Source: an uncultured Bacilli bacterium (GTDB taxonomy: Bacteria > Bacillota_I > Bacilli_A > RF39 > UBA660). Taken from it: 64,000 nucleotides of DNA. The notes beneath the pieces were generated by a model that was not told where the DNA came from, did not search any database, and was given only the letters and a program-made list of their open reading frames with translations. Shown piece by piece: positions 1 through 64,000 of the stretch; position 1 is the first letter of the stretch; each line of letters starts with the position of its first letter. The DNA is taken from positions 7,352-71,351 of the forward strand of contig CALVZO010000008.1 in NCBI GenBank assembly GCA_944372545.1. Reading direction: 5' to 3'. The position numbers and the translations under genes were made by a program.

Positions 1-1453
1 GAACTCCATTAATTTGGGCTCTTTTAGCATATAATTTTAATAATTCTTGTGATATATCTTTAGCCTTATTTTTAACATACATTTTTGTCTTTTGCCATGC
101 AGTTGAATTTAAATGATTTATTTTAGGAGGTAACCCATCTTTACCAGTATATTTATAAATTAAATTTATTTTTTCTACAGGTATATATATTTTATCATTA
201 CCAGCATATAGTAATTGAATATAATCTTTTTCTAAACCATCTTTTTTTAAAGTAACTAAACCATTATAAATACCAATACCATGATTTATATGAACAATAT
301 AATCCCCTTTTTCTAAATCATTATAATTTTTTATTCTTTTGCCAATATGTAATTTACTTTTATATTTAACTTCTTTATTTACATGAATGCCAATATCATT
401 TTCACTAATATAAATAAGGTTACCAATAATAAAGCCTTTATTTAATTTTTCTTTTTTTATGATAGCACTAGGAATTAATTCTTTTATTATTTTTATTTCT
501 TTATCTTTAGTTAAATAAAAATATATTTGATAATCTTTTTCTTTACTTAAGCACCACTCTTTTAAATAATTAAAGTCTTCATTAAAATTCGGAACTTCAC
601 TAGTAACAAAATTATTGGGATTATTAATTGTATCAATATATAACTCATATTTAGGATTAATCTCTCTAAATTCATACATTAATTTTTGATAATCTTCATT
701 ACTTTGTTGATATTCAAATATTTCTTCTTCTAGTTTTTGATAAGCATTATCTATTTGTTCTTTATTTAAGTAGACAACAATACCATCATTTGTATAATCA
801 TATAAAGAGTTATATTCATTTGTTTTTATTTCCTCGATTGGTTTAATACAAATACTATCTATTTCTTCTAAAGTTCTTTGGGTTGATTCATCAAAATAAC
901 GAATAGACTCAATTAGATTACCAAAAGTTTCAATTCTAATGGGATGATTTTCATTAACTAAATAAATATCAATTATATAACCTCTTAAAGAAAATTCACC
1001 AGTCATTGTTACAATTGACTCTCTGGTATAACCATATTTAACTAAGTTTTCAATTAAAATATCTCTATTAATTTCACTATTTTTATTAAGTTTTATAGTA
1101 TTTTCTTCTAATTTATTTGGTAAATACTTTAAATACCCCATTAAATTAGTAATAATTATGTTATTATCTTCTTTTAATTTATCTAAAGTATTTAATCTTT
1201 CAATTTTAAATTCAGGAGATTTTGCCAAAACCATTGATGTTACAAAGTCGTCCATGGGAAATAATAAAACATTATCTGTATATGTTTTTAGACTATTATA
1301 TATTTTATTACTTTCATATAAATTACTTGTTAAAAATATAACATTTTGTTTCTTTTGAGAAAATAATTCTAGCACGTAAAAAGCGATTAACTCATCAGTT
1401 AACCCATAAGTAATACTGTTATTTTGATAATTAAAGTATTTACTTAAATTCAT
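1..1453 (-). CDS. mfd: Transcription-repair coupling factor Mfd, N-terminal part (C-terminus runs off the left window edge)
   Basis: My own minus-strand translation from ATG (1453..1451) is open down to position 1. It is missing from the ORF track because no stop lies in the window. Starts MNLSKYFNYQNNSITYGLTDELIAFYV and contains IRYFDESTQRT and GDYIVHINHGIGIYNG (TRCF/CarD-like RNAP-interaction region). AGAGG RBS; directly downstream of pth as in Bacillus. Confidence 0.9.
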   Translation of the reverse strand, partial: MNLSKYFNYQNNSITYGLTDELIAFYVLELFSQKKQNVIFLTSNLYESNKIYNSLKTYTDNVLLFPMDDFVTSMVLAKSPEFKIERLNTLDKLKEDNNIIITNLMGYLKYLPNKLEENTIKLNKNSEINRDILIENLVKYGYTRESIVTMTGEFSLRGYIIDIYLVNENHPIRIETFGNLIESIRYFDESTQRTLEEIDSICIKPIEEIKTNEYNSLYDYTNDGIVVYLNKEQIDNAYQKLEEEIFEYQQSNEDYQKLMYEFREINPKYELYIDTINNPNNFVTSEVPNFNEDFNYLKEWCLSKEKDYQIYFYLTKDKEIKIIKELIPSAIIKKEKLNKGFIIGNLIYISENDIGIHVNKEVKYKSKLHIGKRIKNYNDLEKGDYIVHINHGIGIYNGLVTLKKDGLEKDYIQLLYAGNDKIYIPVEKINLIYKYTGKDGLPPKINHLNSTAWQKTKMYVKNKAKDISQELLKLYAKRAQINGV

Positions 1454-1461
1454 ATTTACCT

Positions 1462-2010
1462 CTAAAAATTATCTAATTCCATAGATTTTTCGATACCTTC
1501 ATTAATAAATGTCTTAATTATATTATTGAATATATCCATATTTTTATTAATTATTTCTAATTCTTCACTGCTAAATTTTGATAAGACATATTTATCTACA
1601 GGAATTTGACTTGATTTACCAATACCTATTTTTAATCTTGCAAAATTTTGACTACCTAATTCGGAAATAATTGACTTAATACCATTATGACCACCAGAAG
1701 AACTATTACGTTTAATTTTAAATGTCCCAATACTCATATCTAAATCATCTTGAATTATAAGTATGTTTTCAATTGGTATTTTATAAAAATTAACAATTTT
1801 TGAAACTGCTAAACCAGATAAATTCATATATGTAAGTGGTTTAATAAACGCAATTTGTTCACCATTTACTTCCGTTAAGTAAAAATAATTTTCTAGTTTT
1901 GTTTTCCAATTAACTTTCCCTAAGTAATTATCTATTACCATAAACCCGATGTTATGTCTTGTATTTTTATATTCTCTACCGGGATTACCTAAACCCACAA
2001 TTAATTTCAT
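1462..2010 (-). CDS. pth: Peptidyl-tRNA hydrolase
   Basis: MKLIVGLGNPG...TRHNIGF N-terminus and GGHNG motif typical of Pth; 182 aa. Confidence 0.95.
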   Translation of the reverse strand: MKLIVGLGNPGREYKNTRHNIGFMVIDNYLGKVNWKTKLENYFYLTEVNGEQIAFIKPLTYMNLSGLAVSKIVNFYKIPIENILIIQDDLDMSIGTFKIKRNSSSGGHNGIKSIISELGSQNFARLKIGIGKSSQIPVDKYVLSKFSSEELEIINKNMDIFNNIIKTFINEGIEKSMELDNF

Positions 2011-2723
2011 ACATCCTCCTCAAAAATATGTTGATAACTTTTTAAATTTTCAATACTTTTAATCTTTATTTTTACGCCCTTATTACTACCTTTAATACAT
2101 CTTACTAATGTAATAGTTGGATCTTTATCACATTTAGTTTTTATTAGCATAATATTTTTAACATTTAAGTTATATGTATAACCTAAATTTATTATTTCAT
2201 CTAATCTATCTGCTCTATGAACTAAATAGAACTCTTTACCATCATCTAAATGACTTGAAGCAATATTAAAAATATTATCTAAATCAATTTTAATTTCATG
2301 TCTTGCTATTGCTAATTCTGAAAAATCATTAATTATACTGTTTTCATTTACTTTAAAATACGGCGGATTACATGTAATTATATCATATTTTTGATTATTT
2401 ATGTAATCATCTATATCTTTTATATCGGCATTATATAATGTAATTTGCTTATCTAACTTGTTAAAATTTATCGATTTAATTCCAAGTTCATAAATAGTAG
2501 GTTGTATTTCAAAGGCCGTAATTTTCTTATTTGTTTTTGTTGATAATATTAAAGGTATGGGAGCATTACCACTACATAAATCTAAAATATAATTAGTATC
2601 TTGTTTTACTTTAACATATTCTGCAAGTAATATAGAATCTAGTGAAAATTTAAAATTTCCTCTTATTTGATATATTTTTAAATTTTCATAATCAAATAAA
2701 TCATTTAACACTTCTTGTTTCAT
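2007..2723 (-). CDS. SAM-dependent N6-adenine methyltransferase, YabB / TrmN6-like
   Basis: CNPPYF (NPPY) catalytic motif and a DLCSGNA SAM-binding loop. Follows the yaaT homologue as yabB does in B. subtilis. The start overlaps the upstream gene by 23 nt, so the exact start is uncertain. Confidence 0.75.
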   Translation of the reverse strand: MKQEVLNDLFDYENLKIYQIRGNFKFSLDSILLAEYVKVKQDTNYILDLCSGNAPIPLILSTKTNKKITAFEIQPTIYELGIKSINFNKLDKQITLYNADIKDIDDYINNQKYDIITCNPPYFKVNENSIINDFSELAIARHEIKIDLDNIFNIASSHLDDGKEFYLVHRADRLDEIINLGYTYNLNVKNIMLIKTKCDKDPTITLVRCIKGSNKGVKIKIKSIENLKSYQHIFEEDV

Positions 2724-3477
2724 CTAAAGAAAACTCTTCTTTATTACCATTTATTAATACTTTATATTTTCGATTTAATATATCAACACTTATTACATTT
2801 CCTTCTCCTAAAGGTGTATTTATTTTTTTACCAACACTTGTCATATTTTTACTGCACTCAATATAATTTTTATCTTCATATTCTAGGCAACATAGTAATC
2901 TACCACAAACACCATTTATTTTTGATGGATTTAAAGCAAGATTTTGATTTTTAGCCATATTCATAGAAATTGAATCAATACGATTTAAAAATCTCATACA
3001 ACATAATGGCTCACCACAAACTCCAACTCCCCCAATTTCTTTGGCTTTATCTCTTGCTCCAATTTGTCTTAGTTCTATTCTTGTATGATAAATACTAGCA
3101 AGTTTTCTGGCAAGTTCTCTAAAATCTACTCTTTCATCAGAGACAAAATTAAAAAGTAATTGCTCTTTTCCAAAAGTAAATTCAGCACTTATTACATTCA
3201 TATTCAAATTTAATTTTTTTACTAAATCTTTGCATTTTTTTAAAGCATTATCACTATCTTTTAAAAGATCATAATACTTATTTGTATCTTCCTCAGTTGC
3301 AATTCTGATAATACTCTTATATGGCATTTCATCACCACTTGTAATTGCTACAACTTCTCCATATTGTAATCCTTTTTCTGTTTCAACAATTACTTTATCA
3401 TTTACTTTATACTCATCACTTGCATTAAAATAATACTTTTTGCCATTTTTTTTGAATACTACACTATATATTTTCAT
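2701..3477 (-). CDS. ricT: PSP1-domain protein, stage 0 sporulation protein YaaT / RicT
   Basis: PSP1 C-terminal domain with a cysteine cluster (GVCGEPLCCMRF...GVCGRLLCCLEYE); immediately downstream of holB. Confidence 0.85.
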   Translation of the reverse strand: MKIYSVVFKKNGKKYYFNASDEYKVNDKVIVETEKGLQYGEVVAITSGDEMPYKSIIRIATEEDTNKYYDLLKDSDNALKKCKDLVKKLNLNMNVISAEFTFGKEQLLFNFVSDERVDFRELARKLASIYHTRIELRQIGARDKAKEIGGVGVCGEPLCCMRFLNRIDSISMNMAKNQNLALNPSKINGVCGRLLCCLEYEDKNYIECSKNMTSVGKKINTPLGEGNVISVDILNRKYKVLINGNKEEFSLDETRSVK

Positions 3478-4270
3478 TGTTTATTCCGTCCATTTCTAAA
3501 ACAAAACTATCAAGTAATAAATTCTCATTAACATTATAATTTATTTTATTTAAGTAACTTGTAATTAATTTTACTTTTGCATATATGTTATTTTTACTTA
3601 AATTATTTAAATAATCACAAACATCATGATTTATTTTATCATAATTATTAACTAATTTACTATGATAAATTTCTAACATTATTTTAAATATATTTATTAA
3701 ATCAGACTTTTCATACTCAGAAATTTTCAAATTATTAAGTATTAATTTCCTCTTATTTACTTCAAGTTCTTTTAGATAATTAGTAATAACTTCTAAATAT
3801 TCAGTGTATTTTTCTTTAGTTATACTTAAATCTTCCTCTAGTGTATTATGAAAAGATAAATCTATATGTTGACATCTACTTTGAATAGTAAGCATAACAT
3901 TATCTATATGATTTGTTAGAAAAAAACTAATTACATTACCATCAGGCTCTTCTAAAAATTTTAACATCGTATTAGCGGCTTCTTTATTCATCTTTTCGGC
4001 ATTTTTTATAATATATACTTGTTCTTTTGTAATAACAGAACTTTTAGAAAAAGAATTTTTTAAGGCTAGAATTTGGTCTTTTTTAATAAAATTACCATCA
4101 GGTTCAATAATTTTTAAACTAGGTAAATTGTTTATATCTATTAAATGACATAAAGAACATTTATTACTATTATCTTCATATTCACCACAAAAAATATTCT
4201 TTATAACATTTAAAAGAATTTTCATCGTTTCATCTGTATTATTAGAAGAAATCAAATAAGCATGAGCCAT
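3464..4270 (-). CDS. holB: DNA polymerase III delta-prime subunit (short N-terminus)
   Basis: HAYL motif, Cys-rich zinc module (CGEY..C.LCHL), KMNKEAANTMLKFLEEP and SRCQ sensor motif. 268 aa; the HAYL motif sits at the very N-terminus. Confidence 0.8.
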   Translation of the reverse strand: MAHAYLISSNNTDETMKILLNVIKNIFCGEYEDNSNKCSLCHLIDINNLPSLKIIEPDGNFIKKDQILALKNSFSKSSVITKEQVYIIKNAEKMNKEAANTMLKFLEEPDGNVISFFLTNHIDNVMLTIQSRCQHIDLSFHNTLEEDLSITKEKYTEYLEVITNYLKELEVNKRKLILNNLKISEYEKSDLINIFKIMLEIYHSKLVNNYDKINHDVCDYLNNLSKNNIYAKVKLITSYLNKINYNVNENLLLDSFVLEMDGINNENI

Positions 4271-4332
4271 TTTTCCTTCTTTATAATATTTTATTAATTG
4301 TTCTAACTCACTACCTACTATAATAATCCTCC

Positions 4333-4521
4333 TTATTTAATAATAAAGAAAATTGCAAAAATAGATAATAAACCAGGTACACCAAGAAGTGTTGTCATGC
4401 TTAATGTTATATAATTAATTGGAATACATATTCCAACTTTACCAAGTATTAAATTAATACCATAGATTAAACCGAACGCAAACACTATTTTTTTTAGTAA
4501 TGTACCTAGTTTATTTTTCAA
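4333..4521 (-). CDS. bofA: Small two-TM membrane protein, BofA-like (pro-sigma-K processing inhibitor family)
   Basis: 62 aa, hydrophobic, with a LLGVPGLL motif. Lies just downstream of recR, where bofA lies in Bacillus. Confidence 0.55.
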   Translation of the reverse strand: MKNKLGTLLKKIVFAFGLIYGINLILGKVGICIPINYITLSMTTLLGVPGLLSIFAIFFIIK

Positions 4522-4558
4522 GTTATCACCTAGTAAAATATATGAAGCATATCTCTTA

Positions 4559-5161
4559 TTATTCAGAGATTTTTTTCCTATCTTCTAAGGCCTTATCTAA
4601 GGTAATTATATCTAGGTAATCTATTTCGGCTCCAATTGGTATACCATATGATAATCTTGAAATTGTAACATTTTTGTTTTCAAAAATTTTCTTTATATAT
4701 AATGTTGTTGTTTCACCTTCGATTGATGATTTTAATGCTAAAATTAACTCGGGATTTTGTAATTTATTTACCCTTTTTACTAAAGAAGAAATGTTTATGT
4801 CTTCTGGGTTAACACCTTCCATCGGGGAAATTAACCCATTTAATACATGATAAACTCCTTTATAATTTCCTACCTTTTCAAATGAAAAAACACTTTTATA
4901 ATCTTCAATTACACAAATAAGATTTTTATCGCGATTAGAGTCACTACATATTTCGCAAATGTTTCCTTCACAAATATGACCACATATTTCACAATTATTT
5001 AGTTTCTTTTTTACATTTTTTAAAGCATCACTAAAAGTATTAATATCTTCTTCTTTAAAATCAATTGTAGCAAGCGCTAACCTTTCGGCAGATTTTTCAC
5101 CAATTCCAGGCAATTTTTTATAATAATTAATTAATTTTTGTAATGTTTCTGGATAAATCAT
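4559..5161 (-). CDS. recR: Recombination protein RecR
   Basis: HhH N-terminus (LPGIGEKSAERLA), C4 zinc finger (CEICGHICEGNICEIC), Toprim domain. Confidence 0.95.
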   Translation of the reverse strand: MIYPETLQKLINYYKKLPGIGEKSAERLALATIDFKEEDINTFSDALKNVKKKLNNCEICGHICEGNICEICSDSNRDKNLICVIEDYKSVFSFEKVGNYKGVYHVLNGLISPMEGVNPEDINISSLVKRVNKLQNPELILALKSSIEGETTTLYIKKIFENKNVTISRLSYGIPIGAEIDYLDIITLDKALEDRKKISE

Positions 5162-5461
5162 TTACATCAACCCATCTAATGCACCAGCATATTTGCCTAA
5201 TTTTTCGTTCATTGCTTCGTTTATTTTTATGAAAGCATCTTTTGTTGCAATTTGAATCATATCTTCTAAAATTTCTTTTTCATCATCAGATATACTGCCT
5301 TCTTTTGTAATTTTAACATTTTTAATTACACGGTCACCGGAAAAAGTAATTTCAACCCACTCAGATTTACCAAGAAATTCCATTTTTTCTAATTCTTCTT
5401 TTTTAGCAGTTATTTCTCTTTGCATTTTTTGGGCTTGAGCCATTAAGTTTTGCATATTCAT
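5162..5461 (-). CDS. ybaB: Nucleoid-associated protein YbaB/EbfC (YaaK)
   Basis: 99 aa with the typical MQNLMAQAQKMQ start; conserved dnaX-ybaB-recR order. Confidence 0.9.
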   Translation of the reverse strand: MNMQNLMAQAQKMQREITAKKEELEKMEFLGKSEWVEITFSGDRVIKNVKITKEGSISDDEKEILEDMIQIATKDAFIKINEAMNEKLGKYAGALDGLM

Positions 5462-5473
5462 ATAATCACCTCC

Positions 5474-7036
5474 TTAAATAATTTCAACTTTTGTGATATC
5501 AAAGACATCATTAAGTATTTCATCACTATTATTAAATTCTTCTTTGATATAAGTATATTTTACATTATTTTTTAAATTTTCGATATATTTTTGTTTTTCT
5601 ACTTCCCATTTATCTTTCGATGCAAAGATAAACTTTATATCATTTTTATTAAAATTTTTAAATTCATTTTCTAGCAAATCAACTAAATTATTTGCGATTT
5701 TTGAAGCATAATTGTCCTCTACGCAAAATACTCCAATAAAGGGAGATGCCGTAACTAAAGTAGCATCTAATAAAATAGATTTTATTTTGCCATCAATATA
5801 CGAAGAACTTAGAAAATTAGTTATCAAAGATTTTAAATTTTCTAAATCATTTTTTGTTGCATTAACAAAACAATTATTTATTCTGATATCTATCAAGTTA
5901 TTATAATCTTTTAATTCCATTTCTTTAGGGTTATCTATATTTATATTGTTCTTTTCTTCTTTTTCTTGAAGTTTTGCTGGAGTAGTAATTGTTTTTTTAT
6001 TATCACTTCTTTTTACATCAATATAATTTAATAAAATAATCTCTAATATTGTATAAGCATCAACATTAATATTAATCTTATTTAAAGTATCGGCTAGTTC
6101 AATAATTATATTTTTATAATCAAGATATGATAATCTTTTAACTTCAATATTTTTCTTAACATAAATTATTTTTTTACTTAAATATTCAATAATCTTTTTA
6201 ACAAGATATTTATAGTTTATTGCGTTATTCCTAAAATTATCTATTTCCTTTATTACATTATCAATATCATTACTTTCAATATTTTGAAATAATTCTTCAA
6301 TGGTACTTTGAGAAACAATTTTTATTTGATTTTCAACTAATTCCAAAGATATATTGTCAGTATTCTTAGATAATTGATCTAGTAGACTTAAAGCATCTCG
6401 CATTCCGCCTTCCGAAAGATAGGCAATTTCCTCTAATACGCCATCTTCATAATGTATATTTTCTTCCTTACAAATTTTTTCTAAACAATTTACTATATCT
6501 TTAATTTTTATTTTTTGAAAATCAAATCTTTGACATCTTGATAAAATTGTAATAGGCACACTTTCGATATTTGTGGTTGCTAAAATAAAGACTACATGTT
6601 TAGGTGGCTCTTCTAAAGTTAGCAATAAGGCATTAAAGGCACTTGTTGTAAGCATATGAACTTCATCAATTATGTAAACTTTAAATTTACCATTTGAAGG
6701 TGTTAATTTGATATTATCAATTAAATTTCTTATTTCATCAACACCGTTATTTGAAGCAGCATCTATTTCAATAATATCAGGATTTTCTGAAAAGTTCTTA
6801 CAGAACTCACAATTTCCACATGGAGAACCGGTGTCGTTATTAAGGCAATTAATTGCTTTTGCAAATACCTTAGCAGTACTTGTTTTTCCAGTACCTCTTG
6901 GACCAGAAAATATATATGCGTGTGCAATACTTTGATTAATTATAGAATTTTTTAAAGTAGTTATTATATAATCTTGACCAATGATATTTTCAAATGTGTT
7001 TGGTCTGTATTTTCGATATAGTACTTTGTAATTCAT
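5474..7036 (-). CDS. dnaX: DNA polymerase III subunit gamma/tau
   Basis: YRKYRP...GQ, Walker A GPRGTGKTS, zinc module CGNCEFC, DEVHML, SRCQRF. Confidence 0.95.
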   Translation of the reverse strand: MNYKVLYRKYRPNTFENIIGQDYIITTLKNSIINQSIAHAYIFSGPRGTGKTSTAKVFAKAINCLNNDTGSPCGNCEFCKNFSENPDIIEIDAASNNGVDEIRNLIDNIKLTPSNGKFKVYIIDEVHMLTTSAFNALLLTLEEPPKHVVFILATTNIESVPITILSRCQRFDFQKIKIKDIVNCLEKICKEENIHYEDGVLEEIAYLSEGGMRDALSLLDQLSKNTDNISLELVENQIKIVSQSTIEELFQNIESNDIDNVIKEIDNFRNNAINYKYLVKKIIEYLSKKIIYVKKNIEVKRLSYLDYKNIIIELADTLNKININVDAYTILEIILLNYIDVKRSDNKKTITTPAKLQEKEEKNNINIDNPKEMELKDYNNLIDIRINNCFVNATKNDLENLKSLITNFLSSSYIDGKIKSILLDATLVTASPFIGVFCVEDNYASKIANNLVDLLENEFKNFNKNDIKFIFASKDKWEVEKQKYIENLKNNVKYTYIKEEFNNSDEILNDVFDITKVEII

Positions 7037-7091
7037 GATGGCTTATTCCTTTCATGAATAATTATATCATGTTTTTTACGTTTTTTTATTT

Positions 7092-7508
7092 TTATTTACG
7101 CAAATCTTTAAAAAAACTATTTAATAAATTATTATATTCTGCAAGCATGCTATTGGAAACGTTTGTTTGTATATAGTTTGGCTCATTATTATTATAAATA
7201 CTACTTTTTGATACCAAATAATACACCTTTTTTATTCGTGCTTCTTTAATAACTTGCTTGCACATTTCGCATGGCTCTAAGGTAACGTACAGTTCACAAT
7301 TGTCTAATCGCCAGTCCTTTAATTTTTTTTCTGCTTTTAATATACAGTTTATTTCCGCATGACCTGTTATTTTATATTTGTTTTGGCGGTCATTATGTGC
7401 ACTTGCAACAATTTTATTGTTATACACTATAGTTGCTCCAACAGGGATTTCCTTTTTTTTGAACGCTTTTTTTGCTTCCTTTACAGAATTTATCATAAAT
7501 TTATTCAT
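7092..7508 (-). CDS. tadA: tRNA-specific adenosine deaminase
   Basis: CDA zinc motifs HAE and PCEMC; 138 aa. Confidence 0.9.
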   Translation of the reverse strand: MNKFMINSVKEAKKAFKKKEIPVGATIVYNNKIVASAHNDRQNKYKITGHAEINCILKAEKKLKDWRLDNCELYVTLEPCEMCKQVIKEARIKKVYYLVSKSSIYNNNEPNYIQTNVSNSMLAEYNNLLNSFFKDLRK

Positions 7509-7520
7509 AGACTACTCCTT

Positions 7521-7603
7521 AAAATAAAAAAGCACACACAAATAGGGAGTGACGTGGCTGCTGTCTTCCAACTCTGACCAAATTACACTATATTTGTTGT
7601 GCA
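7521..7603 (-). ncRNA. ffs: Small (4.5S-type) signal recognition particle RNA: a single hairpin with its U-run terminator
   Basis: The minus strand reads GCACAACAAAUAUAGUGUAAUUUGGUCAGAGUUGGAAGACAGCAGCCACGUCACUCCCUAUUUGUGUGUGC UUUUUUAUUUU. It contains the domain IV signature GGUCAG..GGAA tetraloop..AGCAGCC. The terminal arms pair, and a U-run follows. Confidence 0.75.
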
Positions 7604-7608
7604 AATTA

Positions 7609-7637
7609 ATAATAACACATTACTTAATTATTAGCAA
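7609..7637 (-). promoter_or_regulatory. Sigma-A type promoter for the SRP RNA (-35 TTGCTA, 17-nt spacer, -10 TATTAT)
   Basis: On the minus strand, TTGCTA (7637..7632) is followed by a 17-nt spacer and TATTAT (7614..7609), about 6-7 nt upstream of the first paired G of the RNA. The -35 directly abuts NBS-like palindrome copy 1. Confidence 0.5.
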
Positions 7638-7639
7638 AA

Positions 7640-7655
7640 TATTTCCCGGGAAATA
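7640..7655. promoter_or_regulatory. NBS-like palindrome copy 1: TATTTCCCGGGAAATA (exact Noc-binding-site 16-mer)
   Basis: Perfect 16-mer inside a 20-bp perfect palindrome (7638..7657). Confidence 0.8.
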
Positions 7656-7827
7656 TTCTGCAGTTAAATTGCTAAAACACTACCAATTTTATTAATTTGG
7701 TAATTATTCAGTTAAACAATTTATTTTAAAAATGTTTTAAGAATTAATATCAAATTAAAAACAATTGCAAAAATATGTATATTTTTAACACAAAATCTTT
7801 ATTTAAAAAGTTGTTTTTCAAAAAAAA

Positions 7828-7843
7828 TATTTCCCGGGAAATA
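7828..7843. promoter_or_regulatory. NBS-like palindrome copy 2: TATTTCCCGGGAAATA
   Basis: Perfect 16-mer inside a 30-bp perfect palindrome (7821..7850: A7-TATTTCCCGGGAAATA-T7). Confidence 0.8.
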
Positions 7844-7848
7844 TTTTT

Positions 7849-7876
7849 TTGCCAATTTTACAATTTTGACAATAAT
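7849..7876 (+). promoter_or_regulatory. Promoter-like spacing TTGCCA-N16-AATAAT, 6 bp downstream of NBS copy 2
   Basis: -35-like TTGCCA (7849..7854) and -10-like AATAAT (7871..7876). The same architecture recurs at 7973..8000 (TTGTCA-N16-AATAAT), 8688..8715 (TTACCA-N16-AATAAT) and, more weakly, 8860..8887. No ORF lies downstream. Confidence 0.3.
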
Positions 7877-7890
7877 CCGACTTGTTTTTT

Positions 7891-7912
7891 TACCAATTTT
7901 ATAAAATTGGTA
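7891..7912. repeat. Perfect 22-bp palindrome TACCAATTTTATAAAATTGGTA (second repeat family)
   Basis: Identical to 8730..8751. About a dozen imperfect relatives occur only inside the island, starting near 7681, 7851, 7975, 8016, 8046, 8141, 8690, 8762, 8862, 8894, 8925 and 9017. Confidence 0.8.
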
Positions 7913-7952
7913 CATTTTTCAAAAAATTAGAAGTCGCTATCACCCCAAAAAA

Positions 7953-7968
7953 TATTTCCCGGGAAATA
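7953..7968. promoter_or_regulatory. NBS-like palindrome copy 3: TATTTCCCGGGAAATA
   Basis: Perfect 16-mer inside a 28-bp perfect palindrome (7947..7974). Confidence 0.8.
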
Positions 7969-8106
7969 TTTTTTGTCAATTTGTTAATTTTGGTAATAAT
8001 CATAACTGCTTTTTGCTATTTTTATCAAATTGGTAGTTATATAATTCCAATTATATTAAAATGGTAATACTTTTGTATTAATTTAACAAACTTACATTGA
8101 TAAAAT

Positions 8107-8122
8107 TATTTCCCGGGAAATA
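8107..8122. promoter_or_regulatory. NBS-like palindrome copy 4: TATTTCCCGGGAAATA
   Basis: Perfect 16-mer inside a 28-bp perfect palindrome (8101..8128); the flanks differ from the other copies (TTATTT instead of ATATTT). Confidence 0.8.
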
Positions 8123-8284
8123 ATTTTATACTAAATTTTCTGAATTGGTAATATATAAAACTAATTTAATTATTATAAAACTTGTTTACTATAAATTTAT
8201 TTCTTGTCTACATAAAAAATTCAAAATAATTTTAAAAAATAGTTTTAATTCATTCAACTGTTTTTAGCATCGATGTTTAATTGA

Positions 8285-8300
8285 TGTTTCACGTGAAACA
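8285..8300. promoter_or_regulatory. parS: parS site 1: TGTTTCACGTGAAACA (perfect ParB/Spo0J centromere consensus)
   Basis: Exact match to the Firmicute parS consensus TGTTNCACGTGAAACA, embedded in a 34-bp perfect palindrome (8276..8309); intergenic. Confidence 0.85.
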
Positions 8301-8566
8301 TCAATTAAATGCAAAATATATAATGCTCTAATAATTACTCAAATTTATATATAATTGTATTAAATTTAGTTAAATTATTTATTTAATTATACCTTTGTTT
8401 TAAAAAGGGTTATTGGTTAGTATATTATTTTAATAAAAAATTGAATATATCTAATAATATTAAAAAAATTATATACCAAAATATGCTTTTATTTAATAAT
8501 TTTACATTTTTAATTAATATTATGTTTCAAAATGAAAATGCACGTTTAAATATTGAACATAGAATA

Positions 8567-8582
8567 TGTTTCACGTGAAACA
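8567..8582. promoter_or_regulatory. parS: parS site 2: TGTTTCACGTGAAACA
   Basis: Exact parS 16-mer inside a 26-bp perfect palindrome (8562..8587), 282 bp from site 1; intergenic. Confidence 0.85.
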
Positions 8583-8729
8583 TATTCGTTGTAATTAATT
8601 AAAAAATTATAATAACTGAATTGATTCTCATTTAAATATATTAAAAATAAATAATAAATGCTCTATATTTGAAATTTTGAAACAATTATTACCAATTTTG
8701 TAATTTTGGTAATAATTTGATTTGCTTTT

Positions 8730-8751
8730 TACCAATTTTATAAAATTGGTA
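8730..8751. repeat. Perfect 22-bp palindrome TACCAATTTTATAAAATTGGTA (second copy)
   Basis: Exact duplicate of 7891..7912; both are preceded by (C/G)TT(G)TTTTT. Confidence 0.8.
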
Positions 8752-8838
8752 ATTATACTTTGCCAAATTCTTGAAATTGACAAAATTTTTAAAAAATTTA
8801 AATTTTTTATATAAATTTACTACATAATCGTGATTAAA

Positions 8839-8854
8839 TATTTCCCGGGAAATA
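8839..8854. promoter_or_regulatory. NBS-like palindrome copy 5: TATTTCCCGGGAAATA
   Basis: Perfect 16-mer inside a 22-bp perfect palindrome (8836..8857). Confidence 0.8.
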
Positions 8855-8994
8855 TTTTTTTGCCAATTTGTTAATTTTGACTCAAATTTTTTTGCTAATT
8901 TTATTAAATTGGTTATTATATAATTCCAATAATGTTAAAATGGTAATATTTTGGTAATATTTTTATATATTAAACAAACTTACATTGATAAAAA

Positions 8995-9010
8995 TATTTC
9001 CCAGGAAATA
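8995..9010. promoter_or_regulatory. NBS-like palindrome copy 6, variant: TATTTCCCAGGAAATA (one central mismatch)
   Basis: 15/16 match (CCCAGG instead of CCCGGG); same A-run/T-run flanks as the perfect copies. Confidence 0.65.
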
Positions 9011-9114
9011 TTTTTTGCCAAATCTTTTAAATTGATTTATATAAAATAAATTAAATTATTATAATTTTGCATTACTGTAATTTTTTTCTTTTAAACATAA
9101 AAAAAAGTTCAAAA

Positions 9115-9130
9115 TATTTCCCGGGAAATA
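9115..9130. promoter_or_regulatory. NBS-like palindrome copy 7: TATTTCCCGGGAAATA; may also act as the gyrA terminator
   Basis: Perfect 16-mer inside a 32-bp perfect palindrome (9107..9138), 8 bp past the gyrA stop codon. Confidence 0.8.
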
Positions 9131-9145
9131 TTTTGAACTATATTC

Positions 9146-11641
9146 TTATTCTTTTTCTTCTGTTTTATCTACGATGCTAATTGTTGAAACGATTTGATTT
9201 TCTCTTAATGATATAAGTCTTAATCCTTGCGTAACTCGGCTTAAAGTTGAGATTTGATTAACTGGTAATTTAATAGTAATACCAGCATTTGTCATAATAA
9301 TAACATCTTTATCTTCTTCAACTATTTTTATTGCAACTAAGTTACCATTTTTTTCAGTTACTTTAAGTGCCAATACACCCTTGCTACCTCTTCTAGTTTG
9401 TCTAAATTCGCGAACTTTAGTTTGTTTTCCGTAACCCTTCTCAGTAACAAGTAACACAACGGATTCATCATTAACAACTTCAGCACAGATACAATTGCCG
9501 CCATCTAAATTAATTCCTTTAACTCCAGCAGCAGTTCTACCCATAATACGTACCTCAGATTCAATAAATTTGACTACTTTTCCTTTATCGCTACCTAATA
9601 ATATCATATTATTGCCATTTGTCTTTTTAACATCGATTAATTCATCATTATCATTTAATTTGATACAAATTTTTCCTGAATTGCGAATATTTTCAAATTC
9701 TTCTAGTTTAGTTCTCTTAATTACTCCTTTTTTTGTTGCGAAGAATAAATATTTTTGCTCTTCTTCTCTATCTATTTTTAATATCGAATTAATCTTTTCA
9801 TCTTTTTCAATTGATAATAAATTAATTATAGGTAAACCTTTTGACTGTCTACTATATTCAGGAATTTCATAGCCTTTAAGTCTATATACTTTACCTTTAT
9901 TGGTGAAGAACATAATATAATCATGAGTTGATAAGTTGATTAAATTTTCAACATTATCTTCATCATTAGTTGTAACACCTTTAATTCCTACACCACCACG
10001 ATTTTGAACTTTAAAAGTATCATTAGAAGTTCTCTTTATATAACCTTTTTGTGTTATCATTACCATTGAATCTTCTTCAGGAATTAATGATTCATTTTCG
10101 ATAAATTCAATGGCTGTCATATCGATTTTTGTTCTTCTTTCATCACTATATTTGTTTTTAATTTCGGTTAATTCTTTTTTAATTAAATCAAGAACTTTTT
10201 GTTCTGAAGCAAGAATTGCTCTTAATTCCTCAATTTCTTTTAATAACGCATTTAATTCTTCTTCAATTTTATCTCTTTCAAGTCCAGTTAATCTTCTTAA
10301 TTTTAATTCTAATATAGCATCAGTTTGAATTTCATCAAGACCAAAACGCGACATTAATTTTTCTTTAGCATCAGCATCATCTAAAGCATTTCTGATAATT
10401 TTTACAACTTCATCAATGTTATCTTGGGCTATTTTATAACCATTTAAAATGTGAACTCTTCTTTCGTCTTTGGCTAAATCAAATTTTGTTCTTCTAATAA
10501 TAACTTCTTTTTGATGGTCTATATATTTAGAAATAATTGCTTTTAAACTTAGTGTTCTTGGTGTTAACCCATCAAGCATTAAGAATATAATTCCATAACT
10601 TACTTGAAAAGAAGTGTGTTTATATAAATTATTTAAAACTACTTGCGGATTAGCATCTTTTTTAAGTGTTATAGTTATTTTAACACCATCTTTTAAATCT
10701 GTATGATAGTCAGAAATTCCATCAATAATTTTAGAGTGAACAAGTTCAGCAACTTTATTCTTTAGTTCCATTGTATTAACTTCATAAGGAACTTCAGTAA
10801 TTACAATGGCATTATGACCGTTAATTTCTTCGATTTCGGCTTTACTTCGAATAGTAATTGAGCCTCTTCCTGTTTCATATGCTTTTTTAATACCAGAATT
10901 ACCTAAAATAATACCACCAGTTGGAAAGTCTGGACCTTTTATATATTGCATTAATCCTAAAGTATCAATTTCTGAATTATCAATGTAAGCAATACAACCA
11001 TCAATTACTTCTCCTAGATTATGGGGAGGTATATTTGTAGCCATACCAACGGCAATTCCTTTTGAACCATTAACTAAAATATTTGGAAACCTAGAAGGAA
11101 GAACTTTTGGTTCTTTTTTTGTAACATCAAAGTTGTCGTCCATATCTACAGTATCTTTATTAATATCTCTTAATAATTCTAAAGAAATTTTTGCAAGTCT
11201 TGATTCAGTATAACGCATTGCTGCTGCGCCATCACCCTCGATATTACCGAAGTTTCCGTGACCATCAACCAGCATATATCTTTGATTAAAATCTTGAGCA
11301 AGTCTAACCATTGCTTCATAAATTGATGAGTCTCCATGTGGGTGATAATGCCCCATAACATACCCAACTGTAGTAGCACATTTTCTATGTGGTTTATCTG
11401 GAGTATAACCATTTTCATACATTGACCATAAAATACGACGATGTACTGGTTTTAAGCCATCTCGTAAATCAGGAAGAGCACGCGATGCAATAACACTCAT
11501 TGAATATTCCATAAAAGAAGTTTTAACTTCATCAACTATGTTATTGTGATCTAATCTATCTCTTTCATGAAAATAGCCACTGAAGTTAGAATTATTAACA
11601 TTTGTTTCATTTGTATTATTTAAATTTTCATTATTTTCCAT
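9146..11641 (-). CDS. gyrA: DNA gyrase subunit A
   Basis: 831 aa; RALPD.RDGLKPVHRR, active-site region AAMRYTE, C-terminal beta-pinwheel repeats. Confidence 0.97.
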   Translation of the reverse strand: MENNENLNNTNETNVNNSNFSGYFHERDRLDHNNIVDEVKTSFMEYSMSVIASRALPDLRDGLKPVHRRILWSMYENGYTPDKPHRKCATTVGYVMGHYHPHGDSSIYEAMVRLAQDFNQRYMLVDGHGNFGNIEGDGAAAMRYTESRLAKISLELLRDINKDTVDMDDNFDVTKKEPKVLPSRFPNILVNGSKGIAVGMATNIPPHNLGEVIDGCIAYIDNSEIDTLGLMQYIKGPDFPTGGIILGNSGIKKAYETGRGSITIRSKAEIEEINGHNAIVITEVPYEVNTMELKNKVAELVHSKIIDGISDYHTDLKDGVKITITLKKDANPQVVLNNLYKHTSFQVSYGIIFLMLDGLTPRTLSLKAIISKYIDHQKEVIIRRTKFDLAKDERRVHILNGYKIAQDNIDEVVKIIRNALDDADAKEKLMSRFGLDEIQTDAILELKLRRLTGLERDKIEEELNALLKEIEELRAILASEQKVLDLIKKELTEIKNKYSDERRTKIDMTAIEFIENESLIPEEDSMVMITQKGYIKRTSNDTFKVQNRGGVGIKGVTTNDEDNVENLINLSTHDYIMFFTNKGKVYRLKGYEIPEYSRQSKGLPIINLLSIEKDEKINSILKIDREEEQKYLFFATKKGVIKRTKLEEFENIRNSGKICIKLNDNDELIDVKKTNGNNMILLGSDKGKVVKFIESEVRIMGRTAAGVKGINLDGGNCICAEVVNDESVVLLVTEKGYGKQTKVREFRQTRRGSKGVLALKVTEKNGNLVAIKIVEEDKDVIIMTNAGITIKLPVNQISTLSRVTQGLRLISLRENQIVSTISIVDKTEEKE

Positions 11642-11652
11642 AATTCACCCCA

Positions 11653-13584
11653 TTATATATCTAAATTTTGAACATAACCAGCATTTTCTTCAATAAATTT
11701 ACGGCGTGGTTCGACTTCATCACCCATTAATTTTTCGAAAATTGCATCGGCACTTACACAGTCATCAACAGTAATTTTTCTTAATACTCTTTTTTCAATA
11801 TCCATTGTTGTTTCATTTAATTCTTCGGCGTCCATTTCTCCTAAACCTTTCATACGAGCAATTTCCACTCTATTTCTAACATTATCAGGTAGTGAATTTA
11901 AATAACTATTTAACTCATCTTCATTTAAAACATATTTTCTTGTTTTACCATGCATAATTCGAAATAAAGGAGGTTGTGCCGCATAAACATGCCCGGCTTC
12001 CACAATTGGTCTAAAGAAACGATAGAAAAGTGTTAATAATAATACTCGAATATGTGAGCCATCGACATCGGCATCGGTCATAATAATAATTTTGTCATAA
12101 CGTAATTTTGATAAATCAAAATATTCTCCAATTCCAGTACCAAATGCTGTTATTATAGTCTTAATTTCTTCATTACCTAAGGCTCTATCTAATCTTGCCT
12201 TTTCAACATTTAAAATTTTTCCTCTTAAAGGAAGTATTGCTTGAGTCATCGAATCTCTTCCTTTTTTTGCAGAACCTCCGGCACTATCTCCCTCGACTAT
12301 AAATATTTCTGAAACACTAGGATCTTTACTCTTACAATCAGATAATTTACCAAAGAAATTAGTCGTTGCTAAGTCACTTTTTCTTGTGGCCTCTCTTGCT
12401 TTTTTCGCGGCCATTCTTGCATTTCTTGCTAAAATTGCTTTATTAACAATAATCTTTGCTTCATCGGGATTTTCATATAAGAATCTTTCGAAACCTTCTG
12501 AAAATACACTATCGGCTAAATTTTTTACTTCAGAATTTCCTAAACGCCCTTTAGTTTGGCCTTCAAACTGAGGATTAGGGTGTTTACAAGATATAATCAT
12601 TGTTATACCTTCTTTAACATCATCTTCTCTTAAATTTTCATCTTTATCTTTTAAGATATTTGCTTTTCTGGCATAACTATTAATTACCCTAACTAAGGCT
12701 CTTTTTACTCCATCTTCATGAGTACCACCATCATGAGTATTTATATTATTTACAAATGAATAAATGTTTTGATTATAACCAGTGTTATATTGTAACGCTA
12801 CTTCAAACATTACATTATCTTTTTCACCTTCTAAATGAATTATATCATTATGAAGTACAGTCTTTTCTTGATTTATAAATCTAACATATTCACTTATTCC
12901 TCCTTCATATAAGAATTTATCTCCTGTTGTATCTTCTAAATCACGGTCATCTCGCAATGTAAGTTGTAATCCCTTATTTAAGAAGGCTAATTCTCTAGTT
13001 CTTATTTTTAATGTTTCATAATCATAAATATCAGTATCAAATATCTCTGGATCTGGCTTAAAAGTAACAGTTGTACCAGTTCTATTAAGTTCACACTCCC
13101 CAATTACAGTTAGTTTTTGACTAGTTTTTCCACCATTAGCAAACTTGGCTTCATATATTTTTCCATCTTTATAAACAGTTACAGTAACCCATTTTGATAA
13201 AGCATTTACTACACTTGCACCTACACCATGTAAGCCACCACTTACTTTGTAACCGCCACCACCAAATTTACCTCCAGCATGAAGTACAGTATAAACTGTT
13301 TCAACGGTAGAAATACCTGTTTTAGGGTGAATACCAACTGGAATACCACGGCCATCATCTTTAACTGTAATAGAATTATCTTTATTGATAATAATTTCAA
13401 TATTTTTACAGTATCCCGCTAAGGCTTCATCTATTGAATTATCAACAATTTCCCATACTAAATGATGTAACCCCTTAACATCGGTTGTTCCAATATACAT
13501 ACCAGGTCTTTTTCGAACTGCTTCTAATCCTTCTAATACTTGTATGTCATTATCATTATAATGTATATTCTTATTTTCTTCCAC
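11653..13584 (-). CDS. gyrB: DNA gyrase subunit B
   Basis: 643 aa; [18 protein letters not shown] ATPase, Toprim [17 protein letters not shown]. Confidence 0.97.
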
Positions 13585-14674
13585 AATAATCCTCCACTAT
13601 CATTTCATCTTTAACCTCATATAAACTAGCATGATTTATTAAATTTTCAGGTATTCTCTCTAAATCAGTTGTAGTTATAAAGGTTTGAACATTTTCATTT
13701 AATAACTTTATTATATTTTTTATTTTTTCATTATCTATGGCACTAAATAGATCATCTAAAATAAGTATTGGGTATAACCCATTTTTTTGATAAAACAAAT
13801 CTAATTCCGCTAATTTAAAGGCAAATATAGCATTTTTTTGTTGACCATTACTCCCCCATTCTCGAATATTTTTATTATCTAAAATAAATTCAATATCATC
13901 ATGATGAATACCAAAATAAGACTTTCCTAAATTAACTTCTTTTTGATAATTTTTATTAAACATCTTTAATATATCTTCTTCACTTTTATTTTTAAATTCC
14001 GATATATATTTAACTTTTAAATTGCCATAAGAAAATATATTTTGATAATAATTATTAATATATTCATTTATCTTATCAATAAAATTTAATCGATAATCAC
14101 TTATTTTTTTCCCAGATTCAATAAGTTTAGTAGTTAATATATTTAAATAATCAAGCGATGCATTTCCATTTATAAATAACTCTTTTAAATAGAAATTCCT
14201 TTGCTTTAATATTTTATTATAATTATTTAAATATATTAAGTAATCTTTTTCTAATTGACTTATTTCAATATTTAAGAGTTTCCTTCTACTTGCGGGAGTA
14301 TCATTAAATATTGTTTGAGCATCTGGTTCTAAAACAATTACCTTAATATTAGCAATATAATCACTTATTTTGGAAATATAATCATCATCAATTTTAACTT
14401 TTTTGCCTTCCTTACTAATTATAACTTGATAATTATTTTCGGTATTACTTAATATTTCTCCTTCTATTTTTGTACTTAACTCACCCTTTTTAATTAAATT
14501 TTTATCTTCATTAGTTCGAAATGATTTTGTTAAAGAAAGTGCATATATACTCTCAACTACATTAGTCTTTCCACAACCATTATTACCATATATAATATTT
14601 AAATTATCGTTGAATTTTAACTCTACTTGCTTGTAATTGCGAAAATTAACTAATTTTAAAGACCTAATTTTCAT
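13571..14674 (-). CDS. recF: DNA replication and repair protein RecF
   Basis: [14 protein letters not shown] start, Walker [10 protein letters not shown], signature and Walker B (ILILDD). I prefer the ATG at 14674 (AGAAAGG RBS) to the track start at 14719. Confidence 0.9.
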
Positions 14675-14764
14675 AATTTGCCTTTCTTTTGCGTTTGATT
14701 TAATTTTAAAGTAAGTCAAATACTCCTATACCACAATTTAATTATACCATAAATTTCTATGTTT

Positions 14765-15217
14765 TTAAAGAAAATTTCTTTTTTTTCGATAATTTAAAAC
14801 CCCTTTTATTTTTATTGCATTAAATATTAAATTTTCAAAACTATTTAATGATATTAATGTACGAAAACTATACTTATTTAGACAATTTATTAATAAATAA
14901 TAATTTTTTTGTTCATAATTTAATACTTTATTAAAAATTAATAATAAACACTCATCTTTTCTTAAAGAATTTAGTTGCAATAAGATTATATTATTGTCAT
15001 CATCAATAATTATTGGTACTTTATACTTGATATTTAAGACATTTTGGGCAAATTTTTTTCGCCCTAAAAAAGTACTTCCATAATATTTACAATTATACTC
15101 CAATATATAATTTATATTTTTGTTAATAACTTCTATTTTATTAACATTATAAATTATTGTTTTATTTCCTTTTTTTAATAATCCAATTGTATCTTTAGTA
15201 ATTAAATATTTTTCCAT
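14765..15217 (-). CDS. ComK-family protein (competence transcription factor-like), short 150-aa form
   Basis: By my recollection of B. subtilis ComK, CKYYGSTFLGRKK matches CRFFGSSYAGRKA, KVPIIIDD matches KPPIMVDP, and SLNSFENL matches SYNSFENQ. GGAGGG RBS; own promoter-like TGgTATAGT; preceded by the dnaN terminator. Confidence 0.65.
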   Translation of the reverse strand: MEKYLITKDTIGLLKKGNKTIIYNVNKIEVINKNINYILEYNCKYYGSTFLGRKKFAQNVLNIKYKVPIIIDDDNNIILLQLNSLRKDECLLLIFNKVLNYEQKNYYLLINCLNKYSFRTLISLNSFENLIFNAIKIKGVLNYRKKRNFL

Positions 15218-15274
15218 AAACCCTCCAAATTAAATGCTACTATACCATTTTTGGGTTAAAAATTATGTCAAAAT

Positions 15275-15288
15275 ATTTCCCAGAAAAT
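15275..15288. promoter_or_regulatory. Degenerate NBS-like element ATTTCCCAGAAAAT (12/14)
   Basis: Same AAATATTTCCC left arm as the island copies; the right half is decayed. Lies between the dnaN terminator and the comK-like gene. Confidence 0.35.
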
Positions 15289-15295
15289 AATTTTT

Positions 15296-15329
15296 AAAAA
15301 AAAAGAAGCCGATTTTTCAATCAGACTTC
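15296..15329 (-). terminator. Rho-independent terminator after dnaN
   Basis: Minus strand GAAGTCTGATT-GAAAA-AATCGGCTTC (imperfect stem) followed by a run of 9 U. Confidence 0.6.
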
Positions 15330-15333
15330 CTAT

Positions 15334-16455
15334 TTAATATGTTTTTACTGGTAATATTAACTCTACTAAAGATTCATCTTTAACGGACTTTATCAATATT
15401 GGCTTGTCATCACTATTTATTAAAAGTAAAATATTATCATCTTTTATAACTTTTAAGGCTTCAAGCATATATCTTGAACTAAATGCTACTTCTAATTTTT
15501 CCTTATTATTACATTCAATATTTAATTTTTCTTCTGTCTTTCCTATTTCGCTGGCACTAGATGAAATAACCATCAATTTATCATTAATAACCACTCTTAC
15601 TATATTTTTATCTTTACTTTGAGCAAGAAGTGATGCTCTATCTACAGCATCATTAAAATTCCTTAAATCTAAATTAATAATATAAGCAAATTCTGTTGGA
15701 ATAAAATGACTTGTATCTGGATATGTTCCACTTAATAAATTAGTTTGAAATTGAATATTTTTATATTTAAATAATATTTTGTTATTAAATATATGCATTA
15801 CAACAATTTCATCTTCATCACTTAATATTTTTTCTAATTCATTAATACTTTTCCCTGGTATTACAATATTTACGGCAACATTAGCACTTTTTTCTAATTT
15901 TATATTCTTTTTAGCCAGTCTATATGAGTCTGTAGCAATACACTCTAATAAATCTTCATAAATTTTTAAATTTATTCCTGTTAAAAGTGGTCTTACTTCT
16001 TGAGTCGATACTGCATAAGATGTTTCATTAATAATATTTTTTAAAGTACTTGCTTTAATTTCTACTGGATCTTTACTTTCATCTAAAGATATATGTGGAT
16101 AATCATTAATATCATAACAATTTAAATTATATTCATTATTATCTGTATATATTTTTATTTTACTATTGTCAACAGTTTCAAAATAAATAGTATCTGTAGG
16201 CATTTTTCTAATTATCTCTAATATATATTTACTTTGAATAATAATATTACCAAAACTTTCAATATTTTTAATATCTTTTTCTGGTATATTCATCTTTATT
16301 GTTAACTCAGAATCACTCGCTAATAGACTTAACCCATTTTCCGTTAAATCAAATTTTATTCCATTTAATATTGGAATAGTTGTTCTTGCTCCAATTGCCC
16401 TTGTAACATTAACTAAAGCCTCTAATAAAATATTCTTATCAATTACAAATTTCAT
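15334..16455 (-). CDS. dnaN: DNA polymerase III beta sliding clamp
   Basis: 373 aa, MKF.I.K..L start, three-domain clamp length, downstream of dnaA. Confidence 0.95.
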   Translation of the reverse strand: MKFVIDKNILLEALVNVTRAIGARTTIPILNGIKFDLTENGLSLLASDSELTIKMNIPEKDIKNIESFGNIIIQSKYILEIIRKMPTDTIYFETVDNSKIKIYTDNNEYNLNCYDINDYPHISLDESKDPVEIKASTLKNIINETSYAVSTQEVRPLLTGINLKIYEDLLECIATDSYRLAKKNIKLEKSANVAVNIVIPGKSINELEKILSDEDEIVVMHIFNNKILFKYKNIQFQTNLLSGTYPDTSHFIPTEFAYIINLDLRNFNDAVDRASLLAQSKDKNIVRVVINDKLMVISSSASEIGKTEEKLNIECNNKEKLEVAFSSRYMLEALKVIKDDNILLLINSDDKPILIKSVKDESLVELILPVKTY

Positions 16456-16584
16456 AATCTCTTTCCTTCTTTCTTTTTTATATTATTTTAATTATTATAG
16501 AGTTAATAATGTGGAAAACTGTTAATTTATTAACATAATTATCGATGTTTTTGCTTGTTAATAACTAATTAGTTTTTAACATTA
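16456..16584. other. oriC: oriC, dnaA-dnaN spacer part (DnaA box plus AT-rich unwinding candidate)
   Basis: TGTGGAAAA at 16510..16518 (8/9 to TGTGGATAA) next to a long pure-AT stretch at 16470..16500; bipartite Bacillus-type origin layout. Confidence 0.6.
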
Positions 16585-17958
16585 TTATAACTTTGCTTTT
16601 AATTCTTTTAACAAATTATCTAAAGTTGTATTATTTTTTAATTCATTTTTAATTTTTTCACAACTTGCTATAACTGTTGAGTGATCTCTACCTCCAAACT
16701 CTAAGCCAATTTTTGATAAATTTTCTTCTGTTTCTATTTTGCATAAATACATAGCAATATGCCTTGGTCTTGTAATATTACTACTTCTTCTTTTACTCTT
16801 TAAATCTTCTACTGTAATTTTAAAATAATCTGCGACTACTTTTTGAATATGTGATATGGTATTTTCTTGATATATATTAGTATTTACATAGTCTTTAATG
16901 GCTTCTACTGTGAAATCTAATGTTATAATTTCTGGCGCCATCATTGCCGTATAAGCAAGTAGTCTATTAATAGTCCCTTCAATATGTCTTACATCATTAG
17001 GACAAGCATTGGCAATATATTCAATAACATCTCTATTTACTTTATTACTAATACTTGTATGGGCTAACTTCTGTTTTATAATTTCACATCTTAGTTCAAA
17101 ATCAGGAGGATATATATCAACAGGTAATCCCCAAGTAAATCTACTTCTAAGTCTTTCTTCAATTTTTTTTAAATCATCTGGACTTCTATCACTAGATATA
17201 ATTATTTGTTTATTCGCTTGATGTAATGCTTCAAAAGTATGGAAAAATTCTTGCTGCGTTAGTTCTGCTCCTACTAAAAATTGAATATCATCTACTATTA
17301 AAACATCAACATTACGATACTTATTTTTAAAGTTATTAGCGTATTCTATTGCCGTTGCGCCCTTTTCTATTTTGGAAATTCCTGTATATTCATCTCTAAA
17401 TTCACTACTAGTTGTGTATAAAACTTTTTTATTTGAGTGACTTTCTATATAATTACCTATAGCATGCATCAAATGAGTTTTACCAACCCCACTTCTTCCA
17501 TATATAAATAAAGGATTACGAATAGTTCCTGGCGACTGAGCAACGTTCATCGCAGAAATAAATGCTAAACGATTTGATTCACCAACGACATAATTATCAA
17601 AATTCAAATTAGGATTTAAGTTACTAACCCAAGTATTACCTTTTAAAGGAGTATCTTCTACTACTTCATTAGTTATAATACTTTCGACTGTGTTAATTTC
17701 ATCATCTGTAACAAATTTAAATGAATAATTATTATTAGTTATGGAAAAAAGTGTTTCATCTAATAAGTCATAATATGTCGATTTAAGTATGTTTTTATGA
17801 ACAGGAAGAGGTACTTTTATAACAATTTCATTATCGTCCATGCTAATTAATTCTAAATCATTAAACCAAGTTGAATAAGTAATTGTACTAACTTCTTCAG
17901 AAATTTTTGCTAATAATTCTTTAAATATTTCATGTGTTTTCAATACCTCACCCCACAT
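16585..17958 (-). CDS. dnaA: Chromosomal replication initiator DnaA
   Basis: 457 aa; Walker A GRSGVGKTHL, Walker B LIVDDIQF, box VII, C-terminal HTH (GGRDHSTV). The exact start is uncertain because there is no clear SD. Confidence 0.95.
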   Translation of the reverse strand: MWGEVLKTHEIFKELLAKISEEVSTITYSTWFNDLELISMDDNEIVIKVPLPVHKNILKSTYYDLLDETLFSITNNNYSFKFVTDDEINTVESIITNEVVEDTPLKGNTWVSNLNPNLNFDNYVVGESNRLAFISAMNVAQSPGTIRNPLFIYGRSGVGKTHLMHAIGNYIESHSNKKVLYTTSSEFRDEYTGISKIEKGATAIEYANNFKNKYRNVDVLIVDDIQFLVGAELTQQEFFHTFEALHQANKQIIISSDRSPDDLKKIEERLRSRFTWGLPVDIYPPDFELRCEIIKQKLAHTSISNKVNRDVIEYIANACPNDVRHIEGTINRLLAYTAMMAPEIITLDFTVEAIKDYVNTNIYQENTISHIQKVVADYFKITVEDLKSKRRSSNITRPRHIAMYLCKIETEENLSKIGLEFGGRDHSTVIASCEKIKNELKNNTTLDNLLKELKAKL

Positions 17959-18038
17959 TCATAAATATCCCAAATTAATTGTAACTTAAAAGAATTTTTA
18001 TTACAACAATAAATTAGAAAAAAATTATTTCTACAATT

Positions 18039-18216
18039 TTTTCCACATAATTTTCTTCCATATTTCTCTATATTAAAATAATTTTTCCACATTTTCAACA
18101 AAAATATTAGTAACTTTCTAACATATTAATTTCTCTTTTTATTTTTTTAATGTTAAAAGTGTTGAAAACCTAATAGAAGGCTTATATATCAATGTTTTTA
18201 AAAATAATTTTCCACA
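18039..18216 (+). promoter_or_regulatory. oriC: oriC, cluster of DnaA boxes upstream of dnaA
   Basis: Three identical TTTTCCACA boxes (8/9 to TTATCCACA) at 18039..18047, 18083..18091 and 18208..18216, all in one orientation, plus weaker TGTTGAAAA-like elements near 18160. Confidence 0.7.
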
Positions 18217-18725
18217 AATTAATAAATATTATAATAAATTTATGTAATATAAATGTTAATAACTTATATTTTATATTTTTAATATCATTTTTATATTTTT
18301 GATATTCTTCGATATTTAAAACTTCACCTTATATTGATTTGATTATTGATAAATCTGTTTCTTTTATGACATTTTGTGCATTATTTTGGTTTTCTTGCAT
18401 AGAATATCTAGTAGATGTGTTAGAATTTACATTTTGGGTTGTTTGTGATACATTATTGGTAGTTAAAGACCCGTTGGCGCCGTTATTAACGGAAGAGCCA
18501 CTAATTACGGGTCTTTTTCTTTGCTCTAATTTACCAACATTATATATTGTATTAACATTTCCATTTTTTTGTGGCAAAATTCATATATCTAGTCTATATA
18601 TCTTATTCTATATATAATGTTTAATTAAAATAAAAAATTTGAAGAAAAAAACATTATATATTAATGAAATATATTTTAAAAAAAAACTAGGTTAATTCTT
18701 TTAATTCTGTCAATAGTTTTTGAAA

Positions 18726-19089
18726 ATGTCTCAAAAAAAGTTAAACATTAGCGAGAAAATTTATTCCAATTTCCTTGCTGACAAATTAATTTTATTTGTA
18801 TTGATTTTAAGTCGTTATCTTCGGAGATGGCCTTATCTAATGTACTAACTGGGTTTCTTGATCAATTACCATGTACAAAAGCTGATTTGCCTTTCTCCTT
18901 ATATTTAACAATAATATGATCAATTTGTCTTCTTGATAGACCGAGCTTTTTACTAGCTCTGTTTTTGTTTCCATTATGATCTACTAAATCTTTGATCACT
19001 TCATATTTCAATTGTTCATTCATTCTTAATTCAACCTTTCTCATATTCATCACCAAGTGATGTATTCTACAGTAATTGAGACATAATCA
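18726..19089 (-). mobile_element. Internally deleted IS remnant (~364 bp) bounded by 9-bp inverted repeats
   Basis: ATGTCTCAA (18726..18734) and TTGAGACAT (19081..19089) are reverse complements and bracket the transposase fragment. Confidence 0.45.
18748..19056 (-). pseudogene. Truncated transposase: N-terminal HTH only, with an in-frame stop and then a short tail
   Basis: The 64-aa ORF ..NEQLKYEVIKDLVDHNGNKNRASKKLGLSRRQIDHIIVKYKEKGKSAFVHGN* resembles the N-terminal HTH of rve-type (ISNCY-like) transposases of Firmicutes. Reading through the TGA gives 37 more codons and then ends. No catalytic domain is present. Confidence 0.5.
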
Positions 19090-19222
19090 AATACTAACAC
19101 TTAAGACATTATCATATTCTAATCATAAGATATCAAAAATTATTAATAAAAAATATTGCAAAAATCTCTTACATGCTTTAAAATTAAATTATATGTGAAA
19201 TACATGATAAGGAGTGGTTATA

Positions 19223-19486
19223 ATGGAAATTACAAAAGTACGTGTTCACAAAATTGAAAGAGAAGGCTCAAGACTAAAAGGTTATGCAACTGTAACACTT
19301 GATGACTGTTTTGTAGTCACAAATATTAGAATTATTGAAGGAGAAAACAGATTATTTTGCGCAATGCCAAGTCGTAAAGTAAATGATAATAAATTTGAAG
19401 ATATTGTTCACCCAACTAATGTTGAAACAAGAGAAATGTTTGAAACAAAGATTTTAGAAGAATACAATAATCCAACAGAGGAATAG
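19223..19486 (+). CDS. spoVG: Septation/sporulation regulator SpoVG
   Basis: MEITKVRVHKIEREGSRLKGYATVTLDDCFVV..I.IIEG; AAGGAG RBS upstream of the ATG at 19223 (the track start at 19214 is a GTG extension). Confidence 0.93.
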   Translation: MEITKVRVHKIEREGSRLKGYATVTLDDCFVVTNIRIIEGENRLFCAMPSRKVNDNKFEDIVHPTNVETREMFETKILEEYNNPTEE

Positions 19487-19535
19487 TTTAGTACTATTTC
19501 TTTTTTATTGGCATATTATTTTAAGGGAGGCATTT

Positions 19536-19829
19536 ATGGAACAAACAATTGATTTAAATCCAAGTTATGGCAGTCATGAAATTAAAATAATTGACCGAAG
19601 TCTTATAAGTTTATCAGGAATTAAAAAGATAGATAGTTTTGATAATGAAGAATTTTTAATGGAATCAAATATGGGAACTATTTTGTTAAAGGGTGAAAAA
19701 CTAGAAATAATAAAATTAGATACTCATGAAGGTAATGTAAAAATTAAGGGAAAATTAAATAGTTTTGTTTATTTAGAAAATGTTAAAAAAAATAAAGAGG
19801 AAAGTATTCTCTCTAAGTTATTTAAGTAA
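19536..19829 (+). CDS. yabP: Sporulation protein YabP
   Basis: 97 aa; the pattern LSGIKKIDSFDNEEFL..T..G.L.IKGE.L.I..L is typical of YabP; GGGAGG RBS. Confidence 0.85.
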   Translation: MEQTIDLNPSYGSHEIKIIDRSLISLSGIKKIDSFDNEEFLMESNMGTILLKGEKLEIIKLDTHEGNVKIKGKLNSFVYLENVKKNKEESILSKLFK

Positions 19830-20116
19830 TGACTAGTAATTTACAATTAATTTCATTTTTAGTTTCTTTTATATTTGGTTTTTTCTTTTATTTTCTTACT
19901 AATTTTAATTTTGAAATAATAAAAGATTTAAAAGTATATTTAAAACATATTATTACTTTTATTTATGTAATAGATATGGTTATAATATATGTCATAATAT
20001 TTTATCATTTAAATAAAGGATATTTTCATATTTATTTTATATTAATGGTGTTCATTGGGTTTATAATTGGTTATATTTTTTATAAAAAGGTGGTAAGTAA
20101 AATAAATGTAAAATGA
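19829..20116 (+). CDS. yabQ: Spore cortex biosynthesis membrane protein YabQ
   Basis: 95-aa polytopic membrane protein translationally coupled to yabP (TAATG); conserved yabP-yabQ-divIC order. Confidence 0.75.
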   Translation: MTSNLQLISFLVSFIFGFFFYFLTNFNFEIIKDLKVYLKHIITFIYVIDMVIIYVIIFYHLNKGYFHIYFILMVFIGFIIGYIFYKKVVSKINVK

Positions 20117-20179
20117 ATATTTAAATCTTGAAGTAACTAGTTTAGTGTGCTAGTATCAAAATTGATAAGGTTGAAAATA

Positions 20180-20476
20180 ATGGCAAATAAAAAGAAAACT
20201 AGTAAAAAAGAGAAAAAAAGATTATTTATTATTTCAACAGCAATATTACTATTGCTTTTCCTTTTAGTGTCTAGTGTTTATAATGACTGGAAACAAATTT
20301 TAAAAAACAGAAAAGATGAAGTAGAACTTACAAAGCAATATGAATTACTTTTAGAAGATGAAGTTAAACTTAATGCCGAAATTACTAAATTGCAAGATGA
20401 TGAATATTTAGCAAGATATGCAAAAGAAAAATTTATGTTATCTAGTGAAGGAGATACAATTATTAAAACTAATTAA
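20180..20476 (+). CDS. divIC: Septum formation initiator, DivIC/FtsB family
   Basis: Basic N-terminus, one TM segment, then a coiled coil (LTKQYELLLEDEVKLNAEITKLQDDEY). I prefer the ATG at 20180 (MANKKK). Confidence 0.8.
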   Translation: MANKKKTSKKEKKRLFIISTAILLLLFLLVSSVYNDWKQILKNRKDEVELTKQYELLLEDEVKLNAEITKLQDDEYLARYAKEKFMLSSEGDTIIKTN

Positions 20477-20498
20477 GACTTGAAAAAAAGTCTTTTTT
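20475..20498. terminator. Bidirectional terminator between convergent divIC and clpP
   Basis: AAGACT-TGAAAAAA-AGTCTT hairpin with a T-run on one side and an A-run inside the loop. Confidence 0.55.
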
Positions 20499-21078
20499 AA
20501 GTGATTATTTCATCAATTAAGCCATATTGAAGTGCATCTTCTGGAGTCATAAAATTATCTCTTTCAGTATCTCTTTCAATAGTTTTTAAATCTTTATTAC
20601 ACACACTTGCTAAAATTTTATTTAATTTATCTTTAATTTTTAAAATTCTTTCCGCAGCAATTTTTATATCAGTGGCTTGTCCACTAGTACCTCCAAGGGG
20701 TTGATGTATCATTATTTCACTATTTGGAAGACTACATCTTTTTCCTTTTGTTCCATTTGCTAATAAAAATGCTCCCATACTAGCAGATAAGCCAATACAA
20801 ATAGTTTTAACATCACTTTTAATATAATTCATCGTATCATATATAGCCATTCCACTTGTAATAGACCCACCGGGAGAATTTATATATAGATATATGTCTT
20901 CATGATTAAGACTATCTAAATAAAGTAATTCTGAAACAACAATACTTGCCATATTATCATTTATTTCTCCACTTATAAAAACAACACGATCATTTAAAAG
21001 CCTAGAATATAGGTCATAAGCATATTCTTTTTTATTACTTTTTTCAATAACAGTTGGTATTATATTCAATTTAGTCAC
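20497..21078 (-). CDS. clpP: ATP-dependent Clp protease proteolytic subunit
   Basis: 193 aa; Ser-His-Asp triad context ([23 protein letters not shown].); GTG start. Confidence 0.95.
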
Positions 21079-21166
21079 CTATAATTATAATATAAAAAAT
21101 AGTAAGTTTTTATTCAAAAAAAAGGCAAGATATGTTAAAATTGTTATAGTAAAGGGTTGATTAGTA

Positions 21167-22813
21167 GTGGAAAAAATATTAATTACTTTAAATACCGGAG
21201 AAAAAAAAGAATTTCCTTTGAATACAACTTACTATGAAATTAGTAAGGGGTTTAATTTGGAAAAAAATATTTTAGGTGTAAAAATTAATAACGAAATACT
21301 ATCTTTAAATGACAAGGCTACTAATGATGCTTTAGTTACCTTTGTTGATCTTAATGATTTATCAGGTAGTAAAATTTATAAGAGTGGATTAGAATTTATT
21401 TTTGAAGTGGCCTTAAAAAAGACTTTTAAAGATTTAGATATCACTTATCAACATAGTGTTCCCAAAGGTTTTTTAGGTGAGGTTGAAGGTAATCATGTAA
21501 TTACCCAAGAAGATTTATTAAAAATTAAAAATGAAATGGCTAAATTAGTAAGTGAAGATATACCTTTTCGTAAATTAAATATTAAGAAAAAAGAAGCCAT
21601 TGATTTTTATAAAAAAATGGGTGAGTTAGAAAAGGCAGAAAATGTTCGAAATATTTCTGATAAAGTCGTAACTTTATATGAATTACTAGGTTTTTATAAT
21701 TATTATTATTCTGAAATGCCTTATAGTACTGGTTCAATTACTAAATATGAAATAGTTTATTTAGGGAGAAATAGATTAATATTTGTAATACCAAGTAATA
21801 GAACAAAGGGAATACTTCCAGAATATGTTCATTATGATAATATTATTAATTCATTTTTAGTTGGGAAAAATTGGTTAGAAACTTTAAAAATGCAATATAT
21901 TAACTCAATTAATAATACAATTGGTAATGGAAAAATTAAAGATTTTATTAAATCATGTGAACTTGTTTTTAATATAAATATTTCTAAAGTTGCAGATGAT
22001 GTAACAAATAACAGGAATATTAAATTTATTTTAATCGCAGGGCCTTCAAGCAGTGGAAAAACTACCACTACTAAAAGATTATCTTCTTATTTAATGGCTA
22101 AAGGGTATGACCCGGTTAAAATATCAATTGATGATTATTTCTTAGATAGAGTAGATACTCCAAAAGATGAATTTGGTAATTATGATTTTGAGTGTTTAAC
22201 GGCGATAGATTTAGATTTATTCAATAGAGATTTACAAAAGTTACTTAATAATGAAGAAATAAATATGCCAACTTATAATTTTATATCAGGTAAAAAAGAG
22301 TATAATGATAACTACATAAAGTTAAAGGAAAATAGCATAATACTTATTGAAGGATTACATGCTTTAAATGATGATTTATTACCAGGAATTGATAAAAAAT
22401 ATAAATATAAAGTGTATTTAAGTCCTTTTATACCTTTAAATATTGATCGGCATAATTATATATCTACAATTGATTTAAGATTAATAAGAAGAATAATAAG
22501 AGATAATAGAACTAGAGGTTATGATATAAATAAAACAATTCATAATTGGCAAAAAGTAAGAGATGGAGAAGAGAGAAATATTTTTCCATATATTCATCAA
22601 GCAGATACAATTATTAATACTGCTCTTCCTTATGAAGTTGGAGTAGAAAAAGTATATGTTGAGCCATTACTTAGGTCAATCAATGTTGAAAGTATCTATT
22701 ATGAAGAAGCAAAAAGATTATTAAATTTTTTAAAAACATTTTTTCCAATACCGGGAGAATATGTAAATAAAGATTCAATTTTAAGAGAATTTATAGGAGG
22801 AAACGATGATTAG
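21167..22813 (+). CDS. Uridine kinase-family P-loop protein with an N-terminal TGS/ThrRS-like extension
   Basis: 548 aa; Walker A GPSSSGKTTT about 290 aa in; the C-terminal half resembles PRK/uridine kinase; GTG start. Confidence 0.65.
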   Translation: MEKILITLNTGEKKEFPLNTTYYEISKGFNLEKNILGVKINNEILSLNDKATNDALVTFVDLNDLSGSKIYKSGLEFIFEVALKKTFKDLDITYQHSVPKGFLGEVEGNHVITQEDLLKIKNEMAKLVSEDIPFRKLNIKKKEAIDFYKKMGELEKAENVRNISDKVVTLYELLGFYNYYYSEMPYSTGSITKYEIVYLGRNRLIFVIPSNRTKGILPEYVHYDNIINSFLVGKNWLETLKMQYINSINNTIGNGKIKDFIKSCELVFNINISKVADDVTNNRNIKFILIAGPSSSGKTTTTKRLSSYLMAKGYDPVKISIDDYFLDRVDTPKDEFGNYDFECLTAIDLDLFNRDLQKLLNNEEINMPTYNFISGKKEYNDNYIKLKENSIILIEGLHALNDDLLPGIDKKYKYKVYLSPFIPLNIDRHNYISTIDLRLIRRIIRDNRTRGYDINKTIHNWQKVRDGEERNIFPYIHQADTIINTALPYEVGVEKVYVEPLLRSINVESIYYEEAKRLLNFLKTFFPIPGEYVNKDSILREFIGGNDD

Positions 22814-23810
22814 AGTTGCAATAAATGGTTTTGGTAGAATTGGCAGAATTGCTTTTAAAGAAATAATTACAGGAACAGATTTTGATATTGTCGCAATTAA
22901 TGATTTATCTAATGCTGAAGAATTAGCCCATCTAGTTAAATATGACACTATTTATAGAACATTTCATGAAGACGCTATAAAATATGATGGTGATGAAATA
23001 GTTATTGCAGATAAAAAAAGAATTAAAGTGTTTGCTGAAAAAGATCCTTTGAATTTACCATGGAAAGAATTAAATGTTGATTTAGTTCTTGAGTGTACAG
23101 GGGTATTTAAAGATTATGATAAGGCTTATAAACATATTGAAGCCGGTGCTAAAAAAGTTTTATTATCATGTCCTGGTAAGGGAGATATGAAAACTATAGT
23201 ATTTGGAGTTAATGATAATTTATTAGATGGTACTGAAAAAATAGTATCGGCATCTAGTTGTACAACAAATTGTCTTGCCCCAATTTTAAAAGTCTTAAAT
23301 GATAATTTAGGAATTGAAAAAGGATTTATGACTACTGTCCATGCAATAACTAATGACCAAGTAACATTAGATATTGCTCATAGTAAAGGTATATATGCAA
23401 GAAGGGGGCGCTCTGCTAGTCAAAATATTATACCTACATCTACTGGGGCAGCATCATCAATTGGTTTAGTTATACCAGAGTTAAAAGGAAAAATGGACGG
23501 AATTTCTTATCGCGTTCCAGTTCCAGATGGTTCTCTTTTAGATATTAATTTAGAATTTAAGAAAGATACTACAAAAGAGGAAGTTAATAATATTATAAAA
23601 AATAATCAAAGTGATGCCTTAAGATATACAGAAGATCCTATTGTATCTAGTGATATTATTGGTAAAAGAATTGGTGGCTTAGTTGATGGCTTACTTACAA
23701 ATGTAGTTGAAGTTAATAATAAAAAGTTATTTAAAGTTGTAGCATGGTATGATAATGAACTAGGTTATACTAGTCAAATGTTAAGAGTAGCAAAAAGGTT
23801 GTTTAAATAA
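22806..23810 (+). CDS. gap: Glyceraldehyde-3-phosphate dehydrogenase, type I
   Basis: INGFGRIGR Rossmann start, catalytic SCTTNCLAP, WYDNE near the C-terminus. Confidence 0.96.
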   Translation: MIRVAINGFGRIGRIAFKEIITGTDFDIVAINDLSNAEELAHLVKYDTIYRTFHEDAIKYDGDEIVIADKKRIKVFAEKDPLNLPWKELNVDLVLECTGVFKDYDKAYKHIEAGAKKVLLSCPGKGDMKTIVFGVNDNLLDGTEKIVSASSCTTNCLAPILKVLNDNLGIEKGFMTTVHAITNDQVTLDIAHSKGIYARRGRSASQNIIPTSTGAASSIGLVIPELKGKMDGISYRVPVPDGSLLDINLEFKKDTTKEEVNNIIKNNQSDALRYTEDPIVSSDIIGKRIGGLVDGLLTNVVEVNNKKLFKVVAWYDNELGYTSQMLRVAKRLFK

Positions 23811-23812
23811 TA

Positions 23813-24967
23813 ATGAAATATTTAAGTAAAGAAAATATTACAAATAAAACGGTTTTATTAAGATGTGATTTTAACGTACCAGTGGAAAATAACTTAATTA
23901 TTGATGATAGTAAGATTCAAAAAAGTTTAAAAACCATTAAATATTTATTAGATAATAATAATAGAGTAATTACATTAAGTCATTTTGGAAGAGTAAAAGA
24001 AGAAGTTGATAAAAAAAATAATAGTCTTCATAAAGTATACTTATATTTAAAAAAATATTTAGATATAGTATTTATTGAAAATAATCTTAATGTAGAATTT
24101 TATTTAAAAACTTCTAAAAGTAATTGCTTTTTATTAGAAAATACAAGATTTACTGATATTCCAAGAAAAAGAGAAAGTGCAAATGATTTAGAATTAGCCA
24201 AATATTGGTCAAGTTTTGGTGATGTATTTGTCATTGATGCTTTTGCCTCTTTACATAGATTACACTCTTCTGTTGCAGGTATTTCTAATTATTTACCAAC
24301 ATATTATGGATTTCTTGTTGAAGAAGAAATTACTAATTTAAATGTATTACAAAATGCTTCATCACCTTTTATAGTAATTATGGGTGGTAAAAAGATAGAT
24401 GATAAAATAAATATTATTAATACATTAGTAAAAAAATGTGATTATTTAATTTTAACAGGAGGTATCCTTAATACTTTTTTAAAAGTAATGGGGAAAAATG
24501 TTGGTAAAAGTCTAGTGAGTAATAATGAAGAAATTTTAAGTAATGTTAAAAATATTATAAAAGAATATAGTGATAAAATATTATATACTGATAATTTTAC
24601 CGTATTAAATAATGGGAAGAATTTAAAAAGAAGAATTAATGAAGTAGAAGATGAAGATATTATTTATGATAATGTAGTAAATTCTGAAGATTATTTAAGA
24701 AAAGCCAAAGTTGTATTTTTTAATGGTACTTGCGGCAAAGTAGAAGAAGATGCATATAGTATTGGAACAAGACATTTACTTGATACATTAAGTAAAATAG
24801 ATGCAAAAGTAATAGTTGGTGGTGGAGATACTGTTGGGTATGTTAATAAAATTAATTACGCAGATAAATTTTATTACTTATCTAGTGGTGGTGGTGCAAC
24901 TCTTGAATATGTTGCAACTGGTAGTCTAAAAGCAATAGATTATATAGAAGATGTTAAGAACAATTGA
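23813..24967 (+). CDS. pgk: Phosphoglycerate kinase
   Basis: RCDFNVP N-terminal motif, SHFGR, C-terminal GGGDT..STGGGA-like (SSGGGATLEY). Confidence 0.93.
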   Translation: MKYLSKENITNKTVLLRCDFNVPVENNLIIDDSKIQKSLKTIKYLLDNNNRVITLSHFGRVKEEVDKKNNSLHKVYLYLKKYLDIVFIENNLNVEFYLKTSKSNCFLLENTRFTDIPRKRESANDLELAKYWSSFGDVFVIDAFASLHRLHSSVAGISNYLPTYYGFLVEEEITNLNVLQNASSPFIVIMGGKKIDDKINIINTLVKKCDYLILTGGILNTFLKVMGKNVGKSLVSNNEEILSNVKNIIKEYSDKILYTDNFTVLNNGKNLKRRINEVEDEDIIYDNVVNSEDYLRKAKVVFFNGTCGKVEEDAYSIGTRHLLDTLSKIDAKVIVGGGDTVGYVNKINYADKFYYLSSGGGATLEYVATGSLKAIDYIEDVKNN

Positions 24968-24991
24968 GTTTTTAACATTTTTTTGTACTTA

Positions 24992-24998
24992 TTCGACA
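24992..24998 (-). promoter_or_regulatory. Spo0A box (TGTCGAA on the minus strand) upstream of spo0A
   Basis: TTCGACA lies 116 bp upstream of the spo0A ATG, next to a TTGACA hexamer at 25013..25018. Confidence 0.4.
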
Positions 24999-25113
24999 CA
25001 TTTTTACATATATTGACAATAGTAGACAAAACTTCCTATGGCTTTTTGTCAAATATTATTTTATAATTGTATTTGCAAGCAGTAAAAAATTTAACGAAAA
25101 AAGGAGAAAAATC

Positions 25114-25869
25114 ATGAATTCGAGTATTAAAGTTTTAGTTATTGAAAATAACGAAGCAATAACTAAAGACATGGAGAAGTACTTTAGCAGTCATGAAGTA
25201 ATTAAAGTAGTAGCTTGTAAAAAAGATGGGGAAGAAGGTTTAAATTACATTATCAATAATGTAAGTAATATTGATGTTATTGTAATGGATTTATTAATTC
25301 CGAAACTAGATGGTTTGTTTATCTTAAGTGAATTAAAAAGAAGAAATATTAAGAAAAATGTTATTATAACTACTAGTTTTAAAGATGATGCCGTTATGGA
25401 CGAGGCTAATAAATATGGAGTAACATATTATATGATTAAGCCAGTTAATTTTATTAGTTTAGAAAAAAGGATAATGAGTATTAATATAAATAATACAAAA
25501 AATAAAACATTTAACCAAGAAGTTATACTTACTGATTTATTACACTCATTAGGTATACCTTCACATATAAGAGGTTACCAATATATTAGAGATGGCATAA
25601 TTCTTATGTATAATAGTCCAAATCAAATTGCCTATATTACTAAAGAAATATATCCAGAAATTGCGCTTAAATATTATACTACTGCATCTAGGGTAGAAAG
25701 AGCAATAAGACACGCTATAGAAATTAGTTGGAATCGGGGAGACATGGATTTAATGGACGAAATATTTGGGAATAGTCTCAATTTAAATCGTGATAAACCA
25801 ACTAATGCCGAATATTTATCAACTCTTGCCGATAGACTAAGAGTTAAATCTAATTTAGTTACAAATTAA
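25114..25869 (+). CDS. spo0A: Sporulation master regulator Spo0A
   Basis: Receiver domain (D59, T86/87, K109) plus the diagnostic Spo0A C-terminal domain: GIPSHIRGYQYIRDGI, TKEIYPEIA, TASRVERAIRHAIE..W.RG, KPTNAEYLSTLAD. Confidence 0.95.
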   Translation: MNSSIKVLVIENNEAITKDMEKYFSSHEVIKVVACKKDGEEGLNYIINNVSNIDVIVMDLLIPKLDGLFILSELKRRNIKKNVIITTSFKDDAVMDEANKYGVTYYMIKPVNFISLEKRIMSININNTKNKTFNQEVILTDLLHSLGIPSHIRGYQYIRDGIILMYNSPNQIAYITKEIYPEIALKYYTTASRVERAIRHAIEISWNRGDMDLMDEIFGNSLNLNRDKPTNAEYLSTLADRLRVKSNLVTN

Positions 25870-25870
25870 G

Positions 25871-25897
25871 AATACAAGTAAAATTGTATTTTTTTTT
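25871..25897 (+). terminator. Rho-independent terminator after spo0A
   Basis: AATACAA-GTAAAA-TTGTATT followed by a T-run. Confidence 0.65.
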
Positions 25898-25929
25898 CGA
25901 TTATGGTATATTTATCTAAAGGTGAAAGT

Positions 25930-27423
25930 ATGAAAAAAATACTAACTATTATATTAGATGGGTTTGGTATAAGAGAAGAAGTAACTGGTAATGCGATAAA
26001 AGAAGCCGGTATGGAAACTTTTAATTCCCTATGGGAAGAGTATCCTCATGCATTACTAGAAGCGTCTGGTGAAAGCGTTGGTTTAAAAGAAGGTCAATTT
26101 GGTAATAGTGAAACAGGGCATCAAACAATTGGGGCTGGCCGAGTTATAAAACAAAATGAAATTTTAGTTGATGATTTTTTAAAAAGTGATGTTTTAGAAA
26201 ATGAACAATTTCAAAATATTTTAAGTAGAAAAGATAAAGATATTCATTTAATGGGGTTATGTAGTAATGGCAATGTTCATGCTGGAATTGATGATTTTAT
26301 AAAGTTATATGAACTTCTTGTTAAAAATGGTGCCGAAAAAATCCATTTTCATTTAATAACTGATGGAAGAGATACTGGTGTTTTTGAAGGAATTAATTTT
26401 GTAAGACAAATTGAAGAAGTAATTAATACCTATAAAGTTGGCGATATTGCCTCAATTTGTGGAAGATATTATGCCATGGATAGAGATAAAAATTATGATA
26501 GAACTAAAATCTATTATGAATTAGTTACTAAAGGAGAAGGATATTCTGCTACTAATTATGAAGCCATTATTCAAAAAATGTATGAAAAAAATATAACTGA
26601 TGAATTTTTAAAACCAATTATCTTAAATAAAAAAGGTTTAATAAAAAATGGTGATACGCTGATATGGCTAAATTATCGCTCAGATCGTTCAAAACAAATA
26701 TTAAGTGCTTTTAAAAATAGTTTATTTGATGGTTTTTATACTTATGATATGAGTAATTTAGAAATATTTACTTTTTTAGAAATAGATAGTGATATACCTA
26801 CTAATATTTTAATTAAAAAAGAAGAAATTACAAATCCTTTAGGTTTATATTTATCAAAGTTAGGAATAACCCAAGCAAGAATTGCAGAAACAGAAAAATT
26901 TCCTCATGTTACATACTTTTTTGATGGTGGCTATTTAGGAAAAATTCCTAAATGTAATGCCTTTCATATACCATCGCCTGATGTTGCTACATATGATTTA
27001 AAACCAGAAATGAGTGTAGTTGGAGTCACAAAAAAATGCATTGAGTGTATGAATCAAGATTATGATTTTATCTTAGTAAATTTTGCTAATCCAGATATGG
27101 TAGGTCATACTGGTAATTTTGATGCAACAGTTAAGGCTTGTATGGCAATAGATTTATGTTTAAAGAAAATATTAGAGCAAGCCGAAGAAAATTTTTATAA
27201 AGTCATTATTTTAGCAGACCATGGTAATGCTGATACTATGATAGATGAAAAAGGAAATATTGTCACAACTCATAGTTTAGCAAAAGTACCATTTATAATT
27301 AAAGACAAAAATATTGAGTTAAAAGAAGTTGGTGATTTAACGATGGTAGCACCGACAATACTAGAATATATGGACATTTCTCTTCCTGAAGAAATGAAAG
27401 ATACTGATATTTTATTAAAGTAG
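25930..27423 (+). CDS. gpmI: 2,3-bisphosphoglycerate-independent phosphoglycerate mutase
   Basis: MKKILTIILDGFG, GNSE.GH, ADHGNA motifs. I prefer the ATG at 25930 with an AAAGGTGA RBS. Confidence 0.93.
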   Translation: MKKILTIILDGFGIREEVTGNAIKEAGMETFNSLWEEYPHALLEASGESVGLKEGQFGNSETGHQTIGAGRVIKQNEILVDDFLKSDVLENEQFQNILSRKDKDIHLMGLCSNGNVHAGIDDFIKLYELLVKNGAEKIHFHLITDGRDTGVFEGINFVRQIEEVINTYKVGDIASICGRYYAMDRDKNYDRTKIYYELVTKGEGYSATNYEAIIQKMYEKNITDEFLKPIILNKKGLIKNGDTLIWLNYRSDRSKQILSAFKNSLFDGFYTYDMSNLEIFTFLEIDSDIPTNILIKKEEITNPLGLYLSKLGITQARIAETEKFPHVTYFFDGGYLGKIPKCNAFHIPSPDVATYDLKPEMSVVGVTKKCIECMNQDYDFILVNFANPDMVGHTGNFDATVKACMAIDLCLKKILEQAEENFYKVIILADHGNADTMIDEKGNIVTTHSLAKVPFIIKDKNIELKEVGDLTMVAPTILEYMDISLPEEMKDTDILLK

Positions 27424-27475
27424 TTTTAATTTAAAATTTTTTATGATATATTAATGGTAGAAAGAAGTGTGAGTT

Positions 27476-28807
27476 ATGAATAATAATGAAAATGAAGAAA
27501 AAATAGGGATTAAATCTAAATTTAAAATACCTTTAATAGTTATTGGTGTTCTTTTAATAGTAGTGTTAACTATAGGGATTTATAAATTTTTCCAAGTTAA
27601 AGATGCAAGAAGTCTTTATACAAGTATTCTTAACGATTTTGAAAGTAAGTTAGTTAGTAATCTTAATATTAAAGATGATGCTAAAATATATAGTATTTCT
27701 GGTAATTTATTAATAAATATTGATTCAAATGATAGTGAAATCAATAGTATTGGTGAAATTTTAAATAATTTAAAAATAAATTATGAAGTACAAATGGATT
27801 TAAATAAGAAATTGGAAAATGTATTACTAAGTACAACTTATGATAATAAAAACTTATTAGATTTAGGACTATATTTAAAGGAAGATACAATGTATGTTGA
27901 TTTAGGTGATTTATATAATAAGAATATTAAATATAGCGATGAAGAATTAAAAGAAGTTTGGGAAGTAATAGATACCAATGATTATGAAACAATTATTAAA
28001 GAGTTTAATAAAATTATTCAAGATAATTTAAAAGAGGAATATTTTAAAGAGGAAAGTGGTAAGACAAAAGTAAATGGTAATGATATAAATACTAAGAGTT
28101 ACATTTTAGAAATAAAAGGAACAGAAGTATATAATTTTGAAAATAACATTATAAATTCAATTGAGGAAAACGATAATTTAATTGTTCTTTTAAGTAAAAC
28201 TGGTGGTATGACAGAAAGTGATGTAGTAACATACTTAGATAACGCTAGAGAAGAATTAGTAGAAAATGAAGATGCCATAATTCGATTAGAAATTCATGCT
28301 AAAGGATTTATGGAAGAAACAGCCAAAGTTTTAGTTAACATAGATAACGAAGTAATTGAGTTCCACCAAAATAAAAAAGATACTTATAACATTATATATA
28401 ATGATGAAGAAATTGGTTCATTAGTAAATAAGAAAAATAATAAAGAAGTAAATATTAATCAAGATGGTAATACATTTACTTATGAATATGATGGAAAGTT
28501 ATGTACAATAGAATTTAAAGATAATAATGCAAGAGTGTATTTAAATATTGAAAATAATGAAAAAATTAATTTTATGTTAGGTGTAAATGAAGATGATACA
28601 AGTATAGAAATTGTGTTAGATGGAGTTATAAGTGATGCTATTAGTGAAGTATCAAGCAAAGATAATGAAGAATATGTTGATTATAACAATTTAACTGAAG
28701 AAGATATGGAAACTATTTATAATAATTTATATAATAATGAGGCTTTACTTTCTTTAATTGAAGATTTATCACAAACTTCATTATTGCAAAATTTAATGTT
28801 ATTTTAG
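27476..28807 (+). CDS. Hypothetical membrane-anchored protein (one N-terminal TM, then an acidic Asn/Glu/Ile-rich ectodomain)
   Basis: Long ORF with codon usage like its neighbours, a TM segment (FKIPLIVIGVLLIVVLTIGIY) and a strong terminator directly after the stop. I recognise no family. Confidence 0.6.
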   Translation: MNNNENEEKIGIKSKFKIPLIVIGVLLIVVLTIGIYKFFQVKDARSLYTSILNDFESKLVSNLNIKDDAKIYSISGNLLINIDSNDSEINSIGEILNNLKINYEVQMDLNKKLENVLLSTTYDNKNLLDLGLYLKEDTMYVDLGDLYNKNIKYSDEELKEVWEVIDTNDYETIIKEFNKIIQDNLKEEYFKEESGKTKVNGNDINTKSYILEIKGTEVYNFENNIINSIEENDNLIVLLSKTGGMTESDVVTYLDNAREELVENEDAIIRLEIHAKGFMEETAKVLVNIDNEVIEFHQNKKDTYNIIYNDEEIGSLVNKKNNKEVNINQDGNTFTYEYDGKLCTIEFKDNNARVYLNIENNEKINFMLGVNEDDTSIEIVLDGVISDAISEVSSKDNEEYVDYNNLTEEDMETIYNNLYNNEALLSLIEDLSQTSLLQNLMLF

Positions 28808-28835
28808 GTCTTGAAATATTTCAAGACTTTTTTTT
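28808..28835 (+). terminator. Rho-independent terminator
   Basis: GTCTTGAAA-TA-TTTCAAGAC followed by T8. Confidence 0.8.
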
Positions 28836-28869
28836 GTGGGTTAAGTACTAAATTCATGCAATTTAGGGC

Positions 28870-28899
28870 TTGCATTACATATAATTATTATGCTATAAT
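28870..28899 (+). promoter_or_regulatory. S10 operon promoter (-35 TTGCAT, 18-nt spacer, extended -10 TGcTATAAT)
   Basis: TTGCAT at 28870..28875; TGCTATAAT at 28891..28899. Confidence 0.65.
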
Positions 28900-29033
28900 C
28901 ATATTCGTATGACTGCGATGATGCGCGAGGTTGCTGATACACTAGGTGGGGTTGGTAAAAACAAATATAGTTAAATCAGGTAATTCGGGTGGAGCAAGTC
29001 TATACTAGATATAGACGAAAGGAGGACATGTAA
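28900..29033 (+). promoter_or_regulatory. Structured ~130-nt 5' leader of the S10 operon
   Basis: Locally GC-rich compared with its surroundings; hairpin GTCTATA-CTAGA-TATAGAC at 28998..29016 just upstream of the SD GAAAGGAGG. Confidence 0.4.
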
Positions 29034-29342
29034 ATGTCAAATAGTAAAGTAAGAATCAACTTAAAGGCTTACGACCATCGCCTTCTTGATGTGGCTGCAA
29101 GCAAAATAGTTGAAACTGTAAAAAGAATTGGTGGCGAAGTTTCTGGTCCAGTACCACTTCCAACAGAAATTGAAAAATTTACAGTATTAAGAGCGGTACA
29201 TAAGGACAAAGACTCTCGTGAGCAATTTGAAAGAAGAACTCATAAAAGACTTGTTGATATTAAAAATCCAAGTAAAGAAACAATTGATGCTTTATCTCAT
29301 TTAGATTTACCAAGTGGTGTAGACATCAATATCAAATTATAA
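29034..29342 (+). CDS. rpsJ: 30S ribosomal protein S10
   Basis: KIRI.LKAYDH..LD signature; first gene of the S10 operon. Confidence 0.97.
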
Positions 29343-29367
29343 TTAAAGATAGGAAAGGAAAATAAAA

Positions 29368-30144
29368 ATGAAAGGAATCTTAGGACGCAAAGTTGGAATG
29401 ACTCAAGTATTTACTAAAGATGGTAAACTTATTCCAGTAACTGTAGTATCTTGTGAACCAAACGTAGTAATGCAAGTTAAAACTATGGAAAAAGATGGAT
29501 ATAATGCAATTCAACTAGGCGTATTTGAAAAAAAAGTTAATCGTGCAAACAAGGCTGAAGTTGGCCATGCACAAAAAGCAAACACTACTCCTAAGCGCTT
29601 CTTAAAAGAAATCAAAGATGCCGAAGGAACTTATAATGTAGGAGATAAAGTTGGAGTAGACATTTTTGCAGTAGGAGAAATCGTTGATGTAACGGGAACT
29701 TCCAAGGGACACGGAATGCAAGGTGTTATTAAGCGCCATAATCAATCTCGTGGACCAATGGGACATGGCTCTCACTATCATAGAAGACCAGGTTCTATGG
29801 GTACAATGTTACCAAAAAGAGTATTAAAGGGTAAAAATCTTCCAGGACATATGGGAGTTGATACAGTAACAATTCAAAATTTAGAGATTATTGAAGCAAA
29901 TACTGTAGATAATTACATTTTAGTAAGTGGCAATATTCCAGGGGCAAAAAATTCTTTAGTTTATATTAAATCAGCAGTTAAAAATTCTCGTAAAAATAAT
30001 CCAAAAGAAATTTTAACTTATGAAGAAGAAACTGTTGTTGATGAAGTAGTAGAAGAAGTAGTTGAAAATACTGATGTAAATACAGAAGTAGAAGTAAATG
30101 AAGTAGAAGAAACTAAAGTAGAAAATCCGGAAGAAAGCAAATAG
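29368..30144 (+). CDS. rplC: 50S ribosomal protein L3 (with a ~45-aa acidic C-terminal extension)
   Basis: [15 protein letters not shown] start and GTSKGHG.QG motif; 258 aa against the usual ~210. Confidence 0.96.
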
Positions 30145-30163
30145 GCTTTAGAAAGGAATTAAT

Positions 30164-30787
30164 ATGACAAAGATAAGTGTTAAAAATATAAAAGGTGAAG
30201 TAGTTAAAGATATTAATCTTGAAAATAGCATTTGGAATATTGAAGTTAATGATGATGCCCTTAAAAAAATGATTAGATTACAACTTGATAGTATGCGCCA
30301 AGGAACAAGAAAAACTAAAAGTAGAAGTGAAGTTTCTGGTGGTGGAAGAAAGCCATGGCGTCAAAAAGGTACAGGTCGTGCTCGTCAAGGAAGTATTAGA
30401 GCACCACACTGGCGTGGCGGTGGAATTGCGTTTGGTGTAAGTCCAAGAAATTTCACATTTAAAATTAATAAAAAGGAAAGAGTTTTAGCATTAAAAACTG
30501 CTTTAACTTATAAAAATAAAGAAAAATCTTTAGTAGTGTTAGATAACATTAAATTAGATACATTAAAAACTAAAGAAATTATTACAATTTTAAAAAATTT
30601 AAAATTAAGTGGCAAAGTAATGTTTGTTACTAAAGAAGAAAGTGAAAACTTATATATGGCTTCTAGGAATTTAGGTAATGTATTAGTATTAATGGCAGAT
30701 GAACTAAATTGTTATGATATTGTTAATGCTGATGTATTAGTAGTAGAAGAAGAAGCATTAAAAGTTATTGAGGAGGTGCTTAAATAA
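30164..30787 (+). CDS. rplD: 50S ribosomal protein L4
   Basis: [17 protein letters not shown] motif. Confidence 0.96.
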
Positions 30788-31062
30788 TGAAACATTATAG
30801 TGATATCATTATAGCACCAGTTATTACTGAAAAATCTATGGCAGAAAGACAAAATAATGTTTATACATTTAAGGTATTAAAAAGTGCCACTAAAGATGAA
30901 ATTAAATATGCTATAGAAGAGGCTTTTAAAGTAAGTGTTAAAAAAGTAAATACATTAAATACAAAGTCAAAAAGACGTAGAGTTGGAAGATTCGCAGGTA
31001 AAACAAAAACTTATAAAAAAGCAATTGTTACCCTAGAATCTGGCTCTTCAATAGATTTATAG
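30787..31062 (+). CDS. rplW: 50S ribosomal protein L23
   Basis: PVITEKS motif; operon position. Confidence 0.95.
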
Positions 31063-31075
31063 GAGGGATTAATTT

Positions 31076-31909
31076 ATGGCTATAAAACATTATAAACCTA
31101 CTACTAATGGTCGTAGGGGAATGACTACACTTCAAAATGAAGAAATTACAACAAAGAATGCTCCTACTAAATCTTTAGTAAAAAAGGTAAATAAAACTGG
31201 TGGAAGAAATAATCAAGGTAAAATGACAGTTCGCCATATTGGTGGTGGTGCTACAAAGAAATACCGTGTAATTGATTTTAAAAGAAATAAAGTTGGAGTT
31301 ACTGGTCGTGTTGCAACAATAGAGTATGATCCAAACAGAAATGCAAATATTGCACTTATTAATTATCGTGATGGAGAAAAAAGATATATTATTGCTCCAA
31401 ACGGATTAAAAGTAGATATGATTATAGAAAATGGTGAGGGTGCCGATATCAAAGTTGGTAATGCTCTACCTCTTCAAAGTATTCCTGTTGGTACTATGGT
31501 ACACTGCATCGAATTAAAACCAGGTAAAGGTGCAGAATTATGTCGTGCTGCTGGTACTAGTGCTCAAATTCTTGGAAGAGAAGGAAAATATGTTCTTGTA
31601 AGATTACAATCTGGGGAAACAAGAAAAATATTAGGAACTTGTATGGCTACAATTGGTATTGTAGGTAATGAAGATGCTAATTTAGTTAATTTAGGAAAAG
31701 CCGGCCGTAAACGTCATATGGGAATAAGACCTACTAATAGAGGTAGTGTAATGAATCCAAATGACCATCCGCATGGTGGTGGAGAAGGACGTGCACCTAT
31801 TGGTCGTAAGAGTCCTATGACTCCTTGGGGTAAACCAGCCCTTGGTCATAAAACTCGTAAATCAAAGAAGGCTTCTGAAAAATTAATAATCAGTAGGAAG
31901 AGCAAATAG
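31076..31909 (+). CDS. rplB: 50S ribosomal protein L2
   Basis: HPHGGGEGR motif; 277 aa. Confidence 0.97.
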
Positions 31910-31918
31910 GAGGAAACT

Positions 31919-32185
31919 ATGGCAAGAAGTTTAAAAAAAGGACCTTACGTTGAAGAAGCGTTATTAAAAAAGGTTCAAAAATTAAATAGTGAAAATAAAA
32001 AGACAGTTGTAAAAACTTGGTCAAGAAGAAGTACAATATTTCCTGATTTTGTTGGACATACTATCGCTGTTCATAACGGAAAAGACTTTATACCAGTTTA
32101 TATAACTGAAGAAATGGTTGGTCATAAACTTGGTGAGTTTGCATTAACTCGTAAGTTTACAGGACATGCAGGTGGAGGTAATTAA
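31919..32185 (+). CDS. rpsS: 30S ribosomal protein S19
   Basis: MARSLKKGP start; HNGK..PV motif. Confidence 0.97.
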
Positions 32186-32541
32186 TGGAAGCATATGCAA
32201 TTCATAAAGGTGCAATGATTAAACCTCGTCTTGCAAGAATGACTATTGATTTAATAAGAGGAAAAGATGTTAAAATTGCAGTTAGTATTTTAGAAACTAC
32301 TAATACTAAAGCAAGTAAAATGATTTTAAAAGTTCTAAATTCCGCAGTAGCAAATGCAGTTAATAATAATGGCGCTAACGAAAATGATTTAGTTATTAAA
32401 GAGTGTTTCGTAAATCCAGGTACTATTTATAAAAGAATCCAATTTGCAAGTCGTGGAAATGTCGATAGACATGATAAAAGAACAAGTCATATTAAAGTAG
32501 TTGTAACAGACAATAAAATTACGGAAGGAGAAAACGCATAA
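32185..32541 (+). CDS. rplV: 50S ribosomal protein L22
   Basis: Operon position, size, [15 protein letters not shown]. Confidence 0.95.
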
Positions 32542-33224
32542 TGGGACAAAAAGTTAATCCAGTAGGATACCGTTTAGGTGTTAATAAAGATTGGGAATCA
32601 CGTTGGTATGCTAAAGAAGATTATGCTGATAAATTAAATAGAGATATTAAAATACGTGAATTTATCGCTAAAAATTTAAAAGATGCGGCTATTTCTTCTG
32701 TTGTAATTGAAAGAAAGAAAAATAGAGTAGATGTAACAATTAAAACTGCTAAACCAGGCGTTATTATTGGTCGTGGCGGTGAAGACATCGAAAAATTAAG
32801 AAAAAGAATATCTAAATTAGTTAATGAAGAAGTTTATATTAACATTTTAGAAGAAAAAAATCCTAATTTAAATGCTAAATTAGTGGCAGATAATATCGCA
32901 ATGCAAATTGAAAATAGGGCTCCATTTAGAGCGGCTCAAAAAAGAGCAATAAGAGATACTATGAAATCTGGAGCTAAAGGAATTAAAACATTAGTTTCTG
33001 GAAGATTAAATGGTGTTGAAATGGCTCGTAGTGAAGGTTATACGGAAGGTACTGTTCCACTTCATACTATTAGAGCAGATATTGATTATGCGCAAAGCGA
33101 AGCAAATACAACATATGGAAAAATTGGGGTTAAGGTATGGATTTATAAAGATGAAATCTTGCCTGCTAAAAAAATGAGAAATACAAAGGAGGCGACTCAA
33201 AATGTTGATGCCAAAAAGGACTAA
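32541..33224 (+). CDS. rpsC: 30S ribosomal protein S3
   Basis: MGQKVNP.G.RLG start; KH domain. Confidence 0.97.
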
Positions 33225-33615
33225 ATATAGAAAGTCGCATAGATTTACATACGATGGTCATGCTAAAGGAAATACCACATTAACAAAAGGTGAATATGGT
33301 TTAATGGCTTTAGAAGGGGCTTGGGTTAGTGCTCGTCAAATAGAAGCCGCTCGTATCGCTATGACTCGTTACATGAAACGTGGTGGAAAAGTATTTATTA
33401 ACATTTTCCCACATTTACCAATAACTAAAAAACCTTTAGAAACTCGTCAAGGTACAGGAAAAGGTTCTGTTGAACAATATGTTGCAGTAGTTAAAGAAGG
33501 TAAAATTATGTTTGAAATTAGTGATGTTGATGAAGCAATAGCAAGAGATGCTTTAAGACTTGCTTCCCACAAATTACCTATCAAATGTAAATTTGTTAAA
33601 AAGGATGGTGAATAA
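33202..33615 (+). CDS. rplP: 50S ribosomal protein L16
   Basis: [11 protein letters not shown] start. Confidence 0.97.
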
Positions 33616-33617
33616 AA

Positions 33618-33821
33618 GTGGATATTAAAGATATTAGAAAATTATCTGATGATGAATTAAAGATAAAAATCAGAGAAACAAAAGAAGAATTATTCACAAA
33701 AAGAATGCAACAAGCAAGTGGTACATTAGAAAAACCAGTTGAGTTACGTGTATTAAGAAGAGATGTTGCAAAAATGAAAACTGTTCTTAGAGAAAGAGAA
33801 TTAGACGGAGGTAATAAATAA
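33618..33821 (+). CDS. rpmC: 50S ribosomal protein L29
   Basis: 67 aa, GTG start, operon position, LFTKRMQ helix. Confidence 0.93.
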
Positions 33822-34078
33822 TGGCTAAAAGAGTTCAAGAATTAACTGGTAAAGTTGTAAGTAACAAAAATGATAAAACAATAACTGTTTTAGTCGAAAC
33901 TTACAAACGTCATCCATTATATAATAAACGTGTTAAATACTCTAAAAAGTATGCAGCACATGATGTTAATAACGAAGCAAATATAGGAGATACAGTTAGA
34001 ATAAGAATGACTAAACCTATTTCAAAAACTAAGAAATATGAATTAGTTGCTGTTATTCAAAAGGCTGTAGTTCTTTAG
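33821..34078 (+). CDS. rpsQ: 30S ribosomal protein S17
   Basis: G.VVS.K.DKTI.V.VE...HP.Y.K pattern. Confidence 0.96.
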
Positions 34079-34090
34079 GAGGTACTTTAT

Positions 34091-34459
34091 ATGGTAATGC
34101 AAGAGACAAGATTAAAAGTTGCTGATAATACAGGCGCAAGAGAATTACTTGTTATCAAAGTTCTTGGTGGAAGTAAAGTAAAAAGCGGTAATATCGGTGA
34201 TGTAGTAGTTGGAACTGTTAAAAAAGCAATTCCTAATAGTAATATTCCTAAAGGAAAAGTTGTTAAGGCTGTTATTGTTAGAACAGTTGAAGGTGTAAGA
34301 AGAAATGATGGGTCTTACATAAAATTTGATGACAATGCTTGTGTACTAATTAAAGAAGATAAATCGCCGATTGGTACAAGAGTATTAGGTCCTGTTGCTA
34401 GAGAATTAAGAGAAAAAGATTATATGAAAATTGTTTCTTTAGCACCAGAGGTTTTATAG
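34091..34459 (+). CDS. rplN: 50S ribosomal protein L14
   Basis: [14 protein letters not shown] start. Confidence 0.97.
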
Positions 34460-34467
34460 GAGGAAAT

Positions 34468-34728
34468 ATGAAAATAAAAGTAAATGACAATGTTTTAGTT
34501 ATTGCTGGGTCTTACAAAGGTAAGAGTGGTAAAGTAATTAAAACTTTAAAAAATGAAAATAAAGTTGTTGTTGAAGGTATAAATATTTCTAAAAGACATA
34601 CAAAACCTAGAACAAATAATGATAAAGGCGGTATATTTGATATTGAAATGCCTATTCATGTATCAGATGTAAAAAAAGTAGATGAAGAAAAAAAGGCTAA
34701 AAAATCTACTAAGAAGGCTAGTAAGTAG
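34468..34728 (+). CDS. rplX: 50S ribosomal protein L24
   Basis: KOW motif (V.VIAG..KGK.G.V). Confidence 0.95.
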
Positions 34729-34736
34729 GTGAATTT

Positions 34737-35276
34737 ATGAGTAACTTTAAAGAATTATATGAAACAAAAATTAAAAATGATTTAAAAAAGGAATTTAATT
34801 ATAAAAGCATAATGGAAGTTCCAAAATTAGAAAAAATAGTTATCAATATGGGTGTTGGCGAAGGAAGTCATGATGACAAATTCATTGAAGCCGCTAGAAA
34901 AGACCTTGAATTAATTACTGGTCAAAAAGCGATAATTACAAAGGCTCGTAAATCAATTGCTGGTTTTAAATTAAGAGAAGGTCAACCTGTTGGTGTAAAA
35001 GTTACATTAAGAGGAGAAAATATGTATAATTTTATGGAAAAATTAATTAAAATTGATTTACCTCGTGTTAGAGATTTTCGTGGGGTATCATCTCATGCAT
35101 TTGATGGCAGAGGAAATTATACTTTAGGTATTAAAGAACAATTAATTTTCCCAGAAATTGAATATGATAATGTTTATAAAGTTCGTGGTATGGATATTAT
35201 ATTTGTTACTACGGCAAAAAGTAATGATGAAGCCCATGCATTACTAAAGGCATTTGGAATGCCATTTAAAGGTTAG
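34737..35276 (+). CDS. rplE: 50S ribosomal protein L5
   Basis: 179 aa; [17 protein letters not shown]. Confidence 0.97.
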
Positions 35277-35284
35277 GTGTAAAT

Positions 35285-35470
35285 ATGGCAAAGAAAAGTT
35301 TAAAAGTTAAAAATAAAAGACCACAAAAGTTTTCAACAAGAGAATACACAAGATGTGAACGTTGTGGAAGACCTCATGGTGTTTTAAGTAAATTTAAATT
35401 ATGTCGTATTTGTTTTAGAGAACTTGCAAATAAAGGCCAAATACCGGGCGTTAAGAAATCAAGTTGGTAA
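35285..35470 (+). CDS. rpsN: 30S ribosomal protein S14, type Z (zinc-binding, 61 aa)
   Basis: CxxC...CxxC (CERCGRP..CRIC), ending KSSW. Confidence 0.96.
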
Positions 35471-35484
35471 AAAGGAGGAATAAA

Positions 35485-35883
35485 ATGTTTGTACAAGATA
35501 AAATAGCAGATATGTTGACTCGTATTCGTAATGCTAATATCATGCGTTACCCTACTGTTGAAGTAGTTGGAACAAAAATGACTTTAGGAATTGCGGAGAT
35601 ATTAAAAAAAGAAGGTTACATAGAGGATTATAATTATGAAAAAAGTCCTAAAGGTGATAAATTAACATTAACACTTAAATATGGCGCTAAAAAAGAAAGA
35701 GTTATTACTGGACTAAAAAGAATTAGTAAATCCGGATTACGTGTATATGCTAAATCTTCAGAAATTCCTCGTGTTCTTAATGGATTAGGTATTGCCATTA
35801 TTTCAACATCAAAAGGTTTAATGACTGATAAAGAAGCGAGAAATGCTAAGTTAGGAGGCGAAGTCCTTGCCTATATTTGGTAA
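35485..35883 (+). CDS. rpsH: 30S ribosomal protein S8
   Basis: [13 protein letters not shown] motif. The ATG at 35485 follows AAAGGAGGA; the track start at 35464 is an in-frame extension overlapping rpsN. Confidence 0.96.
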
Positions 35884-35889
35884 GTAATT

Positions 35890-36426
35890 ATGAGTAGAAT
35901 TGGAGAAAGAAAATTAGTTATTCCTGAAGGAGTAACTGCAGAACTAAACGAAAATGTGCTTACTGTTAAAAGTAGCAAAGGATCTCTTACATTAGATATC
36001 AATAAATTAGTTACAGTTAAAATTGAAGAAGGATTTATAAAGACTTCTCAAGCAAAAGAATCAAAAGAAGCAAATATGATACAAGGAACAATGAACTCAT
36101 TAATTAATGGAATGTTAACTGGTGTATCTAAAGGTTTTGAAAAAGGACTTGAGGCAGTTGGAGTTGGTTATAGATTCAATGTTCAAGGTAAAAAAATAGT
36201 TATTAATGCTGGATATTCTCACCCAGTAGAAATCATAGTTCCAGATGATTTAAGTGTTGAACTTGTAAGTAATACAGAAATAACTATTAAAGGAATTGAT
36301 AAACAAAAAGTATCTGAATTTGCAGCAAATATTAGAAAAGTAAGAGAACCAGAGCCTTATAAAGGTAAAGGTATTCGTTACAAAGGCGAATTTGTTCGTC
36401 GTAAAGAAGGAAAGAAAGCGGCTTAA
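35890..36426 (+). CDS. rplF: 50S ribosomal protein L6
   Basis: MSRIG.. start, PEPYKGKGIRY motif. Confidence 0.97.
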   Translation: MSRIGERKLVIPEGVTAELNENVLTVKSSKGSLTLDINKLVTVKIEEGFIKTSQAKESKEANMIQGTMNSLINGMLTGVSKGFEKGLEAVGVGYRFNVQGKKIVINAGYSHPVEIIVPDDLSVELVSNTEITIKGIDKQKVSEFAANIRKVREPEPYKGKGIRYKGEFVRRKEGKKAA

Positions 36427-36437
36427 GGAGGTAAGTT

Positions 36438-36794
36438 ATGATAAAGAAAGAATCAAGAAATAAAAATCGTCTTATAAGACATACAAGAGTTAGAAGAAAT
36501 ATCAGTGGAACAAAAGAAATGCCAAGATTAAATGTCTTTCGTTCTAATAATGGTATATATGCTCAAGTTATTGATGATACAACTGGAACAACTTTAGTAA
36601 GTTCTTCAAGCCGTAGTTTAAAACTTGCAAATGGTGGTAATATTGAAGCCGCTAAATTAGTTGGAAAAGATATTGCTGAAAAATGCAAAAAAGCCAAAAT
36701 AAATAAAGTAGTTTTTGACCGTGGTGGTTACTTATATCATGGTCGTGTTAGTGCTTTAGCAGATGCTGCTAGAGAAGCAGGATTAGAGATATAA
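36438..36794 (+). CDS. rplR: 50S ribosomal protein L18
   Basis: PRL.VFRSN..IYAQ.IDD and FDRGGY.YHGRV motifs. Confidence 0.97.
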
Positions 36795-36803
36795 GGAGGA
36801 CAT

Positions 36804-37322
36804 ATGAACAAAAAAGTTGGAAACAGAAAAAATAATGATGCTAAGAAGAATTTATTAGAAGAAAAAGTTATCTCAATATCTAAAGTAACAAAAGTTACCA
36901 AAGGTGGTAGACATTTCCGTTTTAAGGCAGATGTTGCTGTTGGTAATAGAAAAGGTTTAGTAGGTATTGGTACCGGAAAGGCTAATGAAGTTTCTGAAGC
37001 AATAAAGAAGGCTATTCAAGCCGCTAACAAAAATGTTGTTAAAATATCTTTAATTGATAATAGAACTGTTCCTCATGATGCAACAGGTAAAGTTGCTAGA
37101 AGTGTAGTTCTTATCAAACCTGCTAAAGAAGGTCGTGGAATTATTGCTGGTGGTGCAGCAAGAGCCGTATTAGAACTTGCTGGAGTTAAAGATATTGTTG
37201 CTAAGAGTTTAGGAGCAAGTACACAAATAAATGTGGCTAAAGCAACACTTGAGGCTTTACAATCCCAAAGAACTCCAGAACACATTGCAGCATTACGTGG
37301 CAAGAGCGTGGAGGAATTATAA
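36804..37322 (+). CDS. rpsE: 30S ribosomal protein S5
   Basis: V.KV.KGGR.F.F motif; 172 aa. Confidence 0.97.
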
Positions 37323-37323
37323 T

Positions 37324-37767
37324 ATGAAATTAGAAAATTTACCAAAATCTAAAGAAACAAAAAGTGTTAAAAGAGTAGGTCGTGGACCTGGTTCAGGTAT
37401 GGGTAAGACATCTACTCGTGGAGAAAATGGTCAAAAATCTAGGAGCGGTGCTTCAATTCCAGCATGGTTTCAAGGTGGACAATCTCCATTATACAGAAAA
37501 CTTCCAAAAAGAGGTTTTAATAATAAAAGATTTAGATGTGAATTTGCTTGTATCAATTTAAGTGATTTAAGTAAGTTCTTCAAAGATGGAGATGTAGTTA
37601 CTCCAGAAATTCTAAAAGAAAGAGGAATAATTAAGAATAGTCTATGTGGTATTAAAATACTAGCAAATGGTGAATTAGATAAAAAATTAACTATTAAAGC
37701 CCATAGATTTTCAAGTAAAGCTGTTTCTAAAATAGAAGAAGCGGGCGGTAAAGCTGAGGTGATTTAG
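37324..37767 (+). CDS. rplO: 50S ribosomal protein L15
   Basis: MKLENL...RVGRGPGSGMGKTSTRG. The ATG at 37324 lies 2 nt after the rpsE stop; the track start at 37231 is an in-frame extension inside rpsE. Confidence 0.95.
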   Translation: MKLENLPKSKETKSVKRVGRGPGSGMGKTSTRGENGQKSRSGASIPAWFQGGQSPLYRKLPKRGFNNKRFRCEFACINLSDLSKFFKDGDVVTPEILKERGIIKNSLCGIKILANGELDKKLTIKAHRFSSKAVSKIEEAGGKAEVI

Positions 37768-39030
37768 ATGTTTCGTGGGATTTCCCAACTTTTTAATAAA
37801 TCAAATAAAGATTTAAGAAAAAGAATATATTTTACTTTAGCATGTTTAGGATTATTTTGTTTAGGTACTACTATAACAATACCTTGGGCTTCCAGGATAT
37901 ATCAAGATTTAGGGTTCTTAGAAATATTCAACTTAATGAGTGGTGGCGGTTTGCAAAACTTCTCTATATTTGCATTAGGAGTTTCTCCATATATTACTGC
38001 ATCAATTATTACCCAATTATTACAAATGGATATTATTCCTTATTTTAAAGAACTAAAAGATCAAGGTTATGTGGGAAGACAAAAAATCAATAAAATAACA
38101 AGATATTTATCTATAGTGCTTGCTTTTGTTCAAGCATATGCATTATGTATATTCTATATGAATTCATTAAGCACTATGGAAATGATTAAAACGGCTTTAG
38201 TAATGACAGCAGGAACATCTTTCTGTTTATGGTTAGGTGATCAAATCACTAAAAAAGGAATTGGTAATGGTTCTTCAATGTTAATTTTAGCAGGTATTAT
38301 TCAAAGTATGCCAAATATCTTTATTGGAGCCTACGATTCATTTATTAATGGTGATTTTAGTCTAACTTTAGGTATTATTCTCTTTATAATATTTATATTA
38401 GTTTATATAATTGTTTTAGTTGGTATTATTTATATTCAACTAGCAGAAAGAAGAATACCTATACAATATGCAAATAGAACAACAAGTGCTTATGGTGCGC
38501 AACAAAGTTATTTACCGATTAAAATTAATTCGGCTGGAGTTATACCAGTGATATTTGCGCAAATTCTTTTAACAGTGCCATCGACAATTGTGGCATTTAC
38601 AAAAAATGAAAATGCTATAAATTTTATTAATAATTATATTGTATATACATCTAATACAGGATTAATTTTATACTTAATATTAATATTATTTTTTGGTTAT
38701 GTTTATACATTTATGATTATGAATCCAGATGAGATGAGTAAGAATTTGAATGAACGTGGTGGTTATATTCCAGGAATTAGACCTGGTGAGGATACTTCAA
38801 AATATATAAGTAATTCAATTGGCAAATTAACAATTGTAGGAAGTATATTTCTTATGATAATATCTGCCTTACCAATTATAGTTAGTAAATTCTCTAATCT
38901 TTCTAGTAGTGTTACTATTGGAGGAACAGGATTATTAATTGTAGTTGGAGTAGCAATTGAAACTTATAAACAAATAGAAAGTAGTATGCTTGCTAAGAGT
39001 TATAAAGAAAAGAGAAAAAGATTAAGATGA
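37768..39030 (+). CDS. secY: Preprotein translocase subunit SecY
   Basis: 420 aa, 10-TM pattern, operon position, GI.PYITASII and ERRIP motifs. Confidence 0.96.
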   Translation: MFRGISQLFNKSNKDLRKRIYFTLACLGLFCLGTTITIPWASRIYQDLGFLEIFNLMSGGGLQNFSIFALGVSPYITASIITQLLQMDIIPYFKELKDQGYVGRQKINKITRYLSIVLAFVQAYALCIFYMNSLSTMEMIKTALVMTAGTSFCLWLGDQITKKGIGNGSSMLILAGIIQSMPNIFIGAYDSFINGDFSLTLGIILFIIFILVYIIVLVGIIYIQLAERRIPIQYANRTTSAYGAQQSYLPIKINSAGVIPVIFAQILLTVPSTIVAFTKNENAINFINNYIVYTSNTGLILYLILILFFGYVYTFMIMNPDEMSKNLNERGGYIPGIRPGEDTSKYISNSIGKLTIVGSIFLMIISALPIIVSKFSNLSSSVTIGGTGLLIVVGVAIETYKQIESSMLAKSYKEKRKRLR

Positions 39031-39665
39031 AAAATGTAATTTTTATTGCCCCTCCATCAGCGGGTAAAGGTACATTAAGTAATATGCTTAAAGATTTAGG
39101 TTATCTTCATATATCAACTGGTGATATGCTTCGTAGTGAAATAAACAAGAAAACTGAAATAGGTAATTTAGTAAAAGAAATTATTAGTAAGGGAAATTTA
39201 GTAAGTGATGAAATAGTTTTTAACTTAATTGAAAATAAATTAAAAACTAATAGTTTACCATTTATATTAGATGGATTTCCAAGAACACTAAAGCAAGCAG
39301 AAATGCTAAATGAATTATTTATAAAATTAAATATAGATAATTATGAAGTAATTTATTTAGATATTTCATTAGAGGAAGCATTAAAAAGAGCATTAGGACG
39401 CCTTACTTGTGAATGTGGAAAATCTTATAATATATATAATGAAGAATTCAAACCAAAAAAAGAAGGTATATGTGATATGTGTGGTAAGAATTTAATTAAG
39501 AGAAATGATGACAATGAAGAGTCATTTAAAGTAAGATTTCAAACATTTATAGAAAATAATAAACCAATTATGGATTATTATGAAAAGAAGAATAAATTAA
39601 AAATTGTAGATACAATAGAAGGTACAAATATGGTTTTTGCAAAAGTTAAGGAAATATTAAAATGA
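39027..39665 (+). CDS. adk: Adenylate kinase (zinc-lid type)
   Basis: P-loop PPSAGKGT, LDGFPRT, lid CxxC..CxxC. Confidence 0.95.
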   Translation: MKNVIFIAPPSAGKGTLSNMLKDLGYLHISTGDMLRSEINKKTEIGNLVKEIISKGNLVSDEIVFNLIENKLKTNSLPFILDGFPRTLKQAEMLNELFIKLNIDNYEVIYLDISLEEALKRALGRLTCECGKSYNIYNEEFKPKKEGICDMCGKNLIKRNDDNEESFKVRFQTFIENNKPIMDYYEKKNKLKIVDTIEGTNMVFAKVKEILK

Positions 39666-40405
39666 TTAGTATTAAAAGTGATAGAGAAATAGAATTAATG
39701 AAACATGCTGGGCATATCAACTATTTAACTCATAAATTAATTAGTGAAAATATTAAAGAAGGAATTAGTACAAAAGCCTTAAATGATATTGCTCATAAAT
39801 TTATAATAGATAATGGTTGTAAACCCTCATTTCTAAATTATGAAGGTTACCCAGCAAGTATTTGTATCTCAATAAATGATGAAGTAGTACATGGTATTCC
39901 TTCAAGAAGAAAATTAAAAAATGGAGATGTTGTATCGATTGACATTGGTGTCGAATATAAAGGTTATCATTCAGATTCTGCAAACACCTATATAGTGGGC
40001 AGTGCATCAAAAGAAATTATAGACCTAGTAGATAACACAAAAAAAAGTCTATATGAAGGCTTGAGTGTTATTAAAGAAGGTGCTAAAATAAGTGATATTG
40101 GGAGAAAAATTGAAGATTTTGCTCATCAAAATCATTTAAGTGTAGTAAGAGAATTAGTAGGACACGGTGTTGGTAGTGATATTCATGAAGAACCTGATGT
40201 ACCTAATTATTTTACTAAAGATATAGTTAAATTAAAAAGTGGTATGGTAATTGCTGTTGAACCAATGCTTAATTTGGGTACAAGACATATTTATATGGTA
40301 GAAGATGGCTGGACTATCAAGACAGAAGATGGTAAGCCAAGTGCTCATTTTGAACATACAGTATTAGTTACAAAAGATGGATTTGTTATATTAACGGGAG
40401 AGTGA
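39662..40405 (+). CDS. map: Methionine aminopeptidase type I
   Basis: Metal ligands in D..ID.G and HGVG..H.EP contexts; 247 aa. Confidence 0.95.
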
Positions 40406-40409
40406 TGAA

Positions 40410-40637
40410 ATGGCAGAATCCAAAAAGAATGATAAAATAGAAGTTGAAGGCAAAGTCGTTGAAGTATTAAAAGGTTCTGATTATTTAGTAGAACTATCTA
40501 ACGGCCACACTGTAAAAGCCTACGTTTCTGGTAAAATGCGCATTAACATGATACGTATTCTACCGGGTGATACAGTTACAGTGCAATTATCGCCTTACGA
40601 TTTAACACGTGGGATAATAACATGGAACAAAAGATAA
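40410..40637 (+). CDS. infA: Translation initiation factor IF-1
   Basis: S1-like fold, IEVEGKV.E.L.., SGKMR.N.IRILPGD.V. Confidence 0.95.
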
Positions 40638-40649
40638 TGGAGGGAAATT

Positions 40650-40763
40650 ATGAAAGTTAGACCATCAGTAAAGAAAATTTGTAAAAAATGTAAAATTATA
40701 AGAAGAAACGGTAAAGTTATGGTTATTTGTGATAATCCAAAACATAAACAAGTTCAAGGTTAG
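40650..40763 (+). CDS. rpmJ: 50S ribosomal protein L36
   Basis: Not in the ORF track because it is under 60 aa. My translation is [37 protein letters not shown], with a GGAGGG RBS 6 nt upstream. Confidence 0.95.
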
Positions 40764-40772
40764 GAGGAAATT

Positions 40773-41147
40773 ATGGCAAGAATTAAGAATATTGAATTAC
40801 CAAGTGAAAAGCATACATGTATTGGACTTACTGCTATTTATGGTATAGGTCGTCCACTTGCAAAACAAATTTGTAAGGCTGCAGGTGTTGAAGAAACAAA
40901 AAAGATTAAAGATTTAACAGATGAAGAAATTAGTTCATTACGGAAGGAAGTAGATAATCACACAGTTGAAGGTGATTTAAGACGTGATGTTCAAATGAAT
41001 ATTAAAAATAAAATGGAAATCAATAGTTATGAAGGAGTTAGACACAAAAAAGGTTTACCTGTAAGAGGTCAAAGAACTAGTAGAAATGCTAAAACTCGTA
41101 AGGGTAAAGGAAAAGTTGTTGCTAACAAGAAAAAGGCTGGAGAGTAG
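40773..41147 (+). CDS. rpsM: 30S ribosomal protein S13
   Basis: MARI..I.LP..K....LT.IYGIG start. Confidence 0.97.
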
Positions 41148-41157
41148 AGGTTAACTT

Positions 41158-41541
41158 ATGGCATATAATAGAAGAAAAAGAAAAATTAAGAAAAATATTC
41201 CAGAGGCTGAAGCACATATTCACTCAACATACAATAATACAATTGTTACAATAAGTGATAAAGATGGAAATGCAATTAGTTGGTCTAGTGCTGGAAGAAT
41301 TGGTTACCTTGGTTCAAAGAAGAAAACACCTTTTGCCGCAGGATTAACTGCAGAAGCCGCAGCAGCCGCAGCAATTGAACAAGGTGTTAAAAAAGTAGAA
41401 GTTTATGTTAAAGGTTTAGGACCTGGACGCGAAAATGCGATTAGATCATTACAAAGTGCTGGATTAGAAGTTACAAGTATCATTGATGAAACACCAGTGC
41501 CACACAATGGTTGTCGTCCGCCTAAAAGACCAAGAAACTAA
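41158..41541 (+). CDS. rpsK: 30S ribosomal protein S11
   Basis: NNTIVTI.D..GNA..WSSAG motif, C-terminal [11 protein letters not shown]-like. Confidence 0.97.
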
Positions 41542-41561
41542 ACTAAAGAAAGGGACATTGT

Positions 41562-42509
41562 ATGATGATAAAATTTGAAAAACCAGAATACAAAATTACT
41601 GAATACACTGAGAGTAATCACTTTGGAAGATTTGAAATCGATCCATTAGAAAGAGGTTTCGGAACTACTTTAGGTAATGCTTTAAGAAGAGTATTATTAT
41701 CTAGTTTACCAGGAAGTGCTGTAACAAGCATAAAAATTGATGGAGTAATGCATGAATTTCAAAAAATCGAAGGTGTAGTAGAAGATGTTACAACAATTGT
41801 TTTAAATATTAAAAATCTTGTTGTTAAAAATCATACTGAAGAAAAAAAGACAATAAGATTATATTGTGATAATGAAGGACCTGTAACTGCAGGTATGATT
41901 GAAAAAAATGCAGATGTTGAAATTATTAATCCAGAATTAGTTATTTGTAATCTAGTAAGTGGTGGAAAAATTGATATTGAGATGACTGTTGAAAATGGTC
42001 GTGGATATGTTGAAGCCAAAGAAAATAAAAAAAGACTTACTGATGCTAAAGTTGGAACAATTGCAATCGATTCTTCATATTCACCAATTGAACTTGTAAA
42101 ATACGAAGTAGTTGATACTCGTGTTGGACAAAATGAAAATTATGATAAATTAATTATGGAAATATCAACAAATGGTAGTATGAATCCAGAAGAGGCTTTA
42201 GCCTTAGCAGCAAAAATATTAGTAGAACATTTCAATATTATTGCTGATTTAAATGCAATTAGTGATTTTTCTGGATTAATGCAAGAGAAAAAAGTTGATA
42301 CAATAACTAAAACACTAGAAACTCCAATTGAAGAAGTTGAATTTAGTGTTAGAGCATATAATTGTTTAAAAAGGGCTGGTATTCATACAGTTCAAGATTT
42401 AGTTGATAAAAGAGAAGTAGAAGTAACTAAAATCAGAAATTTAGGCAAGAAATCTTTAAAAGAAGTTATTGATAAAGTTGCTGATTTAGGTTTAACATTT
42501 AAGGAGTAA
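41562..42509 (+). CDS. rpoA: DNA-directed RNA polymerase alpha subunit
   Basis: GFGTTLGNALRRVLLSSLPG; C-terminal domain (SVRAYNCLKRAGI.TV.DL). Confidence 0.97.
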   Translation: MMIKFEKPEYKITEYTESNHFGRFEIDPLERGFGTTLGNALRRVLLSSLPGSAVTSIKIDGVMHEFQKIEGVVEDVTTIVLNIKNLVVKNHTEEKKTIRLYCDNEGPVTAGMIEKNADVEIINPELVICNLVSGGKIDIEMTVENGRGYVEAKENKKRLTDAKVGTIAIDSSYSPIELVKYEVVDTRVGQNENYDKLIMEISTNGSMNPEEALALAAKILVEHFNIIADLNAISDFSGLMQEKKVDTITKTLETPIEEVEFSVRAYNCLKRAGIHTVQDLVDKREVEVTKIRNLGKKSLKEVIDKVADLGLTFKE

Positions 42510-42515
42510 TGGAAT

Positions 42516-42857
42516 ATGGCATATAGAAAATTAGGAAGAGAAACACGTATTAGAAGAAGCATCTTAGCAGGATTAACTAAAGATGTTATAATGCATGAAT
42601 CTGTTGTTACTACTGAAGCAAGGGCTAAAGAAGTTCGTAAATTTGTTGATAAGATGATTACTTATGGAAAAAGAGGTACTTTAGTATCTCGCCGTAAGGC
42701 ACTAGCACTTTTACACAATGATAAAGATGTTACTAACAAAATATTTAATGAACTTGCTAAAAGATATGAAAATCGTAATGGTGGATATACAAGAATTATT
42801 AAATTAAAAGAACGCCGTGGCGATGATGCTTTAGAAGTTAAAATTGAATTAGTTTAA
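42516..42857 (+). CDS. rplQ: 50S ribosomal protein L17
   Basis: MAYRKLGR start, GGYTRI motif. Confidence 0.96.
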   Translation: MAYRKLGRETRIRRSILAGLTKDVIMHESVVTTEARAKEVRKFVDKMITYGKRGTLVSRRKALALLHNDKDVTNKIFNELAKRYENRNGGYTRIIKLKERRGDDALEVKIELV

Positions 42858-42972
42858 AGGGAAAGGTAATACTTTCTTTTTTTATTTTAAAAAGTATAAT
42901 TTTTCTACAATATTTATGTTAGATATGATAAAATATTAATTAGTGGAAATATAAAATTAATAGAGGTGTGTT

Positions 42973-43758
42973 ATGGCAAAAGTTATTTCATTAGTTAATC
43001 AAAAAGGTGGGGTTGGTAAAACTACAACAAGTATAAATTTAGCAGCAGCATTAGGAAAAGAGGGGAAGAAAGTATTATTAATTGATTTAGACCCACAAAG
43101 TAATGCAACTACAGGTCTTGGGCTTAATTCTAATGATTTTGACCATGATATTTATGAAGTAATTACGAATAAATGTAGTATCGAAAGTGGTATAAAAAAA
43201 ACTAAATTTGAAAATTTAGCGATAATTCCATCAACATTAAATTTAGCAGGTGTTGATGTTGAATTTGTAAAGAGAATGTTAGAAGATCAAGATTTTCATC
43301 AAAATGAACAATTAAAAAACGCAATAAATGAGATTAGACATATATTTGATTATATTATTATTGACTGTCAACCATCATTAGGGCTTGGAACAATGAACGC
43401 ATTAGTAGCAAGTGATTCTGTTATTATTCCCGTTCAATGTGAATTTTTTGCATTAGAAGGTATTACGCAACTTTTAAATTCAATTATTATGGTTCAGTCT
43501 AGTATGAATCCAACATTAAGAATTGAAGGAGTATTACTTACAATGCTAGATGGAAGAACTAACATAGGATTAGAAGTTATTGAGGAAATAAGAAAATATT
43601 TTAAAGATAAAGTATTTAATACAATTATTCCTAGATTAGTTAGATTAGTTGAAGCCCCATCTCATGGTAAACCAATTAATGAATATGATCCAACAAGCAG
43701 AGCCACTGAGGCTTATAGAAATTTGGCAAAGGAAGTGATAAATAGAAATGGAAACTAA
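42973..43758 (+). CDS. soj: Chromosome partitioning ATPase ParA/Soj
   Basis: Deviant Walker A NQKGGVGKTTT, DLDPQ.N.T, IDC.PSLG. Confidence 0.93.
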   Translation: MAKVISLVNQKGGVGKTTTSINLAAALGKEGKKVLLIDLDPQSNATTGLGLNSNDFDHDIYEVITNKCSIESGIKKTKFENLAIIPSTLNLAGVDVEFVKRMLEDQDFHQNEQLKNAINEIRHIFDYIIIDCQPSLGLGTMNALVASDSVIIPVQCEFFALEGITQLLNSIIMVQSSMNPTLRIEGVLLTMLDGRTNIGLEVIEEIRKYFKDKVFNTIIPRLVRLVEAPSHGKPINEYDPTSRATEAYRNLAKEVINRNGN

Positions 43759-44629
43759 AAAGAAGGCATTAGGTAAAGGATTAGAACAATTATTTACAAA
43801 TAATGTAATTAATTTTGATAATTTTGAAAAAGAAATTGTTACGGAAAATAAAAAAGATGTAACAATGATTAATTTAGATGAAATAAGAAGTAATCCTTAT
43901 CAACCAAGAAAGACTTTTAATGAAGATAGTTTAAAAGAGTTAGCCGCTTCAATTAAAGAATATGGTGTAGTGCAACCTGTTATTGTTAAAAAAAGTATTA
44001 AAGGTTATGAATTAATTGCGGGTGAAAGAAGATGTAAGGCATCAAAGATGGCTGGATTAAAAGAAATACCGGCAATAATTAAAGACTTTACTGACCAAGA
44101 AATGATGGAAATTGCTCTTATTGAAAATATTCAAAGAGAAGATTTAAATCCAATTGATGAGGCTAAAAGTGTAATGAATATTATTAAATTAAGAGGATTT
44201 ACTCAAGAAGAATTTGCGGAAAAATTTGGAAAAAGTAGAAGTTATATTACTAATTTATTAGGGTTATTAAAACTTCCTCTTAATATTCAACAAATGGTTA
44301 TTGATAAGAAGATATCTTCATCTCACGCAAGAGTTTTAAGTAAATTAGAAGATATAGAACAAATTGAAGAGTTAGCAAAGAAAATAGTTAATGAAAATTT
44401 AAATGTAAGGGATTTAGAGAGTATTGTAACAAATAAAGATGTTGTTAAAAGAAAACCAATTAAAGTTGCTATAAAAGAGCCAATGTTTAATATGTATGAA
44501 GAGGCTATTAGTGATAAAATTGGAAATATTGTAAGAATTAAAAAGAATAAAATAGAAATCAGTTTTGATTCTGTAAAAGATTTAGAAAGAATAATGGAAA
44601 TATTAAATATTTCTCTTGGAGATGAGTAA
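43748..44629 (+). CDS. parB: ParB-family CTPase/DNA-binding protein (Spo0J-like; specificity positions mixed)
   Basis: ParB-type N-terminus KALGKGLEQLF, box II IAGERRCKAS, HTH FTQEEFAEKFGKSRSYITNLLGLLKLP, ..SSSHARVL; overlaps the soj stop. Confidence 0.9.
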   Translation: METKKKALGKGLEQLFTNNVINFDNFEKEIVTENKKDVTMINLDEIRSNPYQPRKTFNEDSLKELAASIKEYGVVQPVIVKKSIKGYELIAGERRCKASKMAGLKEIPAIIKDFTDQEMMEIALIENIQREDLNPIDEAKSVMNIIKLRGFTQEEFAEKFGKSRSYITNLLGLLKLPLNIQQMVIDKKISSSHARVLSKLEDIEQIEELAKKIVNENLNVRDLESIVTNKDVVKRKPIKVAIKEPMFNMYEEAISDKIGNIVRIKKNKIEISFDSVKDLERIMEILNISLGDE

Positions 44630-44632
44630 CAT

Positions 44633-44821
44633 ATGGACAAATCATTTAATTTACATGATGAAGTTATAATGCGAAAACCTCATGCTTGTGGCACTAATTT
44701 GTGGGTAATAACAAGAATTGGGGTTGATGTCAAAATTAAATGCAAGAATTGTGGAAGAGAAATTATGATGGATAGGTTAGAATTTCAAAGAAAGTTAAAG
44801 AAGGTGGTTAATAATGCCTAA
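44633..44821 (+). CDS. DUF951 family protein (YyzM-like)
   Basis: 62 aa; MRKPHACG...W.I.R.G.D.K..C..CGR zinc-ribbon-like pattern; typical position after spo0J. Confidence 0.75.
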   Translation: MDKSFNLHDEVIMRKPHACGTNLWVITRIGVDVKIKCKNCGREIMMDRLEFQRKLKKVVNNA

Positions 44822-46355
44822 AATAAAGAGAAAAGAAAGACAAAATCTCCATCCTTTAATGGCTTATGTATTACTAATTTTAGTAGTAATAATATTAAGT
44901 GGATTTTTAAGTCTTTTAGATAGCCAATCAACTTTTTATAGTATTAATGAAAATTCTTTATCATTAATCCCCCAAACAGAAGTTGTTAATTCTTTATTTA
45001 GTTTAAGTGGGATTAAATATATATTTACAAGTACAGTTAAAAATTTTGCTAACTTTACGGTTTTATCTAATTTAATAATTATTTTAATGGGTATAGGTAT
45101 TATGGATAAAAGTGGTTTTTTACAAACTGCTATTACTTTAACTACTAAGAAATTAAAAAAGAAAACGGTAACATTTATCTTTGTGTTAATATGTATTTTA
45201 TCTAGTTTATTTGGTGATTTATCATATTTAGTATTTATTCCACTAGGGGCTTTATTATTTTATTATGGTAAAAGAAATCCAGCTATTGGTATAATTGCAT
45301 CTTTTGCCTCTCTTGCTTGTGGAAGTGGATTAAATATTTTCTTTACTAGTAGTGATTCTGCTTTAGTACCTTATACTAATTTAGCATCAAGGTTAGTAAA
45401 TGCTAATTATAATGTAACTAGTATATCTTATATATTTATTATGACTGTAGCAGTATTATTAATTGCTTATGTAATAACAAGTGTTACCGAAAATATAATT
45501 GTTAGAAAATTACCTAAATATGAATTTACAGAAACAGAATTAGAAGAAGATATTGTAACTAAGGAAGAAGAAAAAGGAATGGTTTTTGCTTGTGGAGCCG
45601 CAATTATATATTTAATTATATTTATTTATAATATAATACCGGGACTTCCTTTTAGTGGTAATCTTCTTGATAATAGTCAAACTTTATATATTGATAAATT
45701 ATTTAGTGTTAATTCATTTTTCAGTAATGGTGTTGTTTTTGTAATTACTATTTTATTTATAATATTAGGATTTTTTTATGGAATAGGGGCTAAAACTATT
45801 CGTAATCATAAAGATTTTTGTGATTCATTAGGACACTCTTTAGATGGTATTGGTAATGTTTTAGTTATGATATTTTTAGCATCAACCTTAATAAGTATTT
45901 TTAAAGAAACTAATATTGGTAATGTTTTAGTATCTAGTTTTGGTAATATTATTAATACTTCTGAATTTGGAGGCATCGCCTTAATTTTATTAATATTTAT
46001 ATTAGTATTAGTTAGTACAATATTTGTACCATCAAGTACCCAAAAGTGGTATATATTATCATCTACTATAGTTCCTCTTATGATGGATGCTGGATTTACC
46101 CCAGAATTTGCCCAATTATTATTCCGTTTTGCTGATACAGTAACAATGAATATTACGCCATTACTTGCTTATTTTATTGTATATTTAGCATTTTTAGAAA
46201 AATATAATCAAGATGATAAAAAAATAAAATTATCGACTTCATTAAAATATCAATTTCCTTATACTTTAGTAGTAGGATTAGTATTAATTTCGATAATTAT
46301 AATTTGGTATATAGTTGGATTACCATTAGGTATTAATAGTTTTCCAACAATTTAG
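44814..46355 (+). CDS. Polytopic membrane transporter, AbgT-family-like
   Basis: 513 aa, 12 or more hydrophobic segments, N-terminal ..LHPLMAYVLL.. reminiscent of AbgT/YdaH. The family call is from memory only. Confidence 0.5.
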   Translation: MPKIKRKERQNLHPLMAYVLLILVVIILSGFLSLLDSQSTFYSINENSLSLIPQTEVVNSLFSLSGIKYIFTSTVKNFANFTVLSNLIIILMGIGIMDKSGFLQTAITLTTKKLKKKTVTFIFVLICILSSLFGDLSYLVFIPLGALLFYYGKRNPAIGIIASFASLACGSGLNIFFTSSDSALVPYTNLASRLVNANYNVTSISYIFIMTVAVLLIAYVITSVTENIIVRKLPKYEFTETELEEDIVTKEEEKGMVFACGAAIIYLIIFIYNIIPGLPFSGNLLDNSQTLYIDKLFSVNSFFSNGVVFVITILFIILGFFYGIGAKTIRNHKDFCDSLGHSLDGIGNVLVMIFLASTLISIFKETNIGNVLVSSFGNIINTSEFGGIALILLIFILVLVSTIFVPSSTQKWYILSSTIVPLMMDAGFTPEFAQLLFRFADTVTMNITPLLAYFIVYLAFLEKYNQDDKKIKLSTSLKYQFPYTLVVGLVLISIIIIWYIVGLPLGINSFPTI

Positions 46356-46363
46356 GAGGTTTT

Positions 46364-47464
46364 ATGAGTTTAAAAGCAGGTATTGTTGGTTTACCTAATG
46401 TTGGTAAATCGACATTATTTAATGCCATTACAAAAAAACATATTTTAGCAGCAAATTATCCTTTTGCAACAATTGAACCTAATGTCGGTGTTGTTACAGT
46501 TCCAGATACAAGATTAGATTTTTTAGTTAGTCTGTATAATCCTAAAAGCATTGTGCCAACGACATTTGAATTTATTGATATTGCAGGACTTGTAAGTGGG
46601 GCAAGTAAAGGCGAAGGTTTAGGTAATAAATTTCTTTCTCATATTAGAGAAGTTGATGCAATTGTTGAAGTAGTAAGAGCGTTTGATGATGAAAATATTA
46701 CTCATGTAGAAGGAAAAACTGATCCAATAAGAGATGTGGAAATAATTAATACAGAACTTATTTTAGCGGATTTAGAAACAGTTACTAATAGGCTCGGGAA
46801 AATTGTAAAAAAAGCAGAAACTACAAAAGATAAATTAGCCCTTTTAGAAGTTAGTCTTTTAAATAAAATAAAGAGTACACTTGAGAGTGAAAAGCCAATT
46901 CGGACTTTAGAATTTAGTGAAGAAGAACAAGAAATGTTGAAAACTTATAACTTTTTAACAGCCAAAAAAATTATCTATGTTGCCAATGTAGATGAAGTAT
47001 CAGCAAGCGTGGGTGATAATGAATATTCAAAGACTTTAAAAGAATATGCAAAATGTGAAGATGCTGGTGTAGTAGTAATGTGTGCTAAGTTAGAAAGTGA
47101 ACTTGCTGATTTAGATTCACTTGAAAAAGAACAATTTTTAAAAGATGTTGGTATTACCAATAGTGGGCTAGATAAATTAATTTTTCAAACTTACAACTTA
47201 CTAGGACTTGCAACATTTTTTACATCAGGAAGTGATGAGTGCCGGGCATGGACATTTAAAAAAGGCATGAAAGCCCCGGAGTGTGCAGGCATTATTCATA
47301 GTGATTTTGAAAAAGGCTTTATCAAGGCTGAAGTTATGAGTTTTAATGATTTAGAAGAATTAGGTAATGAATTAAAAGTAAAAGAAAGTGGAAAATTAAG
47401 ATTAGAAGGAAAAGAATATTTAATGCAAGATGGCGATATTTGTTATTTCCGGTTTAATGTATAA
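46364..47464 (+). CDS. ychF: Ribosome-binding ATPase YchF
   Basis: GIVGLPNVGKSTLFNA, PFATIEPN.G, C-terminal TGS (AGIIHSDFEKGFI.AEV). Confidence 0.96.
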   Translation: MSLKAGIVGLPNVGKSTLFNAITKKHILAANYPFATIEPNVGVVTVPDTRLDFLVSLYNPKSIVPTTFEFIDIAGLVSGASKGEGLGNKFLSHIREVDAIVEVVRAFDDENITHVEGKTDPIRDVEIINTELILADLETVTNRLGKIVKKAETTKDKLALLEVSLLNKIKSTLESEKPIRTLEFSEEEQEMLKTYNFLTAKKIIYVANVDEVSASVGDNEYSKTLKEYAKCEDAGVVVMCAKLESELADLDSLEKEQFLKDVGITNSGLDKLIFQTYNLLGLATFFTSGSDECRAWTFKKGMKAPECAGIIHSDFEKGFIKAEVMSFNDLEELGNELKVKESGKLRLEGKEYLMQDGDICYFRFNV

Positions 47465-47475
47465 GGAGGATTATT

Positions 47476-48486
47476 ATGAGTCATGAAGAGATATTAAAAA
47501 GAATTGCAGAAATTATTAATTTAAGTGAAAAAAGAAGTAAAATTGATAAAGATATTACAAATTTAATACGTTTTAATCATTATTTAATAAATAATAATTA
47601 TGCCGAAGAATTTAGTTTATTAATTGATATATTAATTGATATGGAAAGAACAATGTTATTATATAATGATACAAATACACCTTATGAAAAAACTTATCAA
47701 TTATTAGAAGAGTGTCAAGATTTATATAAAAAGGAAAATAATCCATTATATTTAGAATTAGTAACTATTTTAAATGTTAGTATTAATTGTGAAGATATAA
47801 GTGAATTAACAGAGATGCAAAATTATTTCATTAAAAGAGATAAAATAAAAACATTTATTGATATATGTAGAAAATTAAAAGTTGGAGTTGCCAAGAAATT
47901 AATTGATGCAGATAAAGAGGAATTAAAAAAAGTTGTAAGTGGTGAAAAAGAAAAATCACAAAGAAGAAGAAATAACTCTTATATGGAAAATAATTTAACT
48001 AAAGAAGAAAATAGGGAAGAAAACATAGTTCAAATTGAAGATGCTAATAATAAACAAAGTTTAGAAGAACCAATGATAAAAGGAAAATTTAAAGAACTAA
48101 TATATTTAGGTATGCAAAATATACTTACAATAGATATGGTAATAAGTTTAAAAAATGTTTTAAATGATAGTGAATTTGGAGAATTGTTAAGTAATTTAGG
48201 TAAATTTCAAATATTTTCAAAAGAAGAATTATATTATATAAAAAATGAAGCGACAAAGACTATGAAAACAATTAACAATATAGATGAATTAGTTGCCTTT
48301 TTATCAATGCGAAGTAACATTAATTTAAATGGATTAAAAGCATTAATTCCTAGTATTGGTATTGATAATTATTATTATTTAGTAGATAGATTATATCAAT
48401 TTGGATCAATTGACTTTCCTCAATATAAGAAACATTTACAAGAATTTGGTTTTTTAGAAAATGATAACAATAAAAAAAGAAGATAG
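47476..48486 (+). CDS. Hypothetical soluble protein (336 aa; helical, Lys/Glu/Asn-rich)
   Basis: Long ORF with a GGAGGA RBS, tightly following ychF. I recognise no motif. Confidence 0.55.
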   Translation: MSHEEILKRIAEIINLSEKRSKIDKDITNLIRFNHYLINNNYAEEFSLLIDILIDMERTMLLYNDTNTPYEKTYQLLEECQDLYKKENNPLYLELVTILNVSINCEDISELTEMQNYFIKRDKIKTFIDICRKLKVGVAKKLIDADKEELKKVVSGEKEKSQRRRNNSYMENNLTKEENREENIVQIEDANNKQSLEEPMIKGKFKELIYLGMQNILTIDMVISLKNVLNDSEFGELLSNLGKFQIFSKEELYYIKNEATKTMKTINNIDELVAFLSMRSNINLNGLKALIPSIGIDNYYYLVDRLYQFGSIDFPQYKKHLQEFGFLENDNNKKRR

Positions 48487-48502
48487 TATTACGAATATAA
48501 TA

Positions 48503-49855
48503 TTACTTCTTTTTTCTTTTAATAATAAGATTTAATATAATAATTATTGCTAATAAAGAAAGAGCAATTTCTAATTTATATTTCTTAATAAATTCTTCAT
48601 TAATAATTGTTTCTTCTTTATTTTCATTAGTGTTATTATTATCTTTTTCTTCATTTACTTCTTCTTTTATATCTTTTCTTAAAGTCAAGTTTTCAAACAT
48701 ATCATTTTTATTAATATCTTCTCCAACAAGTGAACGATAAAGCCCAAACTCTAAAGGACTATAAGTCTTAATTTCTGTAGCCTTTGTATAAGAATTATTA
48801 GTACCATTTATCCATTTAGTAAACCAAGTCCATTGTTGTGAATTATGTTTACTATAACCTTCTTTCGAAACTTCATAAGCAGTTTTCCCATTAAAATATT
48901 CTAAAGGAGTATCATAATCCATCACAATTTGATTTTCTTTATATAAATGAAGATAAGTTTTTGGAGTATCCCATAGTCCATATGTATTATAACTTTCTTC
49001 GTGATAAGTACTATCATTAGATTTCTCTAAGGCTATTTTTAATGTATAAGTATTTAATATATGTTGTCCATGAGAATATTCTCCTTCTTCATCATGACCA
49101 ACAACTACTTGAGGATTAAATCTTCTAATCATTTCAACTTGGAAATTAACAGCATCATCAACAGATAAATTTGCTTTATTAATGTTTTTAATCGCCCCAT
49201 CTAATGTTTCCGAATAAGCATCAGGGATTATACCAATAATAGGATAATTTCTAACTCCAACTGTATATAATCCATGTAATTGTTCATGTAATCTTTTGGG
49301 ATTATCATAATGATTTGTGTAATATACTACTTGAGTATACGCGCCCTTTGCTACATAAGTAGGAAGAAGTCCTAAAAAGAAAAGTTGCTCATCATCACTA
49401 TGGGTAGAAAATAATAATAAATCGGCTTCTTCACAAGGAAGATTCCATACTTCGACATATTCAGGAAGTGCTCCTTCACTTAAAACATATATTTCGGCAA
49501 TTTTAACATCTTCTTTATAAGTAAGTGTTAAAGAGTTATTGCTACCTAATTCATTTAAACTTAAATATTCGTGTAAGAATCCATTTTTTCCAACCTCTAA
49601 AGTTTTATTATTTGCGTTTATTACACCTTCTTTAGAACTCATTTCATAAATAATATATAAGCCATCAATTATGTTTTCGCTCTCAATTTTGATAACATCA
49701 TCAGTATTAATAGATATATAACTATTTTCATTATTATCAGTAATTTTGGCATTTTTAGTATCATTTACTAAAATAGTACTACTACTAGTGATATCTTCTG
49801 CATATACATTAATAGGTATTAACAAAATAATTAAATAAATAAAGTATTTTTTCAT
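48503..49855 (-). CDS. Secreted, C-terminally anchored PIG-L (LmbE) family deacetylase
   Basis: Signal peptide, STHSDDEQLF (the AHPDDE-type motif), HDEEGEYSHGQH, C-terminal TM plus KRKKK. Confidence 0.65.
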   Translation of the reverse strand: MKKYFIYLIILLIPINVYAEDITSSSTILVNDTKNAKITDNNENSYISINTDDVIKIESENIIDGLYIIYEMSSKEGVINANNKTLEVGKNGFLHEYLSLNELGSNNSLTLTYKEDVKIAEIYVLSEGALPEYVEVWNLPCEEADLLLFSTHSDDEQLFFLGLLPTYVAKGAYTQVVYYTNHYDNPKRLHEQLHGLYTVGVRNYPIIGIIPDAYSETLDGAIKNINKANLSVDDAVNFQVEMIRRFNPQVVVGHDEEGEYSHGQHILNTYTLKIALEKSNDSTYHEESYNTYGLWDTPKTYLHLYKENQIVMDYDTPLEYFNGKTAYEVSKEGYSKHNSQQWTWFTKWINGTNNSYTKATEIKTYSPLEFGLYRSLVGEDINKNDMFENLTLRKDIKEEVNEEKDNNNTNENKEETIINEEFIKKYKLEIALSLLAIIIILNLIIKRKKK

Positions 49856-49916
49856 GATTTAACTCCATTTCTATAATAATTATAACAAAAAAACACGATA
49901 ATTCATTATTAAATTA

Positions 49917-49945
49917 TTTACATTAAAAATATTATTTGGTATACT
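49917..49945 (+). promoter_or_regulatory. rpsF operon promoter (-35 TTTACA, 17-nt spacer, extended -10 TGgTATACT)
   Basis: TTTACA at 49917..49922; TGGTATACT at 49937..49945. Confidence 0.6.
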
Positions 49946-49966
49946 ATATGGCGAGTAAATTAATTA

Positions 49967-50008
49967 CTCCTTGCTTTCTTTTAAGAAAGCCAAAAGACCA
50001 TAAGGAGG
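49967..50008 (+). promoter_or_regulatory. rpsF leader: anti-SD CTCCTT plus an 8-bp hairpin able to sequester the SD
   Basis: CTCCTT (49967..49972) is complementary to AAGGAG (50002..50007); the nested hairpin GCTTTCTT-TT-AAGAAAGC lies at 49973..49990. Confidence 0.4.
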
Positions 50009-50012
50009 TGGA

Positions 50013-50306
50013 ATGATGACTAATTATGAAATTATGTTTATTGTTAAAGCAACACTTGATGAAAATACAATAAATAGTATTGCTAAAGAGACACAAAAAT
50101 TATTAACTGACAATAAAGCAAAAGTTATCGAATTTAAAGAAATGGGTAGAAAAAAACTAGCATATGAAATTAATAAAGAAGTTAGTGGATTTTACTTTTT
50201 AATGGAAGTATCTGCTTCAAAAGATGCAATTCAAGAATTCGATCGTAAACTTAGAATTAATGAAAATATTTTAAGACATTTAATATTAAAAAAAGAAAGT
50301 GAGTAA
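50013..50306 (+). CDS. rpsF: 30S ribosomal protein S6
   Basis: YEIMFIV....DE start; rpsF-ssb-rpsR order. Confidence 0.95.
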   Translation: MMTNYEIMFIVKATLDENTINSIAKETQKLLTDNKAKVIEFKEMGRKKLAYEINKEVSGFYFLMEVSASKDAIQEFDRKLRINENILRHLILKKESE

Positions 50307-50308
50307 TC

Positions 50309-50812
50309 ATGAATAAAGTATTATTAGTAGGAAGACTTACAAGGGATCCAGAATTAAGAACAACACCAAGCGGAATGGCTGTGACAAGATTTACTTTAGC
50401 AGTTTCACAAAATTTTACAAATCGTAATGGTGAACGTGGTGCTGATTTTATAAATTGTAGTGCTTGGGGAAGACAAGCCGATAATATTTCTAAATATTGT
50501 CGAAAAGGAACATTAGTATCTGCGGAAGGAAGAATTAAAACAAGTAGTTATGAAGGTCAAGATGGAAATAGAAGATACACTACTGAAGTAGTTTGTGATA
50601 CAGTTAATTTCTTAAGTACTAAATCATCAACTAGTAGTGAAACTAATCCAGTAAATACAAATGATTTTGTACCTAATGAACCATTTCCAGCAGGTGAATC
50701 TTTTTCTCCTAGTGACGTTGCTCCTTCAATGGAAACTACAGATTTAACAGAAGATCCTTTTAAGAGTTTTGGCGAAGAGATAACTTTAAGTAGTGATGAT
50801 TTACCATTTTAA
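50309..50812 (+). CDS. ssb: Single-stranded DNA-binding protein
   Basis: MNKV.L.GRLT.DPELR OB fold, acidic tail ending DDLPF. Confidence 0.96.
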   Translation: MNKVLLVGRLTRDPELRTTPSGMAVTRFTLAVSQNFTNRNGERGADFINCSAWGRQADNISKYCRKGTLVSAEGRIKTSSYEGQDGNRRYTTEVVCDTVNFLSTKSSTSSETNPVNTNDFVPNEPFPAGESFSPSDVAPSMETTDLTEDPFKSFGEEITLSSDDLPF

Positions 50813-50827
50813 AAAGGAGGAATAAAC

Positions 50828-51043
50828 ATGGCAGAATTTTATCGTAAGAAAAAGAAAATATGTCAAATGTGTGCTGGTAAAAGCGTAGATTACAAAGATG
50901 TAGTAATTATTAGTAAATATATTAATGAAAAAGGTAAAATATTCCCAAGAAGAGTTACTGGTGCTTGTGCTAAACATCAAAGACATATTGCAGAACAAGT
51001 TAAATATGCAAGATTTATGGCATTAATACCATATGTAAAATAG
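50828..51043 (+). CDS. rpsR: 30S ribosomal protein S18
   Basis: 71 aa; ..DYKDV..L.K.I.E.GKI.PRR.TG.CAKHQR. Confidence 0.96.
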   Translation: MAEFYRKKKKICQMCAGKSVDYKDVVIISKYINEKGKIFPRRVTGACAKHQRHIAEQVKYARFMALIPYVK

Positions 51044-51045
51044 TT

Positions 51046-51072
51046 AAATTCACTAAATTGGTGAATTTTTTT
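51046..51072 (+). terminator. Rho-independent terminator after rpsR
   Basis: AAATTCAC-TAAATTG-GTGAATTT followed by a T-run. Confidence 0.7.
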
Positions 51073-51129
51073 CTTTAAAAAAAGGAAATAAGCCTCTTAG
51101 TTACGTATATAAGTAATGAAGAGGTAAAT

Positions 51130-51330
51130 ATGAAAAGAAGAAATGATATATTATTAAATAATATTTTAAAACTTATGAAAGATAATCCTAGTATAACGGA
51201 AGTAGAACTTGCTAAAATACTTGGATTTACCGAAAGAAATATTAGAAGAAGTATAAAAATATTGAAAGATGAAGATAAAGTTAAATTAATTAGAAATGGT
51301 AAAGAAAGATATTGGCAAATTTATACATAA
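51130..51330 (+). CDS. Small stand-alone winged-helix DNA-binding protein (66 aa)
   Basis: ITEVELAKILGFTERNIRRSIKILKDEDKV is a classical HTH-plus-wing pattern. It occupies the slot where larger Firmicutes carry yybS/gdpP. Confidence 0.55.
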   Translation: MKRRNDILLNNILKLMKDNPSITEVELAKILGFTERNIRRSIKILKDEDKVKLIRNGKERYWQIYT

Positions 51331-51394
51331 GAAGAAATATTCTATTTAAAGAAAATCTATGTTATAATAATATAGACATTTTAGGAGGGTTATA

Positions 51395-51835
51395 ATGAAA
51401 ATTATTTTACTTAAAGATGTTAAAGGAAAAGGAAAAAAAGATGATATCATTGATGTTAGCGATGGTTATGGAAATAATTATCTAATCAAAAATAAATTAG
51501 GAGTATTATATACAAAAGGAAGTAAAAAAATACTTGATAAAGAAATAAATACAAGATTAGAAGAAGAAAATGCTTTAATTGCTAACTTGAATAAAATAAA
51601 AGAAAATCTTGATAATAAAGAAATTACTTTTAAAGTTAAAGTTGGTAAAGAAGAAAAAGTATTTGGTAATATATCAACTAAGCAAATTAGTGATGAATTA
51701 AAAAAATTAGGTTTTAATATTGATAAAAAAAATATTAAAACAAGTAGTTCTCTTGATACTTTAGGAACTTATAAAGTGTTAATTGAATTACACAAAAAGG
51801 TTAAATTTTATATAAATGTAAGATTAATTAAGTAG
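51395..51835 (+). CDS. rplI: 50S ribosomal protein L9
   Basis: MKIILLKDVKGKGKKDDIIDVSDGYGNNYL start. Confidence 0.96.
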   Translation: MKIILLKDVKGKGKKDDIIDVSDGYGNNYLIKNKLGVLYTKGSKKILDKEINTRLEEENALIANLNKIKENLDNKEITFKVKVGKEEKVFGNISTKQISDELKKLGFNIDKKNIKTSSSLDTLGTYKVLIELHKKVKFYINVRLIK

Positions 51836-51843
51836 GTGATTAT

Positions 51844-53187
51844 ATGGCAAGAGTTATGCCTTCTAATAAAGAAGCAGAAATGAGTGTTTTAGGCGTAACA
51901 TTTATTGATAATAGTTTAGTAGAAACTATTTGTGATGAAGTTAACAGTGATATGTTTTTTAATGAAAAAAACAAATATTTATTTGAAGCCATAGAAGAAT
52001 TACATAAAAATAATATACCTATTGATGCAAAAACAGTTAAAGATGAATTAGATAAAAAGAAAAGATTAACTGCAGTTGGAGGTATTGAATACATTAGTGA
52101 AGTAATAGATTCTGTATTTACTACAGCCAATTTAAAATACTACATAAATATTTTAAAAGAACATGCAACAAGAAGAAATTTAATTAATGTTGCGACTGGT
52201 ATAGTAACTGAGGCTTATGATGAAGAAGATGTTACAACTGTATTAGATAATGCTGAAAGAAATATTTTAAATGTTATAAAGGTTAGAGAAGTTAAAGATT
52301 TCGTTCCAATTCATGAAATATTAAGAAGAGCCCAAGCCAAGTTAGAAGAATTAGCGAAAACAAAGAAATTAATAACAGGATTAGAAACTGGATTTTATGA
52401 TTTTGATAAAATAACTACAGGGTTTCAACCGGGTGAATTAATTATCTTAGCGGCTCGTCCTGGTATGGGTAAAACTGCGTTAGCACTTAATATGGCAACG
52501 TATGCAGCAAGAACTACTGAAAAGGCAGTAGCAATATTCAATTTAGAAATGCCAGCAGAACAATTAGTTAATAGAATTATAAGTGCTCAAGGTGGCATCG
52601 ATGCCTACAAATTACAAACAGGACAAATGCAAGAAAAAGACTGGAAAAGGTATAATGAAGCAATGAGTGAACTTAGCGAAACTAATCTTTATATTGAAGA
52701 TAATTCTGGAGTTACAGTATCAGAAATTAAAGCGAAATGTCGTCGTCTTGCTAATATGCCAAAAGGATTAGGGCTAGTAGTAATTGATTACTTACAATTA
52801 GTAACTACAGGAAATAAAAGAATTGAATCAAGACAAGTAGAAGTATCAGAAATATCTCGTAGTTTAAAAACAATGGCACTTGAACTTGGTGTTCCAGTTA
52901 TGGCTTTATCACAATTATCAAGAAGTGCTGAAAAAAGAGAAAGTAATATGCCGATGCTTGCTGATTTAAGAGAGTCTGGTTCTATTGAACAAGATGCCGA
53001 TATGGTTTTATTTATTAATAGAAAAGATTATTATGAAGCCAAAAAAGATCAAAGAGAGAAAATAGTACCGGCTGAATTAGTAATTGCTAAACATAGAAAA
53101 GGTAGTCTTGGAACAATTGATTTATTATTTGAATTAAATATGAGTGCATTTCGTAATGTGTTAAAAGAAAATAGGGAAGAGAGTTAA
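51844..53187 (+). CDS. dnaB: Replicative DNA helicase (DnaB family; DnaC in B. subtilis nomenclature)
   Basis: P.N.EAE.SVLG start, Walker A ARPGMGKTA, IDYLQL, RESG.IEQDAD. Confidence 0.96.
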   Translation: MARVMPSNKEAEMSVLGVTFIDNSLVETICDEVNSDMFFNEKNKYLFEAIEELHKNNIPIDAKTVKDELDKKKRLTAVGGIEYISEVIDSVFTTANLKYYINILKEHATRRNLINVATGIVTEAYDEEDVTTVLDNAERNILNVIKVREVKDFVPIHEILRRAQAKLEELAKTKKLITGLETGFYDFDKITTGFQPGELIILAARPGMGKTALALNMATYAARTTEKAVAIFNLEMPAEQLVNRIISAQGGIDAYKLQTGQMQEKDWKRYNEAMSELSETNLYIEDNSGVTVSEIKAKCRRLANMPKGLGLVVIDYLQLVTTGNKRIESRQVEVSEISRSLKTMALELGVPVMALSQLSRSAEKRESNMPMLADLRESGSIEQDADMVLFINRKDYYEAKKDQREKIVPAELVIAKHRKGSLGTIDLLFELNMSAFRNVLKENREES

Positions 53188-54704
53188 TGAAAAGAAAAGG
53201 AAAAATTATATCTATAATATTAAGTCTAATTGTCATATGTATTTATTTTACATATAGTAGTTATGAATTAATCGATAAAGATATTAGTAAAATTTATAAT
53301 ATCTATTTAAGTGGTGATATCATTGGAGCAGTTAGTGATAAAGATGCTTTATATGACTTAATTGATGAAAAACAACAAGTTATTAAAGATAAATATAATG
53401 TTACTAATGTTTATCCTCCGAATGATTTAGAAATAGTAGAAACTTATGCTTATGATAGAGAAGTATCAAATTTAGAAGAAATATATAATAAAATAGAAGA
53501 AACACAAGATTTTACTATAATGGGTTATGAAATAAAAGTATTTAATGATACTGGTGAAAAATTTACAATAAATGTTTTAGATAAAAATGTATTTAAAGAA
53601 GCATTAGATATGTTTATTTTAGCGTTTGTTGATGAAGAGGATTATTTAGATTATATCAATAATAATCAAGATGAAAGTGAAGAATATGGATTAATTTATA
53701 CTAATATGGATTTTATAGAAGTTATAACTATTAAAGAAACCTTTATTAGTGTTAATGATAAGATATATGAAAATTCTAGTGAACTAGTCCAAGATTTATT
53801 ATTTGGTTTTAATTTTGAAAAAAGAAATTATACCGTTAAAGAAGGAGACACTATTGAATCAATTGCGGAAGATTTTGAATTAAATCCTCAAGAAATTTTA
53901 ATTGCTAATTCAAGATATTCAAGTGTAGATAGTCTTCTTACTATTGGTGATGAAATATTAATTGCTTATGTCATACCAGAGATTTCTTTCTCTTATACTG
54001 TAAATGAAACATCAAGAGAAGAATATGACTACGATAATGAAATTGTGAGAGATGATACAAAACCTTCAAGTTATAGTCAAATAACTACGGCAGGAGTTAC
54101 AGGAATTTCCAAAATAACAAGAGAATATACATCAGTTAATGGTGAACTTGCTAGTTCGGTAGAAATCAAATATGATGAAGTTATAAGAGAAAAAGTAAAT
54201 CAAGTAACAACAAAAGGAAAGAAAGTATCTTATTCTTGGGGTTGGGAAGTATTCCAAGATACTGGTACTGGTTGGACTTGGCCTACTGAAGACCGTTATG
54301 TTGTTACTAGTGCTTTCGGTTACCGCGAACTTGGTGGTGGAAAGAAACACAACGGTATCGATATATCAGGTACTGGTTGGGGGTCAAAAATATTCGCTGC
54401 CAATGATGGGGTAGTTACTTATGTTTATAATGGTTGTTCAAATAATGGAAGTTACCCTAATTCTTGTGGAAGTGGTTATGGTAATCAAATAGTTATCAGT
54501 CATGGAAATAATGTTTATACAATTTATGCCCATTTACTAAATTCAATACTAGTTAGAGTTGGACAGTCTGTTTCAAGAGGTCAATTAATTGGTTATATGG
54601 GTAATAGTGGACAGTCAACTGGTACACACTTACACTTTGGTGTATCAACTGGTGACCCACGAAATGGTGGTACTTTCTATAATCCAAGGAACTTATATAG
54701 ATAA
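53187..54704 (+). CDS. Membrane-anchored cell-wall hydrolase: LysM + G5-like + M23 metallopeptidase
   Basis: N-terminal TM; LysM (YTVKEGDTIESIAEDF); a G5-like stretch (..TTAGVTGISKITREY..); M23 motifs HNGIDISG and GTHLHFG. Confidence 0.8.
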   Translation: MKRKGKIISIILSLIVICIYFTYSSYELIDKDISKIYNIYLSGDIIGAVSDKDALYDLIDEKQQVIKDKYNVTNVYPPNDLEIVETYAYDREVSNLEEIYNKIEETQDFTIMGYEIKVFNDTGEKFTINVLDKNVFKEALDMFILAFVDEEDYLDYINNNQDESEEYGLIYTNMDFIEVITIKETFISVNDKIYENSSELVQDLLFGFNFEKRNYTVKEGDTIESIAEDFELNPQEILIANSRYSSVDSLLTIGDEILIAYVIPEISFSYTVNETSREEYDYDNEIVRDDTKPSSYSQITTAGVTGISKITREYTSVNGELASSVEIKYDEVIREKVNQVTTKGKKVSYSWGWEVFQDTGTGWTWPTEDRYVVTSAFGYRELGGGKKHNGIDISGTGWGSKIFAANDGVVTYVYNGCSNNGSYPNSCGSGYGNQIVISHGNNVYTIYAHLLNSILVRVGQSVSRGQLIGYMGNSGQSTGTHLHFGVSTGDPRNGGTFYNPRNLYR

Positions 54705-55468
54705 TGAAAGCATGTATATTAGCAAGTGGTTCAAAAGGCAATATTACTTATATTGAAACTAAAAATCATCGTATTTTACTAGATATGGGGAAAAACAAAA
54801 AATATATAGTTGATGCCTTAAAACTAATTGATGTAAATCCAAGTAGTATAGATATTGTTTTAATTAGTCACTTACACACTGATCATATTTCTGCTTTAGA
54901 AACTTTTATTAAAAAATATAAACCAACAGTATGTATGCCAAAAGAGATGTTTCTTAATTTAGATAGCCTAAGTAATTATGAACATATTAAGATATATGAA
55001 GATGAAATAAACTTAGAAGATTTAAAAATATATGCATTGAAGTCTAGTCATGATGCGATAGATTCTAGGAATTTCATATTTGAAGAAGAAGGATACTCTT
55101 TAGTGCAAATTACTGATACAGGCTATATAAAAAGTAAGTATTTTAAATTATTAAGAAATAGAGAAATCTATTTTTTAGAGAGTAATCATGATATCGAAAT
55201 GTTAATGCATGGTCCTTATCCAGACTGGTTAAAAAGAAGAGTTTTAAGTGATGAGGGCCACTTATCTAATCAAGCCGCAGGTTTTTATTTATCAAAATTA
55301 ATTGGTGAAAATACGAAAAAAGTTTATTTAATGCATTTAAGTGAAGTTAATAATAATGAAGAAGTTGCTCTAAAAACTGTAAAAGATACTTTAAAAGAAT
55401 ATAAAGTGGATTTTGAAGATATTAAGTGTGCTAAACAAGATGTAATAAGTGAAGTGATAAATTTATGA
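54704..55468 (+). CDS. MBL-fold metallo-hydrolase, YycJ/WalJ-like
   Basis: HxHxDH motif (SHLHTDHI); 254 aa. Confidence 0.8.
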   Translation: MKACILASGSKGNITYIETKNHRILLDMGKNKKYIVDALKLIDVNPSSIDIVLISHLHTDHISALETFIKKYKPTVCMPKEMFLNLDSLSNYEHIKIYEDEINLEDLKIYALKSSHDAIDSRNFIFEEEGYSLVQITDTGYIKSKYFKLLRNREIYFLESNHDIEMLMHGPYPDWLKRRVLSDEGHLSNQAAGFYLSKLIGENTKKVYLMHLSEVNNNEEVALKTVKDTLKEYKVDFEDIKCAKQDVISEVINL

Positions 55469-55902
55469 TTAAGATAATATGTGTTGGTAAAATTAAAGAA
55501 AATTATTTAAAAGAATTAATTGATGATTATACAAAAAGAATAGAAAAGTACCATAAAATAAAGATTATTGAAGTAAAAGATGACCAATTAATAAAAAATG
55601 AAACAAAAGAATTATTAAAATATATTAATAAATTAGAATATAATATTGCCTTAACAATTACGGGTAATAGTTTTAGTAGTGAAGATTTTGCTAAACATAT
55701 TGATAATTTATTTAATTATAATAGTAATATCAATTTTATTATTGGAAGTTCTAATGGGTTAGAAGAAGATATAATTAAAATGTGTAATGAGTGTATAAGT
55801 TTTTCTAAATTTACTTTTCCGCATGGTTTATTTAGGGGCATCTTATTAGAGCAAATATATCGAGCATTTAAAATTAATAATAATGAAAATTATCATAAAT
55901 GA
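55465..55902 (+). CDS. rlmH: 23S rRNA (pseudouridine1915-N3)-methyltransferase RlmH (SPOUT)
   Basis: Size, I.VGK.K start, C-terminal PH.L.R..L.EQ.YRA pattern. Confidence 0.8.
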   Translation: MIKIICVGKIKENYLKELIDDYTKRIEKYHKIKIIEVKDDQLIKNETKELLKYINKLEYNIALTITGNSFSSEDFAKHIDNLFNYNSNINFIIGSSNGLEEDIIKMCNECISFSKFTFPHGLFRGILLEQIYRAFKINNNENYHK

Positions 55903-55912
55903 AGAGGTAAAT

Positions 55913-56572
55913 ATGATAGGTAATGACTGGGACGAAGTACTTAAAACTATTGAAAATAGTGAAGGCTTTAAAAAATTTTTACAAATAATTTTAAAAAAAT
56001 ATGAAGAAGGGATAGTGTATCCACCAAAAAACTATGTTTTTAATGCTTTAAAACTAACTAGTTATAAAGATACAAAAGTAGTTATAGTTGGTCAAGATCC
56101 TTATCATGGTGAAAATGAAGCACATGGACTATCTTTTAGTGTCCAAAAGGGAATAAGAATTCCGCCATCACTGCAAAATATTTATAAAGAATTATATAAT
56201 GATTTAGGAATAGAGCCTCATCAATATGGTGATTTAACAAAATGGGCTAAAGAAGGAGTACTACTTTTAAATTCAATTTTAACTGTGGAAAAAGATAAGC
56301 CGGCATCGCACCGAGGTTTAGGTTGGGAATTACTTACTGATTATATAATAAAAGCGGTTAATGCTAAAGAAGATGCCGTAGTATTTATATTATGGGGTAA
56401 TTTTGCTAAAGAAAAAAAGAAATATATTACTAATCCCAAACATTTAGTAATTACTAGTCCTCACCCTTCTCCTTTTTCTGCTAATAGTGGATTCTTTAAT
56501 TCTAAACCATTTTCAAAAACAAATGATTTTTTAATAAAAAATAAAAGAAAACCGATAGATTGGAAACTTTAA
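55913..56572 (+). CDS. ung: Uracil-DNA glycosylase, family 1
   Basis: GQDPYHG water-activating loop and a C-terminal HPSP motif. I prefer the ATG at 55913 with a GAAGAGG RBS. Confidence 0.93.
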   Translation: MIGNDWDEVLKTIENSEGFKKFLQIILKKYEEGIVYPPKNYVFNALKLTSYKDTKVVIVGQDPYHGENEAHGLSFSVQKGIRIPPSLQNIYKELYNDLGIEPHQYGDLTKWAKEGVLLLNSILTVEKDKPASHRGLGWELLTDYIIKAVNAKEDAVVFILWGNFAKEKKKYITNPKHLVITSPHPSPFSANSGFFNSKPFSKTNDFLIKNKRKPIDWKL

Positions 56573-57102
56573 AAAGTATCTCCATCATCGGTTTTATTAT
56601 TGTTATTATAATAACTTCTAATTTTAAAATTAGCGAGTTTTGCGATTATATTATTTGGAAATGTTTTAATAATTTGATTAGATTTAATAGCATTTTGATT
56701 AAATACATTTTTAGCAGCCACTAAAGTTTCATTAATTTGTCTTAATTCATTAATTTCTTTTGTAAAATTCTCATCGCTACTTAATTCTTGATAATCAACT
56801 CTTAAATCATTAATTAATTTCATCGCATCATCTAACTTTAAATCTTTTTCATATAAAGTTATAATTAAATCTCTAATTGATACATATTCTTTTAAGTAAT
56901 CCTTTTTACCCGTAACTTTTTTAACATCGCCATTAATTGCAATAATTAAATCTAATTTTTTATTTAAGTATTCATCAATTAAATTTTCGGCTTTTTCCAT
57001 ACGTTCTTTATATTTTTTTAACTTTGTATAACTACTAAAGAATACTAACGCTAATAAAGATGCAATTAAAATTATAACTAGTATTACAAACCAAAATTCC
57101 AT
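56569..57102 (-). CDS. lemA: LemA family membrane protein
   Basis: N-terminal TM and the LemA pattern (..AKNVFNQ.....N..I..FP....A). The start at 57102 avoids overlap with the upstream gene. Confidence 0.75.
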   Translation of the reverse strand: MEFWFVILVIILIASLLALVFFSSYTKLKKYKERMEKAENLIDEYLNKKLDLIIAINGDVKKVTGKKDYLKEYVSIRDLIITLYEKDLKLDDAMKLINDLRVDYQELSSDENFTKEINELRQINETLVAAKNVFNQNAIKSNQIIKTFPNNIIAKLANFKIRSYYNNNNKTDDGDTF

Positions 57103-57103
57103 A

Positions 57104-58708
57104 TTAATCCCTTTTCTTTCTAAAATAATCATTTATATTTTTACCAAGCATATTTTCTATCTCTTTTTTATTTAAGATAAAATCAATAATTAATAAAATA
57201 AGACCAATTAATCCAATTAAAATGATTAATAATAATCTACTTTCTACATTATGTATTATACCACGATATATTAAAGATAAAAATATCATTAAAGCATAAA
57301 CTAAAAATAATTTTGGTAATTTACTAAATGTGTTATGAAAATTAATTTTAAATTCTTTTCTTAATGTATGAATTGGTATTAAAAGTGATATTGTATAACC
57401 AATAATAGTGGCTACTATGGCACCATAATATGGATAAATACCAAGTTTATTAAATAATAATATTAAAGGTACATCTAACACTAAATTAATTAGTAATCCT
57501 GTTATTACTGCAGTATAAATTAATTTAGTTTTATTAAGGCCTTGTAAGCCATTACATATCATAATATATAGAGCATCAATTGCTGATACTATTACAAACA
57601 ATTGAAAAATTATTGGTCCATAATAACTTTCTCCATAAAATATTGTCCATATTTCTTTAGCAAATATACTCATAAACAAGGCAATAGGTAGAGCAATATA
57701 GAAAAATATTTGTAATAATTTATTAAATTTATCATTAATTGTGTTCATTTTATGTTTGGCTCTATCTTCAGCAATACTTGGAACTAAACTAATTGCTACA
57801 CCTGTTGCAATACTTGTTACTATTGTATTTAGTTTATGTCCCCATGTAGTAAATATACTACTAATTGTTTCAATATCAGTCGCATTAAATTTAATAATAT
57901 CAAGACTTCTAATTAATAAAATCATATCAATTGAGTTATATAAAGAATTAGCAATATTTATAACAATAAAAGGTATAGAATAGTAAATAACTTTCTTTAA
58001 AATTTCTTTTTTTTCTTCTTCCTTTATATTTTCTTCCTTTTTAGTTTTAATTAACTTTAATTTATTAATAAGATAAAAGTAAGCAATAAAGGCTCCGATA
58101 AATGCGCCAAATACAGCAATACCTATTGCACTTTTTAAATCTAAATTAAATACTTTTAAAGATAAATAACTACCTAATATTATAACTAATATTCTTACAA
58201 ATTGCTCTAATACTTGGCTTAATGATGCCGGTTTAATAAAACCATGTCCTTGCAGGTACCCTCTACTAATTGATAACATTGGGACTACTAATATAGCAAA
58301 TGATACACATCTAATTACAAAAGCAATATCACTTGGAGTATTACCACCTTCTACATTACCAATTATAAGGCTTGCTATCGGACTAGCAAATATAAAACAA
58401 ATTAAAAAAGATATAACAGAAAATATTAAAATAACTTTTTTTGTAATTTTATATAAATATTCTTTTTCTTTTAATTTACCTAGAGCATTATATTCACTAG
58501 TTAATTTACTAATAGCAAGAGGAATACCAGCACTAGATATAATTAAGAATAAATTATAAATATTATATGCATAGCCGTATAAGGCTCCCCCTTGATTACC
58601 AACAATACTATAAAAAGGAATAACATAAATAATTCCTAGAAATTTGGAAAAAAAGATAGCAATTGTAGCAATAAGGGCGCCTTCCATAAAACTACTTTTT
58701 TTCATCAA
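57104..58708 (-). CDS. MOP-superfamily flippase (polysaccharide biosynthesis / SpoVB / MurJ-like)
   Basis: 534 aa, about 14 TM segments, N-terminal GALIATIA..SK.LG..Y.IPF pattern. Confidence 0.75.
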   Translation of the reverse strand: MMKKSSFMEGALIATIAIFFSKFLGIIYVIPFYSIVGNQGGALYGYAYNIYNLFLIISSAGIPLAISKLTSEYNALGKLKEKEYLYKITKKVILIFSVISFLICFIFASPIASLIIGNVEGGNTPSDIAFVIRCVSFAILVVPMLSISRGYLQGHGFIKPASLSQVLEQFVRILVIILGSYLSLKVFNLDLKSAIGIAVFGAFIGAFIAYFYLINKLKLIKTKKEENIKEEEKKEILKKVIYYSIPFIVINIANSLYNSIDMILLIRSLDIIKFNATDIETISSIFTTWGHKLNTIVTSIATGVAISLVPSIAEDRAKHKMNTINDKFNKLLQIFFYIALPIALFMSIFAKEIWTIFYGESYYGPIIFQLFVIVSAIDALYIMICNGLQGLNKTKLIYTAVITGLLINLVLDVPLILLFNKLGIYPYYGAIVATIIGYTISLLIPIHTLRKEFKINFHNTFSKLPKLFLVYALMIFLSLIYRGIIHNVESRLLLIILIGLIGLILLIIDFILNKKEIENMLGKNINDYFRKKRD

Positions 58709-58811
58709 ATCACTCCTATATATAATTATATTTTATTTTGCCACTATTTCCAAGAATAAGTCCAAAAATTAGTAAAATAACCGTAAAAAAAAGAGAAGGT
58801 TTCTCTTTAAG

Positions 58812-59177
58812 TTAAAAAGTTTTTTCGGAATAATTATGAGAATAATTAATTTTTTCCATAAATTCAACATAATCTAAATAAATCATTCGTAATAAATACC
58901 ACATACCATTAGAGGGATCACTAATAATCAAATGATCTTTACCGGCTTCTTCAATAATACCTGAATATATTTTATCGCGCCACTCATTACTATCAGGGTA
59001 TGATACATAGACATTTACTCTTTTTCCCTTATTTAGTCTTAAGATGTTTTCAATATAACTTTGCTCTACTGGCATAATACTAGTGGAAGAAATATTACCT
59101 GGTGGAGTTGAAGGAATACTACTTAAACTATTTTGATTTGTTGGAAATGTCGGATTTTGATAAAAATTACCGTTCAT
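58812..59177 (-). CDS. gerQ: Spore coat protein GerQ-like
   Basis: Gln/Asn/Pro-rich N-terminus, then SYIENILRLNKGKRV...GIIEEAGKDHLIISDP..G.WYLL...YLDYVEF, matching my recollection of GerQ/YwdL. Confidence 0.7.
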   Translation of the reverse strand: MNGNFYQNPTFPTNQNSLSSIPSTPPGNISSTSIMPVEQSYIENILRLNKGKRVNVYVSYPDSNEWRDKIYSGIIEEAGKDHLIISDPSNGMWYLLRMIYLDYVEFMEKINYSHNYSEKTF

Positions 59178-59262
59178 AAGTCACCTCCCTAAAGTATATG
59201 AACAATTATTATTTTATTGCAACGAATTTTATTTTTTTATATAATAGATTTAGGTTGATAAT

Positions 59263-60150
59263 ATGAAAAAGGAATTAATTAAAAAAGATTTTAAAGAATT
59301 AATGATAGTAGCGTCTTCTTTTGTATTTGGAACATTTTGTTTAGCCTTATGTTACAACTTATTTTTTATACCAAACGATATTGTAGTAGGAGGTACATCA
59401 GGACTTGCCATTATTGTTAATGAATTAACCGGTTTTGATACCCAAACCTTTATTTACTTATCAGCGTTTATTTTACTAGTAGTTAGTTTTATCTTTTTAG
59501 GAAAAGAAGAAACTGAAAGGACATTTATTGGCTCAATTTTGTATCCTTTATTTATTACTTTTACTGAACCGGTTGCAAAATTTTTGTTACTTTATTTAAC
59601 TTTTCAAGAAATATTAGTTACTGTTGTTTTAGCGGGAATTTTATATGGTTTTAGTAATGGAATTATTTATAAATGGGGATATACTACAGGTGGCAGTGAT
59701 GTTATGATGAAAGTCTTATGTAAGTATGGACATATTAGTGAAGGAAAAAGTTCTTTAATTATAAATATTATTATTATTTTAATGGGTGCCTTTACTTTTG
59801 GTTTCGATACTGGAGTTTACGCGATAATTATTTTAGTAATTAGTTCTTTAATAGTAGATAAAATAATTATTGGTATATCTTCATCTAAAAAATTTATGAT
59901 TTATACAAGAAAAAGTAAATTTGTAAAAAGACTTATTGAAGAAGAATTTAAAACAGGGTTTACTATTTTTCCAACAGTCGGTGGTTATTCTCATTTAAGA
60001 GGAGCAATGATTATGTGTGTTATAAGAAATCATGATGTTACTCTTTTTAAAGAAAAAATATTAGAAATAGACCCTGAAGCCTTCTTTGTTATATCGGACT
60101 GTTATGAAGTTCAAGGGGGAGTTAAGAGAAATAATTCAATTTTTATCTAA
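59263..60150 (+). CDS. YitT family membrane protein (with C-terminal DUF2179)
   Basis: Five or six TM segments with GGTSGLA and GGSD motifs, then a soluble C-terminal domain. Confidence 0.75.
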   Translation: MKKELIKKDFKELMIVASSFVFGTFCLALCYNLFFIPNDIVVGGTSGLAIIVNELTGFDTQTFIYLSAFILLVVSFIFLGKEETERTFIGSILYPLFITFTEPVAKFLLLYLTFQEILVTVVLAGILYGFSNGIIYKWGYTTGGSDVMMKVLCKYGHISEGKSSLIINIIIILMGAFTFGFDTGVYAIIILVISSLIVDKIIIGISSSKKFMIYTRKSKFVKRLIEEEFKTGFTIFPTVGGYSHLRGAMIMCVIRNHDVTLFKEKILEIDPEAFFVISDCYEVQGGVKRNNSIFI

Positions 60151-60231
60151 AAGTGTCAAATTATTTCGCTATTTTTGCAAATTTTCACAAAATTATGGGA
60201 AATTTTTGCTATAATTAAGTAGGAGTATAAT

Positions 60232-60933
60232 ATGAAGTTTATAGAATTAAAAAATGTCAATAAAGTTTATTCAACCGGTGTTACGGCTTTAGCAGACATG
60301 TCTGTAACAATTGATAAAGGTGATTTTGTCTTTGTTATTGGTCATACAGCCAGCGGGAAATCGACATTTATAAAAATGTTATACCGGGAAGAAAAACCAA
60401 CAAAAGGTAGTGTTATTGTTGGTGGTGTTAATGTCGCTAAGTTACGTAACGGCCGAGTTTTTAAGTTGCGAAGAAAAATAGGAGTAGTTTTTCAAGATTT
60501 CAAATTATTACCTAAACTAACTGTTTATGAAAATGTGGCTTTTGCCTTAGAGTGTTTAGGTCTTAAAGGTAGTGAAATTCGTCCAAAAGTTATGAAAGCC
60601 ATTGAAATTGTTGGCTTAAAAGAAAAGGTTAGAAGTTTTCCTCATCAATTAAGCGGAGGGGAACAACAAAGAGTATGTATTGCAAGAGCAATAGTTAATG
60701 AGCCTAAATTATTAATTTGTGATGAACCAACAGGTAACTTAGACCCAGACACTAGTAAAGAAATTATGAAAGTAATTGAAAGTATTAATAAAGATTTGAA
60801 AACTACTGTTATTATGGCTACGCATGATAAAGATATAGTTAATCGTATGAAAAAAAGAGTTCTTTTAATAGAACATGGTGTTTTAACCGGCGATTACTTG
60901 AAAGGAAGTTATAAAGCTCATGAAAGCAATTAG
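60232..60933 (+). CDS. ftsE: Cell division ABC transporter ATP-binding protein FtsE
   Basis: Walker A GHTASGKST, signature LSGGEQQR, Walker B LLICDEPTGNLD; followed by ftsX. Confidence 0.92.
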   Translation: MKFIELKNVNKVYSTGVTALADMSVTIDKGDFVFVIGHTASGKSTFIKMLYREEKPTKGSVIVGGVNVAKLRNGRVFKLRRKIGVVFQDFKLLPKLTVYENVAFALECLGLKGSEIRPKVMKAIEIVGLKEKVRSFPHQLSGGEQQRVCIARAIVNEPKLLICDEPTGNLDPDTSKEIMKVIESINKDLKTTVIMATHDKDIVNRMKKRVLLIEHGVLTGDYLKGSYKAHESN

Positions 60934-61813
60934 AATAATAAGTAGAAGTATTAGAGATGCTTTTAAAAGTGTTTTTCGTAATTTTAGTTTAAGTATGGCC
61001 TCTATTTTATGTGCAACAATTACATTAATGGTTGTAGCAATTTCTTTAATAATTGCTGGTAATGTTCAAAATGCGACAAAATCTTTAGAAAGCGAATTAA
61101 GTATTATCGTTTATGTTGAAAGAAGTGCTGCTAGTGAAGATATTGATTTTCTAAAATCAAAAATTGAAGGTTTAAGAAATGTTACGGAGGTAACTTATAA
61201 AAGTAAAGATGAGTGGAAACTAGAAATGAGTGAGTATAATTCTTCTTTAAATCTCGTATTTGAAAATTATGATACTAATCCATTACTCGATTCATTTACT
61301 GTTACTGTTAGTGATGTTAAAGATTTAAGTGATGTAGCCAAAGAAATAAGTGAAATGGAATATGTAGAAAGTGCTAATTATGGTGAAAGTGCAATAGATA
61401 CCATTGTTTCTTTATTTGATGTTGTTAAGAAAGCCACAATAGTTATTGTAATTGCTCTTATATTTGTTACAGCATTTTTAATAACTAATACAATTAAATT
61501 AACTATTTATTCAAGAAGAAGTGAAATAGAAATTATGCGTTTAGTTGGAGCGAGTAATATTGCCATTAAATTACCATTTGTATTTGAAGGTTTTATTATT
61601 GGTATACTAGGTTCATTAATTCCAATAATTGTTACAATTTATGGTTATATTATTGCTTACGATAAATTAAATGGTCGTTTAATTACTGATATTATCAAAT
61701 TAATTGCTCCATATAATTTTGTTTTCTATGTTGCCCTTATAGTATTAGGACTTGGAACATTAATTGGTATGATAGGTAGTTTAAATGCCGTTAGAAAGTA
61801 TTTGAAAATATGA
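60920..61813 (+). CDS. ftsX: Cell division permease FtsX
   Basis: Four TM segments with a large first extracellular loop and an EIEIMRLVGA motif. Confidence 0.9.
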   Translation: MKAIRIISRSIRDAFKSVFRNFSLSMASILCATITLMVVAISLIIAGNVQNATKSLESELSIIVYVERSAASEDIDFLKSKIEGLRNVTEVTYKSKDEWKLEMSEYNSSLNLVFENYDTNPLLDSFTVTVSDVKDLSDVAKEISEMEYVESANYGESAIDTIVSLFDVVKKATIVIVIALIFVTAFLITNTIKLTIYSRRSEIEIMRLVGASNIAIKLPFVFEGFIIGILGSLIPIIVTIYGYIIAYDKLNGRLITDIIKLIAPYNFVFYVALIVLGLGTLIGMIGSLNAVRKYLKI

Positions 61814-63033
61814 TAAGAAGAATAAGTGAATTTATAATCAGAGTTACTTTAATATTTTTAGTTACTTTTGGCTATATTTTTTCGCCAATTGGGGTAAATG
61901 CGCAAACGACAATTAAAGAAGGCGACACATTAGCGAAGTTAAGACAAAATTTAAAGGATTTACAACAAGAAAAAGCGTCATCAGTTAATGAGCAAAAGAA
62001 AACCCAAAGTGAAATTGATGCTTCAATTAATAGTATTGCTGTGGCAAATCAAGAAAAAGAAGAAGCGCAAAATCAAATTACGATTTTAAGTAAAGAAATA
62101 GATGAAGTAACAAGTGAAATTGAAGAATTGAAAAATTATACGGAAGATATTTTGGTGTTATATCAAAAATTAGAAAGTGAAAATATCTATATTTCTTATG
62201 TAACTGGTGCATCAACAATGACTGAACTTATCATGCGAATTGATGCAATAAATCAAATAACTGAACAAAATGAAGAGAAAATAAATAGTTTAGAACTTCT
62301 AATTGAAAGTAACAATAAAATGAGTTCGGAACTAGAAAAATATCAAAAAACATTAAGTGAAAAAGTTGTTGAATATGAAGCAAAAGTCGCAGCATTAGAA
62401 GGCAATTTAGCCGATTTAGTTGAAGGTGCTGAAGATATTGATTCAGAAATCCAAGGTCTTAAAGAACTTATTGAATATTATGAAAAAGCCGGTTGTGAAG
62501 AAGATGAAGATTTAACTGCTTGTGTTAATATTGCTAATAATAGCGGTTGGACAAGACCTTTAACTAGGGGTAAAATTACTAGTCCATTTGGTTGGCGAAT
62601 TCACCCTACTAAAGGTGGTTGGAAATTCCATAATGGTATTGATATTGGTGGTAATAGTGAAGGAACAAAAATTTATTCTTCCGCAGCAGGTATTGTTGGT
62701 AAAATAACAAGAAAATCATCATGCGGTGGTAATATGGTTTATATTTGGGTTTATGTTAATGGTGTACCTTACACAGTAGTCTACATGCATTTACTAAAAG
62801 TATATGTAAATGTTGGTGATGCTGTTACTACAAGTACAGTTATTGGTACAGTAGGGGGTGGAGCTGGAACAAAATCTTATGATAAATGTACAACTGGAGC
62901 CCATCTTCATTATGGCGTATCAGAAAATAACCATTATTTGAAATCTAAGAGTGAAACTTATTCTAAGTTTACTGCCAATATGATAAATCCACCTAATTTC
63001 CCATCTTATGGTTCATGGTTTTATAGTAGATAG
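61810..63033 (+). CDS. Coiled-coil M23 peptidoglycan hydrolase (PcsB/EnvC-like partner of FtsEX)
   Basis: Signal/TM segment, about 200 aa of coiled coil, M23 domain with intact FHNGIDIGG and GAHLHYG; translationally coupled to ftsX. Confidence 0.85.
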   Translation: MIRRISEFIIRVTLIFLVTFGYIFSPIGVNAQTTIKEGDTLAKLRQNLKDLQQEKASSVNEQKKTQSEIDASINSIAVANQEKEEAQNQITILSKEIDEVTSEIEELKNYTEDILVLYQKLESENIYISYVTGASTMTELIMRIDAINQITEQNEEKINSLELLIESNNKMSSELEKYQKTLSEKVVEYEAKVAALEGNLADLVEGAEDIDSEIQGLKELIEYYEKAGCEEDEDLTACVNIANNSGWTRPLTRGKITSPFGWRIHPTKGGWKFHNGIDIGGNSEGTKIYSSAAGIVGKITRKSSCGGNMVYIWVYVNGVPYTVVYMHLLKVYVNVGDAVTTSTVIGTVGGGAGTKSYDKCTTGAHLHYGVSENNHYLKSKSETYSKFTANMINPPNFPSYGSWFYSR

Positions 63034-63054
63034 TTAATTTATTAAAGATAATCA

Positions 63055-63091
63055 AACCTAATTCATTGTAAATTGATGAGTTGGGTTTTTT
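63055..63091 (+). terminator. Rho-independent terminator after the ftsEX-M23 operon
   Basis: AACCTAATTCAT-loop-ATGAGTTGGGTT (two G-U pairs) followed by T6. Confidence 0.7.
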
Positions 63092-63169
63092 ATTTTACAC
63101 TAAACTTTAGTTGACAATTAATTAAAAAAACGGAATAATATAATAAAATAATAACAAGAAGGGATTAAA

Positions 63170-63811
63170 ATGAATTATAATGATGTATTAATAAAATATA
63201 TTAACGAATACCCTTATGATGAGCCAATTTTAATTGAGGACATAAAAAAATATTTTAAAAATTATATTAATGCTAATTTTGACGAAATTTTTAAAACTAT
63301 TTATGTGTATATTAATAGACTTGTCAAGGATAATAAACTTGTTCAATTTATAAAAGGAGTTTATTATAAGCCACTAAATGGAAAATTTGGTAATAAACCA
63401 TTAAATGTGAATAAAGTCATTGATAAGAAATATTTACATGATGAAGGTGGTCAAAAAGGATATTTTTCTGGTGCTTATCTTTTTAATAAGATAGGTTTGA
63501 CTACGCAAATACCTAAAGAAATTTTAATTATTACTAATGAGTGTCCTAATAAAAATGATTATTACAACAAAAATCTAGGTGTTACTATAAGAAAACCAAG
63601 AATCAAAATCAATGATTATAATTACAAATATCTTCAACTTTTCGATATGCTAATTAATAGGGATAACATAAAAATTGAAGTTGATAATGAAAAAGAGATA
63701 ATTTATAAATTTATTAAAGATAATAATTTGGAAATTGAGAAAATATTTGAATATGCTAATAAAATTAATACTATAAAGCCAATAAAAAGATTATATGAAC
63801 TAGGGGGGTAA
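63170..63811 (+). CDS. AbiEi-like / DUF6088-type antitoxin (type IV TA)
   Basis: KGVYYKP...GAYLFNKIGLTTQIPKEILIITN matches the AbiEi-family pattern rGiYy.P...GA.A.N.LGLTTQvP as I recall it; followed 2 nt later by an AbiEii-like ORF. Confidence 0.65.
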   Translation: MNYNDVLIKYINEYPYDEPILIEDIKKYFKNYINANFDEIFKTIYVYINRLVKDNKLVQFIKGVYYKPLNGKFGNKPLNVNKVIDKKYLHDEGGQKGYFSGAYLFNKIGLTTQIPKEILIITNECPNKNDYYNKNLGVTIRKPRIKINDYNYKYLQLFDMLINRDNIKIEVDNEKEIIYKFIKDNNLEIEKIFEYANKINTIKPIKRLYELGG

Positions 63812-63813
63812 CA

Positions 63814-64000
63814 ATGTTGAATAGAGAAGATTTAGAGGAATTAATTTTAAATATTAATAGAAGAACTGGAATTAGAAATGATATTTTGGAAAAAGATTAT
63901 TATGTATGTCTTGTTTTAAAAAGTTTAGCATCTAAGCAAGAACAATTACAAGCATATTTTAAGGGGGGGTACAGCAGTTTACAAAATATTAGATCATATG
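63814..64000 (+). CDS. AbiEii/AbiGii-family nucleotidyltransferase toxin, N-terminal part (runs off the right edge)
   Basis: My translation from the ATG at 63814 is MLNREDLEELILNINRRTGIRNDILEKDYYVCLVLKSLASKQEQLQAYFKGG.. The (L/I)EKDYY and FKGG motifs are typical of this family. A G7 run is present at 63963..63969. Confidence 0.6.
   Translation, partial: MLNREDLEELILNINRRTGIRNDILEKDYYVCLVLKSLASKQEQLQAYFKGGYSSLQNIRSY

Follow-up and report, generated by a model that had tools for sequence, protein, structure and literature searches.

The 64-kb stretch of DNA analyzed here (the window), which comes from an uncultured gut bacterium, contains an island of 1,532 bp with a GC content of 18%, located between the SRP RNA gene ffs (Rfam match, 49.8 bits) and gyrA, both encoded on the minus strand (Table 1). 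The island lies beside oriC, at 8.8–10.3 kb from the dnaA start codon. Its coding content amounts to just three ORFs of 51–61 aa, in agreement with a preliminary description of this DNA that had reported a gene-free island without any credible ORF. No DnaA box was found in the island of the 64-kb window, and the corresponding islands across the clade described below were enriched in DnaA boxes only 1.8-fold.

Pattern search of the 64 kb showed that the island carries six exact copies of the 16-mer TATTTCCCGGGAAATA and a seventh copy, TATTTCCCAGGAAATA, with one central mismatch. When up to two mismatches were permitted, eight matches were detected in the 64 kb, compared with 0.05 expected from shuffles. 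The sole match outside the island is a decayed copy with two mismatches, and the equivalent site is perfect in three relatives (L020, L022, and L032). The hexamer CCCGGG is confined to the six perfect copies in the 64 kb, each of which is centered in a perfect palindrome 20–34 bp in length. The preliminary description had listed the six perfect copies, the mismatched one, the decayed one outside the island, and the lack of CCCGGG elsewhere, and these observations were correct; the palindromic cores with arms were also found as described, but with a measured length extending beyond the range of 20–32 bp given there. The identification of the 16-mer as the Noc-binding site (NBS) likewise agrees with published data, in which TATTTCCCGGGAAATA is the experimentally defined NBS and two positions in each half-site distinguish NBS from parS (PMC7383237). 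The six exact copies and the one with a single mismatch correspond to this definition, both half-sites departing from parS at positions 1 and 6.

Two exact copies of parS (TGTTTCACGTGAAACA) lie in the middle of the island at ~9.4–9.7 kb from the dnaA start codon, as expected of the consensus parS TGTTNCACGTGAAACA near oriC, with four NBS-type sites on one side of the pair and three on the other, as had been noted before. No further parS was found in the 64-kb window, even with up to two mismatches permitted, indicating that the island, which holds the only two parS of the window, is its parS centromere. The window also encodes a ParA-type ATPase and a ParB containing the Pfam domains ParB_N and HTH_ParB, with the parS-type residue R173, which is invariant in 120 ParB orthologues. 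The best solved-structure match of this ParB is B. subtilis Spo0J (191 bits) over Noc (157 bits), and its score against the NCBIfam Noc model (236 bits) is below the cut-off of 315. It is the only ParB-family protein encoded in the 64-kb window, where no Noc-type gene was found.

Table 1. Positions of the features of the island and of related features in the 64-kb window.
Feature	Position	Strand	Remarks
SRP RNA gene ffs	7518..7613	-	border of island
Composite parS/NBS centromere island	7614..9145	.	between ffs and gyrA; position kept in relatives
NBS-type site 1	7640..7655	.	perfect; 2 bp from -35 hexamer (7632-7637) of predicted ffs promoter
Third palindrome span (TACCAATTTTATAAAATTGGTA)	7681..8919	.	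~7 copies; part of 110-150-bp duplicated units
NBS-type site 2	7828..7843	.	perfect; 30-bp palindrome
NBS-type site 3	7953..7968	.	perfect; 30-bp palindrome
NBS-type site 4	8107..8122	.	perfect in window; 1 mismatch in same-species contig L084
parS site 1	8285..8300	.	perfect; core of 34-bp palindrome
parS site 2	8567..8582	.	perfect; core of 26-bp palindrome
NBS-type site 5	8839..8854	.	perfect
NBS-type site 6	8995..9010	.	one central mismatch; perfect in same-species contig L084
Hairpin + U8	9098..9139	-	15-bp stem built around NBS 7; gyrA sense strand
NBS-type site 7	9115..9130	.	perfect; gyrA stop codon 16 bp before
gyrA	9146..11641	-	border of island
Decayed single NBS	15274..15289	.	2 mismatches; dnaN-comK spacer
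oriC region	17959..19213	.	GC-skew switch + DnaA-box variants upstream of dnaA
parA	42973..43758	+	Soj-type ATPase; directly after rplQ
parB	43748..44629	+	canonical ParB; R-L-K-S specificity residues; N-terminus of ParA-interaction type

A third palindrome family (TACCAATTTTATAAAATTGGTA) in the island had been missed in the preliminary description. This palindrome (CCAATTTTATAAAATTGG) was not conserved beyond the window species and probably belongs to a duplicated repeat unit. The hairpin around NBS 7 is stable (-18.8 kcal/mol, z -5.8) and its stem is followed by U8; NBS 7 probably doubles as the intrinsic terminator of gyrA. The NBS do not have terminator character as a class: folding is weak for the internal copies (-9 kcal/mol, z about -2), and many NBS in relatives are intragenic. 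For the copy next to gyrA, the earlier dismissal of a terminator role goes too far.

The conservation of the island was examined in 80 related uncultured gut Bacilli genomes, in which GyrA is 71–78% identical to that of the window and which carry NCBI labels from Bacilli to Tenericutes. In nearly all 80 genomes, gyrA is immediately followed by an array of parS and/or NBS. For 64 loci, 3 kb or more of sequence was available after gyrA; of these, 62 contain parS, 49 contain both parS and NBS, and 20 contain at least three NBS. The preliminary description had held that an array absent or unconserved in close relatives would speak against its reading; comparison of the gyrA-adjacent spacer shows instead that the array is kept. 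About a quarter of the related islands contain parS without NBS, indicating that NBS are dispensable for centromere function. In total, the 3 kb after gyrA in the relatives contain 307 parS and 143 NBS, compared with 0 parS and 42 NBS in the other 1.3 Mb, all of which is origin-proximal DNA and in which many of the 42 NBS are intragenic.

Of 59 perfect NBS tabulated outside the relatives' islands, 33 fall within long ORFs (six of the 26 classed as intergenic are island copies from the same-species contig L084), and one NBS position in dnaX is conserved among relatives. The dispersed copies inside coding regions contradict the possibility, raised earlier, that NBS is a generic gene-end repeat. 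Across species with otherwise diverged intergenic DNA, the NBS 16-mer is invariant, with no compensatory changes, and it is flanked by AAAW/WTTT across the clade. NBS and parS are two discrete site classes almost without hybrids: a half-site census of 324 sites recorded 160 pure NBS, 158 pure parS, no G..C hybrid, and two sites with an A..A half-site.

Within the islands, parS is often flanked on both sides by NBS or directly adjoined by one. Of 55 mixed islands, 38 have an NBS as the site closest to gyrA (21.6 expected from label shuffles), and NBS occupy both ends in 21 of the 55 (7.1 expected), the significance of both comparisons being overstated because related species were counted as independent. 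The distance between neighboring NBS and parS is most often 27 bp and has a median of 68 bp, compared with 140 bp between neighboring parS; the NBS-parS pair 27 bp apart is sometimes amplified as a unit of 117 bp. Many islands, L042, L044, and L081 among them, have NBS and parS interleaved or have NBS at one end only.

A Noc-type ParB paralogue is present in the clade. The family was located by a codon-level DNA pattern and was tied to the clade by 72% identity of MnmE, synteny, and 79% nucleotide collinearity. Its gene adjoins rsmG, across oriC from the island, with the order mnmE-mnmG-rsmG-noc, noc being directly downstream of rsmG, in L088, L122, L125–L130, and L131. A Band_7_1 protein is encoded in the neighborhood. 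The specificity residues are Q-K-x-R, with Q173 and R201 in all 114 members (of 120) in which the motif is readable, and the motifs PNRFQPR, GERRYKA, and ENLQR are present. Solved-structure matches place the ParB-family CTPase and HTH core nearer to Noc (7nfu, 191 bits) than to Spo0J (151–161 bits). The scores of five members against NCBIfam TIGR04285 (259–291 bits) are under the 315-bit cut-off, and NCBI names these proteins only as ParB/RepB/Spo0J family proteins. On one contig (L131), the Noc-type gene occurs together with oriC and gyrA, and the island after gyrA has seven perfect NBS and two perfect parS.

The N-terminus of the paralogue is short. In 111 of 114 members starting with M, 14–19 residues precede PNRFQPR, and up to 23 do so in the other three, compared with 37–47 residues in Noc of the Bacillus/Staphylococcus type. 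An in-frame stop lies seven codons upstream of the ATG, and the alignment begins at Noc residue 23. As it starts ~20–30 residues later than Bacillus/Staphylococcus Noc, the paralogue lacks the N-terminal amphipathic membrane-targeting helix; no membrane or pole-binding module was identified in the Noc-type protein of the clade. A second ParB/Noc-like paralogue, of the kind that the preliminary description proposed to search for, therefore exists in the clade, but without the Noc-type N-terminal helix, and it was not found in the window. No ParB-family gene was found near gyrA in the 80 related gyrA loci, nor was noc found in the left-end extension of the window through the same-species contig L084. 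We can only infer noc in the window genome from the relatives, since the 64-kb window contains none and the genes right of oriC differ from those of the relatives.

From these results, the island is likely, with a probability of about 0.7, to be a parS centromere where sites at which another ParB-family protein is predicted to load have also accumulated. By analogy with characterized systems, ParB would act as a CTP-dependent clamp that loads at the two parS and slides outward, and its spread from parS would form the partition complex for ParA and SMC. The seven NBS-type 16-mers are, judging from their sequence, most likely loading sites for the Noc-type paralogue, and the array would concentrate the Noc-type clamp at the centromere. 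Dimers bound to the NBS at the edges may restrict the sliding of ParB clamps, and ParB at parS may restrict the Noc-type clamps. Since the sites are interleaved over 1.5 kb, with a spacing of just 27 bp in some relatives, both putative nucleoprotein complexes must abut or overlap at one origin-proximal locus. The idea that the array tethers the origin region to the membrane is weakened by the lack of a membrane-targeting helix in the Noc-type protein, and the bracketing of parS by NBS speaks indirectly for the idea that it forms roadblocks.

That NBS-bound Noc-type dimers are primarily programmed roadblocks, selected to confine ParB-CTP to the island and keep it off gyrA and ffs and not to build a Noc complex, is a tentative proposal that we regard as rather unlikely. 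The excess of NBS at the gyrA-proximal end and at both ends of mixed islands and the recurrent 27-bp pairs would fit such a role, and DNA-bound proteins have been reported to block ParB sliding. However, the interleaved islands and those with NBS at a single end speak against a barrier, and Noc itself slides away from NBS as a clamp (PMC8429893). ParB is also reported to bypass roadblocks via dimer-dimer recruitment (PMC9242446), and the single NBS far from any parS would need a separate explanation. It is similarly speculative that two ParB-family CTP clamps share the centromere and insulate each other, the helix-less Noc-type protein, with its NBS still clustered among parS, representing an early stage of Noc evolution. 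NBS-bound helix-less Noc-type dimers would then confine ParB-CTP to the ~1-kb island, and ParB would confine the Noc-type protein reciprocally; if the helix-less form is indeed an early stage, DNA specificity would have switched before the membrane-binding function was gained.

A single ParB with relaxed specificity (R-L-K/N-S) that loads at both parS and NBS would turn the island into a nine-site ParB centromere. The ParB orthologues have S201 in 120 of 120 and K184 in 78 of 120, and the ParB of the window, with both residues, resembles the dual-specificity variants of a deep mutational scanning study, most of which had T/S at 201, with K at 179/184 being permissive (PMC7383237). The lack of a second ParB-family gene within the 64-kb window would also agree with a single reader. 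However, S201 is also permitted in parS-specific variants (PMC7383237), and 39 of the 120 orthologues have N184, so that neither position 179 nor position 184 carries the permissive lysine. Hybrid half-sites, which a relaxed reader would tolerate, are essentially absent among the 324 sites, and parS is confined to the islands, whereas single NBS also occur elsewhere. The Q173/R201 paralogue moreover shares a contig with an island of seven NBS and two parS. In view of the half-site census and the Noc-type paralogue, we rejected a dual-specificity ParB as the main explanation and consider it very improbable.

Least probable is a reading of the palindromes as intrinsic terminators or as hairpin repeats of the REP type rather than protein sites, to which the gyrA-proximal hairpin and the AAAW/WTTT flanks might point. 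It was rejected as a general account in view of the weak internal folds and the intragenic NBS. The seven copies are also located without anything to terminate, and the 16-mer is invariant amid diverged DNA and identical to the experimentally defined NBS (PMC7383237).

ParB and Noc, two CTP-gated sliding clamps, are a textbook case of how the specificity of DNA binding can switch once a gene has been duplicated. Studies of the pair have so far dealt with parS clustered near the origin and NBS scattered around the chromosome. Here parS and NBS are packed together, in an arrangement that recurs in dozens of related species. No published dense NBS array around parS was found in the literature, consistent with the statement in the preliminary description that such an arrangement had not been described. 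With both loading sites packed together, the clade can reveal if one clamp obstructs, tolerates, or assists the other. In a paralogue with predicted Noc DNA specificity and no membrane helix, two defining properties of Noc would be separated, which makes it of interest what such a protein does when it does not bind the membrane, and whether the helix was lost secondarily or is ancestrally absent. Work on both proteins and on the island could be done in E. coli or in vitro and would not require a culture of the organism.

Among known systems, RacA-ram of B. subtilis sporulation and RicO-ricS of S. aureus also involve a second DNA-binding protein with sites concentrated near the origin beside the ParB system, and the organisms studied here carry sporulation genes. 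Those systems differ in that their protein families and motifs are unrelated and their sites are spread over hundreds of kb, compared with 1.5 kb here. The Noc-NBS system of B. subtilis and S. aureus shares the identical 16-bp site, dispersed single sites, some of which are intragenic, and, as seen in the relatives, a ParB paralogue of the cognate type with Q173, K179, R201, and the CTP-binding motifs encoded next to rsmG. In the model species, NBS are described as scattered (PMC8429893), at 41 loci in S. aureus (PMC5540599), in line with the single dispersed sites noted earlier for B. subtilis, whereas here up to seven sites lie within 1.5 kb among parS. Further differences are that the clade paralogue is without the amphipathic helix needed for membrane binding and nucleoid occlusion (PMC8429893), falls under the NCBIfam Noc cut-off, and is encoded by a gene not adjacent to parAB. 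With the ParABS centromere, the locus shares consensus parS within ~10 kb of oriC and the presence of parA and of parB with R173; it differs in that all parS are gathered in one intergenic island after gyrA, with none inside parB, and in that putative sites for another protein of the ParB family share the cluster.

The gene-free island between ffs and gyrA measures 1532 bp at 18% GC, and its only ORFs are three of 51-61 aa, as expected from the preliminary description, which had seen no credible one. Pattern search of the window recovered the Noc-binding site (NBS) TATTTCCCGGGAAATA as six exact copies, a seventh with one central mismatch and, beyond the island, a single decayed relative, all as previously described; these 8 matches compare with 0.05 expected from dinucleotide-preserving shuffles. 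CCCGGG was likewise absent from the window outside the perfect copies. Perfect palindromes surround every perfect copy, as claimed, with lengths of 20-34 bp rather than the 20-32 bp given. The two perfect sites for ParB loading (parS, TGTTTCACGTGAAACA), the only ones in the window, are flanked by four NBS on one side and three on the other, again as reported. Both parS are embedded in longer perfect palindromes (34 and 26 bp), and across the related gut Bacilli (the clade) palindromy reaches 1-4 bp past both parS and NBS, which could come from protein contacts beyond the core, from the formation of cruciforms or from the manner of site duplication. Palindromes of a third family (TACCAATTTTATAAAATTGGTA and its variants) number about seven and lie within the island's 110-150-bp duplicated units; the family was seen in the window and in the same-species contig L084, and in none of the other related loci checked (L004-L086). 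A predicted ffs promoter (-35 hexamer TTGCTA, extended -10) lies 2 bp from the first NBS, whose occupancy could affect SRP RNA transcription.

Positions of the sites and genes discussed, in the window and in related contigs
Feature	Sequence	Position	Strand	Remark
SRP RNA (ffs)	window	7518-7613	-	island border
Predicted ffs promoter	window	7609-7655 region		-35 hexamer 7632-7637
Island	window	7614-9145		
gyrA	window	9146-11641	-	island border
NBS, exact	window	7640, 7828, 7953, 8107, 8839, 9115		
NBS, one mismatch	window	8995		
NBS relative	window	15274-15289		2 mismatches
parS	window	8285, 8567		
Palindromes around parS	window	8276-8309, 8562-8587		
Third palindrome	window	7681-7707, 7891-7917, 8014-8040, 8045-8071, 8690-8716, 8730-8756, 8893-8919		
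ComK-family gene	window	14765-15217	-	between dnaN and recF
Genes right of oriC	window	18000-28800		spoVG-yabP-yabQ-divIC-clpP-gap-pgk-spo0A
parB	window	43748-44629		sole ParB-family gene in window; with parA directly after rplQ operon
336-aa ORF	window	47476-48486	+	between ychF and PIG-L-family gene
dnaX-internal NBS	L005, L007, L009, L017, L027, L028, L034, L046, L049, L058, L066, L068, L075, L077	+1.8 to +2.9 kb after gyrA		perfect
Band_7_1 gene	L122	4222-5433		
Band_7_1 gene	L125	11191-12387		
Clostridium-type Noc-like genes	L090, L096-L100, L102, L106, L108, L112, L113, L115, L117, L119, L120			Q-K-K-R

The minus-strand order is dnaA, dnaN, ComK-like gene, recF, gyrB, gyrA, island, ffs, tadA, dnaX, ybaB and recR. 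The sign of the GC skew switches at ~18-19 kb, a short way upstream of dnaA, which places the island beside oriC, 8.8-10.3 kb away from the start codon of dnaA. No parS was found inside parB or elsewhere in the window, so that all parS seen there sit in the island. At 26.7% GC, the window includes the sporulation genes spo0A, spoVG, yabP and gerQ; the 336-aa ORF has no Pfam or NCBIfam match. The ComK-family gene is placed identically in the relatives L125 and L131, a shared synteny that marks the lineage. The relatives compared (L125, L131, L042) have other genes than the window to the right of oriC, namely rpmH-rnpA-yidC-jag-mnmE-mnmG-rsmG-noc; the difference points to an origin-adjacent rearrangement, which would leave the rpmH-to-noc block elsewhere in the window's genome.

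A GyrA-based scan with one genome per species yielded 80 loci, all from MAGs of uncultured gut 'Bacilli' (hosts including rabbit, human, goat, sheep and deer; GyrA 71-78% identical to that of the window), and almost all had parS and/or NBS arrays directly after gyrA. In the 64 loci where the sequence continues for 3 kb or more past gyrA, parS was present in 62, parS with NBS in 49, at least three NBS in 20 and at least four in 9, showing that the array is shared by relatives. The 3 kb after gyrA held 307 parS and 143 NBS, and the remaining 1.3 Mb held 0 and 42, respectively, which identifies the island as the clade's parS centromere. Islands are enriched ~20-fold in NBS, and single NBS also occur elsewhere. 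Perfect-palindrome search of the relatives' islands returned NBS, parS and a parS variant, TGTTCCACGTGGAACA, and no other family. L084, at 99.7% identity, shares all nine sites, with the 8995 copy perfect and the mismatch in the 8107 copy; individual copies thus evidently drift while the array endures.

The site nearest gyrA was an NBS in 38 of 55 mixed islands (21.6 expected), and NBS stood at both ends in 21 (7.1 expected); these expectations come from label shuffling that counts related species as independent, which overstates significance. Neighbouring NBS and parS were a median of 68 bp apart (mode 27), and neighbouring parS 140 bp. L042 carries five tandem copies of a 117-bp unit, and every copy contains a single parS and a single NBS. 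Pairs 26-28 bp apart were seen in L038, L039, L049, L058 and L066, where the 10-12-bp linker frequently matches a DnaA box, TTATNCACA or TTTTCCACA, so that NBS, DnaA box and parS form a triad. Clade-wide, the enrichment of DnaA boxes in islands is only 1.8-fold, and the window's island contains none.

Sites sharing the NBS/parS backbone were sorted by the two bases per half-site that tell NBS from parS, which gave 160 pure NBS, 158 pure parS, no G..C half-sites and 2 sites with an A..A half-site. This near-absence of hybrids in sequence points to two strict reader proteins. The serious rival is a single relaxed ParB reading both sites. Among solved structures, the window ParB matches B. subtilis Spo0J best (6sdk, 191 bits) and Noc less well (7nfu, 157 bits); it is recognised by the NCBIfam parB model and reaches 236 bits on the Noc model, under the cut-off of 315. 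At specificity positions 173, 179, 184 and 201 (Caulobacter numbering), ParB has R-T-A-G and Noc Q-K-K-R (PMC7383237); alignment with solved structures gave R-L-K-S for the window ParB, and 120 clade orthologues had RLKS (78), RLNS (39) or RLRS (3). Dual-specificity variants in a mutational scan mostly carried T or S at 201 (PMC7383237), as does the window ParB; however, a relaxed protein should accept the hybrid sites that the census nearly lacks, which makes this rival very improbable.

Terminator function was rejected for NBS as a class on account of intragenic copies and the weak RNA folds of internal island copies (~-9 kcal/mol). Outside the relatives' islands, long ORFs contained 33 of 59 perfect NBS; the other 26 were called intergenic, six of them being island copies of L084 that had passed the filter. 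Conserved intragenic positions were in dnaX, recF and a ~285-aa gene ~7 kb downstream of gyrA; the dnaX site recurs in many relatives and is absent from the window's dnaX. With intragenic copies included, the consensus extends to AAAW-16mer-WTTT. The 9115 copy, read on the gyrA sense strand, is predicted to form a 15-bp stem followed by U8 (-18.8 kcal/mol, z -5.8) and probably doubles as the gyrA terminator; the earlier argument against a purely terminator role holds for the class but is too strong for this copy.

Metagenome contigs were scanned with a codon-level pattern for QSxIANKLRLLKL in AT-rich codons, and 35 of 35 matches were Noc-type genes. One contig, L088 (25% GC), has the order mnmE-mnmG-rsmG-noc and a MnmE 72% identical to those of clade members L080 and L062, inside the clade's own range. 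Search with its Noc-type product returned a family of 120 proteins, in which all 114 members with a readable motif had Q173 and R201 (QKNR 80, QKKR 13, other Q-x-x-R 21). Contigs of the member P0201 read recF-comK-dnaN-dnaA, oriC, then rpmH-rnpA-yidC-jag-mnmE-mnmG-rsmG-noc, and are collinear with clade loci L073, L043, L056, L035 and L052 at 79% nucleotide identity. A single 43.6-kb contig, L131, joins a Noc-type gene, oriC, gyrA and an island of 7 perfect NBS and 2 perfect parS; its 389-aa protein (Q-K-S-R) is closer to Noc (191 bits) than to Spo0J (151-161 bits) among solved structures. The second paralogue sought after the preliminary description was therefore found in the clade, without the expected amphipathic helix; none was found in the window, and we infer such a gene in its genome from the relatives.

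We favour, at a probability of roughly 0.7, a composite centromere in which, judging from sequence, a parS core would serve ParB and the NBS a helix-less Noc-type paralogue. ParB and Noc are CTP clamps that load at a 16-mer and then slide (PMC8429893), so that on a shared island their complexes must abut or overlap. The NBS array would most likely raise the local amount of Noc-type clamp at the centromere, and edge NBS may limit sliding. No description of composite NBS/parS arrays was found in open-access papers and preprints.

The Noc-type proteins have long low-complexity linkers followed by a Noc-like C-terminal domain and reach 259-291 bits on the NCBIfam Noc model, short of its cut-off of 315. 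The linkers (P0121-P0240; L088, L109) are repetitive, with N, Q, P and E abundant, and the 'partial' label that many of the proteins bear at contig ends suggests that linker repeats break assemblies. Directly downstream of the Noc-type gene in several contigs lies a gene for a ~400-aa Band_7_1 (SPFH-type) protein, which could partner a Noc-type protein that has no membrane helix of its own.

The stretch before PNRFQPR is 37-47 residues long in Noc of the Bacillus and Staphylococcus type, whereas it is 14-19 in 111 of 114 family members with called starts, and up to 23 in the other three. The L125 gene has an in-frame stop 7 codons upstream of its start codon, and the L131 protein aligns with Geobacillus Noc only from Noc residue 23 onwards. 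Together these features indicate that the amphipathic helix is absent, which makes membrane tethering by the array less likely. Clostridium-type Noc-like genes from the codon-level scan, mostly upstream of parA-parB where flanks exist, are also short at the N-terminus and lack the Bacillus-type helix, so the trait is not clade-specific; parS and no NBS were seen at these loci. Noc relies on this helix for membrane binding, and its lack impairs nucleoid occlusion (PMC8429893); by sequence, the clade's Noc-type proteins are not classical Noc.

Follow-up and report, generated by a model that had tools for sequence, protein, structure and literature searches.

The window (the whole 64-kb stretch of DNA analysed here, from an uncultured Bacilli bacterium) carries, in the non-coding gap downstream of gyrA, a pair of perfect parS sites. 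The best explanation, to which a probability of roughly 0.8 is given, is that these are functional parS sites where ParB-CTP clamps would be loaded and the main partition complex near the origin would form, with Noc-type sites placed around them and with the gyrA-proximal Noc-binding site (NBS) serving also as a terminator. According to this mechanism, dimers of the ParB/Spo0J protein encoded in the window (43748-44629) would bind both 16-bp palindromes, and the parS-bound protein would take up CTP, close into a clamp and slide onto the neighbouring DNA. The clamps would build an origin-proximal partition complex on which Soj/ParA would act and which, as in Firmicutes, would recruit SMC. The NBS around the parS array would be bound by a Noc-type ParB paralogue, and the NBS hairpin closest to gyrA would also end gyrA transcription. 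That ParB binds here, is loaded as a clamp and recruits SMC, and that the NBS have a role, are inferences. The parS pair taken alone is ordinary; the noteworthy part is the composite of parS and NBS.

The parS pair and its uniqueness

Two perfect copies of TGTTTCACGTGAAACA lie 282 bp apart (start to start), as the original prediction claimed. The first is the centre of a perfect 34-bp palindrome (TTTAATTGATGTTTCACGTGAAACATCAATTAAA, 8276-8309) and the second the centre of a perfect 26-bp palindrome (GAATATGTTTCACGTGAAACATATTC, 8562-8587); pair and palindromes alike were borne out by a sequence check. The smaller details of the prediction hold as well, namely a duplication of GATGTTT to the left of site 1 (copies at 8272-8278 and 8283-8289) and a lone TGTTTCA half-site at 8523-8529, which is probably a decayed parS copy.

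The pair comprises the sole matches to TGTTTCACGTGAAACA at up to 3 mismatches in the 64 kb (0.33 expected at that tolerance). At about 25% GC, the chance expectation for a perfect copy of the 16-mer is about 1e-5 per window by a rough estimate. Both copies agree perfectly with TGTTNCACGTGAAACA, the consensus criterion of a chromosomal parS (ParABS), and positions 8283-8302 are identical to the 20-bp parS duplex that was crystallised with ParB. On every sequence-level criterion for a chromosomal parS, the pair counts as true parS of the canonical kind, found in a further organism. The species is represented by a second, independently made assembly, GCA_947854765.1 (L082), which over 11.7 kb shares 99.7% identity with the window and keeps the gap and both parS, site 2 being unchanged. 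Because this independent assembly carries both, the gap and the parS pair are not an assembly artefact.

Table 1. Features of the window, in order of position (coordinates are those of the window)
Feature	Position	Strand	Remarks
SRP RNA	7518-7613	minus	left border of gap
Non-coding gap housing all motifs	7614-9145	.	1.53 kb, GC 16.7%, between SRP RNA and gyrA stop
NBS 1 (ATTTCCCGGGAAAT)	7641-7654	.	directly upstream of -35, promoter-like site of SRP RNA
Third palindrome, 3 mismatches	7680-7703	.	consensus TTACCAATTTTATAAAATTGGTAA
NBS 2	7829-7842	.	ATTTCCCGGGAAAT match
Left direct-repeat copy	7846-8230	+	about 400 bp; holds NBS 3 and 4 and third-palindrome copies
Third palindrome, 1 mismatch	7890-7913	.	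consensus TTACCAATTTTATAAAATTGGTAA
NBS 3	7954-7967	.	ATTTCCCGGGAAAT match
NBS 4	8108-8121	.	177 bp from parS 1; broken by G>A at 8117 in L082
parS site 1	8285-8300	.	perfect 16-bp consensus, centre of 34-bp palindrome; hairpin -12.5 kcal/mol, z = -5.1
TGTTTCA half-site	8523-8529	.	isolated; relatives' parS copies turn over rapidly
parS site 2	8567-8582	.	perfect 16-bp consensus, centre of 26-bp palindrome; hairpin -9.4 kcal/mol, z = -5.6
Right direct-repeat copy	8686-9110	+	holds NBS 5 and 6
Third palindrome, 2 mismatches	8689-8712	.	consensus TTACCAATTTTATAAAATTGGTAA
Third palindrome, perfect copy	8729-8752	.	consensus TTACCAATTTTATAAAATTGGTAA
NBS 5	8840-8853	.	273 bp from parS 2
NBS 6 (ATTTCCCAGGAAAT)	8996-9009	.	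one mismatch; perfect in strain L082
NBS 7	9116-9129	.	centre of 34-bp palindrome 9106-9139, 17 bp past gyrA stop, then minus-strand T-run
gyrA	9146-11641	minus	right border of gap, stop codon at 9146
dnaA	16585-17958	minus	DnaA boxes upstream
Three TTTTCCACA DnaA boxes	18039-18216	+	upstream of dnaA, marking oriC
soj/parA	42973-43758	+	partition ATPase; overlaps parB start
parB/spo0J	43748-44629	+	293 aa, presumed parS-binding CTP clamp; GERR motif; R-L-K-S at 173/179/184/201

The gap between the SRP RNA and gyrA

The original prediction described an island with the parS pair at its centre. The pair stands; overlooked were seven NBS, a third family of palindromes and direct repeats of about 400 bp around the pair. 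The two direct-repeat copies have a column identity of 80% and lie on either side of the parS pair, and four of the seven NBS fall within them. The third palindrome, the species-specific 24-bp TTACCAATTTTATAAAATTGGTAA, is present in four copies at up to 3 mismatches and in weaker ones, all of them in the gap. It is absent from the rest of the window and was found in 0 of 80 relatives, and we know of no regulator motif that matches it. A known RNA inside the gap was considered and rejected, as an Rfam scan of the gap gave, aside from the SRP RNA, just hairpin-type chance matches. Promoter-like matches in the gap (37 vs 20 expected) were judged uninformative in DNA that is 83% AT.

The NBS-type palindrome ATTTCCCGGGAAAT occurs in six perfect copies and one copy with a single mismatch, all within 7641-9129 (0.24 expected), four to the left of the parS pair and three to the right. 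With its T/A flanks, ATTTCCCGGGAAAT is the NBS of the structural and biochemical papers on Noc, and B. subtilis and S. aureus have the same NBS core. Outside the gap the window has just one match, a relic with two mismatches at 15275, and the NBS found between dnaN and comK of the closest relatives is decayed in the window. The window and L082 differ at about 12 positions within the gap, two of which break or repair an NBS. The hairpin formed around NBS 7 is likely the gyrA terminator, since it lies just past the end of gyrA and, on the strand of that gene, a T-run comes after it.

The origin, soj and parB

The distance of the pair from the DnaA boxes had been put at about 9.5 kb, which agrees with 9.5-9.9 kb to oriC as located by DnaA boxes and GC skew. 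The genes to the right of the gap are, in order, gyrA, gyrB, recF, a ComK-like gene, dnaN and dnaA. A second origin inside the gap was rejected because the GC-skew minimum and the DnaA boxes lie at 18-19 kb of the window and the gap is without a DnaA box. The soj and parB genes follow directly after rplQ. A mismatch scan of the window found no parS-like site in either gene, in accord with the original prediction for parB. Near its origin the window is without the block of genes from rpmH to noc; instead, a stretch that runs from yabP through the S10, spc and alpha operons to rplQ lies between oriC and soj. No smc or scpAB gene was seen within the 64-kb window, and a tblastn search of the window for a second ParB-family gene, with Spo0J and the Noc-like protein P0219 (see below) as queries, gave parB alone.

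The ParB of the window scores 189 bits against the ParB domain model TIGR00180, above the cut-off of 58, and 236 bits against the Noc model, below the cut-off of 315, and its closest solved structures are those of Spo0J/ParB. It is 42% identical to the presumed sequence of B. subtilis Spo0J, and the Soj of the window is 55% identical to the presumed sequence of B. subtilis Soj. Four positions that set the specificity of ParB and Noc were defined by Jalal et al., R173 being a parS-type residue while Noc has Q173 and R201 (PMC7383237). In an alignment with Spo0J of B. subtilis and Noc of Geobacillus, the window ParB has R173, L179, K184 and S201, the last being an atypical variant at a position where G is typical, and all 120 closest ParB orthologues have R-L-(K/N/R)-S. 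With the parS-type residue R173, and without the Q173 and R201 of Noc, the window ParB should bind parS and not the NBS.

Conservation of parS and NBS in related species

The comparison set consisted of 80 loci obtained via GyrA from one-genome-per-species contigs of metagenome-assembled genomes of uncultured gut Bacilli (rabbit, Hadza human and ruminant samples). Identity to the GyrA of the window reaches at most 78% in the set, which places the window species itself outside the collection. The order dnaA-dnaN-(comK)-recF-gyrB-gyrA-gap-SRP RNA-tadA-dnaX is conserved throughout the relatives. The parS and NBS sites were counted in those 73 loci whose sequence continues for 500 bp or more past gyrA, and sites with up to 1 mismatch were taken as parS-like. 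These loci hold 244 parS-like sites within 2 kb downstream of gyrA vs 0 in the other 1.25 Mb. At least one parS (1-10 copies) is present in the gyrA-downstream gap of 65 of the 73 loci; the remaining 8 are without canonical parS in the 2-kb stretch, and some of these have a variant site or an array after tadA. The copies number 3 at the median with a median spacing of 130 bp, and some relatives have regular tandem arrays with periods of 53, 62 and 117 bp. The pair of the window, two copies 282 bp apart, is at the sparse end for the clade.

A blind count of perfect palindromes in the gaps of the relatives gave three recurrent kinds only: TGTTTCACGTGAAACA (151 perfect copies in 54 loci), the symmetric parS variant TGTTCCACGTGGAACA (41 copies in 13 loci) and the NBS, TATTTCCCGGGAAATA (100 copies in 48 loci). 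TGTTCCACGTGGAACA corresponds to the Pseudomonas-type parS variant, known from P. aeruginosa. The spacer DNA of the gap outside the motifs does not align between species. Conserved motifs in unaligned spacer form the pattern that would be expected of selected protein-binding sites. The recurrence of parS after gyrA, the unconserved spacers and the presence of soj-parB support the identity of the sites as parS and the earlier reading of the locus as an origin-proximal centromere.

A real parS pair may also be just one of several dispersed origin-proximal loading sites, with no special weight. Bacillus subtilis has about ten parS, mostly within genes, and such an arrangement would fit the two copies in the window vs up to ten in relatives; moreover, the portion of the genome scanned for parS comprised about 74 kb (the 64-kb window and 10 kb from L082). 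This arrangement is distinctly unlikely in view of the relatives, where the 1.25 Mb of origin-proximal flank in the 73 species holds no parS-like site, where none was found in or near parB in the 21-kb parB regions of three species and where every array is at the same syntenic spot. The gyrA-downstream gap is most likely the principal centromere of the window species, since it is in the gap after gyrA that the clade-wide parS array sits.

The NBS are concentrated in the same place. The 2 kb downstream of gyrA hold 0.72 NBS per kb vs 0.038 per kb elsewhere, a 19-fold difference, and they are found there in 51 of the 73 species. Outside the gap, the relatives have 49 perfect NBS, 30 of which fall within long ORFs, dnaX and recF among them, vs a chance expectation of about 0.002 (a rough estimate). 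These 49 sites in the flanks are independent support for a protein that reads the NBS in the clade.

Extended symmetry and hairpins

Symmetry that reaches beyond the 16-bp consensus had been taken to suggest either cruciform potential or additional contacts. The extended symmetry is real and clade-wide; of the two explanations, the cruciform option is kept and additional base-specific contacts are disfavoured. Position -1 is A in 98% of 189 unique parS contexts, making the core effectively 18 bp, and the sequence further out is unconserved. Symmetry of at least 5 bp per side is seen in 33% of parS vs 2.1% when flanks are re-paired between loci, and symmetry of at least 9 bp per side in 7.4% vs 0.1%. 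The extensions of the window sites (9 and 5 bp) are typical of the symmetric tail of the clade. Extra base contacts of ParB as the cause of the symmetry were rejected beyond the A at -1, for the flanks are self-complementary but unconserved, and symmetry that is specific to each site and has no sequence preference argues against such contacts. It points either to selected intrastrand pairing (terminator or insulator hairpins, cruciforms) or to putative palindrome-perfecting mutation by template switching.

Single-strand DNA hairpins of the gap palindromes have energies of -9 to -12.5 kcal/mol (z -3.3 to -6.3), and a terminator scan of the gap gave 4 terminator-like matches vs 0.3 expected, parS 2 being among those flagged. 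If such pairing were their main function, the palindromes would be chiefly nucleic-acid hairpins: cruciforms, or else elements that terminate transcription or insulate gyrA from the SRP RNA-tadA-dnaX genes, which run in the same direction. The NBS at 9116 has the form that such a function would require, a 15-bp stem with a T-run behind it just past gyrA, and in most relatives with both motifs an NBS comes first after gyrA (see below). The site-by-site self-complementarity of the unconserved parS flanks is likewise covariation-like. However, the stems of hairpins could vary freely, yet the 16-bp cores do not vary across 54 species for parS and 48 for the NBS, and they are the very sequences that experiments have defined as sites of ParB and Noc. 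In addition, most parS are without a T-run, and termination makes no sense at the 30 NBS inside long ORFs, all of which makes a purely structural role highly improbable. A dual use of the palindromes as protein site and hairpin is compatible with the preferred explanation, a functional parS array with a terminator at its gyrA-proximal NBS.

A Noc-type paralogue in the clade

A DNA pattern for the Noc recognition helix, applied to metagenomes, gave an AT-rich seed, and a protein search from this seed gave P0219, a protein of 341 aa that is encoded on the same 59-kb contig as the gyrA locus of one relative (L015). The gene order around it, rpmH-rnpA-yidC-jag-mnmE-mnmG-rsmG-P0219-soj-parB, is canonical. 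P0219 and about 100 similar proteins, which are widespread in the clade, have Q173, K179 and R201, a combination that suffices for NBS specificity (PMC7383237). The clade paralogues score 275-307 bits against the Noc model (P0219 278), just under the cut-off of 315, and contain a long acidic/lysine-rich linker. They are without the N-terminal amphipathic helix that Noc needs for membrane binding and nucleoid occlusion (PMC8429893). The paralogues start about 14 residues before PxxQPR vs 37 in Geobacillus Noc, and the relatives have an in-frame stop 5 codons upstream of the start.

For the window species, a Noc paralogue was found neither in the 64-kb window nor in L082 nor by exact-protein look-ups at the window ends, and protein searches found no noc for the subgroup of the window. 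Near relatives by ParB (84% identity) have the same rplQ-soj junction and are without noc there. We consider it quite likely that the window species has a Noc-type paralogue, and the NBS of the gap are presumably bound by this type of protein.

Ordered arrangement of NBS and parS

The two kinds of motif are arranged in a recurrent order. Among the 47 loci that have both, an NBS leads the series behind gyrA in 36 (shuffle mean 17.4), and not one of 5000 label shuffles gave so high a count; like the other counts of this paragraph, it ignores shared ancestry. An NBS is at both outer ends in 13 of 32 loci vs 5.4 expected, ancestry not being taken into account. In nine loci an NBS and a parS form a tight dyad, their starts being 26-28 bp apart (exactly 27 bp in six of the nine), and in several dyads a DnaA box (TTATCCACA or TTTTCCACA) makes up the 11-bp spacer. 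DnaA boxes are about three-fold enriched in the gyrA-downstream region of the relatives; the gap of the window has none. In a limited literature search, NBS concentrated and ordered around parS, with a helix-less Noc-type reader, were not found described.

Repeats alone could have produced much of this clustering if the gap, the largest near the origin that is free of genes, were a largely neutral landing pad, where tandem and segmental duplication would multiply any motif present and NBS, parS and the third palindrome would gather without a joint function. The direct repeats of about 400 bp and 80% identity explain four of the seven NBS of the window, the relatives have their tandem arrays and the spacer DNA turns over fast. 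The same explanation would accommodate the two among about 12 strain differences in the gap that break or repair an NBS, as well as the decay of the orthologous dnaN-comK NBS in the window. A neutral origin is possible, with the odds leaning against it, as it does not account for the 19-fold density of NBS in 51 of 73 species, for the non-random order in which the NBS comes first or for the recurrence of the 26-28-bp dyads. 

The arrangement may extend the proposed function of the parS array to a composite centromere of two proteins, in which parS would load ParB clamps while NBS, set deliberately around or between the parS copies, would load a Noc-type paralogue that is without the membrane helix. 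This is put forward tentatively and is itself rather doubtful. If it is true, the paralogue could fence ParB sliding, as a boundary or roadblock, or could co-assemble with ParB at the origin. In some relatives the dyads are fixed at 26-28 bp, several with a DnaA box as spacer, and the paralogue may also feed into replication control. Coupling of ParB and Noc clamps of this sort was not found described in the limited literature search.

Significance

The parS pair is useful for annotating the origin and centromere in the small AT-rich genomes of this unstudied lineage of uncultured gut Bacilli. The added value is in the context, a compact intergenic parS array that is clade-wide and at one syntenic spot, with Noc-type sites concentrated there. 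ParB and Noc, sister proteins that both act as CTP-gated clamps, are as a rule treated separately from each other. Loading sites that are 11 bp apart provide a natural substrate for asking whether ParB and Noc clamps block, confine or mix with each other. The arrangement also raises the questions of whether a Noc-family protein without a membrane helix may have a centromere-related role and why parS sites gain extended symmetry that is site-specific.

Comparison with known systems

Among the closest known systems is Spo0J(ParB)-parS-Soj of B. subtilis, with which that of the window shares the same 16-bp parS, the origin-proximal location, soj beside parB, the GERR motif and R173. The two differ in that the sites here are intergenic and form one cluster after gyrA, whereas those of B. 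subtilis are dispersed and mostly intragenic. In addition, parB here contains no parS, soj-parB follows rplQ here and rsmG-noc in B. subtilis, and ParB here has S201 and the clade-wide R-L-x-S signature, unlike B. subtilis Spo0J.

Clusters of parS are present in other bacteria. Pseudomonas aeruginosa is reported to have four parS beside oriC (PMC4368675) and Corynebacterium glutamicum ten in its vicinity (PMC7083940). The arrays of the present clade are similar in having several parS near oriC, presumably as redundant ParB loading sites. Unlike those clusters, the clade packs its parS into 0.3-2 kb of one non-coding gap, and the copies are often units of tandem repeats and are interleaved with the sites of a second ParB-family protein.

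The flanking palindromes are like those of the Noc-NBS system of Bacillus and Staphylococcus, in that they are the 14/16-bp NBS (TATTTCCCGGGAAATA) and that a relative has the paralogue at the position rsmG-X-soj-parB. The clade paralogue, unlike the Noc of Bacillus and Staphylococcus, is without the membrane helix and scores below the NCBI Noc cut-off. While the known NBS are scattered over the origin-proximal chromosome, the NBS of this clade are concentrated 19-fold around the parS array.

Palindromes and repeats around the parS pair

Seven palindromes that match the Noc-binding site (NBS), ATTTCCCGGGAAAT, are present between 7641 and 9129 in the non-coding gap that holds the parS pair, four to its left and three to its right. 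Six of these are perfect and one has a single mismatch. Outside the gap, the 64 kb of the window contain no further NBS save one relic with two mismatches at 15275, and the closest relatives (L018, L020 and L030) carry a perfect NBS at the comK-dnaN spot of this decayed copy. A third palindrome family of 24 bp, TTACCAATTTTATAAAATTGGTAA, is restricted to the parS gap in the window and was found in none of the 80 related gut Bacilli with a gyrA locus. The NBS and the third palindrome together make up the module that has been duplicated by direct repeats of about 400 bp.

When the window is compared with L082 (the second assembly of the same species), NBS 4 and NBS 6 (numbered left to right through the gap) each show a G/A change within their CCCGGG core, at 8117 and 9003 respectively; these are two of about a dozen differences in the gap. 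Thus, each strain has one broken copy, and the broken site differs between the strains.

Features of the window and of the related locus L103
Feature	Position	Remark
Third palindrome	7680-7703, 7890-7913, 8689-8712, 8729-8752	
Third palindrome, weaker copies	8014, 8045, 8893	
Direct repeats, ~400 bp	7846-8230, 8686-9110	80% identical; on either side of parS pair
ComK-family gene	14765-15217	inserted between dnaN and recF
Decayed NBS ATTTCCCAGAAAAT	15275-15288	between comK and dnaN
Intervals bearing on missing rpmH-to-noc block	17959-19536, 42858-42972	
P0219, Noc-type paralogue	L103 10001-11026	

DnaA boxes and variant parS in relatives

In the gap downstream of gyrA in L037, L047, L056, L064 and L019, an NBS and a parS flank a DnaA box (TTATCCACA or TTTTCCACA). 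The first four of these loci have tight NBS-parS dyads (26-28 bp start to start) whose 11-12-bp spacer is the DnaA box. DnaA box density in the relatives is 0.58 per kb within 2 kb after gyrA versus 0.205 per kb elsewhere. Arrays of a symmetric variant, TGTTCCACGTGGAACA, replace canonical parS in 13 related loci (e.g., L041 and L042).

Gene order near oriC

The rpmH-rnpA-yidC-jag-mnmE-mnmG-rsmG-noc block adjoins oriC in almost all relatives and is missing from the origin region of the window species (compared with L103); rpmH is absent from the 64-kb window. The interval from oriC to soj is instead occupied by yabP, the ribosomal operons and rplQ, and the gene-order breakpoint falls exactly at the expected position of noc. 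A minority of relatives (15/80 loci by tblastn) share the placement of the ComK-family gene.

Two ORFs, 27476-28807 (443 aa) and 47476-48486 (336 aa), have no match in Pfam or NCBIfam. The orthologue of the latter sits after ychF in relatives and is 337 aa in L106/L107.

ParB and the Noc-type paralogue

The clade's Noc-type paralogue (P0219 and about 100 related proteins) has the NBS-type residues Q173, K179 and R201 and a long acidic/lysine-rich linker and is missing the N-terminal membrane-targeting helix. A second, frequent form is 487-491 aa. At specificity position 201, the window ParB (43748-44629) has S where G is usual, and an R-L-(K/N/R)-S signature is common to all 120 of its closest orthologues.
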